NCBI GenBank assembly: GCA_964469335.1 | Contig: CAYXYK010000001.1 | Coordinates: 142,501-206,500 of the forward strand | DNA: 64,000 bases | Reading direction: 5' to 3' | Origin: an uncultured Candidatus Saccharibacteria bacterium | GTDB taxonomy: Bacteria > Patescibacteriota > Minisyncoccia > Phycocordibacterales > UBA6899 | In this document: piece after piece, positions 1 to 64,000 of the stretch | Numbering within the stretch: the stretch's first letter is position 1 | Layout of the letters: every line of letters starts with the position of its first letter | Made by a program: the position numbers and the translations under genes | The notes under the pieces: generated by a model | Told to the model about the DNA's origin: nothing | Database searches by the model: none | What the model saw: only the letters and a program-made list of their open reading frames with translations

Positions 1-1883
1 AATACCTCTACACAGCACTCGACGCCAGCGCGGGGCTCAAGAACAGTATCGATGAGCTCCTCGACCGCCCTGACAGCGAGTGGGCACTTGCTGGCACAAA
101 CAGCAAACGAGACACCGTAGCAAAAGAAGACCGTGAGCGCATCGTGGAAGCCCTGCGAAACATACGAGTACTCGACCCAGCCGTAGGGTCAGGGGCATTC
201 CCAATGGGTGTGCTGCACAAGATCCTCAGCATCTTTGAGCGCCTCGACCCCAACTTTGACTCATACGAAACAAAGCTCTCGATCCTCAGAAACAACATCT
301 ACGGGGTTGATATTGACCCGACAGCTATTGAGATTGCTCGCCTCCGCGCATGGCTCTCAATTATCGTGGACGTGGAAGAGTTGAAAAAGATAAAGCCACT
401 CCCGAACCTCGACTTTAAGTTTGTTTGCGCAAACTCACTGGTTGGACTTACGAGAAGTGCTGCATCATTTACGACCGATGACACCTTAAAGCCAACACTC
501 ATGCGCATTCGCGATGAATACTATGCGACAAGTAGCAAGGTAAAAAAAGAGAAACTCCAAAAAGAATACTTGAAGCTGACTCACAAAGAGAGTCTGTTCG
601 ACTCCGAAGAGACCAAGCAGCTCAAGAGTTACCGTCCATTCGAAGTGGGATCAAGTACTTCGTTTTATGATCCTGAACTTATGCATGGCGTAAGTGTTTT
701 TGATCTCATAATTGGAAACCCACCCTACAATGTTAAGCTTTCTGACTTGGACAAACTCACATACAAAAACAAATATACTTCTGTTAGTTCTGGCAGGCAG
801 GATACCGCGGCAATCTTTGTGCAAGCAGCAAGCGGGTTCGCAAAGAATGATTTTACCATTTCTTTTATCGTGCCCTATCGTCTTTTCTCAAGAAAAAGAA
901 ATCATGGTGCGTTTCAAGAGTACATTTTGGAACATCTGTCGATCGATGAAATAATTTACCTCGGGAAGGATGCTGGGTTTGAGTCTGCAAAAGACGAGTT
1001 TATGGTTGTCTTGCTTAAAAAACCTGACCGAGAAAATTTAGTCAAAATATGCAATAAACCTGACTTTAGAAACCTGAACCAGCTAAATTTTGTATCTGTA
1101 AAACAATCTGTTTTTAGAGAAAACGGAGAAATCAACATAAATTTACTTAAGTACGATGTTGGTATTCTAAAAAAACTTGAGTCTAGTAGCACTCCACTTT
1201 CCTCATTATGTGAGGTAAAAGATGGGATTGTCCCATATATTAGAGAGAAGATGATTAGTTCACAGAAACTAGATAGTCGGTATGTAAAATTCGCGGGAGT
1301 ATCGGGGTGCTATAAGCTTGAACCATATTATTTCCATGCTGATGAAATGTATTTGTGTTACGACATCTCTGAAGCAAAAAAGTACATTACAGACCGTGAA
1401 GAGCTCAGGAAGGTTCAGCTCAGGGATAAATCAATATACCTCCAAGAAGAAAAAATAATTACCTCTCAGAATAGTTCAAGACTTAAGGGCACTATTGATC
1501 GGGAACAGTACTTTGTTTCTAATTCAATTCACAGCACCTATCTTAAAGAAGGATATAAGGACACCCTAGCGCTTGAATTTATTTTGGGTTGTATAAACTC
1601 GTCAGCATTAAATTATTTTTACAATTCAAAAAGACTGAAGGGAGTTGATCTCCATCCTCAAATACTGATCTCCACTCTCAAGACAGTTCCAGTGCCCAAA
1701 CTAGATACACCCGAAAAGGCGGAACTTGGGTCTCGGATCGTACGGTTGGTTAGACAAATTATTGAGAGCAAGAGGGGTGGGAAATCAAATTCGAATGTTC
1801 TTGAAGAAGAGGTTGACGACTTGGTATCCGAGCTATTTGGATTAAACGAAGACGAGGTGAGGATAATCAAAGAAAACAAATGA
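1..1883 (+). CDS. N6-adenine DNA methyltransferase (Eco57I / type IIG-like), 5' partial; the reading frame is open to the window start
   Basis: Frame is open from nt 3. Motif I LDPAVGSGAF at about 168-197; motif IV IGNPPY; start codon used by the ORF track is GTG. The C-terminal half is likely the target-recognition region. Confidence 0.7.
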   Translation, partial: YLYTALDASAGLKNSIDELLDRPDSEWALAGTNSKRDTVAKEDRERIVEALRNIRVLDPAVGSGAFPMGVLHKILSIFERLDPNFDSYETKLSILRNNIYGVDIDPTAIEIARLRAWLSIIVDVEELKKIKPLPNLDFKFVCANSLVGLTRSAASFTTDDTLKPTLMRIRDEYYATSSKVKKEKLQKEYLKLTHKESLFDSEETKQLKSYRPFEVGSSTSFYDPELMHGVSVFDLIIGNPPYNVKLSDLDKLTYKNKYTSVSSGRQDTAAIFVQAASGFAKNDFTISFIVPYRLFSRKRNHGAFQEYILEHLSIDEIIYLGKDAGFESAKDEFMVVLLKKPDRENLVKICNKPDFRNLNQLNFVSVKQSVFRENGEININLLKYDVGILKKLESSSTPLSSLCEVKDGIVPYIREKMISSQKLDSRYVKFAGVSGCYKLEPYYFHADEMYLCYDISEAKKYITDREELRKVQLRDKSIYLQEEKIITSQNSSRLKGTIDREQYFVSNSIHSTYLKEGYKDTLALEFILGCINSSALNYFYNSKRLKGVDLHPQILISTLKTVPVPKLDTPEKAELGSRIVRLVRQIIESKRGGKSNSNVLEEEVDDLVSELFGLNEDEVRIIKENK

Positions 1884-3379
1884 AAGCCGTAATCGTTGCC
1901 AGAGTCTCTACAGAGGAGCAGAAAGAAGCGGGTAGCTCCCTGCCTGCGCAAATCGATCGCATGGAGTCTTATTGCAAGCGTAAGGGGTTTCCGATTATCC
2001 AGTCCTATAGCTTTGACGAGAGTGCGTACGGAACAAAGCGAGATGAGTTCGACAAGATATTGGAGCTGATCGGCAAGTCGAAAGAAAAGCTCGCAATCTG
2101 CTTCGACAAAGTAGACCGCCTCTCTCGAAATATCTTCGACAAGCGCGTACCCCTTCTCTATGAAAAGGCGGTCGCGGGGCAGATCGAGCTCCACTTCGTG
2201 TCAGACGGGCAGATACTCAACGAGTCGGTTTCTGCGGTCGAGAAGTTTCACTTTCAGATCAATCTTGGTCTCGCAAAATACTTCTCTGACGCCATCAGCG
2301 ACAACGTGAAGCGCGTAAACGAGCGCAAACGCAATACTGGGGAGCTCACAGGAAAAGCCCCTATCGGATACAAGAGTAGCAAAGTAGAGGGTAGTCCCCG
2401 AGAGGTCGCCCCCGATCCCCTGCGCGCACCCCTCATTGCACGCGCATTTGAGCTCTACGGGAGCACTAACTACTCAATACAGACACTCCACATACAAATG
2501 ATAAAAGAGGGTCTCGTAGGCATCAACGGCAAGCCAATAGCGCACAGTGTCTTTGCCCGTATCCTGTCGAACCCGTTCTATTACGGAGTCATGCAAAGTA
2601 AGGGCAAGGAATATCCGCATATCTACCAACCCCTCATTTCAGAGATGCTGTTCCGCCGATGCCAAGAGATCCTCAAGAGACGCGCCAAAGCCCCGACAAA
2701 GTACCTCTCAAAGCCCTTCGTCTTTCGTGGTCTGCTTACCTGTGAAAATTGCGGTTGTAGCTACACCCCAGAGCTCCACAAGGGTAGGTTTGTGTACTAC
2801 AGCTGTACCAATGCACGCAGGGTCTGCAAGAAGGTATATGTGAACGAGAAAGATCTTCTGAAGCCGATTTTAAGCGACCTGAGGGCATTAGGAAAGCTTA
2901 GGCAGAAGGACATCGACATGATCACAGTGGACGTGCGCAAACTGAACGAAACGAAGACCTTGTATCTCTCAAACGCAGTTGCGGGACTCCGAAAACAGCA
3001 CGACGATGCTCAGCATCGGATCGACAGACTCATGGATCTTTTTATTGATGCGAGTATTACAAAGGAGGACTATGACAAAAAGCATAAAGAGCTCAGAGAA
3101 AAACAGTATGATCTCGGTATGCAATTGGATGATCACACGAAGGCAGACGAGAACTACCATATTGCCGCTTCTACAGTGCTCAGCTTAGCGAAACGCGCCG
3201 CAGAGATTTTCGAAAGTTCTGAACCAGAGGAAAAGAACGTACTTTTGAATTATCTACTTCAGAACCCGACCGTAAACGGAAAAAACGTAAGCTATGCCTT
3301 ACGTTCTCCCTTCAATGCTATTCTCGAACTTGCTAATTGTCCCTCTGGGGGTGCCTACAGGGATTCGAACCCTGACTGA
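1880..3379 (+). CDS. Large serine recombinase (resolvase/invertase N-terminal domain plus recombinase and zinc-ribbon C-terminal)
   Basis: N-terminus MKAVIVARVSTEEQ with the catalytic Ser; CxxC...CxxC cluster (CENCGCSYT...YYSC); 499 aa; last 34 nt overlap the tRNA-His gene antisense. Confidence 0.8.
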   Translation: MKAVIVARVSTEEQKEAGSSLPAQIDRMESYCKRKGFPIIQSYSFDESAYGTKRDEFDKILELIGKSKEKLAICFDKVDRLSRNIFDKRVPLLYEKAVAGQIELHFVSDGQILNESVSAVEKFHFQINLGLAKYFSDAISDNVKRVNERKRNTGELTGKAPIGYKSSKVEGSPREVAPDPLRAPLIARAFELYGSTNYSIQTLHIQMIKEGLVGINGKPIAHSVFARILSNPFYYGVMQSKGKEYPHIYQPLISEMLFRRCQEILKRRAKAPTKYLSKPFVFRGLLTCENCGCSYTPELHKGRFVYYSCTNARRVCKKVYVNEKDLLKPILSDLRALGKLRQKDIDMITVDVRKLNETKTLYLSNAVAGLRKQHDDAQHRIDRLMDLFIDASITKEDYDKKHKELREKQYDLGMQLDDHTKADENYHIAASTVLSLAKRAAEIFESSEPEEKNVLLNYLLQNPTVNGKNVSYALRSPFNAILELANCPSGGAYRDSNPD

Positions 3380-3422
3380 AAGCTCCACAAGCTTTAGTGC
3401 TAACCATTACACTATAAGCACC
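3346..3422 (-). tRNA. tRNA-His (GUG) with G-1 and encoded CCA
   Basis: Manual fold: G-1, acceptor GTGCTTA/TAGGCAC, anticodon loop TTGTGGA, T-arm CAGGG-TTCGAAT-CCCTG, discriminator C, CCA. Confidence 0.85.
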
Positions 3423-3487
3423 ATGAATGAAAACGCACCTTTCGGTGCTCGAGAGCATAATACCAGAGTTTGACAGGAAATCAAATT

Positions 3488-3913
3488 CTAGAGGATAAAG
3501 CGTTTCTCTTGCTCTGGGTCCATTGTTGGACACACCATCGGCGGCTTCGCGAACAGCTTCTTGCGCAGGTGGGAGACAGTATTATATGCAGCATCACGAA
3601 GGACTTTTGGCACACGGCGCATGAGCGGTGCAAAGCTTGGCCACGGCGCGTCGAGCTTCTCGAAGATGTGGAGAATCGCATCGGTACCGAGCAACATGGT
3701 GCCGTCGGGGAATAGGAGTACGACCTTCTCGATGAGCTCTTTGCGGTCAGCTTCACTGAAGCGCTCAGTGTAGTAACTCCCATCCATCGGAGCGAAGTGG
3801 AAGTAACCGAGGTGATCATGTTTCAAGATGAACTTCACTACCCGATGGCAAAGACCGCATCCTCCGTCGTAGAACAGCACCTCATGAGTATCAGTTGTCG
3901 TTCGTTGCTCCAT
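3488..3913 (-). CDS. DCC-family thiol-disulfide oxidoreductase (DUF393)
   Basis: VLFYDGGCGLCHRVVKF motif; the ORF-track N-terminal extension was trimmed to M at 3913. Confidence 0.6.
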   Translation of the reverse strand: MEQRTTTDTHEVLFYDGGCGLCHRVVKFILKHDHLGYFHFAPMDGSYYTERFSEADRKELIEKVVLLFPDGTMLLGTDAILHIFEKLDAPWPSFAPLMRRVPKVLRDAAYNTVSHLRKKLFAKPPMVCPTMDPEQEKRFIL

Positions 3914-3914
3914 A

Positions 3915-4469
3915 TCAGTAATGAGGTTTCTCTTCACCAATCCCCGCACGGTGGTTCGCGAGGCGAGCGAGCGCATAGAGAAGCGAGGAGAGTCGATTGA
4001 GAAATGCGAAAATCGGCGGTTTTTGCGTATGGTCTTCGATCTCGAGGGCGGCGACCACTCTCCTCTCTGCACGACGTGCCACCGTGCGCGCGACATCACA
4101 GTGAGCACCAAGCTCGGTGCCGCCGGAGACGAAGAAGCTTGTAATCGGAGGTAGCTCCTTCTCGATCGCGGCGATCCAATCTTCGACCTTCTTCACTCGC
4201 GCGTGATCCATTTTCTTGTCCGCACCGGCAAGTTCAGCCTGGACCACAAAAAGGTCTTGTTGCACGTCGGAAAGCAGATCATGGTAAGTCAGGGATTCTA
4301 CCGCGAGCACTTCTTTGCCTTTCATCTTCACGAAGCCGATCAGTGAGTTGATCTCATCGACCGTCCCGAGTGCCTCTGCGATGGCTGAGGATTTCGACAT
4401 GCGCTGATCGCAGCCGAATAGCTTGGTGGTCCCGTTATCTCCTTTTCCTGTATAAAGCATAGCCATCAT
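3915..4469 (-). CDS. PduO-type ATP:cob(I)alamin adenosyltransferase
   Basis: N-terminus YTGKGDNGTTKLFG...GTVDEINSLIGF matches the PduO/MMAB family. Confidence 0.75.
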   Translation of the reverse strand: MMAMLYTGKGDNGTTKLFGCDQRMSKSSAIAEALGTVDEINSLIGFVKMKGKEVLAVESLTYHDLLSDVQQDLFVVQAELAGADKKMDHARVKKVEDWIAAIEKELPPITSFFVSGGTELGAHCDVARTVARRAERRVVAALEIEDHTQKPPIFAFLNRLSSLLYALARLANHRAGIGEEKPHY

Positions 4470-4578
4470 AGTATATCAGAGCGCACCGCACGGTCACGAT
4501 TGACGGAACGTAAAAAGACCCTAGTCTTGATGCAGAATACGTTTTTGCTCTTTCTCATGCTCTCGAAAGGAACACAAC

Positions 4579-5280
4579 ATGGATATCTATGGACGTCGGG
4601 ATTCTGCCCGACTCTACCTTGCGGCGGCGATCGTCACATTCTTCGTGGCTGCCTTTCAGGTCGCTTCCTACTACAAAGGTATTGCGGAAAGCATATCGCT
4701 CTTTGCCGACACCTTCCACGCGTGGAGCGACGGGGTCACGCTGCTTGGCACGGTGCTGCTGCTCTTACTACGCGCTAAGACCAACTTCGCGCGCGAGGAG
4801 CGGATACACAGCGGTTTCACGTACTTCAACATCGCACTCCTCTTTGGCGGAGTCGGGCTCGCTACACACGAACTCTGGGTACATGCCGGCGAAGCGGCCA
4901 CTCCAAACTGGACGGTCGTACTGGTCGCGGCTCTCGGGGGATTCGGAGACTTCCTTGTCTGGCGGATGTTGGTGCGCGTGAAAATCGAGAACATACCCGC
5001 GTCACTTCGGACCAATCATGCCGCCAATGTGCTGCACATCATGCAGGATCTATGGCAGTCAGTCGTTGTCGTCGTGGCCGGCGTCGCGATCCGTTTCGGC
5101 ATTCCATATGTCGACACGGCACTCGGTGCAGTCATCACCTTCCTGATCTTCTGGGAGGGACTCGGACTTGCGTACGAAGAATGGACCGGGCGGCGATTCC
5201 CGTACCACTTCCACCTGTTCGGCGGACACGGCCATCAGCATGGGAACTACCCATGCAAAGGACACAACCACCACCACTGA
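4579..5280 (+). CDS. Cation diffusion facilitator-like membrane protein (transmembrane domain only, His-rich tail)
   Basis: Multi-TM; ADTFHAWSDG motif; C-terminal HGHQHGNYPCKGHNHHH. Confidence 0.45.
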   Translation: MDIYGRRDSARLYLAAAIVTFFVAAFQVASYYKGIAESISLFADTFHAWSDGVTLLGTVLLLLLRAKTNFAREERIHSGFTYFNIALLFGGVGLATHELWVHAGEAATPNWTVVLVAALGGFGDFLVWRMLVRVKIENIPASLRTNHAANVLHIMQDLWQSVVVVVAGVAIRFGIPYVDTALGAVITFLIFWEGLGLAYEEWTGRRFPYHFHLFGGHGHQHGNYPCKGHNHHH

Positions 5281-5310
5281 ACTTCATCCCTCTGTCACTT
5301 CTTTCGACAA

Positions 5311-5339
5311 AGCGGCACCTTACGGGTGCCGCTTTTTTT
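5311..5339 (+). terminator. Rho-independent terminator
   Basis: agcggcacc-ttac-gggtgccgc stem followed by a T7 run. Confidence 0.6.
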
Positions 5340-5352
5340 GTATAATGATGGA

Positions 5353-5850
5353 ATGAAATACATACTCACACTCCTCTTTGGTGCGACGCTCCTCGCTTTT
5401 CCATCGCTTCTTTTCGCCGAGACTGTCATGAGTGACAACTTCGTACTCCGCGATGCCTCGGGTCGCACCACTGCGCAGCTCACCACCTCAGGAGACGGCA
5501 CACCGGCATTCTTCATCTATGACAGCAAGGGAGTCGTGCGAGTCTCTATCGGCCTCTACCCTGACGGGGCTCCCGGTGTCGTCTTGAATGACAGCAAGGG
5601 CCTAGCTGGGGCAATCATGCGCCTTGTCGAGAATAACGGTGAGCCCGTGGTAGTACTTAAGGAAAATGGCCAAGACCGCTATATCATAAGGAAAGATGGT
5701 CCCGATGCCGGAACAACACCGATAACTTCCCCTTTCATGACTGTTCTCGCCACTGCACTCATTTCGATCATCGGCAGTTCACTCATGACACTCTATATAT
5801 TAGGAAAACGACTGCCACCTTCACTCCCCTTGCCCCCACAATCTATTTAG
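5353..5850 (+). CDS. Hypothetical secreted protein with C-terminal TM
   Basis: Signal peptide MKYILTLLFGATLLAFPSLLFA; C-terminal hydrophobic segment. Confidence 0.4.
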   Translation: MKYILTLLFGATLLAFPSLLFAETVMSDNFVLRDASGRTTAQLTTSGDGTPAFFIYDSKGVVRVSIGLYPDGAPGVVLNDSKGLAGAIMRLVENNGEPVVVLKENGQDRYIIRKDGPDAGTTPITSPFMTVLATALISIIGSSLMTLYILGKRLPPSLPLPPQSI

Positions 5851-5889
5851 TTTTAATTTCCTCATCTTTCTGCTAAGCTCTACTGCATT

Positions 5890-5911
5890 GGGCATGTGGC
5901 GGAATTGGTCA
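5890..5911 (+). other. Orphan 5' fragment of a tRNA-Leu-like gene (acceptor 5' strand through D-loop)
   Basis: GGGCATGTGGCGGAATTGGTCA is near-identical to nt 1-22 of the downstream tRNA-Leu. Its acceptor 5' strand GGGCATG pairs with CATGCCC at 6162-6168. Confidence 0.5.
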
Positions 5912-5935
5912 TTTTTGTTTCTTTCTGAACTAAGT

Positions 5936-6017
5936 GGGCGTGTGGCGGAATTGGTATACGCGTACGTCTCAGAAGCGTATCCCGTAAGGGTTGGGAGTTC
6001 GAGTCTCCCCACGCCCA
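5936..6017 (+). tRNA. tRNA-Leu (CAG)
   Basis: Manual fold parallel to E. coli tRNA-Leu: GGGCGTG acceptor, anticodon loop CTCAGAA, long variable arm, GGGAG-TTCGAGT-CTCCC, discriminator A. Confidence 0.85.
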
Positions 6018-6030
6018 CTTAGTTCAGAAT

Positions 6031-6169
6031 GGCGTACGTCTCAGAAGTGTGAGAAGCGAGTATGCGAGCTTCGCAAGACCTTTTGAGAGATTTTCTGAAA
6101 TCTCCAAAAGGTGAACAGCTCCTGTAGGGAGTCCCGTAAGGGTTGGGAGTTCGAGTCTCCCCATGCCCA
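6031..6169 (+). other. tRNA-Leu-like 3' portion (D-stem 3' strand to acceptor 3' end) carrying an 86-nt structured insertion after the anticodon loop
   Basis: GGCGTACGTCTCAGAAG then insertion 6048-6133, then CCCGTAAGGGTTGGGAGTTCGAGTCTCCCCATGCCCA; it lacks its own 5' acceptor strand. Confidence 0.4.
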
Positions 6170-6304
6170 CTCAGTTCAGAATAGTACACACAAAAAACTG
6201 ACTATGGTCAGTTTTTTGATTGATTGGAACATGGATGCATCATGCTGGGCTTCCTTGCTTCTCGTCACCCCTTTCGGTAGGGTGGGAGAAGATATTGGTC
6301 TCAA

Positions 6305-7348
6305 TTGTTCATTCTAAGAGGAGGCAATATGCCAAAAAGGATCCCGAAACCCTTTGCCGACTGTCTGCGCTGTACGAAACAACGACTCCTCACTCCGCGC
6401 AGACTGTGTGCATCGTGCGACACCCGCTACTACAGCTACAAACTGAGACTCAGCAAGGAAGACCCTAACAAGGCTCCTTCGGTCGAAGAATTCATCCTGT
6501 CTGACCCGGCACGCAAAAGTTCCGACCAAAGCGACACCGAACTCTTGCCGACGACCGAGCTCATCCCGGGTTTCATGATCTCAAGCCCTGCGATGCGACA
6601 AGTCGTTCATAAGCTCCAGCGTGCAGCAGCCCGCGATGTCAGCGTACTCATCGTCGGAGAGACGGGTGTCGGCAAGGAGTACGTCGCACGTGCCATCCAT
6701 GACCTCAGCCCACGCAAAGGACGACCGTTCGTGACGATCGACAGCCCGAGCCTCACTCCGGACCTCGCTTCAAGCGAATTGTTCGGGCACGAGCCCGGTG
6801 CCTTCACCGGCGCAAGGGCAGCGACACACGGATTGTTCGGTCAAGCGGACGGCGGGACGGTCTTCCTCGACGAACTCTCGGCACTTCAGATGGACATCCA
6901 ACCGAAACTCCTGCGTGCGCTCGAGTCCAAGACCATCCGCAGAGTCGGTGGCTGTGCCGACAAGAACATCGACGTACGAATGATCTCCGCGACGAATGTG
7001 CCGCTGCGTACCCTTGTCGAAGACCGCCGCTTTCGCCCTGACCTCCTGTACCGACTGAACGTGTTCCCCATCACCATCCCGCCGCTGCGGGAGCGTCGGA
7101 CGGATATCGCGATCCTTGCGGAACGTTTTCTTTTCCAGTTCGAAGGAGGAGCGGTCACGCTCTCAGCTGCGGCAACGAATGCGCTCAATGCCTATCCGTG
7201 GCCAGGGAATGTGCGAGAACTCTACCACGCGATCCAGTACGCGACCATCATGCAAGAGGGCGGGGTCATCACCAAAGATCACCTGCCCGAAGAGGTGCTC
7301 TTCCCGGAGCGGGCACTGCTTGAACCTGTCACAGCCAATTTCCACTGA
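6305..7348 (+). CDS. Sigma-54-interaction-domain AAA+ protein (bEBP-like) with N-terminal CxxC zinc ribbon and no C-terminal HTH
   Basis: Walker A GETGVGKE; ELFGHEPGAFTGA (GAFTGA motif); no Fis-type HTH at the C-terminus. Confidence 0.7.
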   Translation: MFILRGGNMPKRIPKPFADCLRCTKQRLLTPRRLCASCDTRYYSYKLRLSKEDPNKAPSVEEFILSDPARKSSDQSDTELLPTTELIPGFMISSPAMRQVVHKLQRAAARDVSVLIVGETGVGKEYVARAIHDLSPRKGRPFVTIDSPSLTPDLASSELFGHEPGAFTGARAATHGLFGQADGGTVFLDELSALQMDIQPKLLRALESKTIRRVGGCADKNIDVRMISATNVPLRTLVEDRRFRPDLLYRLNVFPITIPPLRERRTDIAILAERFLFQFEGGAVTLSAAATNALNAYPWPGNVRELYHAIQYATIMQEGGVITKDHLPEEVLFPERALLEPVTANFH

Positions 7349-7372
7349 TCCTTTGCCGCCCTCGGGCGGCTT

Positions 7373-8128
7373 TCATTTTTCCTTTGATTCTTTCCAGAGT
7401 AGTTCGAACTGGGCTTTCTGCAGTCTCGCGAAGTCCTTACTGTGAACAATGAACCCATATAATTCTTCGTGCGAGGCAATGAATGCGACCTTGTCGCCAT
7501 AGAGCGTGTATCCCATCTCCGGCGCAAATCCGCGCGGAGCGAAACGTCGCTCTACCTTGAAATCTCCTCCTTTCCAGATCCGCTCCTTTCCCTTCGGTCG
7601 ATCGGTCCACACCGTGCGCAGTGATATCTTTTGGCGGATACGTTTTCGGTTGAACTCCTCTAGCGTCTCTTCGCCAAGAACGCGCAGCATCTCATGATAA
7701 GGCCACACCGAAACTATCTCCATCGCACCTGACCAAAGGAAGTCGCCCAAGAGCTGTCTGAGCCCGTCCTTTGCTTCATAGAATTTTATCTTCGGCTCTA
7801 CTGATTCGATGTTTTTAATGAGTGTGTCACGTTCGGAAAGGAGCGTCTTTGCGAGAGTACTAACGCGCTGCTCCCGCTCTTTCACAAGTCGCACCAGATC
7901 ATCGACACCACTTACCGCAAACACCTTCTTGCCGTCCTGCTCAAGAAGTGCGACCACTCCTGCTTCGATGAGCGGTGCGACATGGTCATATACCGACGGA
8001 CGCGGCAGTGAGAGTCGTTCTGCGATCAGTCGAGCGCTCGATGCTCCATGCTCCGCGAGGAAGAGGTACACCCTCCGCGAGGGAAGCGGCAATGCGAGTT
8101 CTTTAAGTGTTTGGTCGAGAATATTCAT
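7373..8128 (-). CDS. TrmB-family transcriptional regulator
   Basis: N-terminal wHTH (LFLAEHGASSARLIAERLSLPRPSVYDHV) plus C-terminal TrmB-like domain; start trimmed to MNILD. Confidence 0.55.
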   Translation of the reverse strand: MNILDQTLKELALPLPSRRVYLFLAEHGASSARLIAERLSLPRPSVYDHVAPLIEAGVVALLEQDGKKVFAVSGVDDLVRLVKEREQRVSTLAKTLLSERDTLIKNIESVEPKIKFYEAKDGLRQLLGDFLWSGAMEIVSVWPYHEMLRVLGEETLEEFNRKRIRQKISLRTVWTDRPKGKERIWKGGDFKVERRFAPRGFAPEMGYTLYGDKVAFIASHEELYGFIVHSKDFARLQKAQFELLWKESKEK

Positions 8129-8225
8129 ATTTGTCGAGATTCGTCGACAATATAACAAATCTTAACTGTTATGGAAAGATGGTCACAGTCGTTCCTTTCC
8201 CAACCGCCAACATGAGGAGATCATC

Positions 8226-8756
8226 ATGGCACGCAAGCAGTCGCTCGTTTCTGTCCCGACCAACCTCTCCGAGCTCAACGCGCGCATCGCGCTCGTCGGC
8301 TCACTCACCCGCGATCTCGAAGTGGCCCGTGCCGCTGAAGAAGAAGCGGTCGCGAAGATCAAGGCCGCCTCGGCCGTCGTGCTCGCACCGCTGGCGGAGC
8401 GCATCGCCCGCGAGATGAGCGGAATCGAGAAGTTCGCGACCGCGAACCGCACTTCCCTCCTCGCCGAGGGCATGAAGTCGGTGTCGCTCTCGGCCGGCCG
8501 GATCGGCTGGCGCATGACGCCGCTGCGCGTCTCGTTCATGAAGAAGGGTGCCGAGAAAGCCCTCGCCTTCCTCAAGGCCAATCGGATGAAGAAGTACCTC
8601 CGGGTGATCACCGAGATCAACAAGGAAGCACTCCTTGCCGACCAGCCGGTCGTCGACGGCGTTTCGTACAAGCAGCAAGACGAGTTCTTCGTCGAGCCGA
8701 ATGCCGAGCCCACCCGTGTGGAAGCGATCGGTGAGGCGATCATGGTCTCCAAGTGA
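8226..8756 (+). CDS. gam: Phage Mu Gam-like protein (host-nuclease inhibitor / Ku-like DNA end-binding)
   Basis: C-terminal region WRMTPLRVSFMKKG...RVITEINKEALLADQPVVDGVSYKQQDEFFVEP aligns with Mu Gam WRVRPPSVSIRG...RTKQEINKEAILLEPK. Confidence 0.7.
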   Translation: MARKQSLVSVPTNLSELNARIALVGSLTRDLEVARAAEEEAVAKIKAASAVVLAPLAERIAREMSGIEKFATANRTSLLAEGMKSVSLSAGRIGWRMTPLRVSFMKKGAEKALAFLKANRMKKYLRVITEINKEALLADQPVVDGVSYKQQDEFFVEPNAEPTRVEAIGEAIMVSK

Positions 8757-8760
8757 GACG

Positions 8761-8787
8761 AAGCCCCGCAGTAGCGGGGCTTTTTTA
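8761..8787 (+). terminator. Rho-independent terminator after gam
   Basis: aagccccgc-agta-gcggggc followed by a T6 run. Confidence 0.7.
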
Positions 8788-8915
8788 TAGTCGAGTGAGG
8801 ATTTGGTCACGGATAATTTCCTCGAATCGTCTTTCAAATCCAGGATTTGAAGCTTACAGCTTCAGTACACCCTTCGTGTCGTACTCGCTTCGCTTCGTGC
8901 GATATACTCAGGGTC

Positions 8916-8960
8916 TTCAAATCCTCTCACGCAAGCACGCAGGTGCTTGCTTCGGGCACA
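8916..8960 (+). repeat. Inverted partial copy of the tRNA-Leu(GAG) 3' end interrupted by a CAAG..GCAG..CTTG hairpin
   Basis: TTCAAATCCTCTCACG-[caagcac GCAG gtgcttg]-CTTCGGGCACA mirrors the T-loop and acceptor of the tRNA at 9001-9084. Confidence 0.6.
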
Positions 8961-9000
8961 GATATGAAAAAGCCGCATCAAAGCGGCTTTTTCATATCTG

Positions 9001-9084
9001 TGCCCGAGAGAGGATTTGAACCTCCATGCCCTTGCGAGCGCTACCACCTCAAGGTAGTGCGTCTACCAATTTCGCCACCCGGGC
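9001..9084 (-). tRNA. tRNA-Leu (GAG)
   Basis: Manual fold: acceptor GCCCGGG/CTCGGGC, anticodon stem-loop CTACC-TTGAGGT-GGTAG, long variable arm, GGAGG-TTCAAAT-CCTCT. Confidence 0.85.
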
Positions 9085-9178
9085 TTGAGTTCCAATACTA
9101 TAGACAATAACCGATTTAATTTCAAGTCTTTACGAAACAAGACCATTCTTGCGAATGGTCTTGTTCAGTGTTTTCGGT

Positions 9179-9628
9179 TTATTCTACGGCAGTTGCTGCT
9201 TCTACGACTGCTGCTTCCGGTGCTGTCTCGAAGTCTTTTGTCGATCCGCCTCCCATGACGGTCTGCTTCATCTTGCGACGGACATCGCGGACGGCCTTCT
9301 CTCTCACGTAGTAGAGCTTTGCGCGGCGGACAGTAGAGCGCTTCACGAGCTCGATCTTGTCGATCGTGGGCGAGTAGAGAGGAAATACGCGCTCTACGCC
9401 AACTCCGCTAGCGACCTTGCGGACAGTGAAAGTCGCGCCGGTCTCAGAGCCGTGCTTTCGGGCGAGTACAAGTCCTTCAAAAGCCTGAAGGCGGTACTTT
9501 TGCTTTGCAGCGTCCTCGAGGACTCTCACCCATACGCGGACGGTGTCACCGGCACGAAAAGCGAGCGCTTTACGAGCTTCCATGTTGACCGGAGACATCT
9601 TGAAATTCTTGACCAGTGCTGTGTTCAT
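9179..9628 (-). CDS. rplS: 50S ribosomal protein L19 (with C-terminal extension)
   Basis: [10 protein letters not shown]...[13 protein letters not shown]...RVFPLYSP is the L19 signature. Confidence 0.85.
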
Positions 9629-9674
9629 AGTGCCTTGGAATTTACCATAGCGTCCTTAACTTTGCAAGAAAAGG

Positions 9675-10379
9675 CTAGAGTCGTGCTTTTGCCGCCTCAA
9701 AATCAGGGGGGAGTGGCGCCTCGAGGGTCATTTTACTCCCATTCGGGTGGGTAAAATCAAGCTTTCCGGCATGGAGTGCCACTCGTTTGATTCCGAGTGC
9801 CTCTTTGGTGCCGTAGCGCGTATCAGAGACTATTGGATGTCCGAGCGCTTTCATATGCACACGCAATTGGTGCGTACGTCCGGTTTGCGGTGACAGCTCA
9901 AGCAGAGCAAATCCGTTTCCCTGCTGTAATACCTTGAATCGCGACACTGCGCTGCGGAGTGTGCCTCGCGCATCGTCGCCGGTAGTGAACTGACGGAAGT
10001 CCGCACGACTGCGTCCGATCGGAAGATCGATCACCCCCTCCTTTGCATCGAGTACACCTTCGACAATAGCGAAATAGGTCTTTTGAATCGAATGATCGAG
10101 AAACTGCCGCTGCAAAAAATAGAATGCCTCATCATTCTTTGCAACAAGAATGATCCCTGATGTCTCACGATCAAGACGATGAAGTATGCCAGCGCGGACA
10201 GCGTAGCGTCCGGTATCGAGCGTATGCATACCACCTATGTCTTTGAGGTGCGGGTAGTGTGCAATCACCCAATCAGAGAGCGTCGGCTCTACTGTTCTTC
10301 CGTCGGCGTGCACCACGAGCCCGGAGGGTTTGTTCACGGCAAGCAATGTGTCGTCTTCATAGATGATCGTGGGCAGCAT
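9675..10379 (-). CDS. RluA-family pseudouridine synthase
   Basis: HRLDRETSGIILVAKN catalytic motif. Confidence 0.8.
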   Translation of the reverse strand: MLPTIIYEDDTLLAVNKPSGLVVHADGRTVEPTLSDWVIAHYPHLKDIGGMHTLDTGRYAVRAGILHRLDRETSGIILVAKNDEAFYFLQRQFLDHSIQKTYFAIVEGVLDAKEGVIDLPIGRSRADFRQFTTGDDARGTLRSAVSRFKVLQQGNGFALLELSPQTGRTHQLRVHMKALGHPIVSDTRYGTKEALGIKRVALHAGKLDFTHPNGSKMTLEAPLPPDFEAAKARL

Positions 10380-10388
10380 GGTGTTGGG

Positions 10389-11078
10389 TTATTTACCGAG
10401 TCGTCGTTCGCGCGCATGATACTCTTCGATGATCGCGAGGAATTCATCTTTAGAGAAGTCTGGCCACAGTGTCTTGGTGAAGAAGAATTCGCTGTACACA
10501 CTCTGCCACGGAAGAAAATTCGAAAGCCTCTCTTCCCCGCTGGTGCGGATGATAAGGTCAGGATCTGCGACATCCTTGGTCCACAACATCTTTGAGAATT
10601 CTTCTTCAGTGATGGTGGCGACCTTTTCTCCGGGAATGCGATGTACTGCGTCAATGATCTCCTGACGTCCACCGTAGGAAAGCGCGACGGCAAGCGTAAG
10701 TGCGGTGCATTCGCGAGTAGTCTGCTCTGATTCGTTCATCGCCATCCGTATATCCTCCGCGAATCGCTCACGCTGCCCGATATAGACGAGCTTGATCCCC
10801 TTCTCCTTGGCTTCTTTGGTCACCTCACCGATCACGGTGCGAAACAGATTCATCAAGTACCCCACTTCTTCTTCGGTCCTGTTCCAGTTCTCCGTCGAGA
10901 ATGCATAGACGGTGACATATCCGATACCTGCTTCCTTCGACCAATTGATGATCTCTTTGAGTTTCGCGTAACCCTCTCGGTGGCCTTCGAGAGTAGAGAG
11001 TCCGCGTGCTTTCGCCCAGCGACGGTTCCCGTCCATGATGATGCCGACCGAAAGCGGATGTTGAACTGTTGGTTTCAT
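10389..11078 (-). CDS. uppS: Undecaprenyl pyrophosphate synthase
   Basis: GIIMDGNRRWAKARGL and the FSTENWNR motif region. Confidence 0.85.
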   Translation of the reverse strand: MKPTVQHPLSVGIIMDGNRRWAKARGLSTLEGHREGYAKLKEIINWSKEAGIGYVTVYAFSTENWNRTEEEVGYLMNLFRTVIGEVTKEAKEKGIKLVYIGQRERFAEDIRMAMNESEQTTRECTALTLAVALSYGGRQEIIDAVHRIPGEKVATITEEEFSKMLWTKDVADPDLIIRTSGEERLSNFLPWQSVYSEFFFTKTLWPDFSKDEFLAIIEEYHARERRLGK

Positions 11079-12388
11079 TTTTTCTTCTTGAGTGATGCAA
11101 TAATATCACGAGCGCGCTCTATACCCGACTGTGCCGCACCTTCCATAAACCCTTGGAATCTGCCAACATGCTCTCCTGAAAAATAGGCATGAAGGAACGG
11201 TGCGGCAAATACCTTCTGTATATCTTCTTCCTGATGCGGTTGGTAGTACGCGTACGCGCCTCGCACGAACGGATCTTCTTTCCAGAAATGTCGAAACATC
11301 CGCTCTGGCGAGACACCCGTCGTGTCGATATCCTTCGGAAGTGCCTGTTTCAATTCCTTCCAGACCGCCGACATGCTCATCTTCGCAAGTGTGTCCGCAC
11401 GAGCACCCACCGCATAGACAGTGAGTGCTCCCCGCTTCCCTTTCTGGGACTGTGTCGTATGAAAGACATACTGGGCAAGGCCACTTGAAAGCTCAGCAAA
11501 ATTCTCTTTCTTCCAGAACCGTTTCGGGAAAACAAGAATGACTTTAATGATGTCTCCGTATCGAAGAGTCCGTTCATACGAGAGTATCTGCTTCGGGAGT
11601 TTCGGGACGAATGAGACGTCTCTCAGCGTCGTCAGCGGGACCGTGACAAGCAGTTTCTTCGCAAGGAATACTTTTCCGTTCTCGCACATGACAATGACCC
11701 CCTGATCGTCCTGCACTACATCTGTCACGACATGCCCAAGTCGGATGTGCCTTCGTCCGACCGCATGGGCGAGTGCTTCCATCAACCGAGAATTACCACC
11801 GACGACATGAAGGTCCATATGCATCGTCTTGCCGCCGGTAAAATGCTCATGGACCGGAAGCAGCGCGGTCACCTTTCCGATGTTCGTACCATATTCCGCG
11901 CTATAGATATCGTTTGCGATGACTAACTCCTTTTTCGTGAATGTCCTCGCCAAAAAATGCCTCCAGGTATGTCGATCGAGCGCATGCATCTCCTTCTTGG
12001 TCGCATGCTTCGGAAGAACGCTGAAAATACTGTCGAGCTTCTTTCCGACTACTTCATACAGGGGTTCTTTTTTGTGTGTCTTGATCGAGATGTACTCACT
12101 CTCATCGTATCTATGTGCTTCGAGCGGCACACCAAGTTCGTTGGCAAGTGCCCGCATGTGCGCATGATGCGTGCCGATCCATTCCGCTCCATGCTCGCTG
12201 ACGAGTCCTCCACCGAGCGCTACACTCCAGACCCTACCTCCCACGCGTTCACGTGCCTCAAGCATGACGACCTTCTTTTTCTTTTTTGTCAGTTCATATG
12301 CCGCAGCAAGACCGGAGATGCCTGCCCCGATCACGAGTACGTCGGCCTCCTCAATGGAGGATGTCTTGTGTTTCTTCTTGATGGCCAT
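11075..12388 (-). CDS. FAD-dependent oxidoreductase, amine oxidase family
   Basis: N-terminal dinucleotide-binding VLVIGAGISGLAAAYEL...LEARERVGGR. Confidence 0.6.
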   Translation of the reverse strand: MAIKKKHKTSSIEEADVLVIGAGISGLAAAYELTKKKKKVVMLEARERVGGRVWSVALGGGLVSEHGAEWIGTHHAHMRALANELGVPLEAHRYDESEYISIKTHKKEPLYEVVGKKLDSIFSVLPKHATKKEMHALDRHTWRHFLARTFTKKELVIANDIYSAEYGTNIGKVTALLPVHEHFTGGKTMHMDLHVVGGNSRLMEALAHAVGRRHIRLGHVVTDVVQDDQGVIVMCENGKVFLAKKLLVTVPLTTLRDVSFVPKLPKQILSYERTLRYGDIIKVILVFPKRFWKKENFAELSSGLAQYVFHTTQSQKGKRGALTVYAVGARADTLAKMSMSAVWKELKQALPKDIDTTGVSPERMFRHFWKEDPFVRGAYAYYQPHQEEDIQKVFAAPFLHAYFSGEHVGRFQGFMEGAAQSGIERARDIIASLKKKK

Positions 12389-12667
12389 TTATTCGTACAA
12401 TATCGAAAAATCAACGAATGTGCCATGCGGTTCATGCCAACGGACATCGACGCGCTCGACATGAGCAAGTACCGACCCGCGTCTCAGTAGTTCTACATAG
12501 CGGATGAGGTGCTCTTCTTCTCCCTCCGCAACGATGAATACCCTCCCGTCTTTTTTGTTCTGTACCGTACCGACGATACCGAGTGTCTTTGCTTTGCGCA
12601 TCGCAAAATCACGATACATCACCATCTGCACTCTCCCCTCGACGTGGCACTCGATGCGTTTATTCAT
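12389..12667 (-). CDS. acyP: Acylphosphatase
   Basis: VEGRVQMVMYRDFAMRKAKTLGIVGTVQNKKDGRVFIVAEGEE signature; the ORF-track extension into the repeat region was trimmed to MNKRIE. Confidence 0.75.
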   Translation of the reverse strand: MNKRIECHVEGRVQMVMYRDFAMRKAKTLGIVGTVQNKKDGRVFIVAEGEEEHLIRYVELLRRGSVLAHVERVDVRWHEPHGTFVDFSILYE

Positions 12668-12710
12668 GATGCAAAAACAGTAGCACGAACAGGATGCAAG
12701 GTGAAATATA

Positions 12711-12749
12711 TCCGAATCCTCTATCACAAGTCGCGCAGTCAGGATTCGG
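12711..12749 (+). repeat. Partial inverted copy of the tRNA-Val 3' end (copy 1) embedded in a 9-bp-stem hairpin
   Basis: CCGAATCCTCTATCACAAGTCGCGCAGTCAGGATTCGG. Confidence 0.5.
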
Positions 12750-12853
12750 TCACAAGCTACTTGATTGCATGGAGGAATTTCGGTCGCTACACGACCAGTA
12801 CCCGTTTTCCATTCGCTCATGACATGAATCATTCGCGAATAAGGAAGAACGGC

Positions 12854-12900
12854 TTCGAATCCTCTATCGCAAGTCGCGCAGGCGACTTGCTTCGCCCACA
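12854..12900 (+). repeat. Inverted copy of the tRNA-Val 3' end (copy 2) interrupted by a CAAG..GCAG..CTTG hairpin
   Basis: TTCGAATCCTCTATCG-[caagtcgc GCAG gcgacttg]-CTTCGCCCACA, followed by palindromic terminator 12893-12939. Confidence 0.6.
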
Positions 12901-12931
12901 GCAAAACAAACCCTTGCGGGTTTGTTTCTTG

Positions 12932-13004
12932 TGGGCGATAGAGGATTCGAACCTCTGACCTTCGCTGTGTAAAAGCGCTGCTCTACCAACTGAGCTAATC
13001 GCCC
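12932..13004 (-). tRNA. tRNA-Val (UAC)
   Basis: Manual fold: GGGCGAT acceptor, GCTC-AGTTGGTA-GAGC D-arm, anticodon loop TTTACAC, AGAGG-TTCGAAT-CCTCT. Confidence 0.85.
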
Positions 13005-13151
13005 GAAATTTTTAACCCATACCGCACTGAACATTCTACTCGTATCTTCTGTTATCTACCAAGACAGCTCACCGCCAGTCAATTTCACGGTTTTAGAACA
13101 ATAGAACATTTTGTCGACATACGCAATTTTTTACGCTAAGGTACTTGTATT

Positions 13152-13223
13152 CTCCCTGTAGTTCAATGGATAGAACGAAAGCCTTCTAAGCTTTAGATCC
13201 AAGTTCGATTCTTGGCGGGGGGA
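13152..13223 (+). tRNA. tRNA-Arg (UCU)
   Basis: Manual fold: acceptor CTCCCTG/CGGGGGG (two G-U pairs), GTTC-AATGGATA-GAAC, anticodon loop CTTCTAA, CCAAG-TTCGATT-CTTGG. Confidence 0.7.
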
Positions 13224-13275
13224 CATGGTGCTCAGCAAAAAACTCCGTTTGGAGTTTTTTGCTCTCCACCGCTCA

Positions 13276-13683
13276 CTATTGTGTTCTCACCGGAGCGGAG
13301 ATGACACCAGTGGAGTCGTCGAATGGGATCGCTGTGGTGGAAGTAGCGATGACTCCTTTTGCTCTACGGTATTCCGGTGCTTCAGGTGCAGTGCGCTGTA
13401 GTGCCGCAAAATTCACTTCTTTTTGATGGTAGAGCGCGATTACTTCTTCGAGCTCCGAAAGTGACAATGAGTCTCTGGATGATCGCGTCACCGCACTGGG
13501 TGCCTCAATGCTAAGCGCCCAGTCATATGTGACATACGCAAAAATAGCGACACCGCTGATGCCGATGAGCCCCGCCCACAATACCGCGCGCCAAAGTGTG
13601 TTTGGGTCAAGATTCTCCTTGTGCGCACGACGAAATCTTGTGACGAGGGAATTGAACGAAAAATTGATAGACTTCTTTTCCAT
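13276..13683 (-). CDS. Hypothetical single-TM protein (possible pilus assembly component)
   Basis: One TM helix; positioned directly downstream of pilO. Confidence 0.3.
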   Translation of the reverse strand: MEKKSINFSFNSLVTRFRRAHKENLDPNTLWRAVLWAGLIGISGVAIFAYVTYDWALSIEAPSAVTRSSRDSLSLSELEEVIALYHQKEVNFAALQRTAPEAPEYRRAKGVIATSTTAIPFDDSTGVISAPVRTQ

Positions 13684-13685
13684 GA

Positions 13686-14234
13686 TCAGTTCTGTGGTTG
13701 CTTTAGGCCCGCGAAATCGACAGAAATTCCTCCTGCCCAATTCTCTTTGGTGATTTTCGGATCAGCGAGCGGAGCAGTGTGGATGTCGTAGCGGTTGATC
13801 ACGACTCGAGCGGGAAATTCCTCCATTAATCTAAGAAAGCGATATAGTTCTGTCCATGAACCACTGACAGCGAATTCGCCGTGTAGCACAGGGGGTTTTG
13901 CCGCAGGTTGATAGTCAAAGGAGGTTGTCGTCACTTCGACACCGGTCGTGGAAGTTCCAAGACGTTCGACACGAGCGATCATCTGAATCTGGCTTTCATC
14001 ACTTGGGTCGACAAGATATCGCTCTAGCTGCTCTCTGTCCTTTGCCGCGGAAGCAAGGGTCTTTCTGAGTGTCTCCAATTTCTGTCCTTTTTGCTTTTCT
14101 TCGGCGAGCTGAGCGCGGAGATCGTTCTCTTCTTGTTTTATCTCAGTCATTTTTGTATACCCGTACCAGAATAGTCCTGCGCCAGCAAGATCGAGGAGTG
14201 CGAGTACGATGAGGATGTTCAGTGTTTTTTTCAT
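13686..14234 (-). CDS. PilO-like type IV pilus assembly protein
   Basis: N-terminal TM plus coiled coil; gene order pilM-pilN-pilO. Confidence 0.5.
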   Translation of the reverse strand: MKKTLNILIVLALLDLAGAGLFWYGYTKMTEIKQEENDLRAQLAEEKQKGQKLETLRKTLASAAKDREQLERYLVDPSDESQIQMIARVERLGTSTTGVEVTTTSFDYQPAAKPPVLHGEFAVSGSWTELYRFLRLMEEFPARVVINRYDIHTAPLADPKITKENWAGGISVDFAGLKQPQN

Positions 14235-14235
14235 A

Positions 14236-14772
14236 TCACTTGAAATCCACAGTTAAGAGAAAATCGATATCCGATTTCTTATTGATAAAACTCTGTGCAT
14301 AGCGAGCATCCTTTACATGGTCTTTGTCATCCTTCAAGAGCTTGCGGTACAAAATCAGGTCTTCGGGTTTCCCGGCATTTCCACTGATCTGAGCAGATAT
14401 CCCAAGTTCAGTGCGTGCATAGGTGAAACGAGTGACCACTATCCCCGCAGGTTTTTGGCCGAGCAGAATCGACATCATCTGCGAAGGAGGTGTGTCCTTG
14501 GCTGCAGCGCTCTTCAATAGAGTAATCTCACTCTTGATCACATTAAGATCATTCTGTGTCGCCTCGCCTCCTGGCGGAGTGGTACTTCTCATTGCGGCGA
14601 GTTCTTCAGACATGTTCTTTGTCGAGTTCGTGAGCGCCACATAGGACGGAACGAATGCAAGGAATGAAAAAACCTCAAGTGCTGAGAACACCAAAAGCGC
14701 AACGACGCCGTAACGCAACCAGAATTCCTTCTGTAATTTTTTCTTTTCTGACTGAGGAAGGAGATTGATCAT
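14236..14772 (-). CDS. PilN-like type IV pilus assembly protein
   Basis: MINLLP N-terminus; single TM; fimbrial assembly topology. Confidence 0.6.
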   Translation of the reverse strand: MINLLPQSEKKKLQKEFWLRYGVVALLVFSALEVFSFLAFVPSYVALTNSTKNMSEELAAMRSTTPPGGEATQNDLNVIKSEITLLKSAAAKDTPPSQMMSILLGQKPAGIVVTRFTYARTELGISAQISGNAGKPEDLILYRKLLKDDKDHVKDARYAQSFINKKSDIDFLLTVDFK

Positions 14773-14775
14773 GTT

Positions 14776-15849
14776 TTATGTATTCATGATATTACGAAGT
14801 GCGAGTCCAATCGCGGCAGTGTACCCATGCGACTCGTGCGCGGAAAGCGGAGGAACATATTTTTCGAATGTACATACATTCACCCAAGGATTTGCGATCT
14901 TCACCTTGACGTCGAGTGCCATGCCGAGAAACTCCGCAATTCCCTTCAGGTTCGCACCACCACCGGTAAGGTAAACGCATTCGATGTTCCCACCGACCTT
15001 ATCGCCGTGATGCGTCTGCCAATACGAGTAATGCCGCAAAAGACGAGTGCGCAGATCAGCGACAACGGCAAGCATGGCCGCACGCAATTCTTCTTCTTTC
15101 GCTCCGCCAATGAGTCCGTGCTTCACTTTGAGTGCTTCAGCTTCTTCATATGTCACCTTAAGCGACCGTTCGATCGACTGTGTCATGTTGTGTCCCCCGA
15201 TATCGAGCGACGCGGAGAACTGCACAACGCCGTTAGCGGCTACGAAGACATCGGTGACCATCTTTCCAATGTCGACAACCATGAATGTTCCATTGTCTCC
15301 ACGAGGAATGATCGAACGTGCCATTGCCTGCGACTCGAACTCGAATGCTTTCGGTGTCACTCCAGTGCCATGAAAGATCTCAAGGTATCCTTCCACCGCA
15401 CTTCGCGGCAACACAGAGACAACGACATCCATACTTTCTTTCTTTTGCCCCGATCCTTCGCCGACGACGATGTAGTCAAAGGTTGCCTCTGCCCCGGAGA
15501 TGGGGACATGTTCTTCTAGGGAGAGCTCGATCGTATCTCGCACCTCACTATCAGCGACTCGCGGGATCCGCATATTCGCTAAATATGCCTGCTCTTCGGG
15601 AAGTGAGACATTCGCAAACGAGAGCTTGTACTCGAACGCGAGGGCAGCGATGACATCCTGGAGACGCTTCTTGTCTTGCACATGCCCCTCTGCGGTAACG
15701 ATCAGCGGAAAATTCCTCGAGGCATAGCGAGTGACCTCAAGTGTGTCGCCGCGTTGCTCAAGTTCGATAAAACGAACCGCATCTGCGGATATATCAAGAC
15801 CGACCGCAGGCATCGACAGGAATTTAGGTGCGGAAAAGAAGGACATCAT
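14776..15849 (-). CDS. pilM: PilM (actin-like ATPase of the type IV pilus inner membrane platform)
   Basis: FtsA/PilM fold motifs (VGLDISADAVRFIEL...). Confidence 0.8.
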   Translation of the reverse strand: MMSFFSAPKFLSMPAVGLDISADAVRFIELEQRGDTLEVTRYASRNFPLIVTAEGHVQDKKRLQDVIAALAFEYKLSFANVSLPEEQAYLANMRIPRVADSEVRDTIELSLEEHVPISGAEATFDYIVVGEGSGQKKESMDVVVSVLPRSAVEGYLEIFHGTGVTPKAFEFESQAMARSIIPRGDNGTFMVVDIGKMVTDVFVAANGVVQFSASLDIGGHNMTQSIERSLKVTYEEAEALKVKHGLIGGAKEEELRAAMLAVVADLRTRLLRHYSYWQTHHGDKVGGNIECVYLTGGGANLKGIAEFLGMALDVKVKIANPWVNVCTFEKYVPPLSAHESHGYTAAIGLALRNIMNT

Positions 15850-15892
15850 CCACCAGTATACAGTATCTTATATAGAGAATGTAGTGGTTACA

Positions 15893-16219
15893 CTACGAAA
15901 GCGGGCTTCCAGGGAGAACTTCTTTGTCGGGATGGAGCAATACTGCGCCACCGTCTGAGGTCTTCACCGCAAGAATCATCCCATTGCTTTCTAGCCCACG
16001 AAGTGTGCGAGGCTCAAGATTGGTGACGAACGGGCAACGTTTGCCGATCAACTGCTCCGGCTGGTAGTATTCCCGAATTCCAGAAAGTATCTGTCTCGGC
16101 TTTTCTTCACCGAAATCCACTTCGAGACGAAGCAGTTTGTCTGCCCCCTCGACGTACTCCGCGACGAGTATCGTGCCGATCTTCATTTCTATTGCCTTAA
16201 AATCATCGATTGTTGCCAT
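15893..16219 (-). CDS. tRNA-binding protein (CsaA/Trbp111, EMAP/Myf domain)
   Basis: DFKAIEMKIGTILVAEYVEGADKLLRLEVDFGEE is the typical OB-fold tRNA-binding domain. Confidence 0.7.
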   Translation of the reverse strand: MATIDDFKAIEMKIGTILVAEYVEGADKLLRLEVDFGEEKPRQILSGIREYYQPEQLIGKRCPFVTNLEPRTLRGLESNGMILAVKTSDGGAVLLHPDKEVLPGSPLS

Positions 16220-16264
16220 ATGGAGAGAGTATAGGGTATTTCATATCGAGTATCCAGCAAGTGT

Positions 16265-16678
16265 TTATATTTCGCCATCATGCTCTCCCTGTGGCGGCGG
16301 ATTCCACTTGTTCAAATAGGATTGCAGAATGATGGCGGCAGCAGAAGCATCATTCTCCTTATTGTCACCCTGGATATGCGTTGCCTCGCGAGATGAGAGG
16401 ACTTCGTTCATGAACACGACCGGCAAACCGCTTGCAGTCTTCAATTCTTCGGAAAACGGAGTGATCTGTCTCATGATCGCATTATGGGTATTCTTGAAAT
16501 CAAGAGATTCGCCGATGACAATAGTCTCGACTCCCTCATCTTTGCAGATCTTCACGATATGAGGAACAACGGAACGAGAGTTGAGAATGACCCGAAGCGG
16601 AAACGCCATTCTCCCCCCATCATCAGAAGTCGCGAGTCCTATTCTTTTTGTCCCATAGTCGATACCGATGTATTTCAT
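16265..16678 (-). CDS. ruvX: Putative Holliday junction resolvase / pre-16S rRNA nuclease YqgF
   Basis: MKYIGIDYGTKRIGLATSD N-terminus. Confidence 0.8.
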   Translation of the reverse strand: MKYIGIDYGTKRIGLATSDDGGRMAFPLRVILNSRSVVPHIVKICKDEGVETIVIGESLDFKNTHNAIMRQITPFSEELKTASGLPVVFMNEVLSSREATHIQGDNKENDASAAAIILQSYLNKWNPPPQGEHDGEI

Positions 16679-16792
16679 TGCCTTATTTAGACAGGTCACA
16701 ACCACTTTTGCAAACTGCTTGCAAAAGCGTACTTATCATCTAGTCTGTAATATCAGAACGTACATTCCACCCTTACTACAAAGGAGACGATT

Positions 16793-17995
16793 GTGAAAAT
16801 CATCGTTATCACTCACGCTCCCGCGAATCGAGAAGTGACCGATCGCCTCTCAGGGCACACCGCGATCTCATTTGTCGCACAGAAGTCACCCGATGGCATG
16901 CTCGAACTGATCAAAGCCCACTGGGAGAATGTGTCGATCATCTACTTCGACCCCACTGCCCTTCTGTTCGCCGCAAGCGAACGGCTGGTGTGGGAAACAA
17001 CAAGAAAGATCAATGAACTGATCGGGAAAAGACGCAATCAGGTCATCCTCATCCTCGGACTTGAAGACGGTATCAGCGGGCTCAGCGGCAAATCACTATC
17101 CGACAGACTCACAAGAGAGCAGGTCAACATCGGAATGGTCGGAAAGCGAGACTCGTCACAGATCGCTACGTTCATCAACAGTGTGGCGACGCAATTCGGT
17201 CCGTATGTGGAAAAGTTCGGCGCTGTGTTCGAACCACCTGAACCATCAAGAATGCTGAGGCGCGGGCAAGTACGAAGCAACGGGCACGACCACACCGCCG
17301 CCGACGCAAAAAAGTCGGATACTCCAGTATTGCCAAGAGCGAGTTGCCCTGCCCCAACTCCAGTTGTCGCGGAAGCCCCGCGCAATGACAGACCGACCGA
17401 AGAAGCTGCAACGACCGCGTCTCCGCCTCAATCGACCGTGTCTGAAATCACGGTTCCGGCTACAGTGATTGCACCCAAGCAGGCACCGTCTGTCACTCCA
17501 ACAGCAAAGTCAGCGACGAGGAGTCGGCAGCATGATGTTGCCGAACTGGTATTAGACCTCGACCTCATCGAATCTGCGCTCACAGCAGGGCTTCATGCAA
17601 TGTTCGAAGTGCTGCGCAAAGGCATACCCGAATCAGGGAAGGGAACGAACGCAAGTGAGCCGGAGGCTGCACGACCGTCACCAAGTCAGACGGTCGGCGA
17701 AGCGGGGAACAAGTTCACCGTCAGAGTGGTGGGAAGTGTCGAGAAGGAGCATGGTGATTCGACCCGTGAGAGGCTCGTCCTGAACGGGAAGGAGGTGATT
17801 CTCGTAAGGAGAGCACGGCGGATGCTTGAGGCGCTTGCCACTCACGGCTCATGCAGCTTGAACGGCATCTTTCCAAGCGCAACGCCACAGGCAGTCGCAT
17901 CATTCGTTTGGGAAACGAACAGGAAACTGGCCAAAGCGCAGTTGCCGATCATGATCCACGCATCGAACAAGGAAAATCGTTTGCACGTCGATTAG
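16793..17995 (+). CDS. Hypothetical protein with a Pro/Ala/Thr-rich low-complexity linker
   Basis: No recognisable catalytic motif; N-terminal roughly 130-aa globular region, disordered middle. Confidence 0.35.
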   Translation: MKIIVITHAPANREVTDRLSGHTAISFVAQKSPDGMLELIKAHWENVSIIYFDPTALLFAASERLVWETTRKINELIGKRRNQVILILGLEDGISGLSGKSLSDRLTREQVNIGMVGKRDSSQIATFINSVATQFGPYVEKFGAVFEPPEPSRMLRRGQVRSNGHDHTAADAKKSDTPVLPRASCPAPTPVVAEAPRNDRPTEEAATTASPPQSTVSEITVPATVIAPKQAPSVTPTAKSATRSRQHDVAELVLDLDLIESALTAGLHAMFEVLRKGIPESGKGTNASEPEAARPSPSQTVGEAGNKFTVRVVGSVEKEHGDSTRERLVLNGKEVILVRRARRMLEALATHGSCSLNGIFPSATPQAVASFVWETNRKLAKAQLPIMIHASNKENRLHVD

Positions 17996-18073
17996 TGCAG
18001 GGCCGAGGGATACCCCTCGGTCATTTTGTTGCGTTTCGGTCGTTTTTTGCTACTATGCGGAAGTAAAAAATAA

Positions 18074-18160
18074 GGAGGAGTGGCTGAGTGGTTTAAGGCA
18101 ACAGTCTTGAAAACTGTCGTCCATTTACGTGGACCGTGAGTTCGAATCTCACCTCCTCCG
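18074..18160 (+). tRNA. tRNA-Ser (UGA)
   Basis: GGAGGAG acceptor, anticodon loop CTTGAAA, long variable arm, GTGAG-TTCGAAT-CTCAC, discriminator G. Confidence 0.85.
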
Positions 18161-18195
18161 CCCAATCAAAAAACACCTGAAGGGTGTTTTTTGAT

Positions 18196-18248
18196 TGGGC
18201 GGAGGAAGCAAGCAGGCTGCCCTGCTTGTGAGGTGAAATTCGAAGACC
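18196..18248 (-). repeat. Inverted copy of the tRNA-Ser 3' end interrupted by a CAAG..GCAG..CTTG hairpin
   Basis: Minus strand reads TTCGAATTTCACCTCA-[caagcagg GCAG cctgcttg]-CTTCCTCCGCCCA. A 24-bp palindromic terminator (18153-18200) lies between it and the tRNA; a further direct partial T-loop copy GGTTTCGAATCTCACC is at 18299-18314. Confidence 0.6.
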
Positions 18249-18430
18249 TCGCCGATGTTTCGGCTTTGCGAAACTGCCGAGGTGTACTGAAGCCGCAGGT
18301 TTCGAATCTCACCGGGCTTTTGTGACCGAATCTAATCTCTACCCTGTCCTACCACAACCCCACTCTTCCACTCCTACAGTGGGTAACTTGCTTCGTTGTC
18401 TGACTTCGTCTGTGCTAGAATAAGCACATT

Positions 18431-18880
18431 ATGGAGTGGGAAGCACTGGAGCATTCATATAGCGAGAAGACCAATGATTGGTATGCTTCGGCGATACTCA
18501 TTTCTGGTTCACTCATTGCGGTTGAATTCCTGTTGAATAATTTTCTGCTTATCACCCTCACCGTGATAGCTACGGTGGCATTCTTGCTTATGGCCGCAAA
18601 AAAGCCTGATATGGTGCATGTACAAATAAGAAAGAATGGTATTCGTGTCGGTGAAATACTTTACCCTTATCAAATGCTCGAGGGATTCTCTGTCATCGAA
18701 TACACTCCAGAGCGTCGGCTTCTGCTTCAATCAACACGAACGTTCATGCCGCTCATCGTCATTCATATCGCCGACGATATCGACGTGGAGGAACTTCACG
18801 ATGAACTTGCTCATTACCTCCCAGAGCGTGAATTGCACGAATCAGTGCCACAGCTTTTGATGGAGCGCCTCGGCTTCTAG
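18431..18880 (+). CDS. Hypothetical membrane protein
   Basis: Two predicted TM helices near the N-terminus. Confidence 0.35.
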   Translation: MEWEALEHSYSEKTNDWYASAILISGSLIAVEFLLNNFLLITLTVIATVAFLLMAAKKPDMVHVQIRKNGIRVGEILYPYQMLEGFSVIEYTPERRLLLQSTRTFMPLIVIHIADDIDVEELHDELAHYLPERELHESVPQLLMERLGF

Positions 18881-19080
18881 CCAATTTCGCAAAATCATCC
18901 CGACTACTTGTTGCGGGGCATATGCTACTCGAACGATGTACATGAATACACCTACTTCGTTGCTTTCTCCCTGCCACATAATCGTGCGATTTTGTGAAAT
19001 TGGTTGGGTTTTGACGGGAGAGGGTTTTTCATGTTAGTGTTTCCCTACTCCTCGCCCCAGCGGCATCAGGAGCAATTCAC

Positions 19081-19152
19081 GTCCTCGTCGTTCAATGGAT
19101 AGGACAAGAGTTTGCGGAACTCTAAATATAGGTTCGATTCCTATCGAGGGCA
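19081..19152 (+). tRNA. tRNA-Arg (GCG), unusual anticodon
   Basis: Manual fold: GTCCTCG/CGAGGGC acceptor, GTTC-AATGGATA-GGAC, anticodon stem-loop AGAGT-TTGCGGA-ACTCT, ATAGG-TTCGATT-CCTAT. Confidence 0.6.
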
Positions 19153-20675
19153 CAAAAATTAACTTCTTCTGAAATCTGCCCCGCGCGCAAGCGCGCGGTA
19201 GTCAGGAGGGGGTGGGTGAAATCCGAATTCGTGTTGCATGCAATGGCGAATGCGGTGGGTGGGCTAAATGAGACGGTGACGGATTTATCACGCATGATCG
19301 GGTTCGTTCCGATTTTTTTGATATAGTCCCGAATTTCCAAAAAATTATCGGACGAACTCAATTCCGTGGCTTTTTTCATATCCAAAATCCACTCCCGCAA
19401 AGGTTCGACCCAATTCTTTCTCTCTGCTCGAGCGGATGCCATTTTGTGCGCGAGCGACACCTTTTGCCCAAGGAGGTCATTTTTCTTTTTTAAATATTGC
19501 TCCTTGGGGATATCTCCGTCGAGGTAGAGTCCCACGAGGGTGTCGAGTTTCTGCTGTGTCTCGCGCTCACTTCCCCGCATCCGCTCGAGCTGACTTCCCG
19601 ACGACACGGTTTCCTCTCGCTCCCACTCGTCCACCTGTTTCGACATGCTCACAATCCAGTCGTCGGGAAGTACGATGTTTTGGAGCTGTGCTTTTACCTG
19701 AGCAACGAGCACCGCCTCCCGCATGTACCCCTGCGCACATTTTCCGTTCTTTTTCGTGCACCGATAATACCGATACAGTCCACCATGTCCTTTTGCCCAC
19801 TGTGCGGTAATCATGCCCCCACACTCCCCACAACGAAAAAGTCCGGTGAATGGAAAATCGTGATGCTTTTTTGATTTCACGGGGCGTGCTCGTTTGCTCA
19901 ATCTTTTCTGCACAGCTTCAAATAAGTCGGGAGAAAGAATTGGCGGAAATGTGCCATCAAACCATTCTCCGTGATGCTTCACCAACCCCAAATATGCCCG
20001 ATTGGAAAGCATGCCGGAGATGGCACATTTCGAGAGTGGCGTTCCATTTCGCGTCACAATGCCATGATCCGCCAAAAATTGCGCCATTGATTCGTAGCAA
20101 TGTTTCCCTGTGGCGAATTCCTTAAACACGCGAACAAGCAGGCTAGATTTCACCACGTCAGGCTCAATATTTCGCGTTTTAGGGTTATTTATATATCCAA
20201 ACGGTGCTTTGGTCAGCCATTCGCCACGGCGCAGTTTCTGGCGGATTCCACGCTCCACATTCTGCTTTAAGTTGTCGGAATAGTACTTGGACTGTCCGAA
20301 CGCCACTTGCAACATAAAAAGACCTTGCGGGGTTGGTTCAAACCAAAATGTCGGGAAGCGCAAAGAAATGATCTTGGTCGTGTCTACGGCATAGATGATG
20401 CGCCCGCCATCAATACTATTGCGTGCGAGGCGATCAGGATGCCACGCGAGGATACCCACACCGTCCATCGACTCAATGCGGGACATCATCTCATTGAATT
20501 TCTCACGACCCGGTTTCTTTGCGCTTTTCGACTCTTGAAATTCTTCGAGAATTTCAAGATTTTCTTTATGTGCGAACTCACGAAGCTCAAACAACTGCGC
20601 CTCGATAGACATCACTTGCTTATCATCATCCTCCGTACTCTTTCGCGCATAAAGAAAATATTTTGATTTGCTCAT
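19122..20675 (-). CDS. Large serine recombinase
   Basis: N-terminal YARKSTEDD...SIEAQ resolvase domain with catalytic Ser; CGECGG...YYRC zinc ribbon. The 3' end runs through the left inverted repeat and 31 nt of tRNA-Arg antisense. Start trimmed to MSKSKYF. Confidence 0.8.
   Translation of the reverse strand: MSKSKYFLYARKSTEDDDKQVMSIEAQLFELREFAHKENLEILEEFQESKSAKKPGREKFNEMMSRIESMDGVGILAWHPDRLARNSIDGGRIIYAVDTTKIISLRFPTFWFEPTPQGLFMLQVAFGQSKYYSDNLKQNVERGIRQKLRRGEWLTKAPFGYINNPKTRNIEPDVVKSSLLVRVFKEFATGKHCYESMAQFLADHGIVTRNGTPLSKCAISGMLSNRAYLGLVKHHGEWFDGTFPPILSPDLFEAVQKRLSKRARPVKSKKHHDFPFTGLFRCGECGGMITAQWAKGHGGLYRYYRCTKKNGKCAQGYMREAVLVAQVKAQLQNIVLPDDWIVSMSKQVDEWEREETVSSGSQLERMRGSERETQQKLDTLVGLYLDGDIPKEQYLKKKNDLLGQKVSLAHKMASARAERKNWVEPLREWILDMKKATELSSSDNFLEIRDYIKKIGTNPIMRDKSVTVSFSPPTAFAIACNTNSDFTHPLLTTARLRAGQISEEVNFCALDRNRTYI
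19151..19258. repeat. Left copy of a perfect 108-bp inverted repeat flanking the serine recombinase gene
   Basis: Exact reverse complement of 20742-20849; begins at the last 2 nt of tRNA-Arg. Confidence 0.9.
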
Positions 20676-20741
20676 AGATTTGCTTTTGATATAAAAAAAT
20701 GAAAAGTCCGTTGTCGGCTCATTTCCTGCCTTTCTGCCCGT

Positions 20742-20849
20742 CCACCGCATTCGCCATTGCATGCAACACGAATTCGGATTTCACCCACCCCCTCCTGACT
20801 ACCGCGCGCTTGCGCGCGGGGCAGATTTCAGAAGAAGTTAATTTTTGTG
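20742..20849. repeat. Right copy of the perfect 108-bp inverted repeat
   Basis: Reverse complement of 19151-19258. Read on the plus strand it re-encodes the recombinase C-terminal peptide (ORF 20699-20893). Confidence 0.9.
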
Positions 20850-20981
20850 CTCTTTTGCCGTGGCTCGCTCGAACCTTTTTCGAAAATAAATAAGTAATCA
20901 ACAACCACTCAGGCACCCCCGCTCGCTTCGCTCGTCGCCCCACGGGCACTCCCTCTCTCGATTTTTTTCCGCCCCGCCATA
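20850..20981. repeat. 132-bp repeat (copy 1), inverted relative to 29259-29391
   Basis: About 90 percent identical to the reverse complement of 29259-29391. Confidence 0.85.
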
Positions 20982-21082
20982 CCTAAAATCACGAAAGCAT
21001 TTCGCTTACCTTAATGCATTTCTCATGCCAATATATAATATCCCACTTTGGTCTATACCACAATGGGTTATATGCTTAAGGT

Positions 21083-21301
21083 ATGGATAGCATATACACA
21101 AAAGAACATGCGAGGCTTGTTCAGAAGCTTAAGCAGGCACGTGCTGATGCAAAGCTCACCCAGGTGCAAATTGCGAAGATGCTAAAAAAGCCACAATCAT
21201 ATATTTCAAAAATCGAACGTGGCGAGCGAAGGATAGAGGCGCTTGAGCTTGGTAAGTTTGCAAAACTGTACAAAAAAAGCATCGCGTATTTTTTTGAGTA
21301 G
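21083..21301 (+). CDS. XRE-family (Cro/CI-type) HTH transcriptional regulator
   Basis: LTQVQIAKMLKKPQSYISKIERGER HTH. Confidence 0.7.
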   Translation: MDSIYTKEHARLVQKLKQARADAKLTQVQIAKMLKKPQSYISKIERGERRIEALELGKFAKLYKKSIAYFFE

Positions 21302-21302
21302 C

Positions 21303-22136
21303 TCATTCTTTCGACATCAACTCGCGCAGGCGACGATTCACATCGATCGGCTTACCGCTCTCCTTCATAAACGCATACATGCCGAGGATCATCTTTTGAA
21401 TATCGGAGTGGCGAATCTCGATCACCATCTTGTCATTGAGTGCGAGAAGGTACATCGCGTCCTTGAATGCGAATATCTGTGCCGAGTGTTCAAAGTATGA
21501 TTGAGGAAGATATACCGCGGATGATGATCTTCCCTCATAATCTTTTGCCCATGCGTCGCCCATAGCTCTGTAATGATTTTCAATCCAATTCTGTGAAGCG
21601 ACAAGCTCGCTAATGATTCCATTCTTCTTTACGATCCGGTTCCATTCATTGATCTCTTCTGGAGTGAATATCGAGAGCCATCCTTTCTCAAGAATATCCC
21701 CGAATGGGGTGTAACCAAGAAATCGCTCATCTTTTCGTGAGGTAATCATGTCAAAAATCACTTTTTTTACGGCAGCGGCTCCACGATGCACAGTCACCAC
21801 TCCATCTGTCACTCCGCCAACCTCCTCTTTACCATCGGAAAATGCCAGCAGTTTTTTCTTGAGTGCATAGAGTGTATCCGCAAGCTCTTTCTCGCTTGCG
21901 ATATGCCAACTCTTTTTTCCTCCAACAATACGCGACGCAGCAAGCCCACGCTTCTTGAGTTTGAGCAAAATCACATATACCGATGGACGGCTCACGCGTG
22001 TTTTTCGGGCGATATCAAGTACTGAGGCTCTCCCAGATTGGAGAGCAAGAAGGACTTTCTCTTCTTTTAACGACAGATCGAGCATCCTTAACTCTTCGCG
22101 TAGAGGCTCTCTTGTCTTGATTTTTGGGTTTTTCAC
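21303..22136 (-). CDS. TrmB-family transcriptional regulator (paralog of 7373-8128)
   Basis: wHTH LALQSGRASVLDIARKTRVSRPSVYVILLKLKKRGL plus TrmB-like C-terminal domain. Confidence 0.55.
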   Translation of the reverse strand: MKNPKIKTREPLREELRMLDLSLKEEKVLLALQSGRASVLDIARKTRVSRPSVYVILLKLKKRGLAASRIVGGKKSWHIASEKELADTLYALKKKLLAFSDGKEEVGGVTDGVVTVHRGAAAVKKVIFDMITSRKDERFLGYTPFGDILEKGWLSIFTPEEINEWNRIVKKNGIISELVASQNWIENHYRAMGDAWAKDYEGRSSSAVYLPQSYFEHSAQIFAFKDAMYLLALNDKMVIEIRHSDIQKMILGMYAFMKESGKPIDVNRRLRELMSKE

Positions 22137-22332
22137 CCCCTTAGTATAGCAAATTCTACAGTTTTGTAAAGTTTTTTTGACATTTTATGTGCTATTTTCA
22201 TCCTTTATTTACAACATACTTTGTGCATGAATGTTTGATACAACATATATTTTTACTGTCAATACATTTCCTGTTACGATGATACCAGAACGATAAGCAC
22301 AGTGCTTACCGAGAACCTTGAAGGAGACGATC

Positions 22333-22623
22333 ATGTACGAAGACAATCAGGTGCGCGAAATGATGGCGTCGATCCCCCAAGGGTTTGGGGTAGTCGCGGT
22401 ACAGTTCACCAACTGGGACGCGTACAGCGACTTCGAGCTGTACAAGGTTCCAGAAGGAACTGTACTGCCCGACGGCAAAGAGCTTTCTAGCGGCGAGTGT
22501 GCTCGGTATGAATATACCCACCACGCCCGCTACGAAAAGCTCTACTCGTTCTTTCAGGATTACAGGAACATGCTTGGGTGGACCAAGCTAGATTCCTTCA
22601 TCCTAGAGACGAGGTTTGCCTAA
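22333..22623 (+). CDS. Hypothetical protein
   Basis: RBS aaggag then ATG at 22333; followed by a ctggga-acgtga-tcccag hairpin. Confidence 0.4.
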   Translation: MYEDNQVREMMASIPQGFGVVAVQFTNWDAYSDFELYKVPEGTVLPDGKELSSGECARYEYTHHARYEKLYSFFQDYRNMLGWTKLDSFILETRFA

Positions 22624-22687
22624 GGAGCCCTGGGAACGTGATCCCAGTCAATAACTCACCGTCACGCAGGAGGACGTCACTCTCCTG

Positions 22688-22745
22688 CACTTTATCAAGT
22701 TTCTGAAGTGACTCAGAAACTTGTAGAGTAAGTTCTTTGAGAAAT
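22688..22745 (+). repeat. Composite hairpin motif copy a (CTTTATCAAGTT-hairpin-AACTTGTAGAG..AGTTCTTTGA)
   Basis: ctttatcaaGTTTCTGAagtgacTCAGAAACttgtagagtaagttctttgagaaa. Confidence 0.8.
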
Positions 22746-22750
22746 GTTCC

Positions 22751-22859
22751 ATCTAAGTTTTAGGATCGTGCGAGTGATGCATCGCTCGCAGCATCCTAAA
22801 ACTTAGGCTCCCCACGTGAACGGCCCGTATTGGGTACGACGTAGGGGTGAGGAGCAATC
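22751..22859 (+). promoter_or_regulatory. Structured 110-nt leader (54-nt palindrome, then ggggtgaggag RBS) upstream of ORF 22860
   Basis: About 95 percent identical to 24158-24265; palindrome ctaagttttaggatcgtgcgagtgatgcatcgctcgcagcatcctaaaacttag. Confidence 0.6.
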
Positions 22860-23294
22860 ATGAGCAACGCAACTGAAATCATGGGCCTGCTGCATTCCTA
22901 CTACAATAAGGAGACAGCGAAGGTCAGCAGTGGTGAGGTGGATCCAAGGAATCACTTCATCAGCTGCAGAATGGACAAGGTCATTCTTCTGGGTGTGTCA
23001 TCACCAATCCCTAAGGGATGGAAGAAGGCCGGGCCTCGGCAGCTGATTTGGCTGGCTAGCCATTCTCAGTACATGCCGGTGGAGTGGAGAGGGTATGAGC
23101 TTTTGTTCGACGAGGTGGTCTTCCATGACACCGAAGCGGATAAAGACTGCATGCCTAACTCACCTCCGTCACTCTGGGTGCCGACATTGTCGTATAACAA
23201 TGGAAGCATACCCGGCTGGAACAACAAAAGGATCTTCCTTAGTTGTCGGCCGGAGACACATCCCAACATGCTTAGGTTGTGTGTGCCAGAGTAG
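22860..23294 (+). CDS. Hypothetical cassette protein A (144 aa)
   Basis: Preceded by the structured leader; no recognisable domain. Confidence 0.5.
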   Translation: MSNATEIMGLLHSYYNKETAKVSSGEVDPRNHFISCRMDKVILLGVSSPIPKGWKKAGPRQLIWLASHSQYMPVEWRGYELLFDEVVFHDTEADKDCMPNSPPSLWVPTLSYNNGSIPGWNNKRIFLSCRPETHPNMLRLCVPE

Positions 23295-23496
23295 GTGTCC
23301 AACCGCAGCGCTAGCTGACTGCGGTATAAAAATAAACTAGTAGTGGCCAACTCGAGGGCCTGCACAACGTGTGATGCTCTGTAGAAAGAGCGTGGCACGA
23401 GGTGAGTCGCTTCCATACGGCATGGAAAGAAGCGGCAAGCGCTATGACTGGTAGATATGCGCGAACTACCCACCCGCCCGAGCGTGATCGGTGCAT

Positions 23497-23585
23497 GGGG
23501 AATCGGTTGATCGTCATGTGACGATTGATTCCCCTCTTTATCGGGCTCATCACACAGATATGGTGGGTCAGTAGAGACAAGTTCT
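23497..23585 (+). repeat. Composite hairpin motif copy b (degenerate), with hairpin A GGGGAATCGGTTGATCGTCATGTGACGATTGATTCCCC
   Basis: tctttatc-gggctcatcacac...gtgggtc-agtagag-acaagttctttgaa. Confidence 0.6.
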
Positions 23586-23638
23586 TTGAATCAATCGCGA
23601 AATTCTTCGCACTGCACCTCGGGTACTGGGGTAAGGAG

Positions 23639-23797
23639 ATGAGCATGTGGAAATGGGCTGTCATCGCCCTCTGCGGCTTCCAAGCCGTGTGGGCAGCTCA
23701 CTATGTTGTCGAGAATAATGGTTGGTCGATCTTCGCGGTCGCAGCCATCATCATCGACATCCTTGTACTGCTTGCAGTCACAAAGGAGAACAGGTGA
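23639..23797 (+). CDS. Small single/double-TM peptide (52 aa)
   Basis: RBS aaggag; MSMWKWAVIALCGFQAVWAAHYVVENNGWSIFAVAAIIIDILVLLAVTKENR. Confidence 0.35.
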   Translation: MSMWKWAVIALCGFQAVWAAHYVVENNGWSIFAVAAIIIDILVLLAVTKENR

Positions 23798-23825
23798 GTA
23801 CACCCGGCCGGGAGGCCCGAGTATT

Positions 23826-23935
23826 GCGCGCTTGGGAACAGAAGTCGCATTGGGGGAAATTCATTTCCCCACTTTATCAAGTTCATCACATGGGTTGTGA
23901 ACTTGTAGAGTGCAGTTCTTTGAAAACGGCCTGTC
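23826..23935 (+). repeat. Composite hairpin motif copy c, with upstream box CGCTTGGGAACAGAAGTCGCATT and hairpin A GGGGGAAATTCATTTCCCC
   Basis: ctttatcaagttcatcacatgggttgtgaacttgtagagtgcagttctttgaaaa. Confidence 0.8.
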
Positions 23936-24070
23936 TGATGCCTTGTTGCACCGACTCCCAGGAGCGCTGCAGCAAAAATCAAATGGCTGATCACCATTTG
24001 ATGCTGACTATCGGTACTTGAACAAAACGCCGAGACGCCCGCAGATAAGGAAAGTATATCTGTGGGAGCG

Positions 24071-24150
24071 GAGGAAGCCTGCAACTTCCTCCTCTTTATC
24101 AAGTGCATCACATTGGGTGGTGCGCTTGTAGAGAAAGTTCTTTGAGAATA
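24071..24150 (+). repeat. Composite hairpin motif copy d, with hairpin A GGAGGAAGCCTGCAACTTCCTCC
   Basis: tctttatcaagtgcatcacattgggtggtgcgcttgtagagaaagttctttgagaata. Confidence 0.8.
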
Positions 24151-24157
24151 TCTCCAT

Positions 24158-24265
24158 TCTAAGTTTTAGGATCGTGCGAGTGATGCATCGCTCGCAGCAT
24201 CCTAAAACTTAGGCTCCCCACGTGCACGGCCCGCATTGGGTACGGCGTAGGGGTGAGGAGATAAC
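24158..24265 (+). promoter_or_regulatory. Structured 110-nt leader (second copy) upstream of ORF 24266
   Basis: Near-identical to 22751-22859, including the RBS. Confidence 0.6.
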
Positions 24266-24697
24266 ATGTCCAAGATCTATGTTTCACACTTTCATGGTTT
24301 CAACGACCTGGAGGCCACCAAGATGGCTGTGTCAGGCATTGAAGCAGAAAGTGAAAAGGAACTCCGACTGAAGCTTAGGGGTCGCCTCCTCGCCAACCTT
24401 GACAGCATTGTCGAAGAGTTGATGGAGAAGACCTTCAGCCTTCAGTATGTGACCCCGTTGGGTCAAAGGGTTTATCCCGAGGTGTACGAGATGATGCAAA
24501 GCCTGCCCAAGGGGTATACGCTCATCGAGTACACCTACCAGGTGAGGCCTGGGTGCATCGACTATCGAACGATGTACTACCAGGCCCCTGAAGGGATCGA
24601 GGTCGATGGCAAGACCTTGAGGGAAAGCGAGTTCTATCGGGCCGGAGGTTACTACGGAAGTAATCCTCCATGGGCCGTGAACTGCACCCGACTCTGA
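24266..24697 (+). CDS. Hypothetical cassette protein B (143 aa; unrelated in sequence to protein A)
   Basis: Same leader as 22860; the 3' flank 24698-24960 is homologous to 23295-23555. Confidence 0.5.
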   Translation: MSKIYVSHFHGFNDLEATKMAVSGIEAESEKELRLKLRGRLLANLDSIVEELMEKTFSLQYVTPLGQRVYPEVYEMMQSLPKGYTLIEYTYQVRPGCIDYRTMYYQAPEGIEVDGKTLRESEFYRAGGYYGSNPPWAVNCTRL

Positions 24698-24898
24698 CGG
24701 AGTAACCGCAGAGCTTGTTCGAACGACTGCGGTATAGAAATGAACAAGTAGTGGTCAACTCGAGGACCTGCACATTGCATGTCGCCCGTAGAACGGCAGA
24801 TGCACAAGGTGAGACCGTGGATACAGCTAAAACCATGGACAAACGCTTTACTGGTAGATACGCGTGAACTACTCGTCTGCCAGTACGTGAACTGTGCG

Positions 24899-24998
24899 CG
24901 GGGAATCGGTTGATCGTCATGTGACGATTGATTCCCCTCTTTATCAAGTTTCTGAAGAAATTCGGAAGCTTGTAGAGATGAGTTCATTGAATCAGTGT
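24899..24998 (+). repeat. Composite hairpin motif copy e, with hairpin A GGGAATCGGTTGATCGTCATGTGACGATTGATTCCCC
   Basis: tctttatcaagtttctgaagaaattcggaagcttgtagagatgagttcattgaatcag. Confidence 0.8.
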
Positions 24999-25099
24999 GA
25001 TGAAGTGAAGCGATGCCAGGAAGGCCTGTGGGGCATGTCTTTCAAACGAAAGCATGAACACATTCCTGCCATCACTCCACTTCATCACCGGAGATAACT

Positions 25100-25345
25100 A
25101 TGCAAAAGCTGATCATTGTTTGTGCGCTGTTTGTGCTGTCGGGCTGCGATATCGTCTACAGCGATCGCGCCGGCTTTGCGCACGGCTACCGCGACGGGCA
25201 AGGAGTCGCCTTGGGTCATGGAACATGCCAGACATTTCCAAACCCACGGAAGTCGATCATCCCGATCGAGCGACCGGCAAGTTACGCAAATGCATATCGG
25301 GAGGGATATGCGGTGGGCTGCCGAGCCATGCTCCGACATGAGTAA
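25100..25345 (+). CDS. Small lipoprotein (81 aa)
   Basis: Signal peptide and lipobox LSGC; preceded by a long imperfect hairpin leader 25003-25095. Confidence 0.5.
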   Translation: MQKLIIVCALFVLSGCDIVYSDRAGFAHGYRDGQGVALGHGTCQTFPNPRKSIIPIERPASYANAYREGYAVGCRAMLRHE

Positions 25346-25357
25346 GACTCCGAGCCC

Positions 25358-25478
25358 GCGACGCTTGGGAACAGAAGTCGCATTCGCAGAACATTTTGTT
25401 CTGCACTTTATCAAGTTCACGAAATGGCCTGCCTGTCGGCAGACAGGTTCGTGAACTTGTAGAGCAAACTCTTTCAAT
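25358..25478 (+). repeat. Composite hairpin motif copy f, with upstream box CGCTTGGGAACAGAAGTCGCATT and hairpin A GCAGAACATTTTGTTCTGC
   Basis: ctttatcaagttcacgaaatggcctgcctgtcggcagacaggttcgtgaacttgtagagcaaactctttcaatcaaggag. Confidence 0.8.
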
Positions 25479-25491
25479 CAAGGAGAAGACC

Positions 25492-25635
25492 ATGTGGTAT
25501 GTATTCTGTTTTGTGATCGGTTTCGCGTTTGGCGCACTGCTTGTGATCGAGATCAAGCTTGAGCTTGCGGGTTACCAGCCGCCGGAGGGCTACCCACGCA
25601 TTCCGCTTGACCGTGGTCCATACGTGCGACTGTGA
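25492..25635 (+). CDS. Small TM peptide (47 aa)
   Basis: RBS aaggag; MWYVFCFVIGFAFGALLVIEIK... Confidence 0.35.
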   Translation: MWYVFCFVIGFAFGALLVIEIKLELAGYQPPEGYPRIPLDRGPYVRL

Positions 25636-25669
25636 GTGTTCGGTTGAAAATTAACGAAAGGAGATCGTC

Positions 25670-25837
25670 ATGAAGAAAGTCGGGAAGACCCTCGCTCCGC
25701 GCCTGCCGGAGATCGCGAGGAAGAAGCTCACGCAGGGCGGTACGCACAATAACAAGAAGGCGTACAAGAGGAAGGAAAAGCATCACAGCCGAGAGACCTC
25801 TCGGCTGTATTTTTTAGTGATACAATTCATCAGATGA
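25670..25837 (+). CDS. Small highly basic protein (55 aa, K/R-rich)
   Basis: RBS aaggagatcgtc-ATG; MKKVGKTLAPRLPEIARKKLTQGGTHNNKKAYKRKEKHH...; an internal terminator-like hairpin near the 3' end makes the true stop uncertain. Confidence 0.3.
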   Translation: MKKVGKTLAPRLPEIARKKLTQGGTHNNKKAYKRKEKHHSRETSRLYFLVIQFIR

Positions 25838-26472
25838 GCACAGCGATAGAAATTGCAAGTGATATACATACGCTGACATCGAATTGGTCAAAAGGTCAGC
25901 ACAAGCTCGTTATGGCCCTCGATGGGTATACCGGTGTCGGGAAGACAACGATACTGAACGAACTATTGAAACTCAATCCTGACATCCTTCCTGTGCATGT
26001 GGACGACTTCATTTTGCCGCCGGCAGAATTCAAGGAAATTCTCGCGGAGAACTCCGACCGTTCGATTGCATTTGAACTGCATCGCAATGACTATGCGAGG
26101 ATTGAAGAATTGGTGAATAGGTTTCGCACACAAGATGACCCCGTCGAGGTGCTCGTTGCAAATCCAGTGACCGGAGCGATCGATGTTCCCAAAACCTTCG
26201 ACTGTTCGAAGAAGATTATGGTCGTCGAGGGGGTGTTCATGTTTCACCCGAAGTTACTGAACCACCTTTGGGACAAGCGCATATATCTTGATGGAGATAC
26301 TACGAAAATTGACGAGCGACGAATTGCTCGCGAAAAAGCACGTTGGGGTGATAAATATTTTCCCGAAACCCATCCAGATTCATTCTTTGGACAGGTGGTC
26401 ATTGCACTCAAGCGATATCGCGAAGAATATAAACCAGAAGAATTAGCGGATGCAGTATTATTCGTGAATTAA
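25834..26472 (+). CDS. P-loop nucleoside kinase, uridine kinase / PRK family-like
   Basis: Walker A GYTGVGKTT; RIYLDGDTTKIDERRIARE resembles the udk motif IFVDTDADVRLARRI. Confidence 0.55.
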   Translation: MSTAIEIASDIHTLTSNWSKGQHKLVMALDGYTGVGKTTILNELLKLNPDILPVHVDDFILPPAEFKEILAENSDRSIAFELHRNDYARIEELVNRFRTQDDPVEVLVANPVTGAIDVPKTFDCSKKIMVVEGVFMFHPKLLNHLWDKRIYLDGDTTKIDERRIAREKARWGDKYFPETHPDSFFGQVVIALKRYREEYKPEELADAVLFVN

Positions 26473-26477
26473 TTTTT

Positions 26478-27293
26478 ATGCTTAAGGATTTTTACCAAAA
26501 AAACCAAAGAGAAATAGCAAACGCAGTGCGTGATTTTGTCGATAAAGATTTGTACGGAGAACTCCCAGAGTTGAGAGGCGCCTGTTCAATTCTTGTAACA
26601 GGATCAGTGGCAACTAATAACTACGACCATTTTAGTGACATTGATCTCAATATACTTTTTGCCACTGACGAACAGGTGGCAAAATTCTCCCAGAGCATAT
26701 CAAAATACAAACAACACCTCAGAGAAATTGGGGAGCCGGTGCAAATTCATAAGCCAAACACCTACCAGTCCATCAAAGCAACGCTCGCAACATGGCAAAA
26801 CGATTCTCTGTTGAGAGAATATGCTCAAGCATTGATCGTCAACGATCCCCAAGATCAATTTTTGGCGATACAACAAAAATTTGCATACTACCCGCAAGAA
26901 ATATATAAGGAAAAAATTCAGTGGCTTTTTGCAGAAATGAATTTTCAGCTCAAGGATCGACTTGAGATTGGGGTCGCTCGGCAAGATCGATATTTCTGTG
27001 AGATCGTAAAGATGAATATCGTAAGATTGTTTTTGAATACATTACTCCTTCTAGGGCACAAATATCCGTCATTTGATAAACATCTATATCGCGATGCGAA
27101 GATGATTTTGCAGGAAGAAGTAAAACTTGTAGACAAACTTATTGGCGAAAAAGATTTGCCACAAATTCAACTCGAGACTCAACAACTTAAAGATCGTATT
27201 GAAACACTTCTCTTGGCAGCCCAGTTGATACCAAAAGAAACCGACCAGTACTGGATCGACCTGCGGCCCGCTTATCAAGTCAAATTGGACTAA
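26478..27293 (+). CDS. Pol-beta-superfamily nucleotidyltransferase with C-terminal helical domain (KNTase/Lnu-like architecture)
   Basis: GSVATNNYDHFSDIDLNILF is the hG[GS]x9-13Dh[DE]h motif. Confidence 0.6.
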   Translation: MLKDFYQKNQREIANAVRDFVDKDLYGELPELRGACSILVTGSVATNNYDHFSDIDLNILFATDEQVAKFSQSISKYKQHLREIGEPVQIHKPNTYQSIKATLATWQNDSLLREYAQALIVNDPQDQFLAIQQKFAYYPQEIYKEKIQWLFAEMNFQLKDRLEIGVARQDRYFCEIVKMNIVRLFLNTLLLLGHKYPSFDKHLYRDAKMILQEEVKLVDKLIGEKDLPQIQLETQQLKDRIETLLLAAQLIPKETDQYWIDLRPAYQVKLD

Positions 27294-27297
27294 GACA

Positions 27298-27855
27298 ATG
27301 AAAGGTGACGTACAAATGCGAAAACAAAGAGACAAAGAACACTTCGTTTTACGAGATGCAGACATATTTCCTAATGCAAAAACTGTCGAAGGAATGAAGT
27401 TTGAAGAGCGACTTGCAGTGAAGGTAATTCTTTTCGACAAAGACAAGAAGTTGGCACTCGTGGGAACCAAGCACCGTCTCTTGCCTGGTGGTGGAGTGGA
27501 TAAAAATGAAGGTAATGAGGATGCTGCTAAGCGTGAAATAAGAGAAGAGGTTGGCTGTGAAATAAAGGTCATCCGTGAAATAGCGAAAACTGAAGAGTTT
27601 CGAGAAAAAATCGGAAGACACCAATACACGAGATTTCTTCTCGCTGAAGTTGTGGGTGAGAAAGGTACACCTCAAACAACACAAAGTGACGAACAAGGCA
27701 TAGTTATCGAGTGGTGCACGCTCGCAGAGGCAATCACATTATTGGAAAAACAGAAAGAAGAAATCCCCTTCGAAGAATATAACGCCTGTTTCAATGTCCG
27801 CACTCATCTTAAGGTTTTGAAAGAGTTTCAAGCCAGCAATAATAGTGCGATCTGA
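27298..27855 (+). CDS. NUDIX hydrolase
   Basis: Nudix box GGGVDKNEGNEDAAKREIREEVG. Confidence 0.75.
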   Translation: MKGDVQMRKQRDKEHFVLRDADIFPNAKTVEGMKFEERLAVKVILFDKDKKLALVGTKHRLLPGGGVDKNEGNEDAAKREIREEVGCEIKVIREIAKTEEFREKIGRHQYTRFLLAEVVGEKGTPQTTQSDEQGIVIEWCTLAEAITLLEKQKEEIPFEEYNACFNVRTHLKVLKEFQASNNSAI

Positions 27856-27958
27856 AAATCAGCCCCCCAGTGCCCTTCTGGGCTCACGGATGGCTCTAGG
27901 TGTGCCACTTTCCTGCATAGCTGTGTCATATACCACTTCATTTTGCTAAAATAGGTCA

Positions 27959-28579
27959 ATGGATGAGCAAAATAGCCCCTCAACAGAACCCACTACAACT
28001 ACCCCTGATCCAGTGGTAAATACCCCAGCAGTTGAACCACAGCAAGCTGAAGTCGTTCAAGCCCCAGCGGAGATAGCTCCTGTACCAGAAACAACTCAAA
28101 TTGTCGCACCATCTGAGCCGATCGCCGAAACCCCAACGGCTCAAATGGCAGGAAGTGAGCCGTTGCCCGAAGTTCAATCGGCGTCTGCACCGAGCGCTAC
28201 CGCGCCAGCGGAAGCGCCTCAGCCACAAACTCCAACTGTCACTCAAGCTTCAACGGCAACGCCAGAACCAATGCCAACTCCTGTGCAACCTGCCCCCGCA
28301 TCCATGCCCGCGCAAGCGCCAGTCACAACTCCTCCTCGTAACCTCGCTCGTCTCTTCCTCGAAAAAGCGAAAGCAGTCATCCAATTTCGCAAGCAGAAGA
28401 AACTCACAAAGATTATGACGCTGTTTGAAAAGAAAAAACAAATCACGAATGACGAAGTGGAAAAACTCCTGCATGTCTCCGATGCAACCGCGACACGCTA
28501 TCTTTCTGAACTAGAGAAGCAAAACAAGATCACACAGACAGGAAAAATAGGACACGCAGTCACATACACCAAGCGCTAA
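27959..28579 (+). CDS. DNA-binding protein: Pro/Ala/Thr/Gln-rich disordered N-terminal region plus C-terminal winged HTH
   Basis: C-terminus ITNDEVEKLLHVSDATATRYLSELEKQNKITQTGKIGHAVTYTKR. Confidence 0.5.
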   Translation: MDEQNSPSTEPTTTTPDPVVNTPAVEPQQAEVVQAPAEIAPVPETTQIVAPSEPIAETPTAQMAGSEPLPEVQSASAPSATAPAEAPQPQTPTVTQASTATPEPMPTPVQPAPASMPAQAPVTTPPRNLARLFLEKAKAVIQFRKQKKLTKIMTLFEKKKQITNDEVEKLLHVSDATATRYLSELEKQNKITQTGKIGHAVTYTKR

Positions 28580-28654
28580 CTCACACTCAGTCCTTCGATC
28601 ACTGCATGTCAGCTCTCGCACAGCATATTCGCCGTACCAATCACGTGGATTCCT

Positions 28655-29000
28655 CCGGCCTCGGGCATTTCCGCTAGGGCGCCCATGATAACCGGATGAG
28701 CGCCGCCGCGAACGGAGGCACCCATGTTCGTAGCGAAAGCGACAAGAGGAACTCGGTAATGAAAACTCGGGTGGGGGGTTGTGCGGGTGGCGGTCCTCCG
28801 CCTCCACGCGGGGGGGAGGGTCCGCCCATCCCCCCAAACAGAGGCGGGCGTGACTCGCCGATTCAGAGTCTTCAAAGTCGAACGGCTCAATTGGTGGGAA
28901 ATGAGCCGTTCAGAGTAAACCAACGGCTCACTCGGCGAGGCAACCGCCCGTTCACTGACATCTAGGCGCGAGTAGCCCTAGCGGAAATGCCCGAAGCCGG
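28655..29000. other. GC-rich 346-bp non-coding element bounded by 26-bp terminal inverted repeats (MITE-like element or structured ncRNA; class unresolved)
   Basis: TIRs CCGGCCTCGGGCATTTCCGCTAGGGC / GCCCTAGCGGAAATGCCCGAAGCCGG; GC content far above the flanks; only nonsense ORFs; internal AACGGCTCA repeats. Confidence 0.35.
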
Positions 29001-29258
29001 ATGGCTGAGGGTGCACTGAAACTCCAACTACCTCTCACTCCAATCGCCGCACCGAAGTCGGAGGGCGATCACGGGAGTCTGTACGGAGAGAGAAGTGAAG
29101 AACGGATACTGCGCGCAAGGAGGAAGCACCCCCGGCTGGCGCATCAGCAGGAAACGAGCAAGCCCGAACAACCACAATGCTCTCGATCTACACATGCTCG
29201 TTTCCTGATGAATGCGACAGTTGCCCCACGGTCATCTTCTTCCTTACTGCAATTTTCT

Positions 29259-29391
29259 TATGGCGGGGCGGAAAAAAATCGAGAGCCGGAGATGCCGTGG
29301 GGAGACGAGCGAAGCGAGCGGGGGTGCCTGAGTGGTTGTTGATTACTTATTTATTTTCGAAAAAGGTTCGAGCGAGCCACGGCAAAAGAGC
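29259..29391. repeat. 132-bp repeat (copy 2), inverted relative to 20850-20981
   Basis: Followed by the palindrome caccaaaagaaaaaacggc-atta-gccgttttttcttttggtg (29392-29436). Confidence 0.85.
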
Positions 29392-29601
29392 ACCAAAAGA
29401 AAAAACGGCTAATGCCGTTTTTTCTTTTGGTGCCCTCGAGAAGTTACCTGCGCGCATTACGGATAAGAATCGAAAGGGTTTTCATTGTCGCGTCTTTGAG
29501 AGTGAAGACAACCTGCGGCGGTTGCCGAGATTCCTGCCACAAAATAGCATCCCTTTTTCTTCCCATAGTCCCCTTCACCCGCTATACTGGATGTAATTCA
29601 T

Positions 29602-30003
29602 ATGGACACAAAAAAAGTACTTTCGATTGAAGACGATGCATTCCTTTCCAGCCTTGTTTCCGGCAAACTTATCGAATCCGGATTTTCGGTCATCACAGCA
29701 GGAACGGGGCATGATGGTCTTTCAAAAGCAAAAAGTGAGCAGCCGAGTCTGATCCTGCTTGATATCATGCTTCCGGATATGGGAGGGTTCGAAATACTTG
29801 AAAAGCTCAAAAGTGATCCGGCAACCAGCAGCATACCGGTCATCATTCTTTCCAACCTCGGCGGGAGAGATGAGATCGAGCGCGGAGTAAAATTAGGTGC
29901 TTCAAGCTACTTGATCAAGTCAAATATCCTTCCTCACGAAGTGGCAGAAATGGTGCAGAGCCAGATCTCTACCACAACCCCGGATGGGGCAACCGCGGCA
30001 TAG
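29602..30003 (+). CDS. Stand-alone response regulator receiver (CheY-like)
   Basis: SIEDD...LILLDIMLPDMGGFEIL...IPVIILS...K; Asp and Lys positions conserved. Confidence 0.8.
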   Translation: MDTKKVLSIEDDAFLSSLVSGKLIESGFSVITAGTGHDGLSKAKSEQPSLILLDIMLPDMGGFEILEKLKSDPATSSIPVIILSNLGGRDEIERGVKLGASSYLIKSNILPHEVAEMVQSQISTTTPDGATAA

Positions 30004-30024
30004 CGATACGAGTTCGACAATAAA

Positions 30025-30053
30025 CAAAAAAGAGCCCTTTCAGGCTCTTTTTT
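30025..30053. terminator. Bidirectional rho-independent terminator
   Basis: aaaaaagagccc-tttca-gggctcttttttg. Confidence 0.7.
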
Positions 30054-30055
30054 GT

Positions 30056-30328
30056 TTATTTCTTTGCTTGCTGCTTCTTGAGAAACGCGACAACACGAGA
30101 TTTCTTTCGGGCTGCAGTATTTTTCTTGATGACACCGCGCTTTGCTGCCTTATCGATCGCCTTATAGACGTTCGCAAGTTCTTTCGAGGCTTCAGTGAAT
30201 TTCTTTGCAAGCGCCATCTTTTTGATGGTCTTTATCTCATCGCGCATGGTGTTTGTGCGACGAGCGTTATGGACTGCGCGTCTCGCGGTAACGCGGACTG
30301 CTCTTTTTGCTGATGACGTAATTGCCAT
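30056..30328 (-). CDS. rpsT: 30S ribosomal protein S20
   Basis: MAITSSAKRAVRVTARRAVHNARR... Confidence 0.85.
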   Translation of the reverse strand: MAITSSAKRAVRVTARRAVHNARRTNTMRDEIKTIKKMALAKKFTEASKELANVYKAIDKAAKRGVIKKNTAARKKSRVVAFLKKQQAKK

Positions 30329-30409
30329 AATCGGAAATCCTACAGGAGGAAGTGTAAAAAGGCAAGTCTGGGGGTCGCGATGTTCGGAGAACGTTGTATA
30401 ATAGTGGTC

Positions 30410-30982
30410 ATGATAGGCCACATCCATGGTGCGGTGCTCGACAAAGACGAGCGCTCACTGATTATTGACGTTTCGGGTATCGGATACGTGGTTTCTTCGA
30501 CACCCATCACCCTTACTCAGGCGGAAGTCGGGAAAGAAGTGTCACTTTGGACCCACCTTGCAGTGCGGGAAGATGCAATGGATCTTTATGGATTCAGTGG
30601 AAAAGACGAACTCGCACTGTTCCGACTATTGATCAATATCTCCGGAATCGGACCAAAGAGCGCCCTCAACGTGCTCGCACTTGCTGACATCAAGACTCTG
30701 ACCAGGGCTATCGCGTCAAATGATAGTAGCTATCTCACTAAGGTGTCCGGAATCGGAAAAAAACTTGCCGAAAAGATTATCCTCGAACTACGTGACAAAG
30801 TTGGCGGGATCGAGGAAGCAGCAATGCCGCACGCTGAATCTGAAGCACTCGAGGCACTCGAGGCACTAGGCTATACTCCACGAGACACTCGCGAGATAGT
30901 TCGCGCACTTGCAAGAGACAATTCGACCTCACAAGAAATTATTCGTAAGGCCCTCCAAACACTCGGCGGACGCTCGTCGTAA
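30410..30982 (+). CDS. ruvA: Holliday junction helicase subunit RuvA
   Basis: MIGHIHGAV...SGIGYVV...LINISGIGPKSAL (HhH motifs). Confidence 0.85.
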   Translation: MIGHIHGAVLDKDERSLIIDVSGIGYVVSSTPITLTQAEVGKEVSLWTHLAVREDAMDLYGFSGKDELALFRLLINISGIGPKSALNVLALADIKTLTRAIASNDSSYLTKVSGIGKKLAEKIILELRDKVGGIEEAAMPHAESEALEALEALGYTPRDTREIVRALARDNSTSQEIIRKALQTLGGRSS

Positions 30983-30985
30983 TTT

Positions 30986-32938
30986 ATGAAAAAGTTTTCT
31001 CTTCTCATCATTCCGTTATTCTTTGCTCGTACTGCTAGTGCAGCGTGTGCCAGCCCTGACCAATATGAGCTTCTGGTACCTATCGGATCACTTTCTGGCT
31101 GTGTTGATCTCGGCACGTATATCAAGGGAATGTTCGAAACTATCATCGGCATAGCAGGCATTCTTGCTGTGGTAATGATCGTGATCTGTGGAATAAAACT
31201 CATGACGGCGGGAAGTGCTGGGGGGAAGAGCGAAGCAAAAGATTGCATCACGAACGCACTATTCGGAGTACTTCTTGCGGTCGGATCATGGCTGATCCTG
31301 AATACCATCAACCCGCAACTTCTTGCGGCAAAACCTTCTGCAATAGGTGTACCTGTCGCACCACTTGCACCATCCACTCCGACCCCCGCCACTCCTTCAG
31401 GAACTACGATCTGGCAGCCGGGTCCAAGTTGTCCCGCGGTTGCAGGAAGCATCGTCACCAAAGCACCAGATGTGTACTGTTCAGGAGTGGCACCTACCGC
31501 AACCTCTATCTGTTGTCAGTACGTCACCGTACCGATGACTCCGCCAGTTGGAACACCGCCGATACCGGTTCCACCAGTGGGAACACCCTATGTACCCGTC
31601 CCAATGAGCGGTCCGGTTTGGATCGACAGTGCAACAACCAACGTAAGTGAAGGTGCGGGAAGTGTGACGATCATCATCCGTCGTGGGGGTGACATCCTCG
31701 GAACGGTTGACTACAGTATCACGAATGACACTGCAACGGCAGGTGCTGATTTTGGGTCGATCTCCGGTACCCTGACATTCCCTCCCGGAGTGAACCTCCT
31801 TTCAATCACCATTCCCATCCTCGAAGATGCACTTGTCGAGGGGAACGAGCGATTCATTCTCAATATCACGAATGCTACCGCAGGGCTTTTCCTTGGGGCT
31901 CCCCGGGCACTTCCAATCACCATTGTCGACAACGACGTCGCTACCCCTGACGTCACTCCCCCGGTCGTGAGTATCCTCTATCCGGTGAATGCGGTCGGGT
32001 TGGTCACCACTTCGCCGAGCATCAGCGCACGAGTCAGTGTCTCAGAAGAAACCAAGTTATACCGAGTTGACGTCTACTCGGTCCGAGCGAGTACTTCAGT
32101 GAAGATCTCGAATACGATCGCATGTCTCACTACGCCTGTCTGCCCGACACTCGGCGGGACATTCAACATCGCATCGACCACTCTTGGTCCGATGTACAAT
32201 GAGTACTACAATCTTGTCGCTCGAGGATGCGACGTAGCCGGAAACTGCGGATATGCAACGACCTCGATCGGATTTACCGCACTTTGTAACGACACCACGG
32301 GTGCGACAACAAGTTATCGCTGCTTTACTCTCCCAACCGGTGCCGGGGCGACCACAAGTCCTACCGTGCCGGGGCGAACGAATGCACATCTGATCAAACT
32401 CAATTCTCCGACCGGAGGCGGCACAGTATCTATATCAACCATCGCTCCTTATTTCGATTATTACGGAGAGAGCTGCACAGACATGTGGGGCAACTCACTG
32501 TGGTGCGGATACGGCTGTGCTGCACCGAGCTATGACACCTGCAATCTTGTTCCCACAACTCCAATTTGCGGAGGGATACCCTGTGTTTATGGATGTGCAG
32601 TAGATCACTGGACCGCGTCATGCAATCTCACGCCGCCTCCTCCGATGTGCGGAGGAATATCCTGCCCGAGCGGCTGCGCGATCAGCCCGGATTTCCCTAT
32701 GTGCTTCATCCCTGAGCCCGTCGTGATCGCCTCACTTGCCACAAGACCAAATGACCTGAGTCTTGGAGCCCCTTGCGGCAACGGTGGGTCATTCCCAGGC
32801 GCAACAACACTGAATATCACTTTTGGCACATCGAGTCCTGCGTGTGTCCTAAAGCCTTATTTCAACTATTTCCTCGACATCACTGCAAGTGACGGAAAGC
32901 CACACAACTTCCAGATCAATTACAATTGGGCACCGTAG
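30986..32938 (+). CDS. Large secreted protein: N-terminal VirB2/TrbC-pilin-like two-TM module, Calx-beta domain, Cys-rich C-terminal repeats
   Basis: The N-terminal 120 aa are paralogous to 57043-58272 and 58490-59605 (CASPD.Y.LL.PIG...GIAGILAV.MIVICGI.LM..GS..GKS.AK.CITNA.FGVLLA.GSWL.LNTINP); Calx-beta-like VDYSITNDTATAGADF...GTLTFPPG....I.I.DA..EGNE.F.L. Confidence 0.5.
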   Translation: MKKFSLLIIPLFFARTASAACASPDQYELLVPIGSLSGCVDLGTYIKGMFETIIGIAGILAVVMIVICGIKLMTAGSAGGKSEAKDCITNALFGVLLAVGSWLILNTINPQLLAAKPSAIGVPVAPLAPSTPTPATPSGTTIWQPGPSCPAVAGSIVTKAPDVYCSGVAPTATSICCQYVTVPMTPPVGTPPIPVPPVGTPYVPVPMSGPVWIDSATTNVSEGAGSVTIIIRRGGDILGTVDYSITNDTATAGADFGSISGTLTFPPGVNLLSITIPILEDALVEGNERFILNITNATAGLFLGAPRALPITIVDNDVATPDVTPPVVSILYPVNAVGLVTTSPSISARVSVSEETKLYRVDVYSVRASTSVKISNTIACLTTPVCPTLGGTFNIASTTLGPMYNEYYNLVARGCDVAGNCGYATTSIGFTALCNDTTGATTSYRCFTLPTGAGATTSPTVPGRTNAHLIKLNSPTGGGTVSISTIAPYFDYYGESCTDMWGNSLWCGYGCAAPSYDTCNLVPTTPICGGIPCVYGCAVDHWTASCNLTPPPPMCGGISCPSGCAISPDFPMCFIPEPVVIASLATRPNDLSLGAPCGNGGSFPGATTLNITFGTSSPACVLKPYFNYFLDITASDGKPHNFQINYNWAP

Positions 32939-32970
32939 AGCAGAATAACGCGTAGTGGTATGATGCGAAT

Positions 32971-34224
32971 ATGAAGAAGCTCATACGGCGCATCATCCCT
33001 CAATCGGTATACTCCTTGTATCACTTCGTTTTGGCGCTCCTCGGTGCGCTGCGATACGGCTTTCCATCTCGTCGCCTTGTTGTCATCGGCATTACCGGCA
33101 CAAAAGGAAAGACGAGCACGACGGAATTATTGAACGGAATACTCGAGGCCGCAGGAAAAAGGACCGCTGTGCTCGGGACACTTCGCTTCAAGATCGGAGA
33201 GAAGAACGAGCGCAACCTGAAGAAGATGACCATGCCAGGAAGGTTCTTCGTGCAGAAATTCCTCAGTGATGCTGTGGCTGCTGGCTGCACCCATGCGATC
33301 ATCGAGATGACATCGGAGGGCGCAAAACAGTATCGTCAACGCTTCGTAGACATGGACGCACTCATCTTCACAAACCTCTCACCTGAACATATAGAGTCAC
33401 ACGGGTCGTTCGAGAATTACCGAGACGCAAAACTCTCGATCGCACGCACACTGGCTCGCTCATCAAAAAAACATCGGTATATGGTGGCAAACGCAGATGA
33501 TGATGCAGGCAGACTTTTTTTGAGTGTACAAGGTGTTGAGGCTGTCCCGTTCAGCATTCATGACGCAGAGCCGGTCGAAGCTACCGCAAGTGATATCACT
33601 CTTTCTTGGGATGGAGAGAGGGTCACCTCCCTGCTTCCCGGTCTTTTCAACACATACAATATCATTGCCGCGGCAACTTGTGCCACAAAGCTCGGGATAG
33701 CAAAAGAGGCAATCCTGTCAGGGATCACCAACGTGAAACGCATAGAAGGGAGAGCTGAGCGGATCGAGGGGGGTCAACATTTTCCTGTCATCGTTGACTA
33801 TGCACACACTCCAGACTCCCTCGAAGCACTATATACGACATTCAAAGGGTACGAGAACGTCTGCATACTCGGAAATACGGGGGGAGGTAGAGACAAATGG
33901 AAACGTCCAGTCATGGGGAAGATCGCTGAAGCATATTGCACTGAAATCATCCTCACCAACGAAGACCCGTACGACGAAGACCCTCGAGAAATACTTGAGG
34001 AAATCGCCAGCGGCATGACCGAGAAAAAACCATTGATCATTTTGGATAGACGCGAAGCGATAGCAAAAGGGATCGCACGAGCGAAAGTACTCAATAACCC
34101 AGCACTACTCATTACCGGAAAAGGAACTGATCCGTATATTATGGGCCCTAACGGAACAAAAACGCCCTGGGATGACCGTGATGTCGCCAGAGAAGAATTG
34201 CTTGCATCTAATAAACACCGCTAG
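32971..34224 (+). CDS. Mur ligase family protein (MurE/MurT-like)
   Basis: GITGTKGKTSTTELL P-loop; Mur ligase middle-domain motifs. Confidence 0.65.
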   Translation: MKKLIRRIIPQSVYSLYHFVLALLGALRYGFPSRRLVVIGITGTKGKTSTTELLNGILEAAGKRTAVLGTLRFKIGEKNERNLKKMTMPGRFFVQKFLSDAVAAGCTHAIIEMTSEGAKQYRQRFVDMDALIFTNLSPEHIESHGSFENYRDAKLSIARTLARSSKKHRYMVANADDDAGRLFLSVQGVEAVPFSIHDAEPVEATASDITLSWDGERVTSLLPGLFNTYNIIAAATCATKLGIAKEAILSGITNVKRIEGRAERIEGGQHFPVIVDYAHTPDSLEALYTTFKGYENVCILGNTGGGRDKWKRPVMGKIAEAYCTEIILTNEDPYDEDPREILEEIASGMTEKKPLIILDRREAIAKGIARAKVLNNPALLITGKGTDPYIMGPNGTKTPWDDRDVAREELLASNKHR

Positions 34225-34703
34225 CGCCCAAAGATCCTGAACACGGCGACACCGAATGCAACGGAGACATTCAAGGACTCCTTTTCCCCATACATCGGTA
34301 TTTCGACGAGAACATCGCAGGCAGCACGTAGTGAGTCAGACATCCCATCCACCTCGCTTCCCACAATAAACAGGACTTTCGTTGGTGGAACGAGGGTTCG
34401 GTAGTCGATGGAACGAGGGTCCTGCTCAAGCCCCACAACGGTAAATCCCTCATTCTTTGCATTAAGTATGGTTTCTTCGAATGATTCAACATACTCCCAA
34501 GGGACCGAGATTTCTGCGCCTAAGGCTGTTTTGGCGATCTCCTTGACCGGTCTTTTAAAACGATCGAGCGGGCGAGGTGAATAACCGCCAAGAAAGATGC
34601 GGGTCACCCCAATAGCGTCGGCAGTACGAAATATCGAGCCTACATTATGGCTACTTCGGATATTGTGGACAAGAAGATGGATCTCATGCGTTCTATCAGT
34701 CAC
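34221..34703 (-). CDS. SpoU-family tRNA/rRNA 2'-O-methyltransferase
   Basis: NIRSSHNVGSIFRTADAIG and SPOUT knot motifs. Confidence 0.75.
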   Translation of the reverse strand: MTDRTHEIHLLVHNIRSSHNVGSIFRTADAIGVTRIFLGGYSPRPLDRFKRPVKEIAKTALGAEISVPWEYVESFEETILNAKNEGFTVVGLEQDPRSIDYRTLVPPTKVLFIVGSEVDGMSDSLRAACDVLVEIPMYGEKESLNVSVAFGVAVFRIFGR

Positions 34704-34726
34704 GAAGATATGGTACTATACCTCTC

Positions 34727-35086
34727 ATGCTTTCACTATTTCCGACACTTCTTGATTGGAACTGGTATGTCCCCTTTTTGTTCAGGATATTTCTTGGATA
34801 CTACTTCTTCAATTTAGGACTCCACATGATGAAGAAAAGTGACGAGAGCGCATGGAAGATCCTTGGCGGAATGAGTTCAATAATGGGAATCATGTTCGTA
34901 CTCGGAGTAGTGACCCAACTCTTGGGAGTCATCGCGGCCGTTTCTTCTCTCATGCTTTCGTATTTCAAAAAGAAAAAAATGAAGTACTCCCTGGAATCAA
35001 CTTCTTTCTATGCACTGCTCTCTCTTGTTTCTATCTCATTGCTATTTCTCGGAGCAGGTCCATACGCGATCGACCTGCCCCTTTAA
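34727..35086 (+). CDS. Small polytopic membrane protein (DoxX-like)
   Basis: Three to four TM helices. Confidence 0.35.
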   Translation: MLSLFPTLLDWNWYVPFLFRIFLGYYFFNLGLHMMKKSDESAWKILGGMSSIMGIMFVLGVVTQLLGVIAAVSSLMLSYFKKKKMKYSLESTSFYALLSLVSISLLFLGAGPYAIDLPL

Positions 35087-35161
35087 AAACTCGTATTCGT
35101 GTGTTAGTATCAAAAAATTCTCGAACAGTCGAGAATGACTGATTTTTCAACGTTATTTTAT

Positions 35162-35234
35162 CCCCCTATAGCTCAGCTGGTAGAGCAGTAGCCTTTTAAG
35201 CTAACGGTCGCAGGTTCGAGCCCTGCTGGGGGGA
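35162..35234 (+). tRNA. tRNA-Lys (UUU)
   Basis: Acceptor CCCCCTA/TGGGGGG, GCTC-AGCTGGTA-GAGC, anticodon loop CTTTTAA, GCAGG-TTCGAGC-CCTGC; terminator hairpin at 35248-35272. Confidence 0.8.
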
Positions 35235-35332
35235 CTAAATGAGATTCAAAGAGCACCCTTCGGTGCTCTTTGGCTTCTATCGACTTTCGGGAAAGCTTTT
35301 TTGGTTTTGTGACACTAAAGCTTACCCTCAGT

Positions 35333-35752
35333 CTATAATTTCCATAAATTAAGGCCTATTTCAGGGATAAACTCCCTTTCCAGCGTATTTTCATGGAAAC
35401 GGATGGTTACCTCGCATGTTGCACCGACGACAAGCTTTCGAACATGCCCACCAAAGGCATTGAATTCGGCGTCAGCAATGGTGGAATGGAGGTGGACGAC
35501 GGGTTTACCTTCAAAGTAACTGATATTCCCCACCCCGCCAGTTACTTCGAATTCACCGATGAACTCTCTCCAATGATACTCTTTCTTTTCAAGTGAGTAG
35601 AACCCCAACTCAATGCTCGTTGTTGCACCAATCACCGTGAATGTGCCTGACTTACTATTGTCCAGAGAAAATAGGTCAATCAAACCAGAAATAAGTTCGT
35701 CGCCGCGTTCAAATCGGATAAGCACAGCATCTGCATTTTCTCGAATTTTCAT
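35333..35752 (-). CDS. PPC (DUF296) domain protein
   Basis: The DUF296 glycine-rich core with His residues is present. Confidence 0.55.
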   Translation of the reverse strand: MKIRENADAVLIRFERGDELISGLIDLFSLDNSKSGTFTVIGATTSIELGFYSLEKKEYHWREFIGEFEVTGGVGNISYFEGKPVVHLHSTIADAEFNAFGGHVRKLVVGATCEVTIRFHENTLEREFIPEIGLNLWKL

Positions 35753-36040
35753 TATTCAATTGTATCAAACACAGATCACAGATTCGGCAGACTTGCCATA
35801 TTTAAAAAAATGTATTGTAACAATCATATGTATATAGTTATCCACACCATGTCCTTGAATGTTGTAAAGGACAGAGTATACTCATATCAGACGATTCTCA
35901 GTAAGTCACTTTTTCTAAAAGACTACTGAGAGATCAGTAGTTCTTTACACAATCAACAAAGGTTTTCCTCCAACACAAAGACCGACAATAGTCGGCAATC
36001 AAAGCCGGGACACTCAAACCCGGCTTTTTAGCACCTTTTT

Positions 36041-36748
36041 TTAGTTATTGAGTATGAATTCTTCGAGGAGCTCCTCAAGCCCACCCTCCCCTCTATGTCC
36101 TTTATGATATATCTCTTTTAGGGTTGTTACCTTGTCTTTTAGCTCATGCAAAGTGAAGTTTTTCGCAAGGGTCGAATATGTCCTATATGATGACTCTTTC
36201 ACACCGCAGCGAAGCGCAGCGGGCTTTGGCAATATGCTCGTAATTAGCATGGTCTTGAATCCCCAAAATACCGTTCCGTGCACTTCTTCCATTGCTGAGC
36301 CAGCTTTCCTCACTTTTTCAAATTCAACCCATGATGCTTTTTTGTCTTTTCGCGCAAGGGCATTCACAACTCCAAAACTGTCGATCCGGGACTCGAATTT
36401 TTTCGCAAGCGGATATTCCTTGACCTCCCCAAGCCGCTCAAAGAAAGCCTTCAGGTCCTTTCCCGGAGCAACTTCGCGAATGATCACCTGATGGTCTGTT
36501 TCCCTTAGAACGGTGCGGAAAAAGGATTCTCCGTCGGGGTGATCCAGAATACCGTCAAAATAAAGGATGTTTTCTCCCCCAAACAGACTTTCAGAGGTGA
36601 ACGCATCGACAGCACCGGTAAGGTCGAAAAGTGTGTCGTCAAAATAACTCGCATGTGCTGAGGGACTTTCCGCTCGCAGTTGTTCAAAAAATGCCCTCGC
36701 TTCCATGCGTGCTCGCTGAGTATCATCCCCAAAGTAGCAGCGGATCAT
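36041..36748 (-). CDS. Hypothetical protein (possibly DNA polymerase III delta-like; weak)
   Basis: No decisive motif. Confidence 0.3.
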   Translation of the reverse strand: MIRCYFGDDTQRARMEARAFFEQLRAESPSAHASYFDDTLFDLTGAVDAFTSESLFGGENILYFDGILDHPDGESFFRTVLRETDHQVIIREVAPGKDLKAFFERLGEVKEYPLAKKFESRIDSFGVVNALARKDKKASWVEFEKVRKAGSAMEEVHGTVFWGFKTMLITSILPKPAALRCGVKESSYRTYSTLAKNFTLHELKDKVTTLKEIYHKGHRGEGGLEELLEEFILNN

Positions 36749-36834
36749 ATGAAAATTCTAGCACGAAAATGAGCGTGCAAAGAACAACCCCACCGCCAGG
36801 AGGGGTTGCTGAAAAGCTTGTACCAGGAATCTCG

Positions 36835-36985
36835 ATCAGCGCTTGCCGGGCATAGTTTGATCGTTCTGGGTCGGCGCCTGGGCGCCGTAGCCCACATTCT
36901 TGTCCATAAGGAGCGGAACGAATGCACAGCCAGCGAGTTCGAGGGAAACGAGCAGGAGCAGTAAGGCAGAAAATCGACGGATCAT
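36835..36985 (-). CDS. Putative small lipoprotein (49 aa), not in the ORF track
   Basis: MIRRFSALLLLLVSLELAGC lipobox; found by manual reading. Confidence 0.3.
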
Positions 36986-37108
36986 GATTCCTCTTGAATC
37001 TGATGATGGACTATCTATATTATGAATAATAATTATTATTTTGTCAATATTCTAACATTTTGCACCCGCACGGGCGGATAAATGTGACTAGAGGTCAGTG
37101 AATCCCCT

Positions 37109-39508
37109 CTACGCAAGGCTTCCCCAGCGCATTCCCTTTGCCATGTCTACAGTGAGCGGAATCGACTCCCCCTTCGTTCCAACCGCAACCCCCGTCATGG
37201 CTTTCACGATGATCTCCTCCGCTTTCTTGAGAGTTGTTTCATCATCGGAAACCTCGAATATCAGTTCATCATGCACCTGCAGGATAAGTTCGATCTGTTT
37301 CTCTAACTTCGCCGATCGTATTGCTTCATCCGAGCGGATCATTGCTATCTTCACAAAATCAGCCGCGGTCCCCTGCAGAGGAGCATTCATCGCCATGCGT
37401 TCTGCCATTGCTTTCATAAAAGGTATCTTTGAGCGAAGATTCGGGAACAGACGCCTTCGTCCGAAAAGTGTTTCTGTGTAGCCTTTTTTCGTCGCGTCCT
37501 TCTTTACATTCTCAAAATAGAGCGCGATGGCAGGAAAAGTGACGAAGTACTGATCATAGAATTCCTGTGCTTCTTCCCGTGTTGATCCAAGATTCTGCTT
37601 AAGAGCATTCACTCCCATCCCGTAGATGATACCGAAATTGATCACTTTTGCCTTTCTGCGCATTTCTTTTGTCACTGCCCCAGGGTCTATCTTGAACACG
37701 CGAGAAGCGACCGATGTGTGGATGTCTGATCCTGAACGGAAAATCTCAGCAAGTCCGGAATCACCGGAAAGCATCGCAAGGACGCGCATTTCGATCTGAG
37801 AGTAGTCAAAAGACATAAGAACTTTTCCTTTTGGAGCGATGAATGCATCTCGGATCACCTCACCAAGTCCCTCACGCACGGGAATATTCTGAAGACCTGG
37901 ATTTGTCGAGGAAAATCTTCCTGTTGCCGCTCCGTCCTGGTGGAATGTGGTGTGCACTCGGTTTTCCGAGTCGACCATTTGAGGAATGTTGTCGATGTAG
38001 GTCGACAACAATTTTTGGTACTCGCGATAGATGAGTATCGTCGAAATGATCGGGTGCGCATCACGTAATTTTTCCAACTCAGATTCGCGGGTAGAGCGGG
38101 CACCGCCTTCGGTCTTCTTCAATCCTTTTGCCGTCAGATTGAGTTTATCGAACAAGATAACTCCGAGCTGTTTCGGTGAATTGATATTGAACTCCTCTCC
38201 CGCATGCATATATATGTCTTTTTCTGCCTGAGCGAGTTTTTTGTGATACTCCTTTGATAGCTCTGCAAGATATGGAACATCGATCATCACCCCTTTTGTC
38301 TGCGCACGTTCGATGATCGGGATCAGGGGGAGTTCTATCTGCTCAAAAACACTGAAAATACCGCTCTGCTTAAGCTCTTTCTCGATCACTTGGTATGCTT
38401 TTGTGACATCGGTCTCTCCGGTATATTCGCTCACGTCCTCAGGGCTGGGAGTGGTCTTTTCTGAATCGATAAGCCACAATCCGATCTCGGCCTTACGCAA
38501 AAGAAGGGGGTCACCTACGAGTAAGGCGGGTGTGGTGGCACTCTTCTTGAGTTTTCTACTCTCTGTTTCAGACTGTTTCTCTTCTTCCGTCCCAAAAAGG
38601 CTCTTCACTCTTCCTCCGAGAGTTTTGAACTCCAATTCAGCGAAAAGTTTCACTGCCGCATCCGCAGAGAACGTGTCCTTCCATTTCTGTTCGGGTAGCT
38701 TGTATTTGATAGGTGCATCGAGCCTTATTGTTGCGAGCATCTTCGAGAACAACGCCTCCTCTTCTCCCTTGGTCAAAAGGTCGACGATGCGGGGTTTTAT
38801 ACCCGCATCGGAAAAAGACCCTTTGTCTTTCTTGAGTGCCTTATATATCCCTTCGATTGTACCGAATTTCTGTATCAAGGTACTTCCCGTCTTTTCTCCT
38901 ATCCCGGCAATGCCGATGATATTGTCGGACGGATCCCCGCGTAGTCCTTTGTAGTCCGGAACTTGTTCCGGACCGAACCCAAAGCGCTCTCTCACTTTTT
39001 CTTCATCGTAAACGATCGTGTCGTTTATGCCTTTTCTCAAGGTATATACTCTCACACGCCTACCTGAAACAAGTTGCAGTGTATCCATGTCGCCGGTGAC
39101 GATAAGTATTTCGAGATCCTTCATTTTCTTCGTTTGTTCAACGATTGTGCCAAGCATGTCATCTGCTTCATACCCCGGCGCGTCATAGATAGGTATGTGG
39201 AACGCGGTGAACACATCCCTACTACGCTTGAGTTGGGCCTTGAGGTCATCATCGAGTTTTTTCCGTCCTGCCTTATATTCTTTATATTCCTTGTGGCGGA
39301 ATGTCGGACCGGGAAGATCGTAGCACGCAGCCATATAATCAGGGGCGAATTCAGCGATTGCCCGAATCAACATTGTCGAAAGACCATAGAGTCCACCCGT
39401 CGGTTCGCCGGCTTTTGTGGCGAAATCGGGGAGGGCATGATATGCGCGATGGATGATCGCATGTGCGTCGAATAAAACAAGCCGAGTGGGGCGTTCTTTG
39501 GAAACCAT
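37109..39508 (-). CDS. polA: DNA polymerase I
   Basis: 5'-3' exonuclease N-terminal domain; polymerase motifs RRKAKVINFGIIYG and QVHDELIFE. Confidence 0.9.
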   Translation of the reverse strand: MVSKERPTRLVLFDAHAIIHRAYHALPDFATKAGEPTGGLYGLSTMLIRAIAEFAPDYMAACYDLPGPTFRHKEYKEYKAGRKKLDDDLKAQLKRSRDVFTAFHIPIYDAPGYEADDMLGTIVEQTKKMKDLEILIVTGDMDTLQLVSGRRVRVYTLRKGINDTIVYDEEKVRERFGFGPEQVPDYKGLRGDPSDNIIGIAGIGEKTGSTLIQKFGTIEGIYKALKKDKGSFSDAGIKPRIVDLLTKGEEEALFSKMLATIRLDAPIKYKLPEQKWKDTFSADAAVKLFAELEFKTLGGRVKSLFGTEEEKQSETESRKLKKSATTPALLVGDPLLLRKAEIGLWLIDSEKTTPSPEDVSEYTGETDVTKAYQVIEKELKQSGIFSVFEQIELPLIPIIERAQTKGVMIDVPYLAELSKEYHKKLAQAEKDIYMHAGEEFNINSPKQLGVILFDKLNLTAKGLKKTEGGARSTRESELEKLRDAHPIISTILIYREYQKLLSTYIDNIPQMVDSENRVHTTFHQDGAATGRFSSTNPGLQNIPVREGLGEVIRDAFIAPKGKVLMSFDYSQIEMRVLAMLSGDSGLAEIFRSGSDIHTSVASRVFKIDPGAVTKEMRRKAKVINFGIIYGMGVNALKQNLGSTREEAQEFYDQYFVTFPAIALYFENVKKDATKKGYTETLFGRRRLFPNLRSKIPFMKAMAERMAMNAPLQGTAADFVKIAMIRSDEAIRSAKLEKQIELILQVHDELIFEVSDDETTLKKAEEIIVKAMTGVAVGTKGESIPLTVDMAKGMRWGSLA

Positions 39509-39668
39509 CACCCAATGATACCGCAAATTAAAAAACCTCCAATTGAGGGGTTTTCAGCATACATATCTTTGGGCAGGTCACGAATATTTTCTGCTGAAAA
39601 TTTCGCGACCCCGCCTCGCGCCGCCGCGCTCCGGCTCTAAAAACTTCCATGCTTTCAGTTTTTAGCAC

Positions 39669-39715
39669 CTTTTGGGGATTTAGGAAAATCCCTCAAAAGG
39701 TCTTGCGTGAGAAGA
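39669..39715 (+). repeat. 46-bp palindromic direct repeat, copy 1
   Basis: caccttttggggatttaggaaaatccctcaaaaggtcttgcgtgag. Confidence 0.8.
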
Positions 39716-39770
39716 CCGGAGCTCACTGAGGATTCATATCGCGCACTCGCCCTACAGGCGCAGTACACCT

Positions 39771-39817
39771 TTTGGGGATTTAGGAAAATCCCTCAAAAGG
39801 TCTTGCGTGAGTGACAG
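39771..39817 (+). repeat. 46-bp palindromic direct repeat, copy 2
   Basis: Identical to copy 1; 56-bp spacer. Confidence 0.8.
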
Positions 39818-39851
39818 CCCATCATAGGAATGATGGGTTCCCTTTCGTCAC

Positions 39852-40076
39852 TCACTCACCCCAGCTGGCACCGAACTCGTAGAGAAGTAGCTGACATGCT
39901 TCTTCGACATCCTCATCACGAAGGACGAACACATCGAACCCGAATGGTTCCTCTCCCGGCTTTACCGTACTTGGTGACCGTTCGCGCAGATAACTCTTTA
40001 TCCCTCGGGTATTCAGAAATTGGCGCGTTTCATGCGCCTGGGTCCCGTCTCTGAAGAATTTCACTCGTGAGCTCAT
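39852..40076 (-). CDS. Hypothetical small protein
   Basis: ORF only. Confidence 0.3.
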   Translation of the reverse strand: MSSRVKFFRDGTQAHETRQFLNTRGIKSYLRERSPSTVKPGEEPFGFDVFVLRDEDVEEACQLLLYEFGASWGE

Positions 40077-40519
40077 GATGGAATATCGATCGTTCTTGTA
40101 TGTTCATCCACGAACGTGAACTTCAGTGTACTCGCAAATGAAGGATAATGCTTCCCCAGCTGTTCAGGCCACTCAAGTATGATGAGTTTTTTCGGATCAC
40201 CTACTATTTCATCGAAACGGAGCGCGGAGAGCTCATGCTCGTCCTCTATCCGATATGCATCGATATGAACGAGTTCTTTCCATTGTTTTCCTGAAAGCGG
40301 GTAGAATTTTGCAAGGACGAATGTGGGCGAGAGGATATCATCATTGACACCGAGTGCGGCGGCGAGCGCTTTTGTGAACGCGGTTTTTCCAGAGCCGAGG
40401 TCACCGGAAAGACCGATGACCGTTGCCGTAGAATCCGAGGGTCGAAGTTGCCCGGCAAACTCATTCGCTAACTCAGATAATTCATGCAGGTTTTTCACTG
40501 TATGTTCCATTCCTGACAT
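40073..40519 (-). CDS. tsaE: tRNA threonylcarbamoyladenosine biosynthesis ATPase TsaE
   Basis: GDLGSGKTAFTKALAAALGV P-loop and YjeE family features; start trimmed. Confidence 0.75.
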   Translation of the reverse strand: MSGMEHTVKNLHELSELANEFAGQLRPSDSTATVIGLSGDLGSGKTAFTKALAAALGVNDDILSPTFVLAKFYPLSGKQWKELVHIDAYRIEDEHELSALRFDEIVGDPKKLIILEWPEQLGKHYPSFASTLKFTFVDEHTRTIDIPS

Positions 40520-40547
40520 ACTAGCATAACCGGTATGTTCGGGAATA

Positions 40548-42278
40548 TTATGCAGCAACGACACCGTTTCCGAGCTGATTTGCTTCGCGTTGTCGGCGAG
40601 CAGTCTCTTCTTCGAGGGCAATCTCCTCTTTGCGAGCGACATAATATGCACGCGCTTTTCGAATTCCGAAGATGATGAGAGTGATGATCCCCACGTAGAG
40701 TATCCATCCGAATATCGAACTCGGGAATAGTGAGAACGAGGACGAGGAAGTCGAGGAGCTCTTTGCTTTCGCCGCAGATGCGGCAGCCGCAGTGCCTTCT
40801 GCGCTCACGACCTCAACTCCGCCGGTCGAAGGGGAATATTCGAGTCGAGCACGAGCATCAGGGAAAGTTCCGTCTGCGTCGCCCGTTGTCATTCCAAGAA
40901 TGCTGATCGTCCGAGTAGAGCCGCTTTCGAGTCTTCCGACAGGGAGTACGTAGGTTCTTTCCGGACCAGAACCCTCCTCGAGCAAGAGCTCGTTGGTGGT
41001 ATTGTCACCGATATACACGACACTTCCGGGAAGAATGATCTTCAGTTTCGCATTTGTCGCGATATCAGAGCGACGATAAGCGTATGTCACTCGATACTCG
41101 ACCGGGGTGTGTGAGGGGGCCTTGTTCGGCCCTACTTTCTCGACCGTCACTTCGGCGACTTTCTTTCCGGTAAGGGTATTCCAGAAGGTACCTAGGGGTG
41201 TCGTCGCGCCAGCTCCTGCTACCTGAGTCGCAGTATCAACTGTATTACCGCTTGATGTAGTTTTTCCACTCGTTACCGCTCCGGAATTACCAGATGTTGC
41301 GCCAGAAGTGTTCGTTGTGTTATTTGCTGCGGTTTTATTACCCCCAAACAATGAACTGAACGAAAAGCTCGGAAAATTAAGAGCAGCAGGAGGATAGTAT
41401 GCTGAGCCGGGAATATACGTACCGCTTGCTGTTCCAGCACTGTAGTTTGCGGCAACTCCTCCCCCTCCGGCTTGATTTGCGCCTCCGTTTCGCACAACAC
41501 CGTCGCCAGCCTGCGGAGACGCGACACTCTGACTTCGTGGCGTTTCGCCGGCGATCGGGGCGGTACCTTGTGTGGTAAAGCTCCTCACCGCACCATACAC
41601 GATTCCTTGAGAGTTTTGTGCCGCGATACGGTACATGTACGATGTGCCGGGCGTAAGGTTTGCCACGGCTAGTTGTGCAACCCCCGAATCTCCACCCCAT
41701 CCTCCTACCTGAGTAGCATTTTCAAGTCTATTGGTGGTGCCATATTCAAACCACCATTTCACTCCCTGCCCTTCATGGGGAGCGATATAGCCGCGAAGTG
41801 TTGCGGACTTCTCAAGGATAGCGGTCGGAGTACGAGTCTCAACGATCACGATCGGGTCAACGGCTTCAGTTATGGTCTTAGTAGTGAAATAAGTTGTGAT
41901 GCCTGTATCACGACCTCGGCTGCTTTCCGCAACCAAACGATAGAAGTATTGTACATTGGGAGCAAGACCGTACACCGTGTCACTGAAATCGTTGAGCGTG
42001 CTCCCTGCGCCAACTTGGCGATGAGCAGTCTCGTACACGGTAGTGCGACCGGAAACCCCCCACTCGAACCATGCATAAGTATCGGCAATCTCATTCGGAT
42101 TCACTGAACCATTCATGATCGCACTTTTTTCGGTAATGAAAGTCGGATTTTTCGTGTTTGCCACCGGTGCCGCCTGATATGCTGCGGCAAAAAACGGCTG
42201 CAGAAGCAGTAGTGTGAGCGGCACAACGAGCGCAAGCTGTAGTTTTTTTCTGTGCGTGTTCATGTTGGAATTATACAC
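40548..42278 (-). CDS. Secreted surface protein with three fibronectin-III-like repeats, Ser/Thr/Gly-rich spacer and C-terminal TM anchor
   Basis: Signal peptide; the repeat unit E/GKSA.L.G.V.P......W.E.G....L.....Y.Y.Y....A...G...G....FTT occurs three times. Confidence 0.5.
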   Translation of the reverse strand: MYNSNMNTHRKKLQLALVVPLTLLLLQPFFAAAYQAAPVANTKNPTFITEKSAIMNGSVNPNEIADTYAWFEWGVSGRTTVYETAHRQVGAGSTLNDFSDTVYGLAPNVQYFYRLVAESSRGRDTGITTYFTTKTITEAVDPIVIVETRTPTAILEKSATLRGYIAPHEGQGVKWWFEYGTTNRLENATQVGGWGGDSGVAQLAVANLTPGTSYMYRIAAQNSQGIVYGAVRSFTTQGTAPIAGETPRSQSVASPQAGDGVVRNGGANQAGGGGVAANYSAGTASGTYIPGSAYYPPAALNFPSFSFSSLFGGNKTAANNTTNTSGATSGNSGAVTSGKTTSSGNTVDTATQVAGAGATTPLGTFWNTLTGKKVAEVTVEKVGPNKAPSHTPVEYRVTYAYRRSDIATNAKLKIILPGSVVYIGDNTTNELLLEEGSGPERTYVLPVGRLESGSTRTISILGMTTGDADGTFPDARARLEYSPSTGGVEVVSAEGTAAAASAAKAKSSSTSSSSFSLFPSSIFGWILYVGIITLIIFGIRKARAYYVARKEEIALEEETARRQREANQLGNGVVAA

Positions 42279-42362
42279 TATTTAAACATTTTGTCAAACG
42301 ATCTTCCGACCAAACTCCGGCACCTTGTGGAAGCATGAAACAACAAGTAAAATGGTTAGGAA

Positions 42363-44042
42363 ATGCCTCATTTTAATGACGGAAAAGACAGTAAGCAGTT
42401 CACCGACATGCGCGAGAAGGAAGCTGAGGCTTTGGCGCAGATATTGGCCGAACGCTACGACCTCCCCTATGTCGATCTTTCCCGTGTGATCGTCGACAAC
42501 AATGCGATCCGTATTATTCCGGAAGCGACCTCTCGTGACGCAAAGGTAGTCATATTCGGACTGAACATGCACCAGATAGATATGGCGGTACAGACACCAA
42601 ATAATCCGAAGATCGCGAGCGTACTCGAAGAACTCCAGCGCCAAGGGTATGCGACGAATCTCTATATCGCTTCTGAATTCTCGATCGCGAGAGCATGGGA
42701 AACCTATAATGAAGTTTCTTATGCGAAGGCAGAGACGAAGGGAGTCATGTCGGTCTCCGATGAGACGATGCAGAAATACGTCTCGACCATCAAGACAATT
42801 ACCGACGTGAAGGCGGTTGTTGAGGGAGCAATATCTTCCGGAGACATCCATTCACTTTCGACTGTCGTCGAGATCGTACTTGGTGGAGCTGTGGCGACGG
42901 GAGTTTCCGACGTACACATCGAACCGGAAAAAGAGAGCGTGAAAGTCCGCTACCGCTTGGATGGCATCTTGCAGGATGTGGTGATCATCACTCCTGAAAA
43001 CTACAAGAAAGTGCTCGCACGCATCAAACTGCTAGCAGGAGTGAAGCTCAATTTGGTGCACCAGGCACAGGACGGTCGTTTCACCATCAAGATCAGCGGT
43101 GTTGATGTCGAGGTGCGTACCTCAATTCTCCCCGCAGCTTATGCTGAATCGGTCGTTATGCGTATCCTAAATCCAAAATCGATCTCTGTGCCGCTCGAAG
43201 AGCTTGGTATGGATGAGTACTTCTACCAGATCATGGTGGACCAGATCAATAAGCCGAACGGACTTATCCTCACGACAGGCCCGACCGGTTCAGGTAAAAC
43301 CACGACACTCTATGCATGTCTCAAGAAGCTTCGCAGCCCGCAAGTGAAGATCATCACCATTGAAGACCCTATCGAATACCATCTCGACGGTATCTCGCAA
43401 ACTCAGATCGATCATGAAAAAGGCTATGATTTCAGCCACGGATTGCGTGCTGCGGTTCGCCAGGACCCTGACGTGATCATGGTCGGAGAAATCCGCGACG
43501 AAGAAACAGCCTCGGTTGCGATCGATTCCGCGCTAACCGGACACCTCGTTTTTTCTACGCTTCACACCAACAATGCCGCAGGTGCCATCCCTCGTCTTGT
43601 CGACATCGGTATCAACCCGAAGATTATCAGTTCCGCGCTCAATATCGCGATCGGTCAACGTCTAGTTCGTCGCTTATGCAAGTTCTGCAAGGAAGAATAT
43701 GTGCCGGACGGGAAAGAGGCAGAGGCGTTTGCCCGAGAGCTGCCGGAAATAAAGAAATTCCGCCCGAATCTCGTTGTTCCCGAAAAACTCTGGAAACCGG
43801 TCGGCTGCGAGAAGTGTTCATTCACTGGATTCAAGGGACGCGTTTCCATCTATGAAGGAATATTGATGGATCGAGCGATCGAGGCGATCCTACGCGAGAA
43901 CCCAAGTGAGCGTGAGATAAAAGAAGCCGCAAAACCTCAAGGGATACTCGATATGCGCCAGGATGGATTCGTGAAATGCATGTCCGGAATGACTGCTATC
44001 TCGGAGATCGATCGCGCTGTTGGACTTGAGGAAGGCCGATAG
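42363..44042 (+). CDS. pilB: Type II/IV secretion system ATPase (GspE/PilB family)
   Basis: Walker A TTGPTGSGKTTTL; Asp box; His box GEIRDEETA; C-terminal CxxC tetracysteine. Confidence 0.85.
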   Translation: MPHFNDGKDSKQFTDMREKEAEALAQILAERYDLPYVDLSRVIVDNNAIRIIPEATSRDAKVVIFGLNMHQIDMAVQTPNNPKIASVLEELQRQGYATNLYIASEFSIARAWETYNEVSYAKAETKGVMSVSDETMQKYVSTIKTITDVKAVVEGAISSGDIHSLSTVVEIVLGGAVATGVSDVHIEPEKESVKVRYRLDGILQDVVIITPENYKKVLARIKLLAGVKLNLVHQAQDGRFTIKISGVDVEVRTSILPAAYAESVVMRILNPKSISVPLEELGMDEYFYQIMVDQINKPNGLILTTGPTGSGKTTTLYACLKKLRSPQVKIITIEDPIEYHLDGISQTQIDHEKGYDFSHGLRAAVRQDPDVIMVGEIRDEETASVAIDSALTGHLVFSTLHTNNAAGAIPRLVDIGINPKIISSALNIAIGQRLVRRLCKFCKEEYVPDGKEAEAFARELPEIKKFRPNLVVPEKLWKPVGCEKCSFTGFKGRVSIYEGILMDRAIEAILRENPSEREIKEAAKPQGILDMRQDGFVKCMSGMTAISEIDRAVGLEEGR

Positions 44043-44507
44043 TTGAAGGATATTCTGCGAAATTCATCAGAAAATTCGCTTATTCTCTGCGAGAGAGATA
44101 AAAAAACACCCTATGGTGATTTTTTTATTTCTGATCCTGTTCGAACACATTACCCTTCAAACAACTACTTCTCACATATAATATGAAAAGTTAAATGCAT
44201 TCCTGAGGGGAACTCCAGTTGAGACGCGTGAGCGTTAACCAGGGAATCCTTGGAAGTACATCATGGAAGCCTGTGGGGCCTTAGTAGTTTGAAGGGTGAT
44301 ACGTTCGAGTCATCTGCTATTACCCAAGGTGTGAGGATCGTTACAGAAGCACTATATCACGACAATACAAAGTTGTCAATACCCTCTCATGGCGAACTGT
44401 CTTTATCTTGGAAGATAGAGACTCACATGGCATACTGAGGAGGAAAAGAGTTTCGAAAAACGTTGCTCGATTCCTGTGCTTGTAAAAGTGTAGCACAGTC
44501 GACACCT

Positions 44508-45533
44508 ATGTCAAGTATTCAAACCGAAAAAACAGAAAATAGCCCTAAGGATAGCCTTTTTCTTGACCAACGACTGCGCCCTGAGCATTGGGAGGACTAC
44601 ATAGGCCAGAATCATATCAAGCAGAATCTGCACATCCTTTTAGCTGCGGCTAAAGAGCGTAGCCACCCTCCGGAGCACCTGCTTTTTTACGGCCCTCCAG
44701 GGCTTGGAAAGACGACTCTTGCACACTTGGTGGCGAAGGAGATCAATGCGCAGATGAAGAACACTTCCGGGCCCGCGATCGAAAAAGTTGGCGATCTTGC
44801 ATCGATCCTCACGAATCTCAACCCCGGCGACATACTCTTCATCGATGAGATCCATCGTTTGAATAAAATGGTAGAGGAAGTCCTCTACCCTGCCATGGAG
44901 TCTGGTGTACTCGATATCATCATCGGCAAAGGTCCTTCTGCGCGCACCATCCAACTCGAACTCCCTCCATTCACACTGATTGCAGCAACAACTCGTATTG
45001 CCCTCCTCTCTGCCCCGCTCCGATCTCGATTCTCGGGAGGAACATTCCGGCTCGAATTCTACTCCGAAGAGGAAATCGCAAGAATCGTCGAGCGTTCAGC
45101 GGATATCCTTGGTGTGCCACTCTCAAGTGGTGCGAGTATGGCAATCGCACAGAGAAGTCGATTCACACCTCGTACTGCCAACTACTTCCTCAAACGTGCT
45201 CGTGACTTAGCCCAAGTTGGCAAGACCGAACTCAATGAAAAGATCGTCGAAGACACATTGCGACTTCTCGAAGTAGACGAGATTGGGCTCACACAACCAG
45301 ACCGCACACTGCTTTCAATTATGATAGAGAAGTGGAACGGTGGACCGGTCGGACTCTCTACTCTTGCTGCAGCGACCAGTGAGGAACAGGCGACGATCGA
45401 AGAAGTCTATGAACCATTCCTGTTGAAACTTGGATTACTCGAACGAACACCCCGCGGCAGGACAGCAACAAAAAAAGCATATGAACATCTGGGATTCGAA
45501 TATATGAAGGATGACCAAGGCAAACTCTTATAA
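44508..45533 (+). CDS. ruvB: Holliday junction helicase RuvB
   Basis: GPPGLGKTTLA; DEIHRL; RuvB C-terminal winged helix. Confidence 0.9.
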   Translation: MSSIQTEKTENSPKDSLFLDQRLRPEHWEDYIGQNHIKQNLHILLAAAKERSHPPEHLLFYGPPGLGKTTLAHLVAKEINAQMKNTSGPAIEKVGDLASILTNLNPGDILFIDEIHRLNKMVEEVLYPAMESGVLDIIIGKGPSARTIQLELPPFTLIAATTRIALLSAPLRSRFSGGTFRLEFYSEEEIARIVERSADILGVPLSSGASMAIAQRSRFTPRTANYFLKRARDLAQVGKTELNEKIVEDTLRLLEVDEIGLTQPDRTLLSIMIEKWNGGPVGLSTLAAATSEEQATIEEVYEPFLLKLGLLERTPRGRTATKKAYEHLGFEYMKDDQGKLL

Positions 45534-45553
45534 GACAAATTCAAGAAATAACC

Positions 45554-46084
45554 ATGTCAGGACACAGTAAATGGGCGCAAATCAAAAGACAGAAAGGGGC
45601 TGAGGATGCGAAGAAATCAAAACTATTCGGTAAGCTCGGAAGTCTCATCGCCTCTGAATCACGCAAATCAAAAGGAGACACTTCAGCTCCGGGACTTCGC
45701 ACCATCATAGAGAAAGCGAAGAAAGAGAATATGCCGAAAGATACCATCGAGCGTGCCGTCAAAAAAGGCATGGGTGGAGAAGCGGACGCGATGGAAGAGC
45801 TGACCTACGAAGCATACGGTCCAGGAGGCTGCGCACTGATCATTGAGTCGTTCACAGGAAACAGGAACAAAGCTGCGCAAGAAATTAAATTCATCCTATC
45901 AAAGAATGGGGGCTCGCTTGCCGCTCAGGGTGCCGCATCATGGGCGTTCACAAAAAATGAAGACGGATGGGAACCTGCCAATACGACCCCACTTTCTGAC
46001 GAGGATGGGGCGCAGCTCTCCACGCTCATCGAAGAGCTTGAAGCGAACGACGAGGTGCAGGATGTTTACACGAACGCTGATTAA
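45554..46084 (+). CDS. YebC/PmpR-family transcriptional regulator (truncated type)
   Basis: MSGHSKWAQIKRQKG. Confidence 0.85.
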   Translation: MSGHSKWAQIKRQKGAEDAKKSKLFGKLGSLIASESRKSKGDTSAPGLRTIIEKAKKENMPKDTIERAVKKGMGGEADAMEELTYEAYGPGGCALIIESFTGNRNKAAQEIKFILSKNGGSLAAQGAASWAFTKNEDGWEPANTTPLSDEDGAQLSTLIEELEANDEVQDVYTNAD

Positions 46085-46087
46085 CTC

Positions 46088-46579
46088 ATGCGGGTACTCG
46101 CGATTGACCCTGGATTCGGACGCTGTGGTGTTGCTCTCCTCGACGGAGACGCATCATCGGCGCACATTATCCATTCGGATACGATCAAAACAGACGCGAA
46201 GTCGGAATTCATCGACCGGCTACTCGTGATAGCCGAAACAATCTCCGATTTGATCGAGACACACAAGCCTGAGCTAGTCGCCATCGAAGAATTATTCTTC
46301 AGCAACAATCAAAAAACGGTTTTCCATGTTGCGGAAGTACGTGGGGTACTGATGTATCTCGCGGTCTCTCGCCATATTCCCCTTGTTGAGTACAATCCGC
46401 TTGCTATAAAGATCGCGCTTACCGGACATGGTCGTGCCACCAAACAAGAAGTGATGAAGATGGTCACACGATTGACTGATCTTACTAAGACACCGAGACA
46501 CGATGATGAATATGATGCGATAGCCCTTGGTATCACCGCACTTGCCGGTGCTAGAAGTATGGCTATACGGGGCCGTTAA
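46088..46579 (+). CDS. ruvC: Crossover junction endodeoxyribonuclease RuvC
   Basis: MRVLAIDPGFGRCGVAL...AIEELFF. Confidence 0.85.
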   Translation: MRVLAIDPGFGRCGVALLDGDASSAHIIHSDTIKTDAKSEFIDRLLVIAETISDLIETHKPELVAIEELFFSNNQKTVFHVAEVRGVLMYLAVSRHIPLVEYNPLAIKIALTGHGRATKQEVMKMVTRLTDLTKTPRHDDEYDAIALGITALAGARSMAIRGR

Positions 46580-46771
46580 ATAAAGTTTTCCACATATTAT
46601 TTTCGCCCTCTTGCGAAGCATCTTGTCGCGTGATACATATTGGGTAATGTTTGATTCGATCACCTTTCAAACATTTGTTCACAGGAAGGGCTAGGATAGT
46701 AAGCATGCCCCCGTAAACATTCGACGGAAAACATATCGTTAAATAATTAGATTATAAAAAATTGATCAATC

Positions 46772-46966
46772 ATGGGAGATGACTTAATTGCAGGAGGAAT
46801 ATTACCTGTCGACGATACCTCGTCAGACGAAAAAGAGTTCGACCCTGACGCTCTTGAGAGTGATGATCTTCTTGATGATTTTATTGAGGATCCACTTCTC
46901 TCCGAAGAGCTTGCCCTAGGAGATGAAGATGATGAGGAATCACCTTTTGCAGACGAAATGGAGTAG
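46772..46966 (+). CDS. Small highly acidic protein (64 aa, about 40 percent Asp/Glu)
   Basis: MGDDLIAGGILPVDDTSSDEKEFDPDALESDDLLDDFIEDPLLSEELALGDEDDEESPFADEME. Confidence 0.35.
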   Translation: MGDDLIAGGILPVDDTSSDEKEFDPDALESDDLLDDFIEDPLLSEELALGDEDDEESPFADEME

Positions 46967-47034
46967 GAATTATCGCCATCATCAAAAAAACAAAGAACAC
47001 CGCGAGAAAACGCGGTGTTCTTTGTTAATGAGCA

Positions 47035-48489
47035 CTAAACGATGATTCTCACAAAACGATGTTTTCCGATCTTAAGGGTCGTTGTCTTGTCGATCTTAGA
47101 AAACGGGTCTGTCACTTTATGTTCACCATCAATACGTATTGCCCCTTCATCTACTAGTCGCCGAAACTCGCTTTTTGATCCTACCTGCTCAGCATCAAGC
47201 AATGCGTCTGCAAGCAGAACGCCCTTTTCCGCTTTGTACTCAGGAATATCTTCCGGGAGAGCTTTGTTTTGAAACGTCTCGATAAATGTCTTTCGTGCAG
47301 ATTCTCCACTCGCTCTACCGTGATATATCTCAACAATCTGCTGCGCGAGCTGCATTTTTACATCCTTTGGATGGGATTTCCCAGTTGTCATGTCAGACAT
47401 AATCTTTGTCACCTCGTCCATCGGTGTGAAGGTGCATAATTCAAAATAACCAGGCAGCAATGCGTCAGGAAGACTCATAATCTTTCCAAACATATCTGTG
47501 GGGGTATCAGTGACGGCGATGTAGTTATCTAGTGATTTTGACATTTTCTCCTTTCCATCAGTCCCCACCAGAAGCGTAAATGAGAGAATCGCTTGAGGTT
47601 CTTTTCCGGTCATTTCCATGACTTTTCTTCCCATCAATAAATTGAAGGTTTGATCAGTACCGCCGACCTCAAGATCACATGAACCATAGATAAGTGCGAT
47701 GAGCTCTGAATCAATTCCTTGAGCGACCGGATACAACATCTCATGCATATAGAGCGGGGTGTTTGAATTGACTCGCTCTTGGAACATATCTCGTTCGAGA
47801 AGTTGTGCGTTCGTGATCTTCCTAAGCACCGACAATAGATTTACCACAGAAACAGTGTGGGTTGTTTTTCTCCCAAGGAAGGTTTTCTGCATTCGTGTAT
47901 TTTCAAACACTGCTGCCTTTGCGACAAACGAAGTACTCGGCACCTCAAGGAGATTTCCGGTCACTTCATCTTTAATCGTAAGTGCATTCTTACTTGCGCC
48001 TTCGACACTAATATCTGTCACATTGAAGAACCAGTCTGAGTTTCTACTCCAACTGAACAGGGGGCTATCGATGATCACTCCTTTCTCATCTCGCTCAACA
48101 AGAAGAATCTTGTCTACTTGTTCAAGATATGTCGCCATATTCTTTGCGACAGTCTCAAAATCTACTTCCGGTCGCACCTTGCTTTTCCCTGTCGGATCAC
48201 CGATAAGAGTTGTGAAATCTCCGATAAGAAAGACGATCTTACAACCCAGATCCTGCATTTGTCTTAGTTTTCGTAATACTACCGCATGTCCTAAGTGAAT
48301 ATCCGGCCTTGTGGGGTCCATTCCAAATTTGACGATGATGTCCTTCGTGTACTCACCTTTTGCTTTCGCAATAAGCTTTTTTCTGAACGAGCCGTCCGGA
48401 TCGACAAAGGTGCCGACCCCCCTTCCAAGTATCTCTGAAATGAGGCTTTCCGCCTCTTGTTCCGTCATTTTCTTTCCCATAAAGTTCAT
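47035..48489 (-). CDS. tyrS: Tyrosyl-tRNA synthetase (with insertion; C-terminal S4 domain)
   Basis: HIGH-like PDIHLGHAV; KMSKS; C-terminal S4-like FRRLVDEGAIRIDGEHKV. Confidence 0.85.
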   Translation of the reverse strand: MNFMGKKMTEQEAESLISEILGRGVGTFVDPDGSFRKKLIAKAKGEYTKDIIVKFGMDPTRPDIHLGHAVVLRKLRQMQDLGCKIVFLIGDFTTLIGDPTGKSKVRPEVDFETVAKNMATYLEQVDKILLVERDEKGVIIDSPLFSWSRNSDWFFNVTDISVEGASKNALTIKDEVTGNLLEVPSTSFVAKAAVFENTRMQKTFLGRKTTHTVSVVNLLSVLRKITNAQLLERDMFQERVNSNTPLYMHEMLYPVAQGIDSELIALIYGSCDLEVGGTDQTFNLLMGRKVMEMTGKEPQAILSFTLLVGTDGKEKMSKSLDNYIAVTDTPTDMFGKIMSLPDALLPGYFELCTFTPMDEVTKIMSDMTTGKSHPKDVKMQLAQQIVEIYHGRASGESARKTFIETFQNKALPEDIPEYKAEKGVLLADALLDAEQVGSKSEFRRLVDEGAIRIDGEHKVTDPFSKIDKTTTLKIGKHRFVRIIV

Positions 48490-48556
48490 GCTAACACATC
48501 ATTTTTTCTTTGTCTTTTTGATGAGTTTTTATGCTAGTATAGAGAGAACTTTCTCT

Positions 48557-51091
48557 ATGAGTATCAGCACCCGTAAAAAGAAAAAGGGGGGAATGCTCCA
48601 TTATATCCAGTTGCTCGTCATCCTTTTCCTGGTCATGATGATCTTTTCTGCAAGTGCGTTTTTTATATGGGCGGCAACTGTCCAAATACCAGATTTCAGT
48701 CTTTTCGAGTCTAGAAAAGTGTCACAATCTACGAAACTCTATGATCGAACGGGGACAATCCTTCTTTATGATGTCCATAGGGATGTTCGTCGAACAATAG
48801 TCCCATTCGAATCGATAAGCCCTTATGTGAAGAACGCATCGGTTGCTATCGAAGATGATCAGTTCTACCAACACATCGGTATCCAACCAAAGGCAATCCT
48901 CCGAGCGGTCCTCGTGAATCTCCATCTTCGTGATGGCTATCTCGGACAAGGCGGATCAACAATCACACAGCAAGTCATCAAGAATGCCCTTTTGACCCAA
49001 GAAAAAACCCTGACCAGAAAAGTGAAGGAGTGGATCCTTGCGATCAAACTCGAACACATCATGAATAAAGAACAAATTCTCACTCTCTATTTAAACGAAG
49101 CACCCTACGGAGGAAACATCTACGGGATAGAGGAAGCGAGTATGTCCTTCTTTGGTAAACATGCAAATGATGTTGATCTCGCTGAATCGGCATATCTCGC
49201 CGCTCTTCCTCAGGCGCCTACCCTTTATTCTCCATATGGGAACAATGTTGATCGTCTTGAAGCTCGAAAGAATCTCGTACTTAAAAAGATGTTCGATCTA
49301 CAAATGATCACCGCTGGGGATTACGCTTCTGCGACAGAAGAAAAAGTTAAGTTCATCCCCCCACAACAGGGAGGAATAAAGGCCCCACATTTCGTTATGT
49401 TTATCAAAGAACAATTAGCGGAACGGTATGGTGAAGATGTACTCAATGAGGGAGGGTTGAAGGTCATTACGACACTCGATATGGGATTGCAAAAAAAAGC
49501 GGAAGACGTGGTGAAACAGTACGGGCCACAGAACGAGAAGCAGTTCAACGCAAAAAACGCATCGATGGTAGCGATAGACCCAAAAACCGGACAAATACTC
49601 ATGATGGTCGGTTCCCGTGATTATTTCGATACCGCCCGTGATGGCAACTACAATATCGCACTCGCAAAACGCCAACCAGGTTCTTCTTTCAAACCTTTCG
49701 TATATGCAGCAGCATTTGAAAAGGGGTACACACCAGATACGGTGGTGTTCGACAGTCCCACACAATTTTCCACACGCTGTGATCCTTTCGGTAACCCTCT
49801 CCCAGGGTCAAATGCCTCAATGTGTTATATGCCGGAAAATTATGATCATATTTACAGGGGGCCAACATCACTTCGCAATGCTCTCGCGCAGTCAATCAAT
49901 GTCCCTGCAGTAAAGATGCTTTATTTGGTCGGACTTGATAGTGCTATCGATATGGCACAACGTCTCGGTATCACAAGCCTAAAAGATAAATCCAGATACG
50001 GACTTACTCTTGTTTTAGGAGGAGGAGAAGTATCATTACTTGAAATGACCAGTGCTTATGGTGTATTCGCGAATGATGGTAAACGTAACCCTTATACGGG
50101 AATTATTAAAATTGAAGACACTCAAGGACAAACTGTTTATGAGTACACCCAAAGAGAAACTCAAGTCATTGAGCCAGAAATCGCAAGAAATATCTCTGAT
50201 GTATTATCTGATAATTCTGCTCGAGCACCTGCTTTCGGAGAGAATTCATTCTTAAAAGTAGCTGATCGAGAAGTTGCTGTAAAAACAGGAACTACGAACG
50301 ATTACCGTGACGCATGGATCATTGGATATACCCCATCACTCGCAGTTGGGGCATGGGCTGGAAATAACGATAATAGTCCTATGCAGAAGAAGGTCGCAGG
50401 TTTCATTATTGCACCACTTTGGAATGCATTTTTTAGCAGCGCTTCAACATCGATGATCACTGAACAATTTCCTTCACCACAACCCACACCAAAGAATCTG
50501 AAGCCTGCACTCCGAGGGGTGTGGTATGGCGGCGAGGTATATCATGTTGATAAAGTTTCAGGAAAGCTTGCAACAGAATTCACTCCTGGAGATATGATCG
50601 AGGACCGGGTAGTTCCTAATCCACACGAAATACTCTATTGGGTGAATAAAAATGATCCCACTGGTCCTATTCCTCAAAACCCATATAGTGACCCACAATT
50701 TCTACTATGGGAGATACCTGCCGAAAAATGGATTGTTGAGAACGGATTACCTCAAAGTGCTCAAACAATCATTCCTCAAGGTACAGACGATATCCATCGG
50801 CCAGAATTAGCGCCAGTGATAACCATCATCAATCCAAATTCAACATCGACATACCAAGTCGACCAAAAATTGATCATCAATACTGATGTTCACAGTACAT
50901 TCGCTATCACCCACGTAGACCTCTATTTCAATAATACTTTCGTCGGGTCAACACAGTTCGCTCCATATGAATTTTCATTCATACCCTCTCAAGTCGGCGT
51001 ACAAAGTGATGTAAATGAAATTCGACTGACTGCCTACGATGCGGTCGGTAATATTGTCAACACATCAATGCGTATCGTTTTCACTCAATAA
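48557..51091 (+). CDS. Class A penicillin-binding protein (transglycosylase plus transpeptidase) with C-terminal extension
   Basis: GT51 motifs EDDQFYQHIG and GGSTITQQ; transpeptidase SSFKP and KTG; start trimmed to MSISTRKK. Confidence 0.85.
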   Translation: MSISTRKKKKGGMLHYIQLLVILFLVMMIFSASAFFIWAATVQIPDFSLFESRKVSQSTKLYDRTGTILLYDVHRDVRRTIVPFESISPYVKNASVAIEDDQFYQHIGIQPKAILRAVLVNLHLRDGYLGQGGSTITQQVIKNALLTQEKTLTRKVKEWILAIKLEHIMNKEQILTLYLNEAPYGGNIYGIEEASMSFFGKHANDVDLAESAYLAALPQAPTLYSPYGNNVDRLEARKNLVLKKMFDLQMITAGDYASATEEKVKFIPPQQGGIKAPHFVMFIKEQLAERYGEDVLNEGGLKVITTLDMGLQKKAEDVVKQYGPQNEKQFNAKNASMVAIDPKTGQILMMVGSRDYFDTARDGNYNIALAKRQPGSSFKPFVYAAAFEKGYTPDTVVFDSPTQFSTRCDPFGNPLPGSNASMCYMPENYDHIYRGPTSLRNALAQSINVPAVKMLYLVGLDSAIDMAQRLGITSLKDKSRYGLTLVLGGGEVSLLEMTSAYGVFANDGKRNPYTGIIKIEDTQGQTVYEYTQRETQVIEPEIARNISDVLSDNSARAPAFGENSFLKVADREVAVKTGTTNDYRDAWIIGYTPSLAVGAWAGNNDNSPMQKKVAGFIIAPLWNAFFSSASTSMITEQFPSPQPTPKNLKPALRGVWYGGEVYHVDKVSGKLATEFTPGDMIEDRVVPNPHEILYWVNKNDPTGPIPQNPYSDPQFLLWEIPAEKWIVENGLPQSAQTIIPQGTDDIHRPELAPVITIINPNSTSTYQVDQKLIINTDVHSTFAITHVDLYFNNTFVGSTQFAPYEFSFIPSQVGVQSDVNEIRLTAYDAVGNIVNTSMRIVFTQ

Positions 51092-51352
51092 TCAGCGTAT
51101 CTCAGATATTTTCTGAAGGTTTCCATCATTCAATGTTTCAATGATTTTCTTTTTATAAAGGAAGATTTGGTTTTTCTTTATAGGAGAAGTGAGGAGAATT
51201 ATTTCTCCTCTTTCTATTTTATATTCATTATTCTTGAGTGTGACACCACTGATATTCTTTATGATTTGAGAGATCTCCTCACGTATCAGATCAGACCGAA
51301 GAAGTGTTTTTTTATATCGTTCAAGAAAATCCTTAATCCCTTTTAATTCCAT
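51092..51352 (-). CDS. Small DUF721-like protein downstream of dnaN
   Basis: Position and size only. Confidence 0.35.
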   Translation of the reverse strand: MELKGIKDFLERYKKTLLRSDLIREEISQIIKNISGVTLKNNEYKIERGEIILLTSPIKKNQIFLYKKKIIETLNDGNLQKISEIR

Positions 51353-51354
51353 AT

Positions 51355-52455
51355 TTAGCCTTTCATCGGCATCACAAGGTAAGTGAATGAATGATCACCG
51401 ATCCCTTTTATAATCAATGGTTTTCCATTTCCATTCGCATAAAGTGCAATACTATCTGTTGTAAGGTATGAAAGCACATCCATTATAAAACGTTGATTCA
51501 AAAGAAATTCAACTGGGTCACCTTTCAGTGTTGCTTCAATCTGTTGTGTTGTTTCCCCAATATCATCATTCCGTGATTCGATCTCAAGAAGTTTATCTTG
51601 TGGGTATATTTTTAGACGAATTTGTTGTAATTTACCCGAAAAAACTGTGGTAAGTTTCAATCGATCAATGAAATCCTGCCGTAATAGGACCACTTCGGTC
51701 GTGTGTTGTTTTGGGATTATTTGTTTATAGTCCGGAAATACCCCATCGATCAGACGAGAGGTGATATGGATCTGGTCGGTCTTAAAAGAAATCTGATTCT
51801 TAGTCGTAGTAATAATCACCTTTCCAGATGTATTCTCAAGAGCCCTAATTAACTCTGAAACATTCTTCCAGGGAATGAGTATCGAGAACTGTTCGGTAAT
51901 ATTCTTTGTTGGGATAAGTTTCTCAGAAAGACGCGATGAATCAGTGGCAACCATGACCATTCCTTGGTCGCTAGAGTAGCAGTAGACGCTAGAAAACTCA
52001 GGTTTGATGTCTGATACCGCTGCGGCGAATTGAGTGGCTTTAAATCCAGAAATGAGCGTTTTAATATCCATCTCAAAAACTATTCCCTTAGTCACAAATG
52101 GAAGTGTTGGAAAATCCTCATATCCAAAACCCTTAATAAGAGTTGAATACGACGATCCGGTGATAGTTAGATGCTCACCAATCTGTTCAATTATGATATT
52201 TTTTTCTTGAGGAAGATTTGAGAGGAAACTCCCAAGTATATCTGCTGGGATCGCTATAACACCTTCTTTTTCTATCTTAGCAGGGATCTCAATCTCAATA
52301 CCGAGATCGAGATTTGTCGCACGAAGTTTTAATGCTTTCTCTGAGGCAATAAATAGTACATATCGAAGTACAGGTAATGAAAGTTGTTTACCAGTGAATC
52401 GTTCAGCAGTAAGAAGTGCGTCTTTGAGATTGAGTTTTACACATTCAACTTTCAT
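51355..52455 (-). CDS. dnaN: DNA polymerase III beta sliding clamp
   Basis: Three-domain beta clamp; MKVECVKLNLKDAL N-terminus. Confidence 0.9.
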   Translation of the reverse strand: MKVECVKLNLKDALLTAERFTGKQLSLPVLRYVLFIASEKALKLRATNLDLGIEIEIPAKIEKEGVIAIPADILGSFLSNLPQEKNIIIEQIGEHLTITGSSYSTLIKGFGYEDFPTLPFVTKGIVFEMDIKTLISGFKATQFAAAVSDIKPEFSSVYCYSSDQGMVMVATDSSRLSEKLIPTKNITEQFSILIPWKNVSELIRALENTSGKVIITTTKNQISFKTDQIHITSRLIDGVFPDYKQIIPKQHTTEVVLLRQDFIDRLKLTTVFSGKLQQIRLKIYPQDKLLEIESRNDDIGETTQQIEATLKGDPVEFLLNQRFIMDVLSYLTTDSIALYANGNGKPLIIKGIGDHSFTYLVMPMKG

Positions 52456-52690
52456 ATTCTCTATATTAATACTAGTTATATCTATTACTCCTGTGGATAT
52501 GTGGATGAAGTGATTTTCATGAAGTAAGAATTCATTACTTCACTCAATTACCGACTGTGTATATTGTGAAGATATCTTCATTTATCCACAGTAGCGATCG
52601 AGTATTATATTCTATCCACATCTCACCCACACACTAACACTGACATTACTCACAGTTTATCTCTATCTATCCACACACTTTTTAACATCT
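52456..52690. promoter_or_regulatory. Putative oriC: DnaA-box cluster in the dnaA-dnaN intergenic region
   Basis: At least five TTATCCACA-like 9-mers: TGTGGATAT 52492, GTGGATGAA 52501, TTATCCACA 52582, CTATCCACA 52612, CTATCCACA 52667. AT-rich. Confidence 0.6.
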
Positions 52691-54040
52691 TTAGAACAAT
52701 GCACGGATCTGTTCTATCTCCTGCATTAATAATGAGTCGGATTTAATATCAACTTTTATCTTTTCACATGAATGGATAACAGTCGTGTGGTCACGTCCTC
52801 CAAGTTTTTGACCAATAAGCGGATAAGAAATATTGAAATCCTCACGAAGTATATACATCAATACTTGTCGAGGTTTCACCACTTCCTTCCTTCGGGTCTT
52901 TTCATAAATGAAACGCTCATCGATGTTATAAAAACTCGTCACTGTTTTAACGATATCTTTTATCGACACCGGTTTTGTCGGTTTTGCGTTGTTCTTTATA
53001 AGGGTCTTCACTTCATTAAGTGAAAGTACCTTATTTTTCAGTTGAGCTTGGCAGACAACAAGATTTAACGTTCCCTCTAATTCACGGATACTCGCCTGAA
53101 TAGTCTCAGCGATATATGAAACAATCTCATCGGGAATTGAAATCTGTTGTTGCTTGAGTTTCTCATTCAAGATAGCTAAACGAGACTCATAATCAGGCAT
53201 GGTTATTTCAACAATCATCCCCGAACCAAATCGTGATTTCAATCTATCTTCAAGACCGTTGATGTAATTAGGGTGTTTATCAGATGAAAAGATGATCTGC
53301 TTATTGTTTTCATAAAGTGCGTTGTATAGATGAAATAATTCCTCCTGGGTCTTCTCCTTCCCTACAAGGAATTGAATATCATCCATAATAAGTACATCAT
53401 ATTTTCTGTATTTCTCTTTGAATTCACTTACTTTATTGTTCTGCAGTGAATTCACGTAGTCGGTCGAAAATTTCTCAGAACTCACATATTGGATCTTCTT
53501 ACTCGGATTCTGTTTTTTCACCCCATTACCTATGGATTGGATCAGGTGTGTCTTACCAAAACCCGTTGAACCATATATGAAAAGCGGGTTATACATGATA
53601 CCTGGCTTCTTTAATACTGCCTGAGCAGCGGCATATGCAAGTTCATTGAAAGGACCAATAACAAAAGAATCGAATACATATCTCGGATTTAAGCCGTCTT
53701 CTTTGCCAACATATACGTCTTGAAGCGGTAATTCTGCCCCAAAAACAGGGTAGTTTTCTTTTTTTGGTGATTGCTCAGATTTATCACCAGCGTCTTCTTT
53801 TGCGATGATGTATTCAACCCCTTTCACTTCAGCGGAAAGGTTCCGGAGGACACGGAGCACGGATGAGTTGTATTTATTGATGAGCCAGTCCCGAACAAAT
53901 TCGTTTTGGACACCGATATATACCGTCCCGGCATCTTGCTTCACGATCCTTGTGTTCTTAAACCAAGTACTAAAATTAGCTTTTGAGACCTCTAGTTCGA
54001 TATCCACCATGGCTTTCGCCCACAACTCTTTATTATCCAT
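52691..54040 (-). CDS. dnaA: Chromosomal replication initiator DnaA
   Basis: Walker A GSTGFGKTHL; sensor motifs; C-terminal DnaA-box-binding domain. Confidence 0.9.
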   Translation of the reverse strand: MDNKELWAKAMVDIELEVSKANFSTWFKNTRIVKQDAGTVYIGVQNEFVRDWLINKYNSSVLRVLRNLSAEVKGVEYIIAKEDAGDKSEQSPKKENYPVFGAELPLQDVYVGKEDGLNPRYVFDSFVIGPFNELAYAAAQAVLKKPGIMYNPLFIYGSTGFGKTHLIQSIGNGVKKQNPSKKIQYVSSEKFSTDYVNSLQNNKVSEFKEKYRKYDVLIMDDIQFLVGKEKTQEELFHLYNALYENNKQIIFSSDKHPNYINGLEDRLKSRFGSGMIVEITMPDYESRLAILNEKLKQQQISIPDEIVSYIAETIQASIRELEGTLNLVVCQAQLKNKVLSLNEVKTLIKNNAKPTKPVSIKDIVKTVTSFYNIDERFIYEKTRRKEVVKPRQVLMYILREDFNISYPLIGQKLGGRDHTTVIHSCEKIKVDIKSDSLLMQEIEQIRALF

Positions 54041-54215
54041 AAAAGATCCTCGTTGATTACATCAATAACTTATCGACCAATTATAACGAACAAGTTGAAC
54101 GCGGAGAAAAACAAAGAAATGTTCATAAGTAGTGTATAAACTGTGGACAACATTACAACACAACCAAACATCAGGCAACATTGAAAAAATAAAAATAGTA
54201 TTCTATACTGCGCGC

Positions 54216-54350
54216 ATGTCAGTCACATACCAACCAAAGAAGCGTAAGCGCGCAAAGACCCACGGCTTTCTTTCAAGAAAAAAGACCGCTAATGGTGCAA
54301 AGGTGATTAAGCGCCGCATCCAAAAAGGCAGAGCAAAGGTAGCAGTATAG
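54216..54350 (+). CDS. rpmH: 50S ribosomal protein L34
   Basis: [44 protein letters not shown]. Confidence 0.9.
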
Positions 54351-54468
54351 TCATTCTCTGACGTCTGTAGTCATTTGATCTTGTTATTCGAAGAGCACTA
54401 CCCACAGAGATACTGTGGGTAGCGCTCTTACATACTCCTGTATAAACGGTGCATTGTAGGGAAAAAAT

Positions 54469-54807
54469 ATGATCGAAAAAAAAAGAAGAATATCAAGATC
54501 ATTGATCAAAACGATATCTGGGAGGAGATCAGTGCTGCGTGGTAATTTCATCACCATGACACATTATCAGGATAATTCCATCCCCCACTCGAGGTTTACT
54601 GTCGTTGTTTCAAAAAAAATAGCAAAGCTTGCCGTGGAACGAAACTCGATGAAAAGACGGGTATATGAAGCAGTACGTTCCCATGAAAAGTCGTTCGATG
54701 AAAAATTCAGGGGTATTATCGTGTTTTCTCTCAATAAAAAAGGCATACAAATCGACTCCAGTGATATTATGCGTGATATCAAATTTTTTCTCACTATTCC
54801 CCTATGA
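54469..54807 (+). CDS. rnpA: RNase P protein component
   Basis: Position after rpmH; RNR-like basic motif NSMKRRVYEAVR. Confidence 0.8.
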   Translation: MIEKKRRISRSLIKTISGRRSVLRGNFITMTHYQDNSIPHSRFTVVVSKKIAKLAVERNSMKRRVYEAVRSHEKSFDEKFRGIIVFSLNKKGIQIDSSDIMRDIKFFLTIPL

Positions 54808-55043
54808 TGAAAAAAACCATAATTTTTCTCATACGTTCATATCAGCGGTCAGTTTCCCCCGATCAAGGATTCTTCAGATTTTTCTATGTAAACAAGTATC
54901 AACACTGCCTGATGTATCCTAGCTGCTCCGAATATATGGTCATTTCAGTTGATAAATATGGCTCAGTGAGAGGGGTTTGGAAAGGAATACTTCGGATTTT
55001 TCGTTGCCACCCGTATCAGAAAGAATACATCGATATTCCGTAA
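54804..55043 (+). CDS. yidD: Membrane protein insertion efficiency factor YidD
   Basis: CRFHPSCSEY-like motif (YPSCSEY). Confidence 0.8.
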   Translation: MMKKTIIFLIRSYQRSVSPDQGFFRFFYVNKYQHCLMYPSCSEYMVISVDKYGSVRGVWKGILRIFRCHPYQKEYIDIP

Positions 55044-55083
55044 GGTTTTTGCATAAAATGCCCAATTCCATTAGGATTGATGA

Positions 55084-55812
55084 ATGATATCCACCTTGTG
55101 GCATACCGTCGTGTATCGCCCTCTCCACAACATACTTATCCTACTAGTCGGGATATTACCCGGTCACAGCGTCGGGTTGGCCATCATAGTATTAACGATC
55201 ATTGTAAGAGTTGCGCTCTTCCCCCTTACCGGCAAATCCATTCGTGCTCAAAAAGCCATGAAGGAGTTGGAACCGGAAATCAAGAAAATAAGAGAAAAAT
55301 ACAAGGACGACAAACAAGAGCAGGCAAAGAAAACCATGGAACTCTATCAAGAGAAAGGAGTGACTCCTTTTTCTGGTTGCCTTCCGCTTTTCATACAAAT
55401 ACCGATCATCATTGGTCTTTACATGGTATTCAAGGATATCCTTATCGTCGATGAAACACAGTTATATGGCTTCGTAACTCACCCAGGGGTGTTGGATATG
55501 CATTTCTTGATGTTTGACCTTGCCGCGAAAAGTGCAATCCTTGCAGCACTTGCGGGTATCACCCAATATTTCCAAGCAGATCTCTCGTTGGGAAGGCAGC
55601 CACTCTCGAATCCAGTTAAAGGTAGCACCCCCAGTTTCCAGGAGGATTTTGCTAGAAGCATGCAAATGCAAATGAGGTATGTGCTTCCAGTAATGATCAG
55701 TTTCATTGCTTTCAATGCTTCTGCTGCTGTTGCACTTTATTGGACTACGAGTAATATACTCAGTATCACACAAGAGCTTTTGATCCGTCGGAAGGCAAGT
55801 ACCAATAAGTGA
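55084..55812 (+). CDS. yidC: Membrane protein insertase YidC (short form)
   Basis: Conserved TM segments; synteny rpmH-rnpA-yidD-yidC-jag. Confidence 0.8.
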   Translation: MISTLWHTVVYRPLHNILILLVGILPGHSVGLAIIVLTIIVRVALFPLTGKSIRAQKAMKELEPEIKKIREKYKDDKQEQAKKTMELYQEKGVTPFSGCLPLFIQIPIIIGLYMVFKDILIVDETQLYGFVTHPGVLDMHFLMFDLAAKSAILAALAGITQYFQADLSLGRQPLSNPVKGSTPSFQEDFARSMQMQMRYVLPVMISFIAFNASAAVALYWTTSNILSITQELLIRRKASTNK

Positions 55813-55818
55813 CCAAAT

Positions 55819-56298
55819 ATGGAAAAAGAACAACACATTCGTGAGACGCTTACTACACTCTTAGGTCATTTAGGAGTGGAAGTGACCGATATTATTATCG
55901 AGAAGGATGGGAAAACTGATTCCACACGTTTTATTATTGCGACGCCGGATTCCGCCATCCTCATCGGTGAACACGGCGCAAGATTGTTGGCTCTCAATCA
56001 TCTCATGAAGCGTATTGTCGAGAAAAACAGTGAAGAAACAAGCCCTTTCTTTGTCGACGTGAATGATTACCAGAAGAAGCGCATCGAAGATATTCGTGCA
56101 AAAGCGCATATGCTTGCAGAACGGGCGAGATATTTCAAAAGTTCTGTCGAAATGGACCCAATGAGCTCATATGAACGCATGATTGTGCATGCTGAATTTT
56201 CAGAGGAAAAAGATATCACGACAGAGTCGACCGGTGCGGGGAGGGATAGACGCGTGATCATTCGCTTCTCAGAGACAAAAATCGAAGCTGACAAATAG
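55819..56298 (+). CDS. jag: Jag/KhpB (KH plus R3H RNA-binding protein)
   Basis: Synteny and the R3H region. Confidence 0.7.
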   Translation: MEKEQHIRETLTTLLGHLGVEVTDIIIEKDGKTDSTRFIIATPDSAILIGEHGARLLALNHLMKRIVEKNSEETSPFFVDVNDYQKKRIEDIRAKAHMLAERARYFKSSVEMDPMSSYERMIVHAEFSEEKDITTESTGAGRDRRVIIRFSETKIEADK

Positions 56299-56299
56299 A

Positions 56300-57043
56300 T
56301 TACTGCCGCCTTCTAATTCGGTAGAACACAAACGCAAACACAAGGATCAGGACTCCTCCAACGAATGAGAGGATCGTTTTTGTGTCGATCGACCCCCCTT
56401 TTACTATAGAGCCTTCCCCTGTGGTTATATATGAGGTGTCGGTCGCAGAAGGAGTTGCTGATGAAGGTGGAGCTACGATGTCAGGTGTCGGCGAAACAGG
56501 GTTAGGTGTCGAAACAGGCTCTATCGGCGGGCTTATTACTACTGCGTCTGGTGGAATGGGGCAGTCAGCCGGACAATTAAGATAGGTTTCCCCGCTTTTA
56601 GCGTCACATATGTTGTTGTCGTTGCAAAATGACGAGTCTTTCACTGACACAGTAAACAACATCCTCCCCCCTTTTTCATAAAACGAGACATGGTCAGCGT
56701 TCGCAAAGTACGGGGCACGGACACTCATGATGCTTTTGCCGAGTGAGACTACCGTAGATGTAGGAGCCATGAATCCAAATCGGGCCTCCTCTCTGTTCTT
56801 CCCATTAAACACGATGCCATAAAAATCTGATTCATCACTTTTAAATTCGGGAATGAACTTCATCGGTACTGGGGAATATTTGTCTTTGACCCCTTCCTCT
56901 ACCTGTAAGGTGTTTTGCTTATATTCCAAATGAAAAACATAGATCCAGTCTTCGCTATCAACCATGGCATGAACGAGCATCGGTGTGAATAGTATTGTTA
57001 TGAGGAGAGTGGTGATCTTTTTCATATATGGTTCTTGTTTCAT
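56300..57043 (-). CDS. Secreted protein with Pro/Thr-rich stalk and C-terminal TM anchor plus basic tail
   Basis: Signal peptide; ...SIDTKTILSFVGGVLILVFAFVFYRIRRRQ C-terminus. Confidence 0.4.
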   Translation of the reverse strand: MKQEPYMKKITTLLITILFTPMLVHAMVDSEDWIYVFHLEYKQNTLQVEEGVKDKYSPVPMKFIPEFKSDESDFYGIVFNGKNREEARFGFMAPTSTVVSLGKSIMSVRAPYFANADHVSFYEKGGRMLFTVSVKDSSFCNDNNICDAKSGETYLNCPADCPIPPDAVVISPPIEPVSTPNPVSPTPDIVAPPSSATPSATDTSYITTGEGSIVKGGSIDTKTILSFVGGVLILVFAFVFYRIRRRQ

Positions 57044-58272
57044 TAGTATCCTGGGTGGTTTGTGCAGTACAACACATTTGTTGCATATTTTCGAGTCCCA
57101 ATCAATCCGCTGTTGCAGACTTTGTGGGCATTGTCATCATAGAGGCACTCCCATTGTCGAACCTGCGTATGTCCCGCATCACAACTCGTGTCACTTCCAC
57201 ATGATGCCGAGTCCTGGCATCTCCCCGCCCCCGCATTGTATCCCGCCGCAAGATTTCGGACATCATTTCCACAACTTCCGGTGAGTGATTTGACGTACTC
57301 AGCGGCAATGCAGATGCTTTTGGGCCAATTCTTCTCTTCTGCAAGCCACCCAAGAGTGATGGTGTCAGTGACTCCACATGAACCAGAATTCTTGAACTTG
57401 TTCGCAGTTGCAGGAGTGAGGTGGATTGGCCCTGCCGACAGACCGTCAAAACCCACCACATCAGAAGGGCGTGCGACACAGCTCGACTCCTGAAGTATCA
57501 GTGCTTTCAGAAAATTCGCCGTTGCGACACCGCTCGCGTAGGTGTTCACCATCGGAACGAATCGGGCACAATTCGGATTCGTACATTGTCGGAAGGTCTC
57601 TTCGCAAAGATTCATTCCTGACTGCGGACAAGTGACACTCCCCGCCGTCGTGACTGGGGGAGGAGTCGATCCTGGAGGAGCGGCAACTTTCGTTGGCTCA
57701 TAACACTTACTCTGGATGAGATAGTGTGCGGGATCTGCCTGGAAATTACTACGAATGTTATCGCACTGTTCACATGTGTCAGCACTTTGGAATTTCACAT
57801 TTCCGGTCGTATTGTCCCGGTATTTGAAATAGCAGCCCGGTCCGGTCGGATTCGGCTCGGTCGTTGCAGTGGAGGCAGGAGTGGTGAGGGTAACCGCATT
57901 GACCAATGTCTGTGTATTTTTCAGCAAGAGTGGATTGATGGTGTTGAGGAGGAGCCATGAGCCGATCGCTAGCAGCACTCCGAATATCGCATTGGTGATA
58001 CACTCTTTTGCTGCACTTTTCCCCGATACCGACCCGGAGGCCATCAGTTGGATGCCGCAGATGACGATCATGATGACCGCGAGGATCCCCGCGATGCCGA
58101 TAGTGGTCTCAAGAATACCCTTGAGATAGTTCGCGAGATTCACACAACCAGTAAGGGTACCGATCGGAGCAAGGAGATCATATTCGTCCGGACTCGCACA
58201 GGCGGCGAATGCAGTGTTGGTAGTTAATCCAAGAACAAGAAACGGCAAATGACGGAATTGGCGTATGGTCAT
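57043..58272 (-). CDS. VirB2/TrbC-pilin-like N-terminal module fused to an SLT-family lytic transglycosylase (VirB1-like)
   Basis: N-terminal two-TM module shared with 58490-59605 and 30986-32938; C-terminal LILQESS (catalytic E-S) and AAGYNAGAG (SLT AYNAG motif). Confidence 0.6.
   Translation of the reverse strand: MTIRQFRHLPFLVLGLTTNTAFAACASPDEYDLLAPIGTLTGCVNLANYLKGILETTIGIAGILAVIMIVICGIQLMASGSVSGKSAAKECITNAIFGVLLAIGSWLLLNTINPLLLKNTQTLVNAVTLTTPASTATTEPNPTGPGCYFKYRDNTTGNVKFQSADTCEQCDNIRSNFQADPAHYLIQSKCYEPTKVAAPPGSTPPPVTTAGSVTCPQSGMNLCEETFRQCTNPNCARFVPMVNTYASGVATANFLKALILQESSCVARPSDVVGFDGLSAGPIHLTPATANKFKNSGSCGVTDTITLGWLAEEKNWPKSICIAAEYVKSLTGSCGNDVRNLAAGYNAGAGRCQDSASCGSDTSCDAGHTQVRQWECLYDDNAHKVCNSGLIGTRKYATNVLYCTNHPGY
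57901..58217. repeat. 317-bp module identical to 59231-59547
   Basis: Encodes residues about 18-125 of both pilin-like proteins; exact DNA identity. Confidence 0.9.
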
Positions 58273-58489
58273 GATGGCGTATACGTTAAGTATACTATAA
58301 ACCTATCGTGCAATCCCTCGAGCGTTATATTCTAAGTGGATATCTAAGGCAGATTCTTGTCATAAAACAGGAAATCCCGTGAATCCGGAGCTTGAGTTGT
58401 GGGAAGGGGCAATATTCGCCCAGGTTTGCGCCACGACTACGCCCGATGTACTCAGAACATAGAATCGGACCAGGTGATGGTTATACCAA

Positions 58490-59605
58490 TCAGATTTGTG
58501 TACATGCTTTCTGGAACAAGCCTGCACTTTTCCCTGCAGGTGCGGTGGTTCCGTCTCGACATACATGCCAGTGAGGAAATTTTGAGCCGCCAGTCTCATC
58601 AGTGAACCAATATCCATTGTAAAGCCATTTTTGGAAGCAGTATCCAGCCTTTACATCACAAAAAGACGGGTTCGCTTTCACGGTGGCATTCGTCTTGATG
58701 AAATTATATAGCGTGTCAGTCTTTGAGAGGTCGAAGACAGGAATCCCTGAGCCATGACTCGAGTGCCCCCCTTCTGTCCCCCCGGTGATCGTGACTTTGC
58801 AGCCGCATGCGCTTGCAAGGCTTTTTAGGTCACTAATAAGGGTACCATCAAGTCCGTCGACATTCGTGCAGTTCACCCCTCCGGTATTAGTCGGGGCGCA
58901 GGAATTCTTATTGATATAGACATTGGAGTTACTCGAACTTGTGCACGAGTCATTCCCGCAAATGGAGTTCCTTGTCGCCACCTCGCCAGCTGGCTGGGCG
59001 GACTTTCTGATCTCAAAACAACCCGGGGTCCCGTTAGGGCCGTTCTGGATCACCGATCCATTATCCGCTTCTTTTTTTTGAAGCTGAAGACAGGATTCCG
59101 ATGTCTCATATTTCGGGCTGTTCTTGATGTTCCCTGCACTATCACGATATCTGAAATACCAACCTGCTTCTGTCGGCATCGGGGCAGTCGTCGGACCAGC
59201 GGCCGGCGGAGTCGTTAGTGTGGTTGCAGTCACCAATGTCTGTGTATTTTTCAGCAAGAGTGGATTGATGGTGTTGAGGAGGAGCCATGAGCCGATCGCT
59301 AGCAGCACTCCGAATATCGCATTGGTGATACACTCTTTTGCTGCACTTTTCCCCGATACCGACCCGGAGGCCATCAGTTGGATGCCGCAGATGACGATCA
59401 TGATGACCGCGAGGATCCCCGCGATGCCGATAGTGGTCTCAAGAATACCCTTGAGATAGTTCGCGAGATTCACACAACCAGTAAGGGTACCGATCGGAGC
59501 AAGGAGATCATATTCGTCCGGACTCGCACAGGCGGCGAATGCAGTGTTCGACGGAGCTAATAAGGCGAGGATTGGGAAGAATGTGTAAATCGCAAATCTG
59601 CTCAT
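58490..59605 (-). CDS. VirB2/TrbC-pilin-like N-terminal module fused to an M15-family (VanY / L-Ala-D-Glu peptidase-like) cell wall peptidase
   Basis: EGGHSSHGSGIPVFDL (SxHxxGxAxD-like) and FPHWHV (HWH) metal-binding motifs in the C-terminal domain. Confidence 0.5.
   Translation of the reverse strand: MSRFAIYTFFPILALLAPSNTAFAACASPDEYDLLAPIGTLTGCVNLANYLKGILETTIGIAGILAVIMIVICGIQLMASGSVSGKSAAKECITNAIFGVLLAIGSWLLLNTINPLLLKNTQTLVTATTLTTPPAAGPTTAPMPTEAGWYFRYRDSAGNIKNSPKYETSESCLQLQKKEADNGSVIQNGPNGTPGCFEIRKSAQPAGEVATRNSICGNDSCTSSSNSNVYINKNSCAPTNTGGVNCTNVDGLDGTLISDLKSLASACGCKVTITGGTEGGHSSHGSGIPVFDLSKTDTLYNFIKTNATVKANPSFCDVKAGYCFQKWLYNGYWFTDETGGSKFPHWHVCRDGTTAPAGKSAGLFQKACTQI
59231..59547. repeat. 317-bp module identical to 57901-58217
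   Basis: See the paired copy. Confidence 0.9.
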
Positions 59606-59615
59606 TGGTTAATCG

Positions 59616-61049
59616 TTATTTCTTTCTGCTACTAGAGGTTGCTGTGGCCGAGGGGAGACTTCCTATCGCATCGCGCATTTCCTCAGGAGTAAGTTCAGGG
59701 AGGACGACCCCAGTGCTTTCTTCCAGCTCGTCACTGGTAGTATATTTTGATTTTTCAAGTCTCATCGACCAAAGAGTCGAGTCATTCTTGTCGACAAAAA
59801 AGAAATGGTCTTCCGTTTTGTCCAGGAATGGGATGAAGACATCAAAAGTCCTACCGGTTTCCTTCTTTGGGTCTGCGAGGAATACAAGGTCGGAAAGATC
59901 AGTATTAATCGTCCAAAACGTATCTGAGAATGAAAGTGCACCCTGATACCAATCATCTGGTATCTGCGCGCGCGGAGTCGATGCGAATGCTCCGCAGTAT
60001 ACGCGGACCGCATTGAGCGACCAAGCGCATTTTTCCGGAAGGGTTGCAAGTTGGAGCGGTGCGGTGTGAGTGACCACTCCTTCATCCTGGCTGAAACCCT
60101 GTTTGTCATAGAAACTCAAAATGGTACTGCCGACAATATTCTCGCTGTAGATCACCCGCTCACCTTTTGCGGTAGCAAGTGTGGTCAAGCCATTCTTTTC
60201 CCTAATGATGCGTGCGAGTGATTTATTGCTTGTATTGTAGAGGTAGGAATAGCCGAATGCATTTGCCGACGCTTTCGAGGTAAGAATGACATTCCCGTCA
60301 TCAAGCATCTGTGGAAGCCACTCACTGAATGAATTACGGAAAACCTCCACCCCTACTTTAGAGGTGATATTGACGACTGTTCCTGAAACCCCGTCTTCAA
60401 CGGGAAGGAGGTAGAATAGTTTCGTTCCGTCTGCTGAAACACTTACTGAAGCGATATTGTCAGGGAGCTGTGGGTCGAAGGTTTTAAGTGATCCGAGTGC
60501 GTCGGGGGTAATCTCAGAAGGAAGGTTGAGGTCTGCGATCTGTGTCTTGATGATGTCTTTTCTTGCGAGGTCGTCGTGCTTGAGGTAGCGCAGTATGACC
60601 GTGTTCCCTCCTAATGCCCAATAGGCCTCATAAATGCGCGGGATGACGGTATTGGTGATCTGGGTGGAAACACCAGTTGTGGGGTCAACATCATATACGT
60701 AGCCGTTCTCTCGTGCGATGTATCGCACTGCTGTCTTTCCATTCTTCACAATGGAAATCGCTCCAGCGACTTGGATTGTCGAAAGTTGCCTGAAAAGTGG
60801 CTCACTCGCTTCCCCTGTTGTCCCTCCTCCGTCTCCTTCAGTTCCGTTCCCGCCCCCGGTGATCTGGCTATTCGTTGGTCTTGGTACATCCGTACCGCTA
60901 TTCCCAAACAACGCGCCGAATGATGTGGTGCCTGATCCGTCCGTCTTCCCTCCCTTTAAGAGGAAGAATGCGGCAATGAGGACGAGTAGAACAACCGCAA
61001 CGATTGTAACGACGATGACGATCTTTTTTTGTGGGTGCTGCTCTTCCAT
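59616..61049 (-). CDS. Membrane-anchored secreted protein (N-terminal TM, Gly/Thr-rich linker, beta-rich ectodomain)
   Basis: Topology only. Confidence 0.4.
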   Translation of the reverse strand: MEEQHPQKKIVIVVTIVAVVLLVLIAAFFLLKGGKTDGSGTTSFGALFGNSGTDVPRPTNSQITGGGNGTEGDGGGTTGEASEPLFRQLSTIQVAGAISIVKNGKTAVRYIARENGYVYDVDPTTGVSTQITNTVIPRIYEAYWALGGNTVILRYLKHDDLARKDIIKTQIADLNLPSEITPDALGSLKTFDPQLPDNIASVSVSADGTKLFYLLPVEDGVSGTVVNITSKVGVEVFRNSFSEWLPQMLDDGNVILTSKASANAFGYSYLYNTSNKSLARIIREKNGLTTLATAKGERVIYSENIVGSTILSFYDKQGFSQDEGVVTHTAPLQLATLPEKCAWSLNAVRVYCGAFASTPRAQIPDDWYQGALSFSDTFWTINTDLSDLVFLADPKKETGRTFDVFIPFLDKTEDHFFFVDKNDSTLWSMRLEKSKYTTSDELEESTGVVLPELTPEEMRDAIGSLPSATATSSSRKK

Positions 61050-61064
61050 AAGTTATAACTATGA

Positions 61065-62060
61065 CTATTGTCGATTTTCTTCAGGGAGGCTAATAGTTGT
61101 CACACTTTGTCCGTCTTGAAGCAAGTGACGAGTGGTCTGGACGCGAAGTGTTGCCTTGAATTGCTGAGCCCTCAGTTGTTCTTCGTCAGTTCCTTTTTTT
61201 GAAACGAGAAGGAGCGTTGGGTCGAGTCCTGGAACTACATTGCTGTTTCCGAGTCTCCATGTGTATATCAGAACCCCCTCATCGACATCCTCTTTTGAAA
61301 AGAAATACGGCACTGCTTTGATGGTAAATTGATTACCCGATCCCGTTACTTCCTTCCCGAGGGCCTTGTTGAAATTGATACCCAATAGAGGTGCTTGCTC
61401 ATAGAATCGAACGACTGCTTCCCCTCCTCTTATGTTGTCAGTGCGTTGTCCCGCCCATTCATCTCCAGGAAGAGATACATCAACTGAGACAGGAACTGGG
61501 GTGTCTGCATAACCCATTTTGATCAGTGCGCTGTTCCTTCCCAACCCTTGACCGACAGTAAGGGTGCGGTTGTATTTCCAGCTGTACATGAACTGCCTCG
61601 GCTCACTTGATGCTTTTCCGTAGCGCGGGATAGCGGTGACTTTGACCAGACTCTTGAACGTCGGGATCGCTTTTCCTTTGTAGAAGGGAGGGGTGTATGT
61701 CTGCGCTTCCCACAGCATGTCTATCTCAGAAGGAGTGATCGTGATCTTCTTTTCTTTTTTTACCCCAAGGTTCGAGATAATGACCGCCGTCAGGTTTATC
61801 ACCTGCCCGAATTCCCCGGTCCTGACCTTTATTGATTTTTCTCCGACTCCCTGCTTGATAGGGTCCTTTTCCTGATACCAGATGATCTCGGCAGAATTGA
61901 GATCTGTGCTAAAGGAATCCAGAGTTACAGTGACTTCCTCATTCTCGCCCGGAGTCTTTGGGTTGAATTTTGCGTTTATGAGATCGATCCCTACCGCGAA
62001 GGAAGTGGTCGGCATAAACACCCCGGCAACAAGAAGCAATGTAAATAGTTTTTTCATCAT
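61065..62060 (-). CDS. Secreted hypothetical protein
   Basis: Signal peptide MMKKLFTLLLVAGVFMPTTSFA. Confidence 0.4.
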   Translation of the reverse strand: MMKKLFTLLLVAGVFMPTTSFAVGIDLINAKFNPKTPGENEEVTVTLDSFSTDLNSAEIIWYQEKDPIKQGVGEKSIKVRTGEFGQVINLTAVIISNLGVKKEKKITITPSEIDMLWEAQTYTPPFYKGKAIPTFKSLVKVTAIPRYGKASSEPRQFMYSWKYNRTLTVGQGLGRNSALIKMGYADTPVPVSVDVSLPGDEWAGQRTDNIRGGEAVVRFYEQAPLLGINFNKALGKEVTGSGNQFTIKAVPYFFSKEDVDEGVLIYTWRLGNSNVVPGLDPTLLLVSKKGTDEEQLRAQQFKATLRVQTTRHLLQDGQSVTTISLPEENRQ

Positions 62061-62686
62061 ATGTATTTTGCCACTTTAACGGCTACACGTGCCACCTTAA
62101 CCACCTTCTGGGTCGTATTCCCTGCTTGTGCGATCGCCTTCACTCCGCGTCCAAAGACGTATGCAGCCACAAACGTCACCGTTGTGAGTGGGAGAACATC
62201 TAAAAACGGCAATGCGTCAACGAAAGCACCAATCGACATGATCACAAGTCGAAGCGCGAATCCTCCCCCGATATACGCGAAGTATGCAACAAGGGTGAAG
62301 TCAATCATGAGCCCAGTCCCCTTATCAAGAAGCTCTGAAAAGATACCAAGCGGAACACCAACAACCGCTCCGGCGACCGTTGCAGAGAGTGCGAGACCAA
62401 GCAAGTCGAGTAATACACTGAAAACATCAACTGTGTCCTTGATGACGGCAATACCGAATACGAGCCAAAATAATACTGGGCCACCTTTGACTTGCATGTT
62501 CCCTGCAGCAGTCTTCGTTTCTTCCCAGTCCTGAGGGGTGGTTTGAGTACCATTGTTCTGCATCCTTCTTGAGTAGGCGTCACGTATCGCACGGCTTCGT
62601 TGTCGTGTTGCTTCCGCGCCTGCTTCTCGCCTCGCGGCGGCCGTCCCCACCTTTACGGTATCGCTTATTGTCGCCATATGCTCCAA
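62057..62686 (-). CDS. Polytopic membrane protein (possible T4SS VirB3/VirB6-like component)
   Basis: Four to five TM helices; position next to the VirB4-like ATPase. Confidence 0.35.
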   Translation of the reverse strand: MEHMATISDTVKVGTAAARREAGAEATRQRSRAIRDAYSRRMQNNGTQTTPQDWEETKTAAGNMQVKGGPVLFWLVFGIAVIKDTVDVFSVLLDLLGLALSATVAGAVVGVPLGIFSELLDKGTGLMIDFTLVAYFAYIGGGFALRLVIMSIGAFVDALPFLDVLPLTTVTFVAAYVFGRGVKAIAQAGNTTQKVVKVARVAVKVAKYI

Positions 62687-62764
62687 TCATTATAACTGAA
62701 TAATGGCGAACATACCGCCTATATTAAGGAAAACTGTTGATAGCCGAAGGCGTTTGTGCTGGCA

Positions 62765-64000
62765 CTACTTTGAGGCAGCAAGCTCTTGCTTCGCCTTCGC
62801 AATAGCGAGCATTTGAGCTGGGTCTGACGAGACGATCTGATCTTCGGTATATGAGGCATACACCTTGATCGCGACATGCTTGAGTCCTGCGAAAAATAGG
62901 CCTTCCCCGACCCCTGATTCGAGCAAGAGGTACTTTTCCTCATCTGTTAGGTGGAATGTCTGCTGGACCAGGTCGATCGTCGTCGGCGACTGTTTGAGAA
63001 GGATCTGGATCGACGAGTTGGTAAGGATCGGAAGTCCATATGGTGAACGAAGGAAGTCGTTGACGTCCTGGGTGATGGTCGCGATCCCAAGATAATATTT
63101 GCGCCCGCGTTTCGCAAGTCCGAAAAGGAATGAGGCGGTGTCTTCGGATTTCATCATCCACCACGCTTCATCGACGATCATCAAGCGTTTTCTGAGCTCC
63201 TTACGCACTGCGGTCCAGATGTGGTGGGTAATGATATACACTGCGACCGGCTTCAGTTCGTCCTCCATATTTCGCACGGAAAATACCGTGAATCGCTTGG
63301 TGATATCAACATTCGTCGGATTATTGAGGAAGCCCGACCAGGTGCCCTTGGTGTATTTCTCGAGACGTTGCAAGATACTCTCGGTGCCGTCCATTCCGGA
63401 AAGTACAAGCTCGAAGTCAGACAGCAGCGGAGGCTCGATTGTCGAGAAATCCGAGTCCCCTGAGATGTCCTTCAGGTTGTATGTTTCCGCAACTGCACGG
63501 TCGATGATCGCATCTTCTTCAGGAGAAAGTCCTCCGAGCATGATGCGGAATAGTCCGACAAGGAAGATGATGTTCGAGCGAAGGACATCCGATGCCGACT
63601 CATCATCACGCGGAACAGGGAGATCAAACGGATTGATGTGGTGTTCCGAGGTCAGTGAGATGTTGAAGTATCTCCCACCGGTTGCTTCTGCGAGGAATTG
63701 ATACTCTTGTTCAGGGTCGATGACGATGACGTCGGCATCGAACATGAGCGTACGAAGGATCTCCAGCTTGGTGGTGTATGACTTTCCGGATCCGGACACC
63801 GCAAAAGTGACCGAGTTGTAGTTCGGCATCGAGAAGCGGTCGAAGAGGATCAGGGAAGCATTATGGCGGTTGATCCCCCAAAGGATCCCTTTGTCCGAGG
63901 TAAGATCGAACGAGACGAACGGAAATATCGAAGAAAGCGGCGCAGAATTGAGTTTGTAGTGCACCTCGAGGTCGTCCGTCATGATAGGAAGAACACTTCG
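62765..64000 (-). CDS. VirB4/TrbE-family T4SS ATPase, C-terminal part (gene continues beyond the window end)
   Basis: Walker A AVSGSGKSYTTK; Walker B with diagnostic DEAW (LMIVDEAWWMM). Confidence 0.7.
   Translation of the reverse strand, partial: RSVLPIMTDDLEVHYKLNSAPLSSIFPFVSFDLTSDKGILWGINRHNASLILFDRFSMPNYNSVTFAVSGSGKSYTTKLEILRTLMFDADVIVIDPEQEYQFLAEATGGRYFNISLTSEHHINPFDLPVPRDDESASDVLRSNIIFLVGLFRIMLGGLSPEEDAIIDRAVAETYNLKDISGDSDFSTIEPPLLSDFELVLSGMDGTESILQRLEKYTKGTWSGFLNNPTNVDITKRFTVFSVRNMEDELKPVAVYIITHHIWTAVRKELRKRLMIVDEAWWMMKSEDTASFLFGLAKRGRKYYLGIATITQDVNDFLRSPYGLPILTNSSIQILLKQSPTTIDLVQQTFHLTDEEKYLLLESGVGEGLFFAGLKHVAIKVYASYTEDQIVSSDPAQMLAIAKAKQELAASK

Follow-up and report, generated by a model that had tools for sequence, protein, structure and literature searches.

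What are the hairpin-split mirror copies of tRNA ends that lie beside three tRNA genes of this genome, and do they belong to something larger? Within the analyzed window, a 64,000-nucleotide stretch of DNA, the pattern CAAG-N3-6-GCAG-N3-6-CTTG occurs three times, at 8932-8949 (+), 12870-12889 (+) and 18209-18228 (-), whereas shuffled sequences give 0.20 occurrences on average and none of 100 shuffles reaches three. All three stems are perfectly complementary, with different interiors (CAC, TCGC and CAGG). Each hairpin lies inside an inverted copy of the T-loop, T-stem and acceptor 3' strand of the adjacent tRNA. The matching segments are 12854-12870 against 12935-12951 for tRNA-Val (17 nt, 100%), 8916-8931 against 9005-9020 for tRNA-Leu(GAG) (16 nt, 94%), and 18230-18244 against 18141-18155 for tRNA-Ser (15 nt, 93%). 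The acceptor part lies in palindromes that also contain a terminator-like stem, with arms that are perfect over 25 nt at Leu (8952-8976/8983-9007) and 24 nt at Ser (18154-18177/18183-18206), but 21 nt and only 76% matched at Val. The observation made in the sequence-only reading, that mirror copies of tRNA 3' ends are interrupted by covarying hairpins at these three loci, is thus confirmed.

The term mirror copy of the 3' end is literally correct, since at three acceptor G.U pairs (Leu G6.U67 in the window, Tyr in L009 and Gly in L014; L numbers denote related loci and the contigs carrying them) the mimic is the exact complement of the 3' strand and not a copy of the 5' strand. The same G.U positions reject the possibility that the mimic represents the 5' strands of a second, tandem tRNA-like pseudogene. 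The second, simpler copy that had been noticed at Val is a truncated older copy, as 12713-12738 is a 26-nt direct repeat (96%) of 12856-12881. However, two points of the earlier description were corrected. The four nucleotides before the hairpin form a conserved CNCG motif rather than acceptor bases, and the CTTCG or CTTCC that follows the hairpin is CT plus acceptor positions 67 onward. In addition, the acceptor split is only one of several layouts seen in relatives. The other five tRNAs of the window have no canonical mimic.

The hairpin and mimic are the inner part of an apparently undescribed family of tightly folded, gene-less DNA elements of 150-230 bp. On the mimic strand each locus reads, in order, a displaced direct repeat of the tRNA 3' end (X2), hairpin A with a TTACA loop, a GTACA linker, variable hairpin B, the T-arm mimic, CNCG, the GCAG hairpin C, CT, the acceptor mimic and a palindromic terminator-like stem, and finally the real tRNA. 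R1 denotes the covariance model built for the family. The features annotated in the window are as follows.

8817-8963, plus strand: Leu(GAG) element, whole R1 match from X2 through the acceptor mimic (123 bits, E=5e-35).
8842-8851, plus strand: X2, displaced direct repeat of the tRNA-Leu T-arm (antisense AGGATTTGAA), fused to an older sense T-loop fragment at 8833-8841; alignment score 11 against a shuffle maximum of 9.
8849-8863, plus strand: hairpin A (GAAGC-TTACA-GCTTC), followed by the linker AGTACA at 8864-8869; all five pairs show compensatory changes across the family.
8869-8914, plus strand: hairpin B, with closing stem ACCCT/AGGGT, variable interior and tip CTCGCTTCGCT; 88% identical to the L017 copies.
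8915-8931, plus strand: T-arm mimic CTTCAAATCCTCT plus the CACG motif.
8931-8950, plus strand: hairpin C, GCAAGCAC-GCAG-GTGCTTGC.
8952-9007, without strand: perfect palindrome with 25-nt arms (100%), comprising the acceptor mimic (8952-8960), a trailer, a terminator-like stem with A/T tracts, and the real acceptor end of tRNA-Leu (9000-9084, minus strand).
8792-8811, plus strand: X1, an older junction, consisting of the antisense T-arm remnant CGAGTGAGGATTTG followed by GTCAC; the same GGTCAC junction occurs at the Val and Ser loci and in L009.
12750-12903, plus strand: Val element, whole R1 match (111.5 bits).
12782-12852, plus strand: hairpin A (GGTCG-CTACA-CGACC, 12782-12796), linker AGTAC, and hairpin B (CCGTT...AACGG, 12802-12852), with a DNA-fold z-score of -5.25; the X2 just upstream (12771-12783) is degenerate and not significant.
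12853-12900, plus strand: T-arm mimic (12853-12865), ATCG, hairpin C (12870-12889), CT, and acceptor mimic TCGCCCACA (12892-12900).
12904-12927, without strand: terminator-like hairpin AAACAAACCC-TTGC-GGGTTTGTTT between the mimic and tRNA-Val (12931-13004, minus strand).
12713-12753, plus strand: truncated older copy (T-arm mimic plus the first half of hairpin C), joined to the antisense T-arm AGGATTCGG and TCAC.
18195-18335, minus strand: Ser element, whole R1 match (110 bits).
18195-18245, minus strand: acceptor mimic (18195-18206), CT, hairpin C (18209-18228), CTCA, and T-arm mimic CTTCGAATTTCAC (18233-18245).
18246-18313, minus strand: hairpin B (18246-18283), linker, hairpin A (18289-18303), and X2 direct repeat TTCGAATCTCACC (18301-18313; 13 nt, 100%), with a z-score of -4.69.
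6030-6185, minus strand: variant, an A/B module of the same family inside a 5'-truncated second copy of tRNA-Leu(CAG); partial R1 hit at 6075-6131 (-), 21.8 bits, E=5e-5.
39560-39860, plus strand: orphan and duplicated A/B modules with no tRNA nearby, preceded by the long GGTCAC... hairpin; partial R1 hit at 39748-39804, 25.8 bits.

Pattern scans and the covariance model found about 25 more copies in metagenomes and in Parcubacteria (Lloydbacteria-like) MAGs. These lie next to at least 13 tRNA species, namely Leu(GAG/TAA/TAG/CAG), Val, Ser(TGA/CGA), Tyr, Asn, Gly, Cys, Lys and Arg, and share one order and one orientation. The search patterns required CAAG, GCAG and CTTG, so this sample carries an ascertainment bias. 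A scan of a collection of genome contigs that does not include the source genome found only one true copy (L004). X2 matches the antisense tRNA 3' end better than all 500 shuffles in 12 of 13 loci, with a perfect match of 18-22 nt in L016, L019 and L025 and a decayed match elsewhere; X2 at the Val locus of the window is not significant. All adjacent tRNAs are intact, as called by ARAGORN and Rfam, and the palindrome runs continuously from the acceptor into the element. Tandem and nested truncated copies occur in L009, L026, L028, L029 and at Val in the window.

The stems of hairpins A, B and C covary strongly. The 25 tRNA-independent pairs are 93.7% paired against 67.8% in shuffles, and 96 cells show a change on both sides against 26.7 in shuffles; none of 500 shuffles reaches the observed values. 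Slid registers pair at 46% or less, and DNA-fold z-scores run from -4.0 to -8.8. G.U and A.C exceptions are equally frequent at about nine each by our tally, showing no strand bias, which argues against a one-strand RNA constraint. However, hairpin C is dispensable in some relatives. For instance, a terminator takes its place in L017, and in L051 its loop carries a 55-nt insert.

Comparison of orthologous rplS-tRNA-Leu(GAG) loci revealed gain and loss. The element is present in the window, L008 and L051, is reduced to remnants in L046 and L047, and is absent in L048 and L049. The A/B module behaves as a separable unit. It is 95.5% identical between two loci of L017 that have different tRNA-derived flanks and 88% identical between L017 and the Leu locus of the window. 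In contrast, it is unrelated between the window and its 93%-identical ortholog L008, where the mimic plus hairpin C are 100% identical. Ten near-identical strains, represented by contigs that carry the identical Gam protein, show no polymorphism at the Leu locus.

No ORF was found in the element, and no recombinase lies within reach of the three mimic loci or of about 15 related loci. Searches of Rfam 15 at the gathering threshold and at E<5 returned nothing but tRNAs. No match was found in 50,697 phage records and 72,556 plasmid records, as searched by blastn with the element, or in IMG/VR. Pattern searches of viral contigs gave one chance hit in a coding region for the right end and four chance hits for the left end, all of 11 bits or less and none near a tRNA. 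Full-text literature searches found no description of such elements.

Taken together, we consider it somewhat more likely than not, with moderate confidence, that the GCAG hairpin and the tRNA-end mimic are the tRNA-proximal module of a non-autonomous integrative element specific for the T-loop (positions 53-57) of tRNA genes in Parcubacteria-like candidate-phyla-radiation (CPR) bacteria. The analysis itself shows that the element supplies the present 3' end of the tRNA and its palindromic terminator, that the former 3' end is displaced outward as X2 with repeated events leaving tandem, truncated copies, and that in single-stranded form the element is predicted to fold into a conserved five-helix shape. 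In this fold, X2 or the real tRNA 3' strand pairs with the mimic and re-creates the T-arm/acceptor duplex of the target, hairpin C is a side branch, hairpins A and B cap the T-loop end, and the recombination junction sits at the foot. What we only infer is that the element is non-autonomous and moved by an enzyme encoded elsewhere, that a single-stranded DNA step takes place, that the attachment site is recognized as a folded target mimic as for CTX-phi attP(+) or integron attC, and that the mimic is kept identical to the tRNA arm by selection and/or palindrome correction. Mobility rests on comparative inference, as no recombinase, excised circle or empty-site read was identified, and the three copies of the window are old and mutually divergent. 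The mimic stays perfect while X2 decays, which needs an extra assumption of selection or of quasi-palindrome template-switch correction, and such correction could also produce apparent compensatory changes without any function. Likewise, replacement of A/B next to an unchanged mimic and hairpin C requires deletion between tandem copies or separate mobility of the A/B module.

The interpretation offered in the sequence-only reading is partly supported. Its claims that the hairpin is under structural constraint and that its position is reproducible hold, covariation being retained in about 25 further copies, and a recombination-site reading fits best, whereas the proposed link to the serine recombinases of this window is not supported. 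Two outcomes named in advance as refuting were examined. Re-examination of strand, against the possibility of ordinary direct-repeat att remnants, showed that the mimic really is inverted, but that true direct repeats of the tRNA 3' end also exist further out and bound a larger element that had not been seen; absence of the hairpin at orthologous loci gave the mixed result described above. The alternative role in termination is plausible only for the tRNA-proximal palindrome and not for the hairpin plus mimic.

Each of the competing explanations appears unlikely, although none is without support. The least improbable is a host cis-acting module of tRNA transcription units, a bidirectional terminator plus a structured spacer that insulates or processes tRNA transcripts and is inherited vertically and lost now and then. 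The tRNA-proximal palindrome indeed has a GC stem flanked by A and T tracts, the element must be transcribed in L026, where it lies between co-oriented tRNA-Cys and tRNA-Leu with no terminator, it persists at Leu(GAG) from the window to L051, where L19 is 74% identical, and the mimic and hairpin C are fully conserved in L008. However, the element is absent or degraded at orthologous loci (L046-L049), four of the eight tRNAs of the window carry no part of it and a fifth, Leu(CAG), only an A/B module, orphan copies have no tRNA nearby, the A/B module is shared between unrelated tRNAs, a terminator scan did not call the palindromes, and displaced direct repeats and tandem truncated copies are not expected for a processing signal. 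An independent small RNA is similarly doubtful, be it an sRNA on the mimic strand ending at the shared terminator or, on the tRNA-sense strand, a tRNA-like RNA (acceptor 5' strand, AG, hairpin C', CGNG, T-arm, acceptor 3' strand) acting as a decoy, a sponge or an RNase P/Z substrate. The cloverleaf-like fold (L016), the topology of the tRNA-sense strand, which is that of a tRNA with a single arm, a promoter-like site upstream in L004 and a G.U pair in hairpin C on the mimic strand of L023 are in its favor. In contrast, promoter scans found no conserved promoter, with zero or one irrelevant site at the loci of the window, and the structured part starts at the element boundary, which leaves no room for one. 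The balance of G.U and A.C exceptions, the decay in most copies of X2, which the tRNA-like acceptor stem needs, and the lack of any Rfam or tRNA-model hit for the element even at E<5 also speak against it. Passive growth of palindromes, in which template switching at the terminator hairpin copies the tRNA end to the other side and the hairpins are by-products without function or mobility, would fit the perfect 24-25-nt arms that include a non-functional trailer, the tracking of the neighboring tRNA by the mimic and the absence of strand bias in mismatches. Nevertheless, it cannot explain the conserved non-palindromic motifs (TTACA, GTACA, CNCG, the GCAG loop and CT), the fixed module order across 13 or more tRNA species or an A/B module that is 88-95% identical at unrelated loci, and in L017 the mimic skips the acceptor and so is not a continuous extension of the palindrome.

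Similarly improbable are att sites or remnants of phages or of the large serine recombinase elements that target tRNA genes in this genome. Two large serine recombinase genes, the only recombinases of the window, end inside tRNA-His and tRNA-Arg(GCG), and the quasi-palindromic nature of serine-integrase attP sites could rationalize an inverted copy of the target arm. However, these two tRNAs have no mimic, no GCAG hairpin and no model hit, no direct repeat of their ends exists in the window, and the mimic lies 60-100 nt from X2 and 40-70 nt from the tRNA T-loop and does not abut a crossover as att half-sites would. A guide RNA for an RNA-guided recombinase or nuclease (IS110 bridge/seek RNA, TnpB omega RNA or TIGR-Tas) programmed against both strands of the tRNA gene is the least likely. 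The element does contain sense and antisense copies of the target in a conserved scaffold, but these pair with each other instead of lying in open loops, the direct repeats are 18-22 nt rather than a 2-nt core, no DEDD, TnpB or Nop-domain protein was found in the window or in neighboring genes, and there is no array of 36-nt units as in TIGR (PMC12045711). An IS91-type CAAG/GAAC target was also considered, but the junctions do not fall after GAAC consistently.

Among known systems, tRNA-gene-targeting integrative elements and their non-autonomous derivatives (CIMEs, integrase-less islands) share insertion in the 3' part of a tRNA gene, restoration of the tRNA 3' end, the displaced 3' end as a direct repeat, tandem accretion, and occupied and empty sites among relatives. 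The present element differs in being only 150-230 bp with no ORF at all and in carrying an inverted copy of the target and three covarying hairpins, and no cognate autonomous element or integrase was found. Another comparison is with CTX-phi attP(+) and other IMEX elements (PMC3442271). These exploit host XerCD and need no recombinase of their own; two inverted arms fold into an imperfect hairpin that imitates the chromosomal target duplex, and after integration one arm stays as an inverted repeat next to the hybrid site. The resemblance is structural only; the target here is a tRNA T-arm and not dif, no dif-like 28-bp site and, by inspection, no XerC/XerD arms with a 6-bp spacer are present, and the element is about 30 times smaller and not a phage. 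Integron attC sites (PMC4792948) offer a further parallel. They conserve structure while sequence is not conserved, with the recombination point at the foot of a folded hairpin, extra-helical features on one arm and a variable terminal loop. However, the element has no R/L boxes (GTTRRRY/RYYYAAC), since its T-loop GTTCRAA does not fit, no cassette ORF, attI or IntI was seen, and its arms copy the target tRNA.

REP/REPIN-RAYT elements and IS200/IS605 miniature derivatives (PATEs) are likewise ORF-less hairpin elements, presumably moved in trans, with conserved short motifs next to the hairpin feet (GTAC here, GTAG in REPs). The present elements are not high-copy, being few and divergent in the 64 kb of the source genome analyzed, are flanked by 10-22-nt direct repeats of the target and are tRNA-linked. 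The only Y1 transposase (Y1_Tnp) was seen in the relative L051, where the hairpins are unrelated and the flanking hairpin occurs nowhere else. In pdif modules of Acinetobacter plasmids, short modules are bounded by recombination-site copies in alternating orientation and are swapped between otherwise conserved contexts, as for the A/B module in the window compared with L008; here the sites are T-arm copies rather than XerC/D sites, the A/B module is never inverted in about 25 copies, and there are no cargo genes.

If the preferred reading is correct, this would be one of the smallest site-specific integrative elements known, in CPR bacteria whose mobile DNA is poorly charted. The pairing of a target copy with an inverted copy of the same target, plus three structure-constrained hairpins, points to recognition of a folded target mimic, a principle so far known only for integron attC sites and Xer-exploiting phages. 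The same scaffold has been re-fitted to at least 13 tRNA species, and the way in which the mimic is re-templated could reveal a programmable targeting rule. A more far-reaching possibility, which we consider unlikely but not excluded, is a recombinase-less mobile element of roughly 190 nt that exists as a folded single strand (a dumbbell or cloverleaf) whose stem is a copy of the 3' end of its target tRNA gene. Targeting would then be set by sequence identity between the built-in mimic and the tRNA gene, so that the family could be re-targeted to any tRNA, and strand exchange at the T-loop would be carried out by a host enzyme recognizing structure rather than sequence; this would be a new, self-templated way of choosing integration sites. 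On the practical side, these palindromes can be mistaken for att remnants or for sRNAs, and they break assemblies at tRNA genes, where contigs L005, L006, L008 and L013 end.

ARAGORN identified eight tRNA genes in the window. The hairpin pattern CAAG-N3-6-GCAG-N3-6-CTTG occurs exactly three times, against 0.20 expected, and none of 100 shuffles reached three. Each occurrence lies 40-70 nt from the 3' end of a tRNA gene, on the strand opposite to it:
9000-9084, minus strand, tRNA-Leu(GAG)
12931-13004, minus strand, tRNA-Val(TAC)
18074-18162, plus strand, tRNA-Ser(TGA)

A search for repeats confirmed inverted copies of the T-loop and T-stem of 15-17 nt at 93-100% identity, as well as palindromes that run from the acceptor through the trailer and a terminator-like stem. 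The arms of these palindromes are perfect over 25 nt at Leu and 24 nt at Ser, while at Val they span 21 nt at 76%. At three acceptor G.U pairs the mimic is the complement of the 3' strand and not a copy of the 5' strand; it is therefore a true mirror copy. The second, simpler copy that had been described at the Val locus (12711-12749) is a truncated older copy, a 26-nt direct repeat at 96% identity. Thus, the observation made in the sequence-only reading is confirmed. A degenerate (71%) antisense copy of a tRNA 5' half also lies just upstream of tRNA-Val, at 13055-13085, and is probably the relic of another tRNA gene.

Alignment of the three loci revealed further shared motifs upstream of the mimic, and the hairpins proved to be part of a larger element that the sequence-only reading had missed. 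A pattern scan of species-representative genomes returned one true relative, L004 (L numbers designate contigs carrying related loci), a contig binned as Patescibacteria with the element at tRNA-Leu(GAG). A scan of metagenome contigs returned 24 loci, of which 16 have a perfect or near-perfect hairpin stem and eight are chance hits. Of these 16 loci, 11 have an inverted tRNA next to the hairpin (Tyr, Ser-TGA, Ser-CGA, Gly, Leu-GAG, Leu-TAG, Asn or Val), three end before the tRNA position, and two lack a normal tRNA. On the mimic strand, all copies read in the following order:
X2, an antisense copy of the tRNA 3' end, ending in the T-loop
hairpin A, with the loop TTACA
the linker nGTACA
hairpin B, a 5-bp covarying closing stem with a variable interior of 30-110 nt
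the mimic, C-TTCRAAT plus the T-stem 3' strand
the motif CNCG
hairpin C, GCAAG-N3-4-GCAG-N3-4-CTTGC
CT plus acceptor positions 67-73 and the trailer
a terminator or spacer
the real tRNA

A covariance model built from 16 copies scores the three window copies at 110-123 bits. The model also found further copies at tRNA-Cys, Lys, Arg, Leu-TAA and Leu-CAG, and two partial copies in the window at 6075-6131 and 39748-39804. The first of these (minus strand) belongs to a region at 5936-6185, where tRNA-Leu(CAG) is followed by a 5'-truncated second copy of itself with the same 11-nt trailer. That second copy is interrupted at the boundary between the anticodon stem and the variable arm by an 85-nt insert carrying hairpins A and B of the same family; the module is therefore not restricted to T-loops. 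The other partial copy belongs to orphan A/B modules at 39560-39860 that have no tRNA nearby. Here, hairpin B plus CTTGCGTGAG is duplicated in tandem, and the modules are preceded by a long hairpin, GGTCACGAATATTTTCTGCTGAAAATTTCGCGACC, which recurs in L026 and L017. The GGTCAC foot of this hairpin marks the older junctions at all three window loci, so it is possibly a second element family.

The layout varies between relatives. In L017 a terminator stands in place of hairpin C and the mimic covers only the T-arm, in L029 (Lys) hairpin C follows a contiguous T-arm-plus-acceptor mimic, and in L051, a Lloydbacteria MAG contig, hairpin C carries a 55-nt insertion. In L012, L026 (Cys) and L046, a close relative, the CAAG/CTTG base changes, while the GCAG loop stays. 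In L012 (1301-4354), two inverted copies of tRNA-Ser(CGA) plus element flank a GH5 cellulase gene and a 2-hydroxyacid dehydrogenase gene, and the two hairpin C copies differ by a compensatory pair (CAAG/CTTG against CAGG/CCTG).

To assess structural constraint, we counted only the 25 pairs in stems A, B and C that owe nothing to the tRNA. Of these cells, 93.7% form standard pairs, against 67.8% in shuffles, and 96 cells show a double change, against 26.7; none of 500 shuffles reached the observed values, and slid registers gave 46% or less. The CAAG, GCAG and CTTG columns were imposed by the search pattern, whereas the interior pairs and stems A and B were not. When folded as DNA in silico, the window copies have z-scores from -4.0 to -5.3. 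The fresh copy in L016 reaches -8.8 and is predicted to form a five-helix, cloverleaf-like fold composed of an acceptor helix, a T-arm helix, and hairpins A, B and C. By our tally, G.U and A.C exceptions are about equally frequent, roughly nine each, giving no sign of a one-strand RNA constraint. A recurrent loop motif, TTCGCTACGCTCACT or CTCGCTTCGCT (AGCGnAGCGA on the tRNA-sense strand), sits at two different hairpin tips, namely the tips of hairpin B (window 8884-8897; L004, L013 and L017) and the tRNA-proximal spacers of L019, L025 and L029. This motif faintly resembles the CS-6 TAGCGT motif of single-strand origins.

Several observations point to integration and turnover. X2 matches the tRNA 3' end above every shuffle in 12 of 13 loci; the match is a perfect 18-22 nt in three of them and decayed in the others, and the junction falls at tRNA positions 53-57. 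Outer truncated copies lie in tandem in L009, L026, L028, L029 and at the window Val locus. Homologs of L19 place the organism near Candidatus Lloydbacteria and Uhrbacteria, at 74-84% identity, with Candidatus Lloydbacteria as the best named relatives. The Pfam content, with T4SS_pilin proteins and dnaA/dnaN, is consistent with this placement. The genes dnaN and dnaA lie at 51355-54040, so the window is origin-proximal chromosome, and several T4SS_pilin-domain proteins and a TraG-like ATPase (55-64 kb) are typical of CPR bacteria. Among orthologous rplS-tRNA-Leu(GAG) loci, the element is present in the window, L008 and L051, reduced to remnants in L046 and L047, and absent in L048 and L049, while Leu-CAG carries a canonical copy in L046 and L049. 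In L046 (2117-2791), a LAGLIDADG-like ORF is inserted between rplS and tRNA-Leu(GAG). The A/B module is 95.5% identical between two L017 loci with different tRNA-derived flanks and 88% identical between L017 and window Leu. In contrast, it is wholly different between the window and L008, whose flanking gene is 93% identical and whose mimic plus hairpin C are 100% identical; deletion between tandem copies, or separate mobility of the A/B module, would explain this difference.

The element matches no Rfam family, has no phage, plasmid or viral-contig match, and has no ORF and no neighbouring recombinase at the loci examined. Two large serine recombinase genes in the window end about 32-34 nt inside the 3' end of a tRNA gene on the opposite strand, which suggests integrated islands, although no far-end repeat was found in the window:
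1880-3379, plus strand, large serine recombinase gene, overlapping tRNA-His (3346-3422, minus strand) and preceded by an Eco57I-type methylase gene (144-1883)
19122-20762, minus strand, large serine recombinase gene, overlapping tRNA-Arg(GCG) (19081-19153, plus strand)

However, both junctions lack every motif of the element. The interpretation offered in the sequence-only reading is thus only partly supported: a structure under constraint and a recombination context hold, whereas the proposed relation to the recombinases of the window does not. Bridge-RNA, TnpB and TIGR-Tas readings fail on architecture and on the missing effectors. A further lead was an IS200-like Y1 transposase gene (223 aa) in L051 (1550-2345), but it is flanked by GTCAAGGTTTAACCTTGAC hairpins that are unrelated to the tRNA elements.

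The analysis shows that a conserved, foldable, ORF-less element lies between a displaced tRNA 3' end and the live one, its distribution is patchy, and its modules are shared across tRNA types. The mechanism, on the other hand, is inferred. In this view, the element integrates by a crossover in the T-loop, and the element-borne copy of the tRNA end pairs with the inverted mimic to present a duplex imitation of the target, with the crossover at the foot of the fold, as in the logic of CTX-phi attP(+) and integron attC. The chemistry would be performed by a trans-acting, possibly host, enzyme acting on a form that may be ssDNA, a cruciform or dsDNA, and the mimic would be re-templated when the target changes. 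The perfect arms may reflect either selection or quasi-palindrome correction. Literature searches yielded no description of this family, whereas the type of element to which we assign it, a tRNA-targeting, non-autonomous integrative element, is already known. That the targeting principle itself is new remains possible but unlikely. Several short-read contigs (L005, L006, L008 and L013) end exactly at these tRNA-element palindromes, which suggests that the elements break assemblies.

What the first reader, a model, noticed from the sequence alone, without database searches (positions are those of the whole stretch)
19081..20990. Large serine recombinase gene bracketed by perfect 108-bp inverted repeats that begin exactly at the 3' end of tRNA-Arg; the recombinase C-terminus is encoded inside the repeat
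19151-19258 is the exact reverse complement of 20742-20849. The left repeat starts at the discriminator base of tRNA-Arg(GCG). The recombinase ORF on the minus strand reads through the whole left repeat and 31 nt of the tRNA antisense, ending ...NFCALDRNRTYI. The right repeat, read on the plus strand, re-encodes the same roughly 40 residues but continues into a different tail (..CALLPWLARTFFENK). If the recombinase inverts the segment between the repeats, it would swap its own C-terminus or promoter context. Alternatively, the repeats may be the terminal inverted repeats of a compact transposon-like element whose transposase is a large serine recombinase and whose target is the tRNA 3' end. 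I do not know a described element with 108-bp TIRs and a serine-recombinase transposase.
Basis: seen in the sequence. Interest (0 to 1): 0.7.

Follow-up and report, generated by a model that had tools for sequence, protein, structure and literature searches.

The report
Serine-integrase island with duplicated attachment site
The inverted repeat is real, but it does not mark the ends of a small transposon: it is half of the attachment site of a 10-kb island that a large serine integrase inserted at the 3' end of tRNA-Arg, and a second, inverted copy of that whole site sits in front of the integrase gene, a layout shared by hundreds of Patescibacteria genomes and, as far as I could find, not described.

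Summary
Window 19150-19258 is the exact reverse complement of 20742-20850 (109 nt). It starts in the last 3 nt of tRNA-Arg(GCG). An intact 517-aa large serine recombinase (LSR) ORF reads through it.

The element does not end at the right repeat. A second inverted pair (20847-20981 and 29393-29259) and an empty site in a related strain show a 10.2-kb island at 19150-29393. attL is tRNA|P', attR is P|native trailer, and GCAC is the shared core.

The same layout occurs in eight other islands that could be delimited. The LSR-flanking repeat next to a tRNA or tmRNA 3' end occurs in about 60 of 82 fetched Patescibacteria loci. Its orientation is fixed, so I see no flip-flop between genomes.

The tRNA T-arm motif GTTCG recurs in P, 6 bp further from the core. 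That matches the known attB/attP spacing rule of serine integrases.

Why attP is duplicated is inferred, not shown. My best guess is that it keeps the promoter and leader on the LSR gene after integration.

Verdict: a new variant of a known kind. Interest 0.62.

The parts
19081..19152 (+). tRNA-Arg(GCG). Its T arm and 3' acceptor strand form the B half-site of attL. The gene stays intact, but the genomically encoded CCA is replaced by CAA.
   Evidence: ARAGORN and Rfam. The empty site in L090 reads ...cgagggcaCCAtatt.
19150..19153 (+). Core of attL, GCAC (tRNA positions 71-73 plus the next base). It is shared with the internal attP and with attR. The crossover must lie within the first 3 nt.
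   Evidence: Three-site comparison in the window and in 8 other islands. The minimum shared block is TCA, in L030.
19150..19258 (+). P' arm, attL copy. It encodes, in antisense, roughly the last 35 residues of the LSR up to the tRNA boundary. An imperfect 24-nt continuation lies at 19267-19290.
   Evidence: The LSR frame is open through this arm in 41 of 42 loci.
19122..20675 (-). Large serine recombinase gene, 517 aa. The stop codon lies 31 nt inside the antisense tRNA.
   Evidence: Pfam Resolvase, Recombinase and Zn_ribbon_recom. phrog_95 integrase, E 1e-75. Homologues are 63-83% identical over the full length, and R11, K12, S13 and T14 are invariant.
20742..20850 (-). P' arm, internal copy. 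It is the 5' leader of the LSR gene and the P' half of the internal inverted attP.
   Evidence: Exact reverse complement of 19150-19258.
20851..20981 (-). P arm, internal copy. It carries the GGTTCGAGC motif and GC-rich hairpins. In most relatives it also carries a sigma-70-like promoter pointing into P' and the LSR gene. The -10 box is poor in this window.
   Evidence: Conserved flank. Inverted copy at 29259-29389: an exact 90-nt run including the GCAC core (20847-20936 against 29393-29304, so 86 nt of P proper), 95.7% over 141 nt. Promoter scans (for relatives, for the window).
21083..21301 (+). HTH_3 (XRE-type) regulator, divergent from the LSR gene. It is a recurrent first cargo gene.
   Evidence: Pfam HTH_3, E 2.6e-13. 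The same family sits in the same position in at least 9 loci.
21303..29258 (.). Cargo: a TrmB-like winged-helix protein, duplicated small ORFs, a P-loop kinase-like protein, a nucleotidyltransferase (DUF4037), a NUDIX hydrolase and a winged-helix protein. No phage structural or replication genes were found.
29259..29393 (+). attR: the P arm (29259-29389) plus the core GCAC (29390-29393).
29390..29433 (+). B' half-site. This is the displaced native 3' end and terminator hairpin of tRNA-Arg, GCACCAAAAGAAAAAACGGC-taat-GCCGTTTTTTCTTTTGGTGC.
   Evidence: Sequence. The empty site in L090 has the same design.

Best explanation
The repeat belongs to a roughly 10.2-kb integrative island (window 19150-29393) that a large serine integrase inserted at the 3' end of tRNA-Arg(GCG).

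Shown by sequence comparison:
- attL is tRNA|GCAC|P'.
- attR is P|GCAC|native trailer with its terminator.
- The island also holds a complete inverted copy of the attP that excision would create (P|GCAC|P', 20742-20981). It lies directly upstream of the LSR gene.
The P half forms a second inverted pair with attR.
- The crossover lies within tRNA positions 71-73. It is probably the dinucleotide at 72-73.

Inferred: the integrase reads the universal T-arm sequence GGTTCGAnTCC as the B half-site. P carries the same motif 6 bp further out, as expected for attP against attB half-sites of serine integrases.

Inferred with less confidence:
- The LSR promoter lies in P and its leader is P'. The attP copy downstream of the gene is therefore the one spent in integration. 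The upstream copy keeps promoter, leader and a possible LSR operator attached to the gene in the integrated state.
- The arms stay identical through gene conversion or recent mobility.
- The arm hairpins replace the displaced tRNA terminator.
For: Island boundaries:
- P-flank motif repeated at 29362.
- Inverted pair 20842-20981 against 29398-29259, 95.7%, with 90 nt exact including the core.
- Empty site in L090 and L091, with homology ending at window 19153 and resuming at 29550.

Generality:
- At least 566 related loci in species-representative genomes.
- Of 70 loci with a measurable LSR-flanking repeat of 92-159 nt, 31 are 100% identical and 16 are 98-<100%.
- 58 loci have a convergent tRNA or tmRNA whose 3' end overlaps the downstream arm by 3-5 nt.
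- Eight further islands show the same attL, internal attP and attR triplet, with 158-250-nt P repeats at 97-100%.

Half-site logic: GTTCG lies 18 nt from the boundary in the tRNA and 24 nt in P. The shift is 6 bp in 44 loci and 5 bp in 5. The LI integrase rule is a 5-bp shift (PMC3783163).

Promoter: the only sigma-70-like match in L019, L041 and L073 lies in P and ends 4 nt before the arm.

Integrase identity.
Against: - The purpose of the internal attP is not demonstrated.
- The window's own P copy has a poor -10 box, and no promoter was called there.
- Keeping a promoter or operator needs about 50 bp. It does not explain 109-250-nt arms held at 100% identity.
- Gene conversion frequent enough to keep the arms identical would be expected to flip the segments now and then. 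No flipped locus with identical arms was seen.
- No excised circle or attP junction read was observed.
- No directionality factor was identified.
Confidence: 0.7

Rival explanations
1. Invertible integrase cassette. The LSR recombines attL (tRNA|P') with the inverted internal attP (P|P') and flips the 1.5-kb LSR segment. This would switch the gene between its own promoter and tRNA read-through, and would swap its C-terminal tail.
For: The two sites are in inverted orientation and share the core. About 12 of 120 homologous proteins end in ..FARTYFE.., which means they read into rc(P) rather than into a tRNA. L087 has the order LSR, arm, rc(P), then HTH on the same strand. L085 has tRNA-Ile upstream of the LSR gene in the sense orientation. 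Long identical inverted repeats are typical of flip-flop systems.
Against: None of about 65 loci with readable flanks has a tRNA next to the upstream arm. The HTH gene is always next to the internal P. The exceptions have other explanations. L084 has two different P copies (72% identical), as expected in a tandem array. L083 is a scaffold with an NN gap. L085 has heterologous arms with different cores, GGA and TCA, which cannot recombine with each other. Serine integrases are reported not to recombine pairings other than attP x attB (PMC3783163).
Confidence: 0.15
2. Compact transposon of about 1.7 kb, bounded by the 109-bp repeats as terminal inverted repeats, with the LSR as its transposase and the tRNA 3' end as its target.
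For: Many contigs of 1.7-2.0 kb carry only this gene. The repeat abuts the tRNA exactly.
Against: The flank beyond the right repeat is conserved across loci and is part of the element. attR lies 8.4 kb further on, and the empty site matches that boundary. The cores of the two arms are inverted and not palindromic, so a serine recombinase could not excise the cassette as a circle. The short contigs are explained by assemblies breaking at the repeats. Contigs typically end 48-138 nt into P.
Confidence: 0.03
3. The repeat serves mainly at the RNA level. The LSR mRNA would carry a 5' leader perfectly complementary to its own 3' coding end. The tRNA read-through transcript would carry the same leader sequence. 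Together these would give duplex-based control of integrase level and protect the tRNA gene from antisense transcription. This can coexist with the best explanation.
For: A promoter in P would start transcripts at the arm boundary. A conserved GC-rich palindrome and a variable hairpin with compensatory changes lie in the arms. The LSR frame is kept open through the arm in 41 of 42 loci, against 12-29 of 42 for the other frames.
Against: The window leader does not fold better than shuffles (z = -1.26). The palindrome core is invariant, so it says little about RNA pairing. Selection on RNA alone does not produce 100% identity of the two arms.
Confidence: 0.1
4. Assembly artefact: a chimeric inverted duplication.
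For: The arm length is close to common k-mer sizes.
Against: The same architecture appears in dozens of independent assemblies from different assemblers and in a complete chromosome, CP060229.1.
Confidence: 0.01

Closest known systems
Phage and island large serine integrases (LI/A118, Bxb1, phiC31, SPbeta SprA)
   Same: Three-domain LSR with a conserved R-K-S-T motif at the expected catalytic position. There is only a very short identity block between attP and attB. A shared outer motif lies 5-6 bp closer to the crossover in attB than in attP.
   Different: The target is the 3' end of tRNA and tmRNA genes, which is the usual niche of tyrosine integrases. A second complete attP copy is kept, inverted, inside the integrated element. 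The arms are far longer (109-250 nt) than a 25-bp half-site. Sequence similarity to solved LSRs is weak (E 6.5e-10 to SPbeta integrase).
tRNA/tmRNA-targeted genomic islands with tyrosine integrases (Islander-type)
   Same: The integrase gene lies next to the tRNA, the tRNA is left intact, the cargo is accessory genes, and tandem arrays probably form at the same tRNA (PMC4383910 abstract).
   Different: The recombinase family differs. The shared block is 3-7 nt, not tens of nt of duplicated tRNA 3' end. Only the trailer of the tRNA is replaced.
Myxophage Mx8 intP/intX and lambda sib retroregulation (recalled from memory, not tested)
   Same: The integrase reading frame or transcript crosses attP, so its 3' end differs between the integrated and the excised state. 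Here the tails are ...CALDRNRTYI and ...CALLPWLARTFFENK.
   Different: Those systems use tyrosine integrases and a single attP.
Tn3/gamma-delta res site (recalled from memory)
   Same: A serine recombinase whose recombination site overlaps its own promoter and so acts as an operator. This is the proposed role of the internal attP.
   Different: That case is a small resolvase with one site and no duplication. The operator role here is untested.
Yeast 2-micron plasmid and plastid inverted repeats (recalled from memory)
   Same: The predicted excised circle would carry two long identical inverted repeats, each holding a recombination site, separating two unique segments.
   Different: Flp recombines its two identical sites, whereas serine integrases are reported not to recombine attP with attP. 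No isomers were seen here.
TnpX / Tn4451-type LSR transposons and the IS607 family
   Same: Serine recombinases that drive mobility.
   Different: The element here is site-specific for tDNA ends and is not bounded by the repeat. IS607 transposases have a different domain order. The domain order here is catalytic domain, then Recombinase, then zinc ribbon.

Membership tests
Large serine recombinase / serine integrase | N-terminal resolvase catalytic domain with the nucleophile serine in a conserved R-x-S-T context | tested here: met
   PF00239, E 1.5e-21. R11, K12, S13 and T14 are invariant in 22 homologues.
Large serine recombinase / serine integrase | Recombinase domain plus zinc-ribbon domain C-terminal to the catalytic domain | tested here: met
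   PF07508, E 2.2e-13. PF13408, E 5.9e-12.
Large serine recombinase / serine integrase | attL and attR are hybrids of attP and attB that share only a short core | tested here: met
   The core is GCAC in the window and 3-7 nt in 8 other islands. An empty attB was found.
Large serine recombinase / serine integrase | The outer (ZD) motif lies about 5 bp closer to the crossover in attB than in attP | tested here: met
   GTTCG lies at 18 nt (tRNA) against 24 nt (P). The shift is 6 bp in 44 loci and 5 bp in 5. The rule is from PMC3783163. That this motif is the one the zinc-ribbon domain binds is an inference.
Large serine recombinase / serine integrase | Catalyses attP x attB recombination; excision needs a directionality factor | not testable with these tools
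No directionality factor was recognised in the cargo.
Terminal-inverted-repeat transposon or insertion sequence | The inverted repeats are the ends of the mobile unit; empty sites lack exactly the segment between them | tested here: not met
   The empty site lacks 19154-29393, not 19150-20850. A conserved flank continues beyond the right repeat.
Hin/Gin-type DNA invertase switch | Small serine recombinase with a C-terminal helix-turn-helix; both orientations of the segment are found | tested here: not met
   The protein has the LSR domain architecture. A single orientation was seen in about 65 loci. Population-level inversion was not testable.
IS607 family | Small serine transposase with an N-terminal MerR-like helix-turn-helix and a C-terminal catalytic domain | tested here: not met
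   The catalytic domain is N-terminal, and no such HTH domain was found among the Pfam hits.
Temperate phage / prophage | Structural, packaging or replication genes; presence in viral collections | tested here: not met
   None in the cargo. IMG/VR holds only one relative, at 39% identity.

The most novel reading that the evidence does not exclude
The duplicated, inverted attP may be a working part of the mobility cycle and not just a retained promoter.

One version: the integrase acts on attL and the internal attP, a pairing that canonical serine integrases refuse. It flips its own gene between a self-driven state and a tRNA-driven state with different C-termini.

Another version: the excised circle uses its two attP copies as alternative integration sites. 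L085 hints at this, with two different cores (GGA and TCA) on one element. That would let lineages hop between tRNA genes.

In either version, this LSR clade would read the universal T-arm of tRNA genes and could be retargeted by changing 2-3 core bases.
Probability: 0.15. Interest if true: 0.8.

Novelty: new variant of a known kind. Interest (0 to 1): 0.62.

Why it matters
Serine integrases are prized genome-engineering tools, but each needs its own rare landing site. This clade appears to use the most conserved DNA motif in biology, the tRNA T-arm, as half of its target. Close relatives (72-83% identical) sit at Arg, Gly, Glu, Val, Ala and tmRNA genes, and only the 3-nt core differs. That suggests a specificity that is easy to shift.

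The islands are also among the few recognisable mobile elements of Patescibacteria. They carry restriction-modification and other accessory genes, so they bear on how these tiny-genome symbionts exchange DNA.

The internal inverted attP, with arms kept identical over 100-250 nt, is not explained by the current model of serine integrase action.

The repeats also explain why assemblies of these genomes break here so often.

Tried and rejected
- Exact search of JGI metagenome contigs for the reconstructed empty site TTCGATTCCTATCGAGGGCACCAAAAG found nothing. The empty site was found instead through the flanking CheY-like gene.
- Rfam found no known RNA family in the arms or the P region of the window or of six loci.
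- The window leader RNA does not fold better than shuffles. The alignment fold supports only the GC palindrome, whose core never varies.
- I looked for dyad symmetry between P and P' (an rc-GTTCG motif in the arm) and found none that was convincing.
- I considered each repeat-flanked module as an independent cassette that excises to a circle with a palindromic junction. I rejected this because the cores are not palindromic.
- I considered an origin by inversion between attB and attP in cis. I rejected this because attR is in direct orientation.
- I considered fold-back of single-stranded DNA creating a double-stranded attP. There is no support for it, and a serine recombinase would break the strand.
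- Six literature searches found no description of this architecture. The tycheposon preprint mentions LSRs in a minority of tRNA-targeted elements but no such repeats.
- L083 was discarded as evidence for inversion because it is a scaffold with an NN gap.
Full report
**1. Observation**

The inverted repeat is real. The repeat finder reports arms 19147-19264 and 20736-20853 (118 nt, 97%). Base-by-base comparison gives an exact 109-nt repeat, 19150-19258 against 20850-20742. A 103-nt core occurs exactly twice in the window and never in shuffles. After a short indel the repeat continues imperfectly for 24 nt (19267-19290 and 20702-20725).

tRNA-Arg(gcg) lies at 19081-19152/3. The repeat therefore starts at tRNA position 71, two acceptor-stem bases before the discriminator.

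The minus-strand ORF 19122-20762 encodes a large serine recombinase (LSR). Homologues start at MSKSK (20675), which gives 517 aa. Resolvase, Recombinase and Zn_ribbon_recom domains all score above their cut-offs.

**2. The architecture is a family trait**

The LSR has more than 6000 homologues. The best 120 are 63-83% identical over the full length and come from Patescibacteria (Paceibacteria, Lloydbacteria, Magasanikbacteria and others). Many sit on contigs of only 1.7-2.5 kb.

A scan of one genome per species found at least 566 related loci, of which 80 were fetched. The survey of those loci gave the following:
- Of 70 loci with a measurable repeat flanking the LSR gene, the arms are 92-159 nt long, with modes at 115-117 and 131 nt.
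- 31 of the 70 are 100% identical, 16 are 98-<100%, 18 are 90-98% and 5 are below 90%.
- In 58 loci the outer end of the downstream arm overlaps, by 3-5 nt, the 3' end of a convergent tRNA or tmRNA. The counts are Glu 21, Ser 12, Ala 5, Arg 3, Gly 3, Ile 3, Lys 3, tmRNA 3, Leu 2, and Val, Pro and 'Stop' 1 each.
- No locus has a tRNA next to the upstream arm.

The outermost 3 nt of each arm vary with the tRNA (GCA, TCA, CCA, CCG, GGA, CGA). They are its last two stem bases plus the discriminator.

**3. The element does not end at the right repeat**

The flank outside the upstream arm is conserved between unrelated loci..TTCGAAAAAGGTTCGCGCAAAGGnTAnnATTAnn|arm. I call this flank P and the arm P'.

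In the window, the motif AAAGGTTCGAGCGA recurs at 29362 on the opposite strand. The surrounding sequence forms a second inverted pair:
- 20842-20981 pairs with 29398-29259 at 95.7% over 141 nt.
- 90 nt of this are exact (20847-20936 against 29393-29304), and they include the same GCAC that starts the arm.

At 29390 the P copy is followed by GCAC-CAAAAGAAAAAACGGC-taat-GCCGTTTTTTCTTTTGGTGC. This is a perfect terminator hairpin beginning with the tRNA's own last bases plus CCA. It is what attR (P|core|B') should look like.

**4. Empty site**

The gene right of the hairpin is a CheY-like receiver protein. Contigs carrying a 98%-identical copy (L090, L091) show the following order:
- the same 149-aa gene as in the window's left flank;
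- tRNA-Arg(gcg) ending ...cgagggcaCCA;
- a terminator hairpin of the same design;
- the CheY gene. No recombinase is present.

Homology to the window runs up to 19153 and resumes at 29550. The inserted unit is therefore 19154-29393, about 10.2 kb. The native tRNA gene encoded CCA. After insertion it ends GCA|CAA.

**5. Three sites, one core**

In the window the three sites are:
- attL = ...cgagg GCAC aaaaatt (tRNA|P');
- the internal site = ...aaaaga GCAC aaaaatt (P|P', inverted);
- attR = ...aaaaga GCAC caaaag (P|B').

The internal site is exactly the attP that excision would form, over 195 contiguous bases (20742-20936).

The same triplet was reconstructed in eight further islands: L030, L048, L061, L067, L072, L073, L074 and L080. 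Their cargo is 1.1-2.9 kb and their P repeats are 158-250 nt at 97-100%. The block shared by attL and attR is 3-7 nt. The minimum is TCA in L030, so the crossover lies within tRNA positions 71-73.

In L084 a junction joins an arm to a different P copy. The first core base differs there (CCA against TCA), which points to the dinucleotide at 72-73 as the crossover.

Many contigs end 48-138 nt into P. This is expected if P is generally a long inverted repeat that breaks assemblies.

**6. Half-site logic**

GTTCG, the T-loop sequence of every tRNA and tmRNA gene, lies 18 nt from the arm boundary on the tRNA side. The same motif lies 24 nt from it in P. The shift is 6 bp in 44 loci and 5 bp in 5 loci. 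The remaining 11 loci are artefacts of a loose pattern.

For LI integrase, the motif bound by the zinc-ribbon domain is present in attB shifted 5 bp toward the centre relative to attP (PMC3783163). I infer that P mimics the tDNA T-arm. This would also explain how close relatives sit at different tRNAs with only the core changed.

**7. What the internal attP may do**

This section is inference.
- In L019, L041 and L073, the only sigma-70-like match within 400 nt is in P. It reads TTGAAA/TCGAAA-N17-TAnnAT and ends 4 nt before the arm, so transcripts would start at the core and run through P' into the LSR gene.
- With a single attP in that position, integration would tear the promoter away from the gene.
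- With two copies, the one overlapping the 3' end of the gene is spent in integration. The one upstream stays intact, and LSR could also bind it as an operator.
- The window's own -10 box is poor.

This idea does not explain why the arms are so long or why they are so often identical. Identity levels of the P and P' pairs tend to go together across ten islands: 100/100 three times, then 99.2/99.2, 98.3/98.5 and 98.1/97.6. This hints that both pairs are reset together. The sample is small.

The LSR frame stays open through the arm in 41 of 42 loci, against 12-29 of 42 for the other frames. Translation to the tRNA boundary therefore seems to be selected.

The arms contain a variable hairpin with compensatory changes and an invariant GC palindrome, CGCC-N3-GGCG. 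These may replace the displaced tRNA terminator.

**8. Inversion?**

The orientation of the LSR gene, and of the HTH gene next to P, is the same wherever both flanks can be read.

About 12 of 120 homologous proteins end in ..FARTYFE.., meaning they read into rc(P). The cases I could inspect have other explanations:
- L084 is a chain of modules with two different P copies (72% identical). It is most simply a tandem array.
- L083 is a gapped scaffold.
- L087 starts inside an arm.
- L085 has tRNA-Ile upstream of the LSR gene, but its two arms are heterologous and have different cores.

Low-frequency inversion cannot be excluded without reads.

**9. Nature of the element**

The cargo of the window island is small regulators, a P-loop kinase-like protein, a nucleotidyltransferase and a NUDIX hydrolase. 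Other islands carry restriction-modification genes. There are no phage genes, and the family is nearly absent from IMG/VR. The closest solved structure is SPbeta integrase, at E 6.5e-10.

**10. Verdict**

The transposon and switch readings are not supported. The locus is an LSR-driven island targeted to a tRNA 3' end, with a conserved internal inverted attP. Six full-text searches found no description of this layout. It is a new variant of a known kind. The structural part is well supported. The function of the duplication remains open.

Noticed in passing
window 18074-18206: tRNA-Ser(tga) is followed by a perfect 24-bp hairpin (18154-18177 and 18183-18206) whose rising arm is the tRNA's own 3' end. 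The native tRNA-Arg terminator has the same design, both in the window (29390-29433) and in the empty site L090 (about 1100-1150). tRNA genes of this organism seem to end in terminators that pair with the acceptor end.
   Followed up: partly
window 22720-22854 / 24125-24260 and 23317-23542 / 24725-24945: Direct repeats (94% and 78%) inside the island cargo. They indicate a tandem duplication of about 1.4 kb that holds paralogous small ORFs of 144 and 143 aa with no family match.
   Followed up: no
L084 1-8625: A chain of repeat-flanked modules: rc(P')|rc(Pa), restriction-modification cargo, Pa|P', LSR, rc(P')|rc(Pb), with Pb only 72% identical to Pa. The likely reading is several islands stacked at one tRNA. 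That would mean the integrase accepts a hybrid site (tRNA|P') as a target.
   Followed up: partly
L085 1186-3010: This is the only contig with a tRNA (Ile, + strand) directly upstream of the LSR gene in the sense orientation. Its upstream arm has core GGA. Its downstream arm is a different sequence with core TCA, followed by rc(P). It could be an element with two attP copies of different specificity, or a chimeric contig.
   Followed up: partly
L046 and L048 (CP060229.1, complete 995-kb Nomurabacteria chromosome): The chromosome carries two islands of this family at different tRNAs (Arg and Glu). One has arms decayed to 77% identity but still has an intact LSR ORF. The integrase therefore stays under selection after the repeat has degenerated.
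   Followed up: no
arms of 24 loci, alignment A2 columns 43-59; window 19181-19198: An invariant GC palindrome core (CGCC-N3-GGCG; CCGCGCGC-AA-GCGCGCGG in the window) lies about 30-60 nt from the crossover in every arm examined. It could be a binding site for a dimeric protein or a bidirectional terminator.
   Followed up: partly
window 19122-19258 and homologues: The invariant Cys508 and the near-invariant 'EV' of the LSR tail come from conserved DNA (rc of RCA after the tRNA end, and rc of GAAACTTC). They do not reflect protein-level constraint. The last 40 or so residues otherwise vary freely.
   Followed up: partly

Follow-up and report, generated by a model that had tools for sequence, protein, structure and literature searches.

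The 8.4-kb block bounded by inverted repeats in the analyzed window (the whole 64-kb stretch of DNA) is probably the swappable and occasionally flipped cargo compartment of a bipartite island of about 10 kb, inserted by a large serine recombinase (LSR) between tRNA-Arg(GCG) and the terminator of this tRNA. Junction analysis and the native tRNA layouts placed the mobile unit at 19154-29393, comprising recombinase cassette and cargo, whereas an earlier note on this DNA had set the unit at 20850-29436 and left the cassette out. Comparison with the native tRNA layout identified the island as inserted DNA. It is built from two compartments, the recombinase cassette and the cargo, each bounded by its own inverted repeat (IR-A and IR-B, respectively). 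The accessory island tied to a serine recombinase, which the earlier note had proposed, was thus recovered as one insertion at the tRNA-Arg 3' end, with varying cargo and shared flanks. The features of the region are as follows:

19081..19153, + strand: tRNA-Arg(GCG), the integration target (ARAGORN, Rfam, junction analysis)
19122..20675, - strand: large serine recombinase of 517 aa (Pfam: Resolvase, Recombinase and Zn_ribbon_recom)
19147..19264: IR-A outer arm ('P' arm), forming the attL-like junction J1 with the tRNA end; the 3' end of the recombinase ORF reads through it
20736..20853: IR-A inner arm (P'), upstream of the recombinase, forming junction J2 with the start of IR-B; core GTGC at 20847-20850
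20842..20981: IR-B proximal arm; its outer end is the family-wide motif AAAAAGGTTCG, 24 nt and GCAC, its inner end TTTCCGCCCCGCCATA
21083..21301, + strand: XRE-family HTH gene, divergent from the recombinase (Pfam, blastp, tblastn)
21303..27855: variable cargo with a TrmB-like regulator, a small-ORF/hairpin array, a PRK-like kinase, a nucleotidyltransferase and a NUDIX protein
21303-22136: TrmB-like wHTH gene within this cargo (Pfam)
about 22650-25500: repeated small-ORF/hairpin array
27959..28579, + strand: 206-aa protein with a C-terminal winged HTH (Pfam); its gene belongs to the conserved framework and is convergent with the structured element
28606..29030, - strand: conserved, GC-rich, structured RNA-like element
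29259..29398: IR-B distal arm; its outer end and the core GCAC (29390-29393) form the attR-like junction J3
29387-29436: palindrome with 23-nt arms and a 4-nt loop
29394..29478: native downstream structure of the tRNA, outside the element

The tRNA gene does not encode CCA, and its last bases, G71, C72, A73 and C74 (19150-19153), form the predicted crossover core. The structure natively following the tRNA lies beyond the far end of the island, where a bidirectional terminator palindrome (up to 29436), an inverted copy of the acceptor end (29430-29439), an insert of 21 nt and an inverted T-arm (29461-29478) succeed each other. Downstream of each of three recombinase-free tRNAs of the window, tRNA-Leu(gag), tRNA-Val and tRNA-Ser, a terminator palindrome comes first, then an inverted acceptor end, then a GC hairpin and finally an inverted T-arm. 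When 19153 is joined to 29394, exactly this layout of tRNA, terminator and inverted pseudo-tRNA results, and the palindrome at 29387-29436 is therefore native and not part of the element. The palindrome reported before (29392-29436) is real, but it is the terminator of the tRNA and not a piece of the segment.

An inverted-repeat search defined the IR-B arms as 140 nt long, 95% complementary and 8277 nt apart. The inverted pair had been noticed correctly in the earlier note, but as 132-bp copies of about 90% identity; the mismatch cluster described there was found again, with seven mismatches in the arm alignment, clustered at approximately 20937-20955. The proximal-arm variant was reproduced exactly in an independent Logan assembly (L083). 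The repeat around the recombinase does adjoin IR-B, with the bases GTGC (20847-20850) common to both, but its arms measure 118 nt at 97% complementarity rather than 108 bp. Neither IR-A nor IR-B has a further copy within the 64-kb window, which holds no more than five inverted repeats of 40 nt or longer, so the arrangement is far beyond chance. The repeat is also not dispersed over unrelated loci. As the repeats encode nothing, the region is not a composite element in the sense of a composite transposon.

The core GCAC, equal to tRNA nucleotides 71-74, was found by junction analysis at every module boundary in alternating orientation. At J1 (tRNA / IR-A), the sequence reads ..TCGAGGGCAC|AAAAATTAAC, which is the make-up of an attL, and J3 (IR-B' / terminator) with ..GGCAAAAGAGCAC|CAAAAGAAAAAAC has that of an attR. 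The reverse complement of J2 (IR-A' / IR-B), ..GGCAAAAGAGCAC|AAAAATTAAC, is the exact sequence of the predicted attP (B.P) of an excised circle, but inverted. Together with the reverse complement of J4 (..TCTCGAGGGCAC|CAAAAGAAAAAAC), these junctions represent all four combinations of two left arms with two right arms. Since J2 carries the inverted attP sequence and J3 the make-up of attR, the 140-nt repeats would both represent the 'B' arm of the element's attachment site, once at the true right end of the element and once internally at the boundary of recombinase and cargo. Among related loci, the NCAC core covaries across J1, J2 and J3. In the window lineage, neither an empty site nor an excised circle was found, and the circle junction and J2 are indistinguishable by sequence.

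No clear dyad symmetry with the left half-sites was seen in the right half-sites (P, Q). The distance from GTTCG to the core amounts to 23-24 nt in IR-B and 18 nt in the T-arm of the tRNA. For LSRs, a 5-bp shift of the zinc-ribbon motif between attP and attB has been described (PMC3783163), and the spacing shift seen here agrees with it in direction and roughly in size. In the mechanism we propose, the LSR would cut at the GCAC core, and recombination of J1 with J3, which are direct repeats, would excise or integrate the whole island. With an internal copy in inverted orientation, the cargo might be flipped or exchanged relative to the recombinase through the action of the LSR, or of RecA on the repeats, and new cargo might dock at the arms.

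The enzyme itself is a genuine LSR. Its translation matched P0001 at 100%, the nearest solved structure is the SPbeta integrase (E 6.5e-10), and its ORF extends across IR-A into the tRNA in antisense. More than 6000 homologues were found in Paceibacteria and related CPR lineages. Of 80 related loci, 72 contained IR-A (median length 131 nt, 94% identity), and in 56 of these 72 it abutted a convergent tRNA 3' end. At least 12 loci possess an IR-B pair of 150-270 nt, mostly 99-100% identical, which directly abuts IR-A' and encloses 1.4-8 kb. The motif GTTCGNGCAAAGG adjoins the recombinase cassette in approximately 29 loci, and the pattern is present in 31 loci overall. Recombinase lineage follows tRNA type (40 of 47 nearest neighbours). 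The two-compartment design recurs at the tRNA genes of dozens of Patescibacteria (CPR) genomes; an earlier description of it at CPR tRNA genes was not found in the literature. The cassette has the same orientation in all 56 informative loci, and therefore the two attP-like copies are not equivalently used, contrary to a simple model of two equal sites.

The content listed in the earlier note (XRE, TrmB, kinase-nucleotidyltransferase-NUDIX, HTH) agreed with Pfam, the nucleotidyltransferase being assigned as nucleotidyltransferase/DUF4037. In composition, on the other hand, the block did not stand out as an accessory segment, with a GC content of 0.486 compared to 0.484 elsewhere and a tetranucleotide distance at the median of windows of the same size. 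A conserved framework encloses the variable part. The XRE gene lies directly inside the proximal arm in many relatives, and the 206-aa HTH protein has tblastn matches in six loci (L001, L011, L013, L035, L036 and L047). The RNA-like element, for which Rfam returned no match, shows compensatory changes in a closing helix of 23+5 bp and in an internal hairpin. It lies directly inside the distal arm wherever this arm is visible. In 12 of 16 loci, the element is located upstream of the recombinase gene and shares its strand.

Between these framework features, cargo replacement was observed in close relatives. Locus L001 has the same flanks as the window and a cassette with 95% DNA identity, but other genes in place of 21303..27855; the repeats were kept and the cargo was changed. 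Loci L084-L095 carry identical recombinase proteins beside different cargo, and in relatives, genes of type I restriction-modification, OLD/AAA_15 and Bil-like (ubiquitin-like) systems are among the cargo. Cassette insertion at the arms was observed as well, in a sister population: L091 contains an extra segment, flanked by a direct 42-nt block, which is absent from L109, L106 and L084. In L111, the same cargo is attached to a terminator and tRNA-Arg(gcg) without a recombinase, an alternative joining at the outer end of the arm.

Part of these data could also be explained by two stacked elements, namely a non-autonomous IR-B cargo element mobilized in trans and an IR-A cassette that arrived later at the tRNA end, without a single island containing an internal attP copy. 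Cargo modules bearing arms of this kind do occur without a recombinase cassette, beside tRNA-Ser(gct) in L046 and beside tRNA-Arg(gcg) in L111. The repeat-bounded cassette of L091, the common core at the end of each module and the far higher conservation of the cassette than of its surroundings (95% against 71-77% DNA identity between window and L001) point the same way. However, the end cores of each module are inverted, which probably argues against stacking because a single conservative insertion of a circle by a serine recombinase gives direct cores. Moreover, the conserved 'B' motif directly adjoins the cassette in about 29 loci irrespective of the tRNA, and a solitary cassette without a B end was not seen among the loci. 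We therefore regard stacking as possible but doubtful, and continue with a single island of two compartments.

With regard to orientation, the segment that the earlier note suggested to be invertible has equivalents in both directions in relatives, but the window lineage has one. In a sister population, the repeat-bounded cargo was flipped in one contig of seven, for which misassembly is possible, and the opposite cargo end adjoins the recombinase in L015. Positions 1479-3278 of L084 align in reverse to 1801-1 of L085, whose flanks remain collinear over 10 kb (99.98%). No inversion was found in the window's own lineage, as the XRE end lies beside the recombinase in the window, in L001 and in L003 alike; the L009/L014 pair likewise shares one orientation, and the Yonathbacteria population, with its one flipped contig of seven, is divided 6 to 1.

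Both orientations would be expected of a programmed switch, in which the recombinase flips the IR-B segment often, like Hin, Gin or Cin, and the XRE end alternates with the structured RNA end to change expression. A serine recombinase gene directly flanked by inverted repeats, conserved but differing framework features at the two cargo ends and frequent contig breaks at the arms would suit such a switch, too. Nevertheless, we consider it unlikely: orientation is strongly skewed, the recombinase is an LSR of 517 aa and no small invertase, no promoter-like site was found in the arms, repeats of 150-270 nt predict contig breaks by themselves, and wholesale cargo replacement between relatives is not needed for switching. 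Known serine-invertase systems (Hin/H segment, Gin/G of Mu, Cin/C of P1, Pin/P of e14, PinQ) resemble the island in having the recombinase gene immediately outside an inverted-repeat segment and both orientations in nature. Their enzymes, however, are small invertases of about 190 aa with a C-terminal HTH and a Fis-dependent enhancer rather than a 517-aa integrase-type LSR, and their segments hold alternative gene ends (tail fibres, flagellin promoter), where the island has exchangeable cargo of 1.4-8 kb. Phage P1 has long repeats of 0.6 kb with the crossover sites at their outer ends, an arrangement also proposed for the island.

Canonical LSRs recombine attP with attB only, or attL with attR together with a directionality factor. 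The pairs that would flip the cargo (attP-type and attR-type) are not recombined by such enzymes, which is a point against LSR-made flips. Between L084 and L085, the distinguishable outer parts of the arms stayed in place and the inversion endpoints fall within a perfectly identical stretch of 131 nt; homologous recombination by RecA over this stretch would thus be as good an explanation as site-specific inversion. These endpoints, the mosaicism of arms between contigs and the other palindromic structures at tRNAs of this genome would also be compatible with passive palindromes, i.e., by-products of template switching or gene conversion without a role in recombination, with flips as RecA events between any inverted repeats. 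This explanation seems very unlikely to us, since the arms stop exactly at the shared core, their motifs are conserved across lineages with otherwise unalignable arms, the repeats are found again at many different tRNAs in the same places with respect to the recombinase, and the four-way arm combinations around common blocks resemble site-specific exchange.

Compared with known systems, the bipartite island is close to LSR islands and prophages (SPbeta SprA/YokA, A118/LI, Bxb1, phiC31, SCCmec CcrAB). Shared traits are the resolvase, recombinase and zinc-ribbon domains, one specific chromosomal site, hybrid junctions with few shared bases, variable accessory or defence cargo and a recognition motif shifted outward in the element-side relative to the host-side half-site (PMC3783163). 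In contrast, the target here is the extreme 3' end of tRNAs of many types, with recombinase lineages specialized by type, and the gene is boxed by inverted repeats of 115-155 nt, through one of which its ORF exits. The island also harbors an internal inverted copy of the whole predicted attP region, and therefore the cargo is bounded by inverted repeats of 140-270 nt; a directionality factor was not recognized for it.

If the island circularizes, it would resemble the yeast 2-micron plasmid as a structural analogy only, with two unique regions (recombinase and cargo) and two inverted, site-bearing copies of about 260 bp. In that plasmid, the two unique regions are set apart by a pair of inverted repeats, within which Flp/FRT is located. 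Flp belongs to the tyrosine recombinases, though, and the plasmid is an autonomous eukaryotic one whose flipping is a means of copy-number amplification.

Islander-type tDNA islands and the Prochlorococcus tycheposons (bioRxiv 10.1101/2020.12.28.424599) likewise bring small elements with variable cargo to tRNA 3' ends, including recombinase-less cargo modules beside tRNAs, as in L046 and L111. They mostly use tyrosine integrases, restore the tRNA by means of a 15-50-nt direct repeat and leave the displaced tRNA fragment in direct orientation. In the present island, the shared sequence is only some 4 nt long, and each module ends in long inverted repeats. Shufflons (Rci) and integrons (IntI) employ tyrosine recombinases on short sites (19-bp sfx and structured attC, respectively) and have neither long paired arms nor a tRNA target. 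However, the island has in common with shufflons a chain of segments split by recombination sites of alternating orientation, and with integrons the entry of cassettes into a resident site beside the recombinase, as seen for L091 in comparison to L109.

The inverted repeats and the palindrome that the earlier note had described around a segment at 20850-29436 (the block) were real, and the repeats proved slightly longer and better matched than noted. Two pairs of arms were delimited: IR-A, with an outer and an inner arm (IR-A') around the gene of a large serine recombinase (LSR), and IR-B, with a proximal and a distal arm (IR-B') around the cargo genes. The features are as follows.

19081-19153: tRNA-Arg(GCG), convergent with the LSR gene and directly beyond IR-A
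19122-20675, minus strand: LSR gene, 517 aa
19147-19264 and 20736-20853: IR-A arms, 118 nt, 97% complementary, boxing in the 517-aa minus-strand ORF
20842-20981 and 29259-29398: IR-B arms, 140 nt, 95% complementary, 8277 nt apart
28606-29030, minus strand: GC-rich RNA-like element of about 400 nt, also in the related loci L001 (2299-2720), L009 (4678-5098), L014 (4556-4975), L056 (3699-4157) and others
29387-29436: palindrome

IR-A and IR-B overlap in the bases GTGC, and no further copies of either were found elsewhere within the 64-kb window. The proximal IR-B arm was matched base for base in an independent Logan assembly (L083); a look-up with the XRE regulator gene returned a single 1.2-kb Logan contig, which ends inside the arm and from which the orientation cannot be read. 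The inner IR-B motif of the window is CCGCCCCGCCA, and the inner IR-B end (TTTCCGCCCCGCCATA) is similar to a 42-nt block in the arms of related contigs such as L091. Seven mismatches separate the IR-B arms and cluster near 20937-20955; as a sign of a past inversion this cluster was uninformative, because the variant occurs only in the proximal arm of the window. Promoters within the identical arms could have driven the XRE gene and the RNA-like element, but neither repeat contained a promoter-like site in a consensus scan. Rfam held no family matching the repeats. Composite transposons are flanked by insertion sequences that encode a transposase and leave a target-site duplication; the IR-B arms are 140 nt long and non-coding, with duplication limited to an inverted 4-nt core, which argues against a composite transposon or another IS-bounded element. 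The composition check suggested earlier gave no support for foreign DNA, as the block was not distinct from the rest of the window.

The 517-aa ORF begins with YFLYARKSTEDD, contains the Y-x-R-x-S motif (YARKST in translation) and carries in order the Pfam domains PF00239 (Resolvase, 1.7e-21), PF07508 (Recombinase, 2.5e-13) and PF13408 (Zn_ribbon_recom, 5.9e-12). By its domains the product is a large serine recombinase, and the nearest solved structure is the SPbeta integrase 9dxh (residues 9-399, E 6.5e-10). Hin/Gin-type enzymes are small serine invertases of about 190 aa with a C-terminal HTH, and an invertase of this type is opposed by the length of 517 aa and by the recombinase and zinc-ribbon domains. 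Integrons and shufflons are characterized by a tyrosine recombinase (IntI or Rci) with attC or sfx sites; the only recombinase found here is of the serine type, and the repeats are unlike either kind of site. The closest homologues belong to Yonath-, Lloyd- and Nomurabacteria and other Paceibacteria, which places the organism among the CPR/Patescibacteria. A scan of viral contigs yielded no relatives and thus no sign of a phage integrase, and exact look-up returned no identical records for the LSR or for a 206-aa HTH protein of the cargo. No candidate for a recombination directionality factor was recognized, and no link to directionality was found for the XRE and 206-aa HTH proteins. The LSR ORF has no stop of its own before the element ends and crosses IR-A into the tRNA in antisense (19122-19264), so that its final residues are dictated by whatever sequence adjoins the element; the ORF leaves through IR-A in essentially all 80 related loci. 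Between the window (19080-20912) and L001 (9764-11596), the tRNA and recombinase cassette share 95% DNA identity, compared with 71-77% for the flanking chromosomal genes, which suggests a recent transfer or conversion between diverged genomes.

A common core, G(A/G)GCAC, was found at four places in the window, termed J1 to J4.

J1: tRNA end joined to IR-A, reading as attL
J2, reverse strand: IR-B end joined to IR-A, an inverted attP-like copy
J3: IR-B end joined to a terminator arm, reading as attR
J4, reverse strand: copy of the tRNA end joined to the terminator arm

These are all four combinations of a left arm from the tRNA (X) or the element (B) with a right arm from the element (P) or the host (Q), and the set has the pattern of attL, attP, attR and attB. 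J1 and J3 are direct, and J2 and J4 are inverted relative to them. The core common to J1, J2 and J3 is NCAC, with 3-7 nt shared. The attP and attB sites of serine integrases are about 40-50 bp long and have only the central dinucleotide in common. In the left half-sites, the distance from a GTTCG motif to the core is 23-24 nt in the element arm (IR-B) versus 18 nt in the tRNA T-arm, a shift of 6 bp. In LSRs, the zinc-ribbon motif of attP half-sites is displaced outward by about 5 bp compared with attB half-sites (PMC3783163), the value for the LI integrase being 5 bp. The GTTCG shift, which concerns left half-sites only, has the same direction and a similar size; no corresponding motif was found in the right half-sites.

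The extent of the insertion was read from three recombinase-free tRNAs in the window (Leu-gag, Val and Ser). Behind each of them, a bidirectional terminator palindrome begins right at the tRNA end, and then come an inverted copy of the acceptor 3' strand of the same tRNA, a GC hairpin of 21-23 nt (AGCAAG..CTGC..CTTGC) and an inverted T-arm. Joining 19153 to 29394 gives exactly this layout, with the terminator, GTGCCCTCGA, a 21-nt insert and GGATAAGAATCGAAAGGG, and the junction between tRNA-Arg and terminator is predicted to read ..TCGAGGGCAC|CAAAAGAAAAAACGGC.. in the absence of the island. Since the native layout is recreated in this way, cassette and cargo (19154-29393) constitute a single insertion that separates the tRNA from its own terminator, and the palindrome and J4 belong to the host. 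Removal of the island would restore the native arrangement, as is expected of a tRNA island. The proposed boundaries of the block hence need correction: the unit is 19154-29393 and excludes the palindrome. Downstream follow genes for a response regulator, ribosomal protein S20, RuvA and a T4SS-pilin protein. Recombinase-driven inversion was rejected as the origin of a 10-nt inverted copy of the tRNA end at 29430, as inverted pseudo-tRNA halves also follow the recombinase-free tRNAs; such a copy lies about 50 nt past the distal arm in L001, L009 and L035 as well. Among the relatives recovered, none had an empty tRNA-Arg(GCG) site, and the junction would not identify a circular form, since J2 already shows the same sequence. 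Inverted copies of tRNA 3' halves were located at 8890-9000 (after tRNA-Leu gag), 12821-12931 (tRNA-Val), 18163-18250 (tRNA-Ser) and 29394-29478 (after the island), and the stem of their hairpin covaries. The inverted pseudo-tRNA half may belong to the target of the recombinase, or it may be a mirror target that has been disabled.

The same design was followed through 80 loci from a scan of species-representative genomes. IR-A was present in 72 of them (median 131 nt, 94% identity; at least 98% in 28 loci), and in 56 of these 72 its outer end lies at most 12 nt from the 3' end of a convergent tRNA, namely Glu, Ala, Arg, Ile, Gly, Ser, Val, Leu, Pro or Lys. The NCAC core, tRNA nt 71-74, covaries among J1, J2 and J3. 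At least 12 of the loci whose upstream sequence is long enough also have a second inverted repeat (150-270 nt, identity mostly 99-100%), which abuts IR-A' and encloses 1.4-8 kb. A conserved outer IR-B motif (GTTCGNGCAAAGG) was found in 31 loci, about 29 of them beside a recombinase cassette. Other loci break off where the second repeat would abut IR-A': 42 of the 80 contigs stop at a distance of less than 700 nt from the recombinase gene on its upstream side, which makes this element family a frequent cause of contig breaks in CPR metagenomes. Recombinase lineages agree with tRNA type in 40 of 47 nearest neighbours, and copies inside one genome are only 65-75% identical; both observations argue against a promiscuous transposon hopping among the tRNAs of a genome. 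The LSR family behaves as site-specific integrases rather than as promiscuous transposases. The recombinase cassette itself as the flipping segment was rejected, as in 56 loci it always points the same way relative to the tRNA, and a flipped cassette was never seen among the related loci. ARAGORN reported unusual anticodons beside the recombinase in L046 (11526-11613), L058 (1822-1909) and L010 (1832-1905), with Ser(ACT) twice and a 'stop' TTA.

The cargo consists of a recurrent framework and exchangeable genes. The XRE gene recurs immediately inward of the proximal arm and is oriented divergently from the recombinase gene, and the 206-aa HTH gene recurs at the opposite cargo end, convergent with the GC-rich element. 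In L001, with the same flanks, the equivalent of 21013-27853 is replaced by BubE/ThiF/ubiquitin-like genes, an HTH and M78 peptidase pair and a HATPase protein; further relatives carry a type I restriction-modification system, an OLD/AAA_15 protein or small metabolic and regulatory genes. The island delivered by the recombinase, as the earlier note had proposed, is supported, with cassette and cargo as one insertion at tRNA-Arg and the cargo replaced in relatives. The window's own cargo gave only weak PADLOC matches, the best being the NUDIX protein against PDC-S07 (4e-8). At about 22650-25500, small ORFs on alternating strands are accompanied by five imperfect palindromes (CTTTATCAAG..CTTGTAGAG) and two perfect 54-nt palindromes; the array includes a 1.4-kb tandem duplication (22752-22867 vs 24158-24273, 93%; 23447-23542 vs 24850-24945, 86%), and its small ORFs had no Pfam or PADLOC matches.

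The GC-rich element folds more stably than its shuffles (z of -5.8 and -8.6), with a closing helix of 23+5 bp and an internal hairpin. Its pairing was kept in 94% of cells, versus 40-52% in slid controls, compensatory changes occur at 7 pairs, and the distribution of G-U pairs is in favour of the recombinase strand. Of 16 loci, 12 have the element upstream of the recombinase and on its strand; wherever the distal arm can be seen, the element is placed directly inside it, and it is convergent with the 206-aa HTH gene where this was detected. Rfam returned no match, and the element is a candidate for a new RNA family linked to the LSR family.

Rearrangement could be followed in a sister population, in which an identical recombinase (83% identical to that of the window) occurs at tRNA-Arg(tct) in one chromosomal context on contigs from many samples. 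L084 aligns collinearly with L085 across 10.2 kb (99.98%), with a repeat-bounded segment of 1.4 kb inverted, which encodes HxlR, a 66-aa ORF and a FAD/NAD oxidoreductase. L091, L106, L109 and L111 have the orientation of L085. The crossover falls somewhere within 131 nt of identical sequence; further out, the arm parts that can be told apart kept their places. Canonical LSRs are not known to act on the pairs of sites whose recombination would flip the cargo; RecA-type recombination might have produced the inversion instead, and the single flipped contig could also be a misassembly. The earlier idea of an invertible segment finds support in these relatives, in which both orientations occur (six to one against L084), but finds no counterpart in the window's own lineage, where the cargo orientation is identical in the window, L001 and L003. 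Different cargo beside the identical recombinase was found in L088 and L092 from other samples. In its distal arm, L091 contains an insert of 4 kb that has inverted arms of its own and is set between direct copies of the 42-nt block, and the corresponding site is unoccupied in L084, L106 and L109; the arms of different contigs are combinations of sub-blocks around this 42-nt block. One contig (L108/L111) has the same cargo and left flank joined at the outer arm end to a terminator hairpin and tRNA-Arg(gcg) without a recombinase, and L046 has a similar module, also without one. In L015, the RNA end adjoins the recombinase and not the XRE end, and in L002 the whole unit of tRNA-Arg and recombinase is mirrored beside the response-regulator gene. 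In L002, 11 nt from the tRNA 5' end (ACGACGAGGAC) also recur at a distance of 104 nt (1859-2046). Yonathbacteria contigs carry a second recombinase of the same family about 8 kb away (L084, 13155-13670; L086, 10036-11451; L087, 9754-10719), which by sample is joined to different tRNAs (Ile, Val) or truncated; this variation reflects either further rearrangement among paralogous cassettes or assembly chimeras.

Judged from sequence comparison, the block is best read as the compartment that holds the cargo of an island delivered by the LSR to a tRNA end, and this island contains an inverted copy of its attachment region in its interior. The island would represent a serine-integrase genomic island of an architecture of which we found no description in the literature. 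A broader reading is speculative and, in our estimate, rather unlikely: CPR/Patescibacteria may possess distinct cargo platforms at tRNA ends, in which an LSR with an inverted spare attachment site captures, flips and swaps defence and accessory cassettes through alternately oriented sites, with the structured RNA of about 400 nt and the two HTH proteins as dedicated regulators or co-factors and the inverted pseudo-tRNA halves in the same target system. As part of that tentative reading, such a platform would be a hybrid of serine-integrase island, shufflon and integron. CPR bacteria account for a large share of bacterial diversity, and their mobile elements and defence-gene exchange are poorly known. 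The LSR family is abundant, with more than 6000 recombinase homologues, often in several copies per genome at different tRNAs. If the LSR truly acts on the chain of sites, serine integrases would go beyond one-way integration and manage cargo via an internal inverted attachment site. The family would then also offer natural integrases with predictable tRNA-end targets, as specificity appears to track tRNA type.

Elsewhere in the window, the region 46000-56000 has a low GC content (0.36-0.44 vs approximately 0.49) and departs most strongly in tetranucleotide composition, far more so than the block. A direct repeat of 300 nt (57860-58159 and 59190-59489) is 94% identical at a start-to-start distance of 1330 nt. 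The last 51 nt of tRNA-Leu(cag) recur as a direct repeat 152 nt downstream (5980-6030 and 6132-6182, 96%), which looks like the footprint of another small tRNA-targeting element. The 113 nt between these copies hold a hairpin (6072-6129), of which two perfect tandem copies lie near 39.7 kb (39666-39811).
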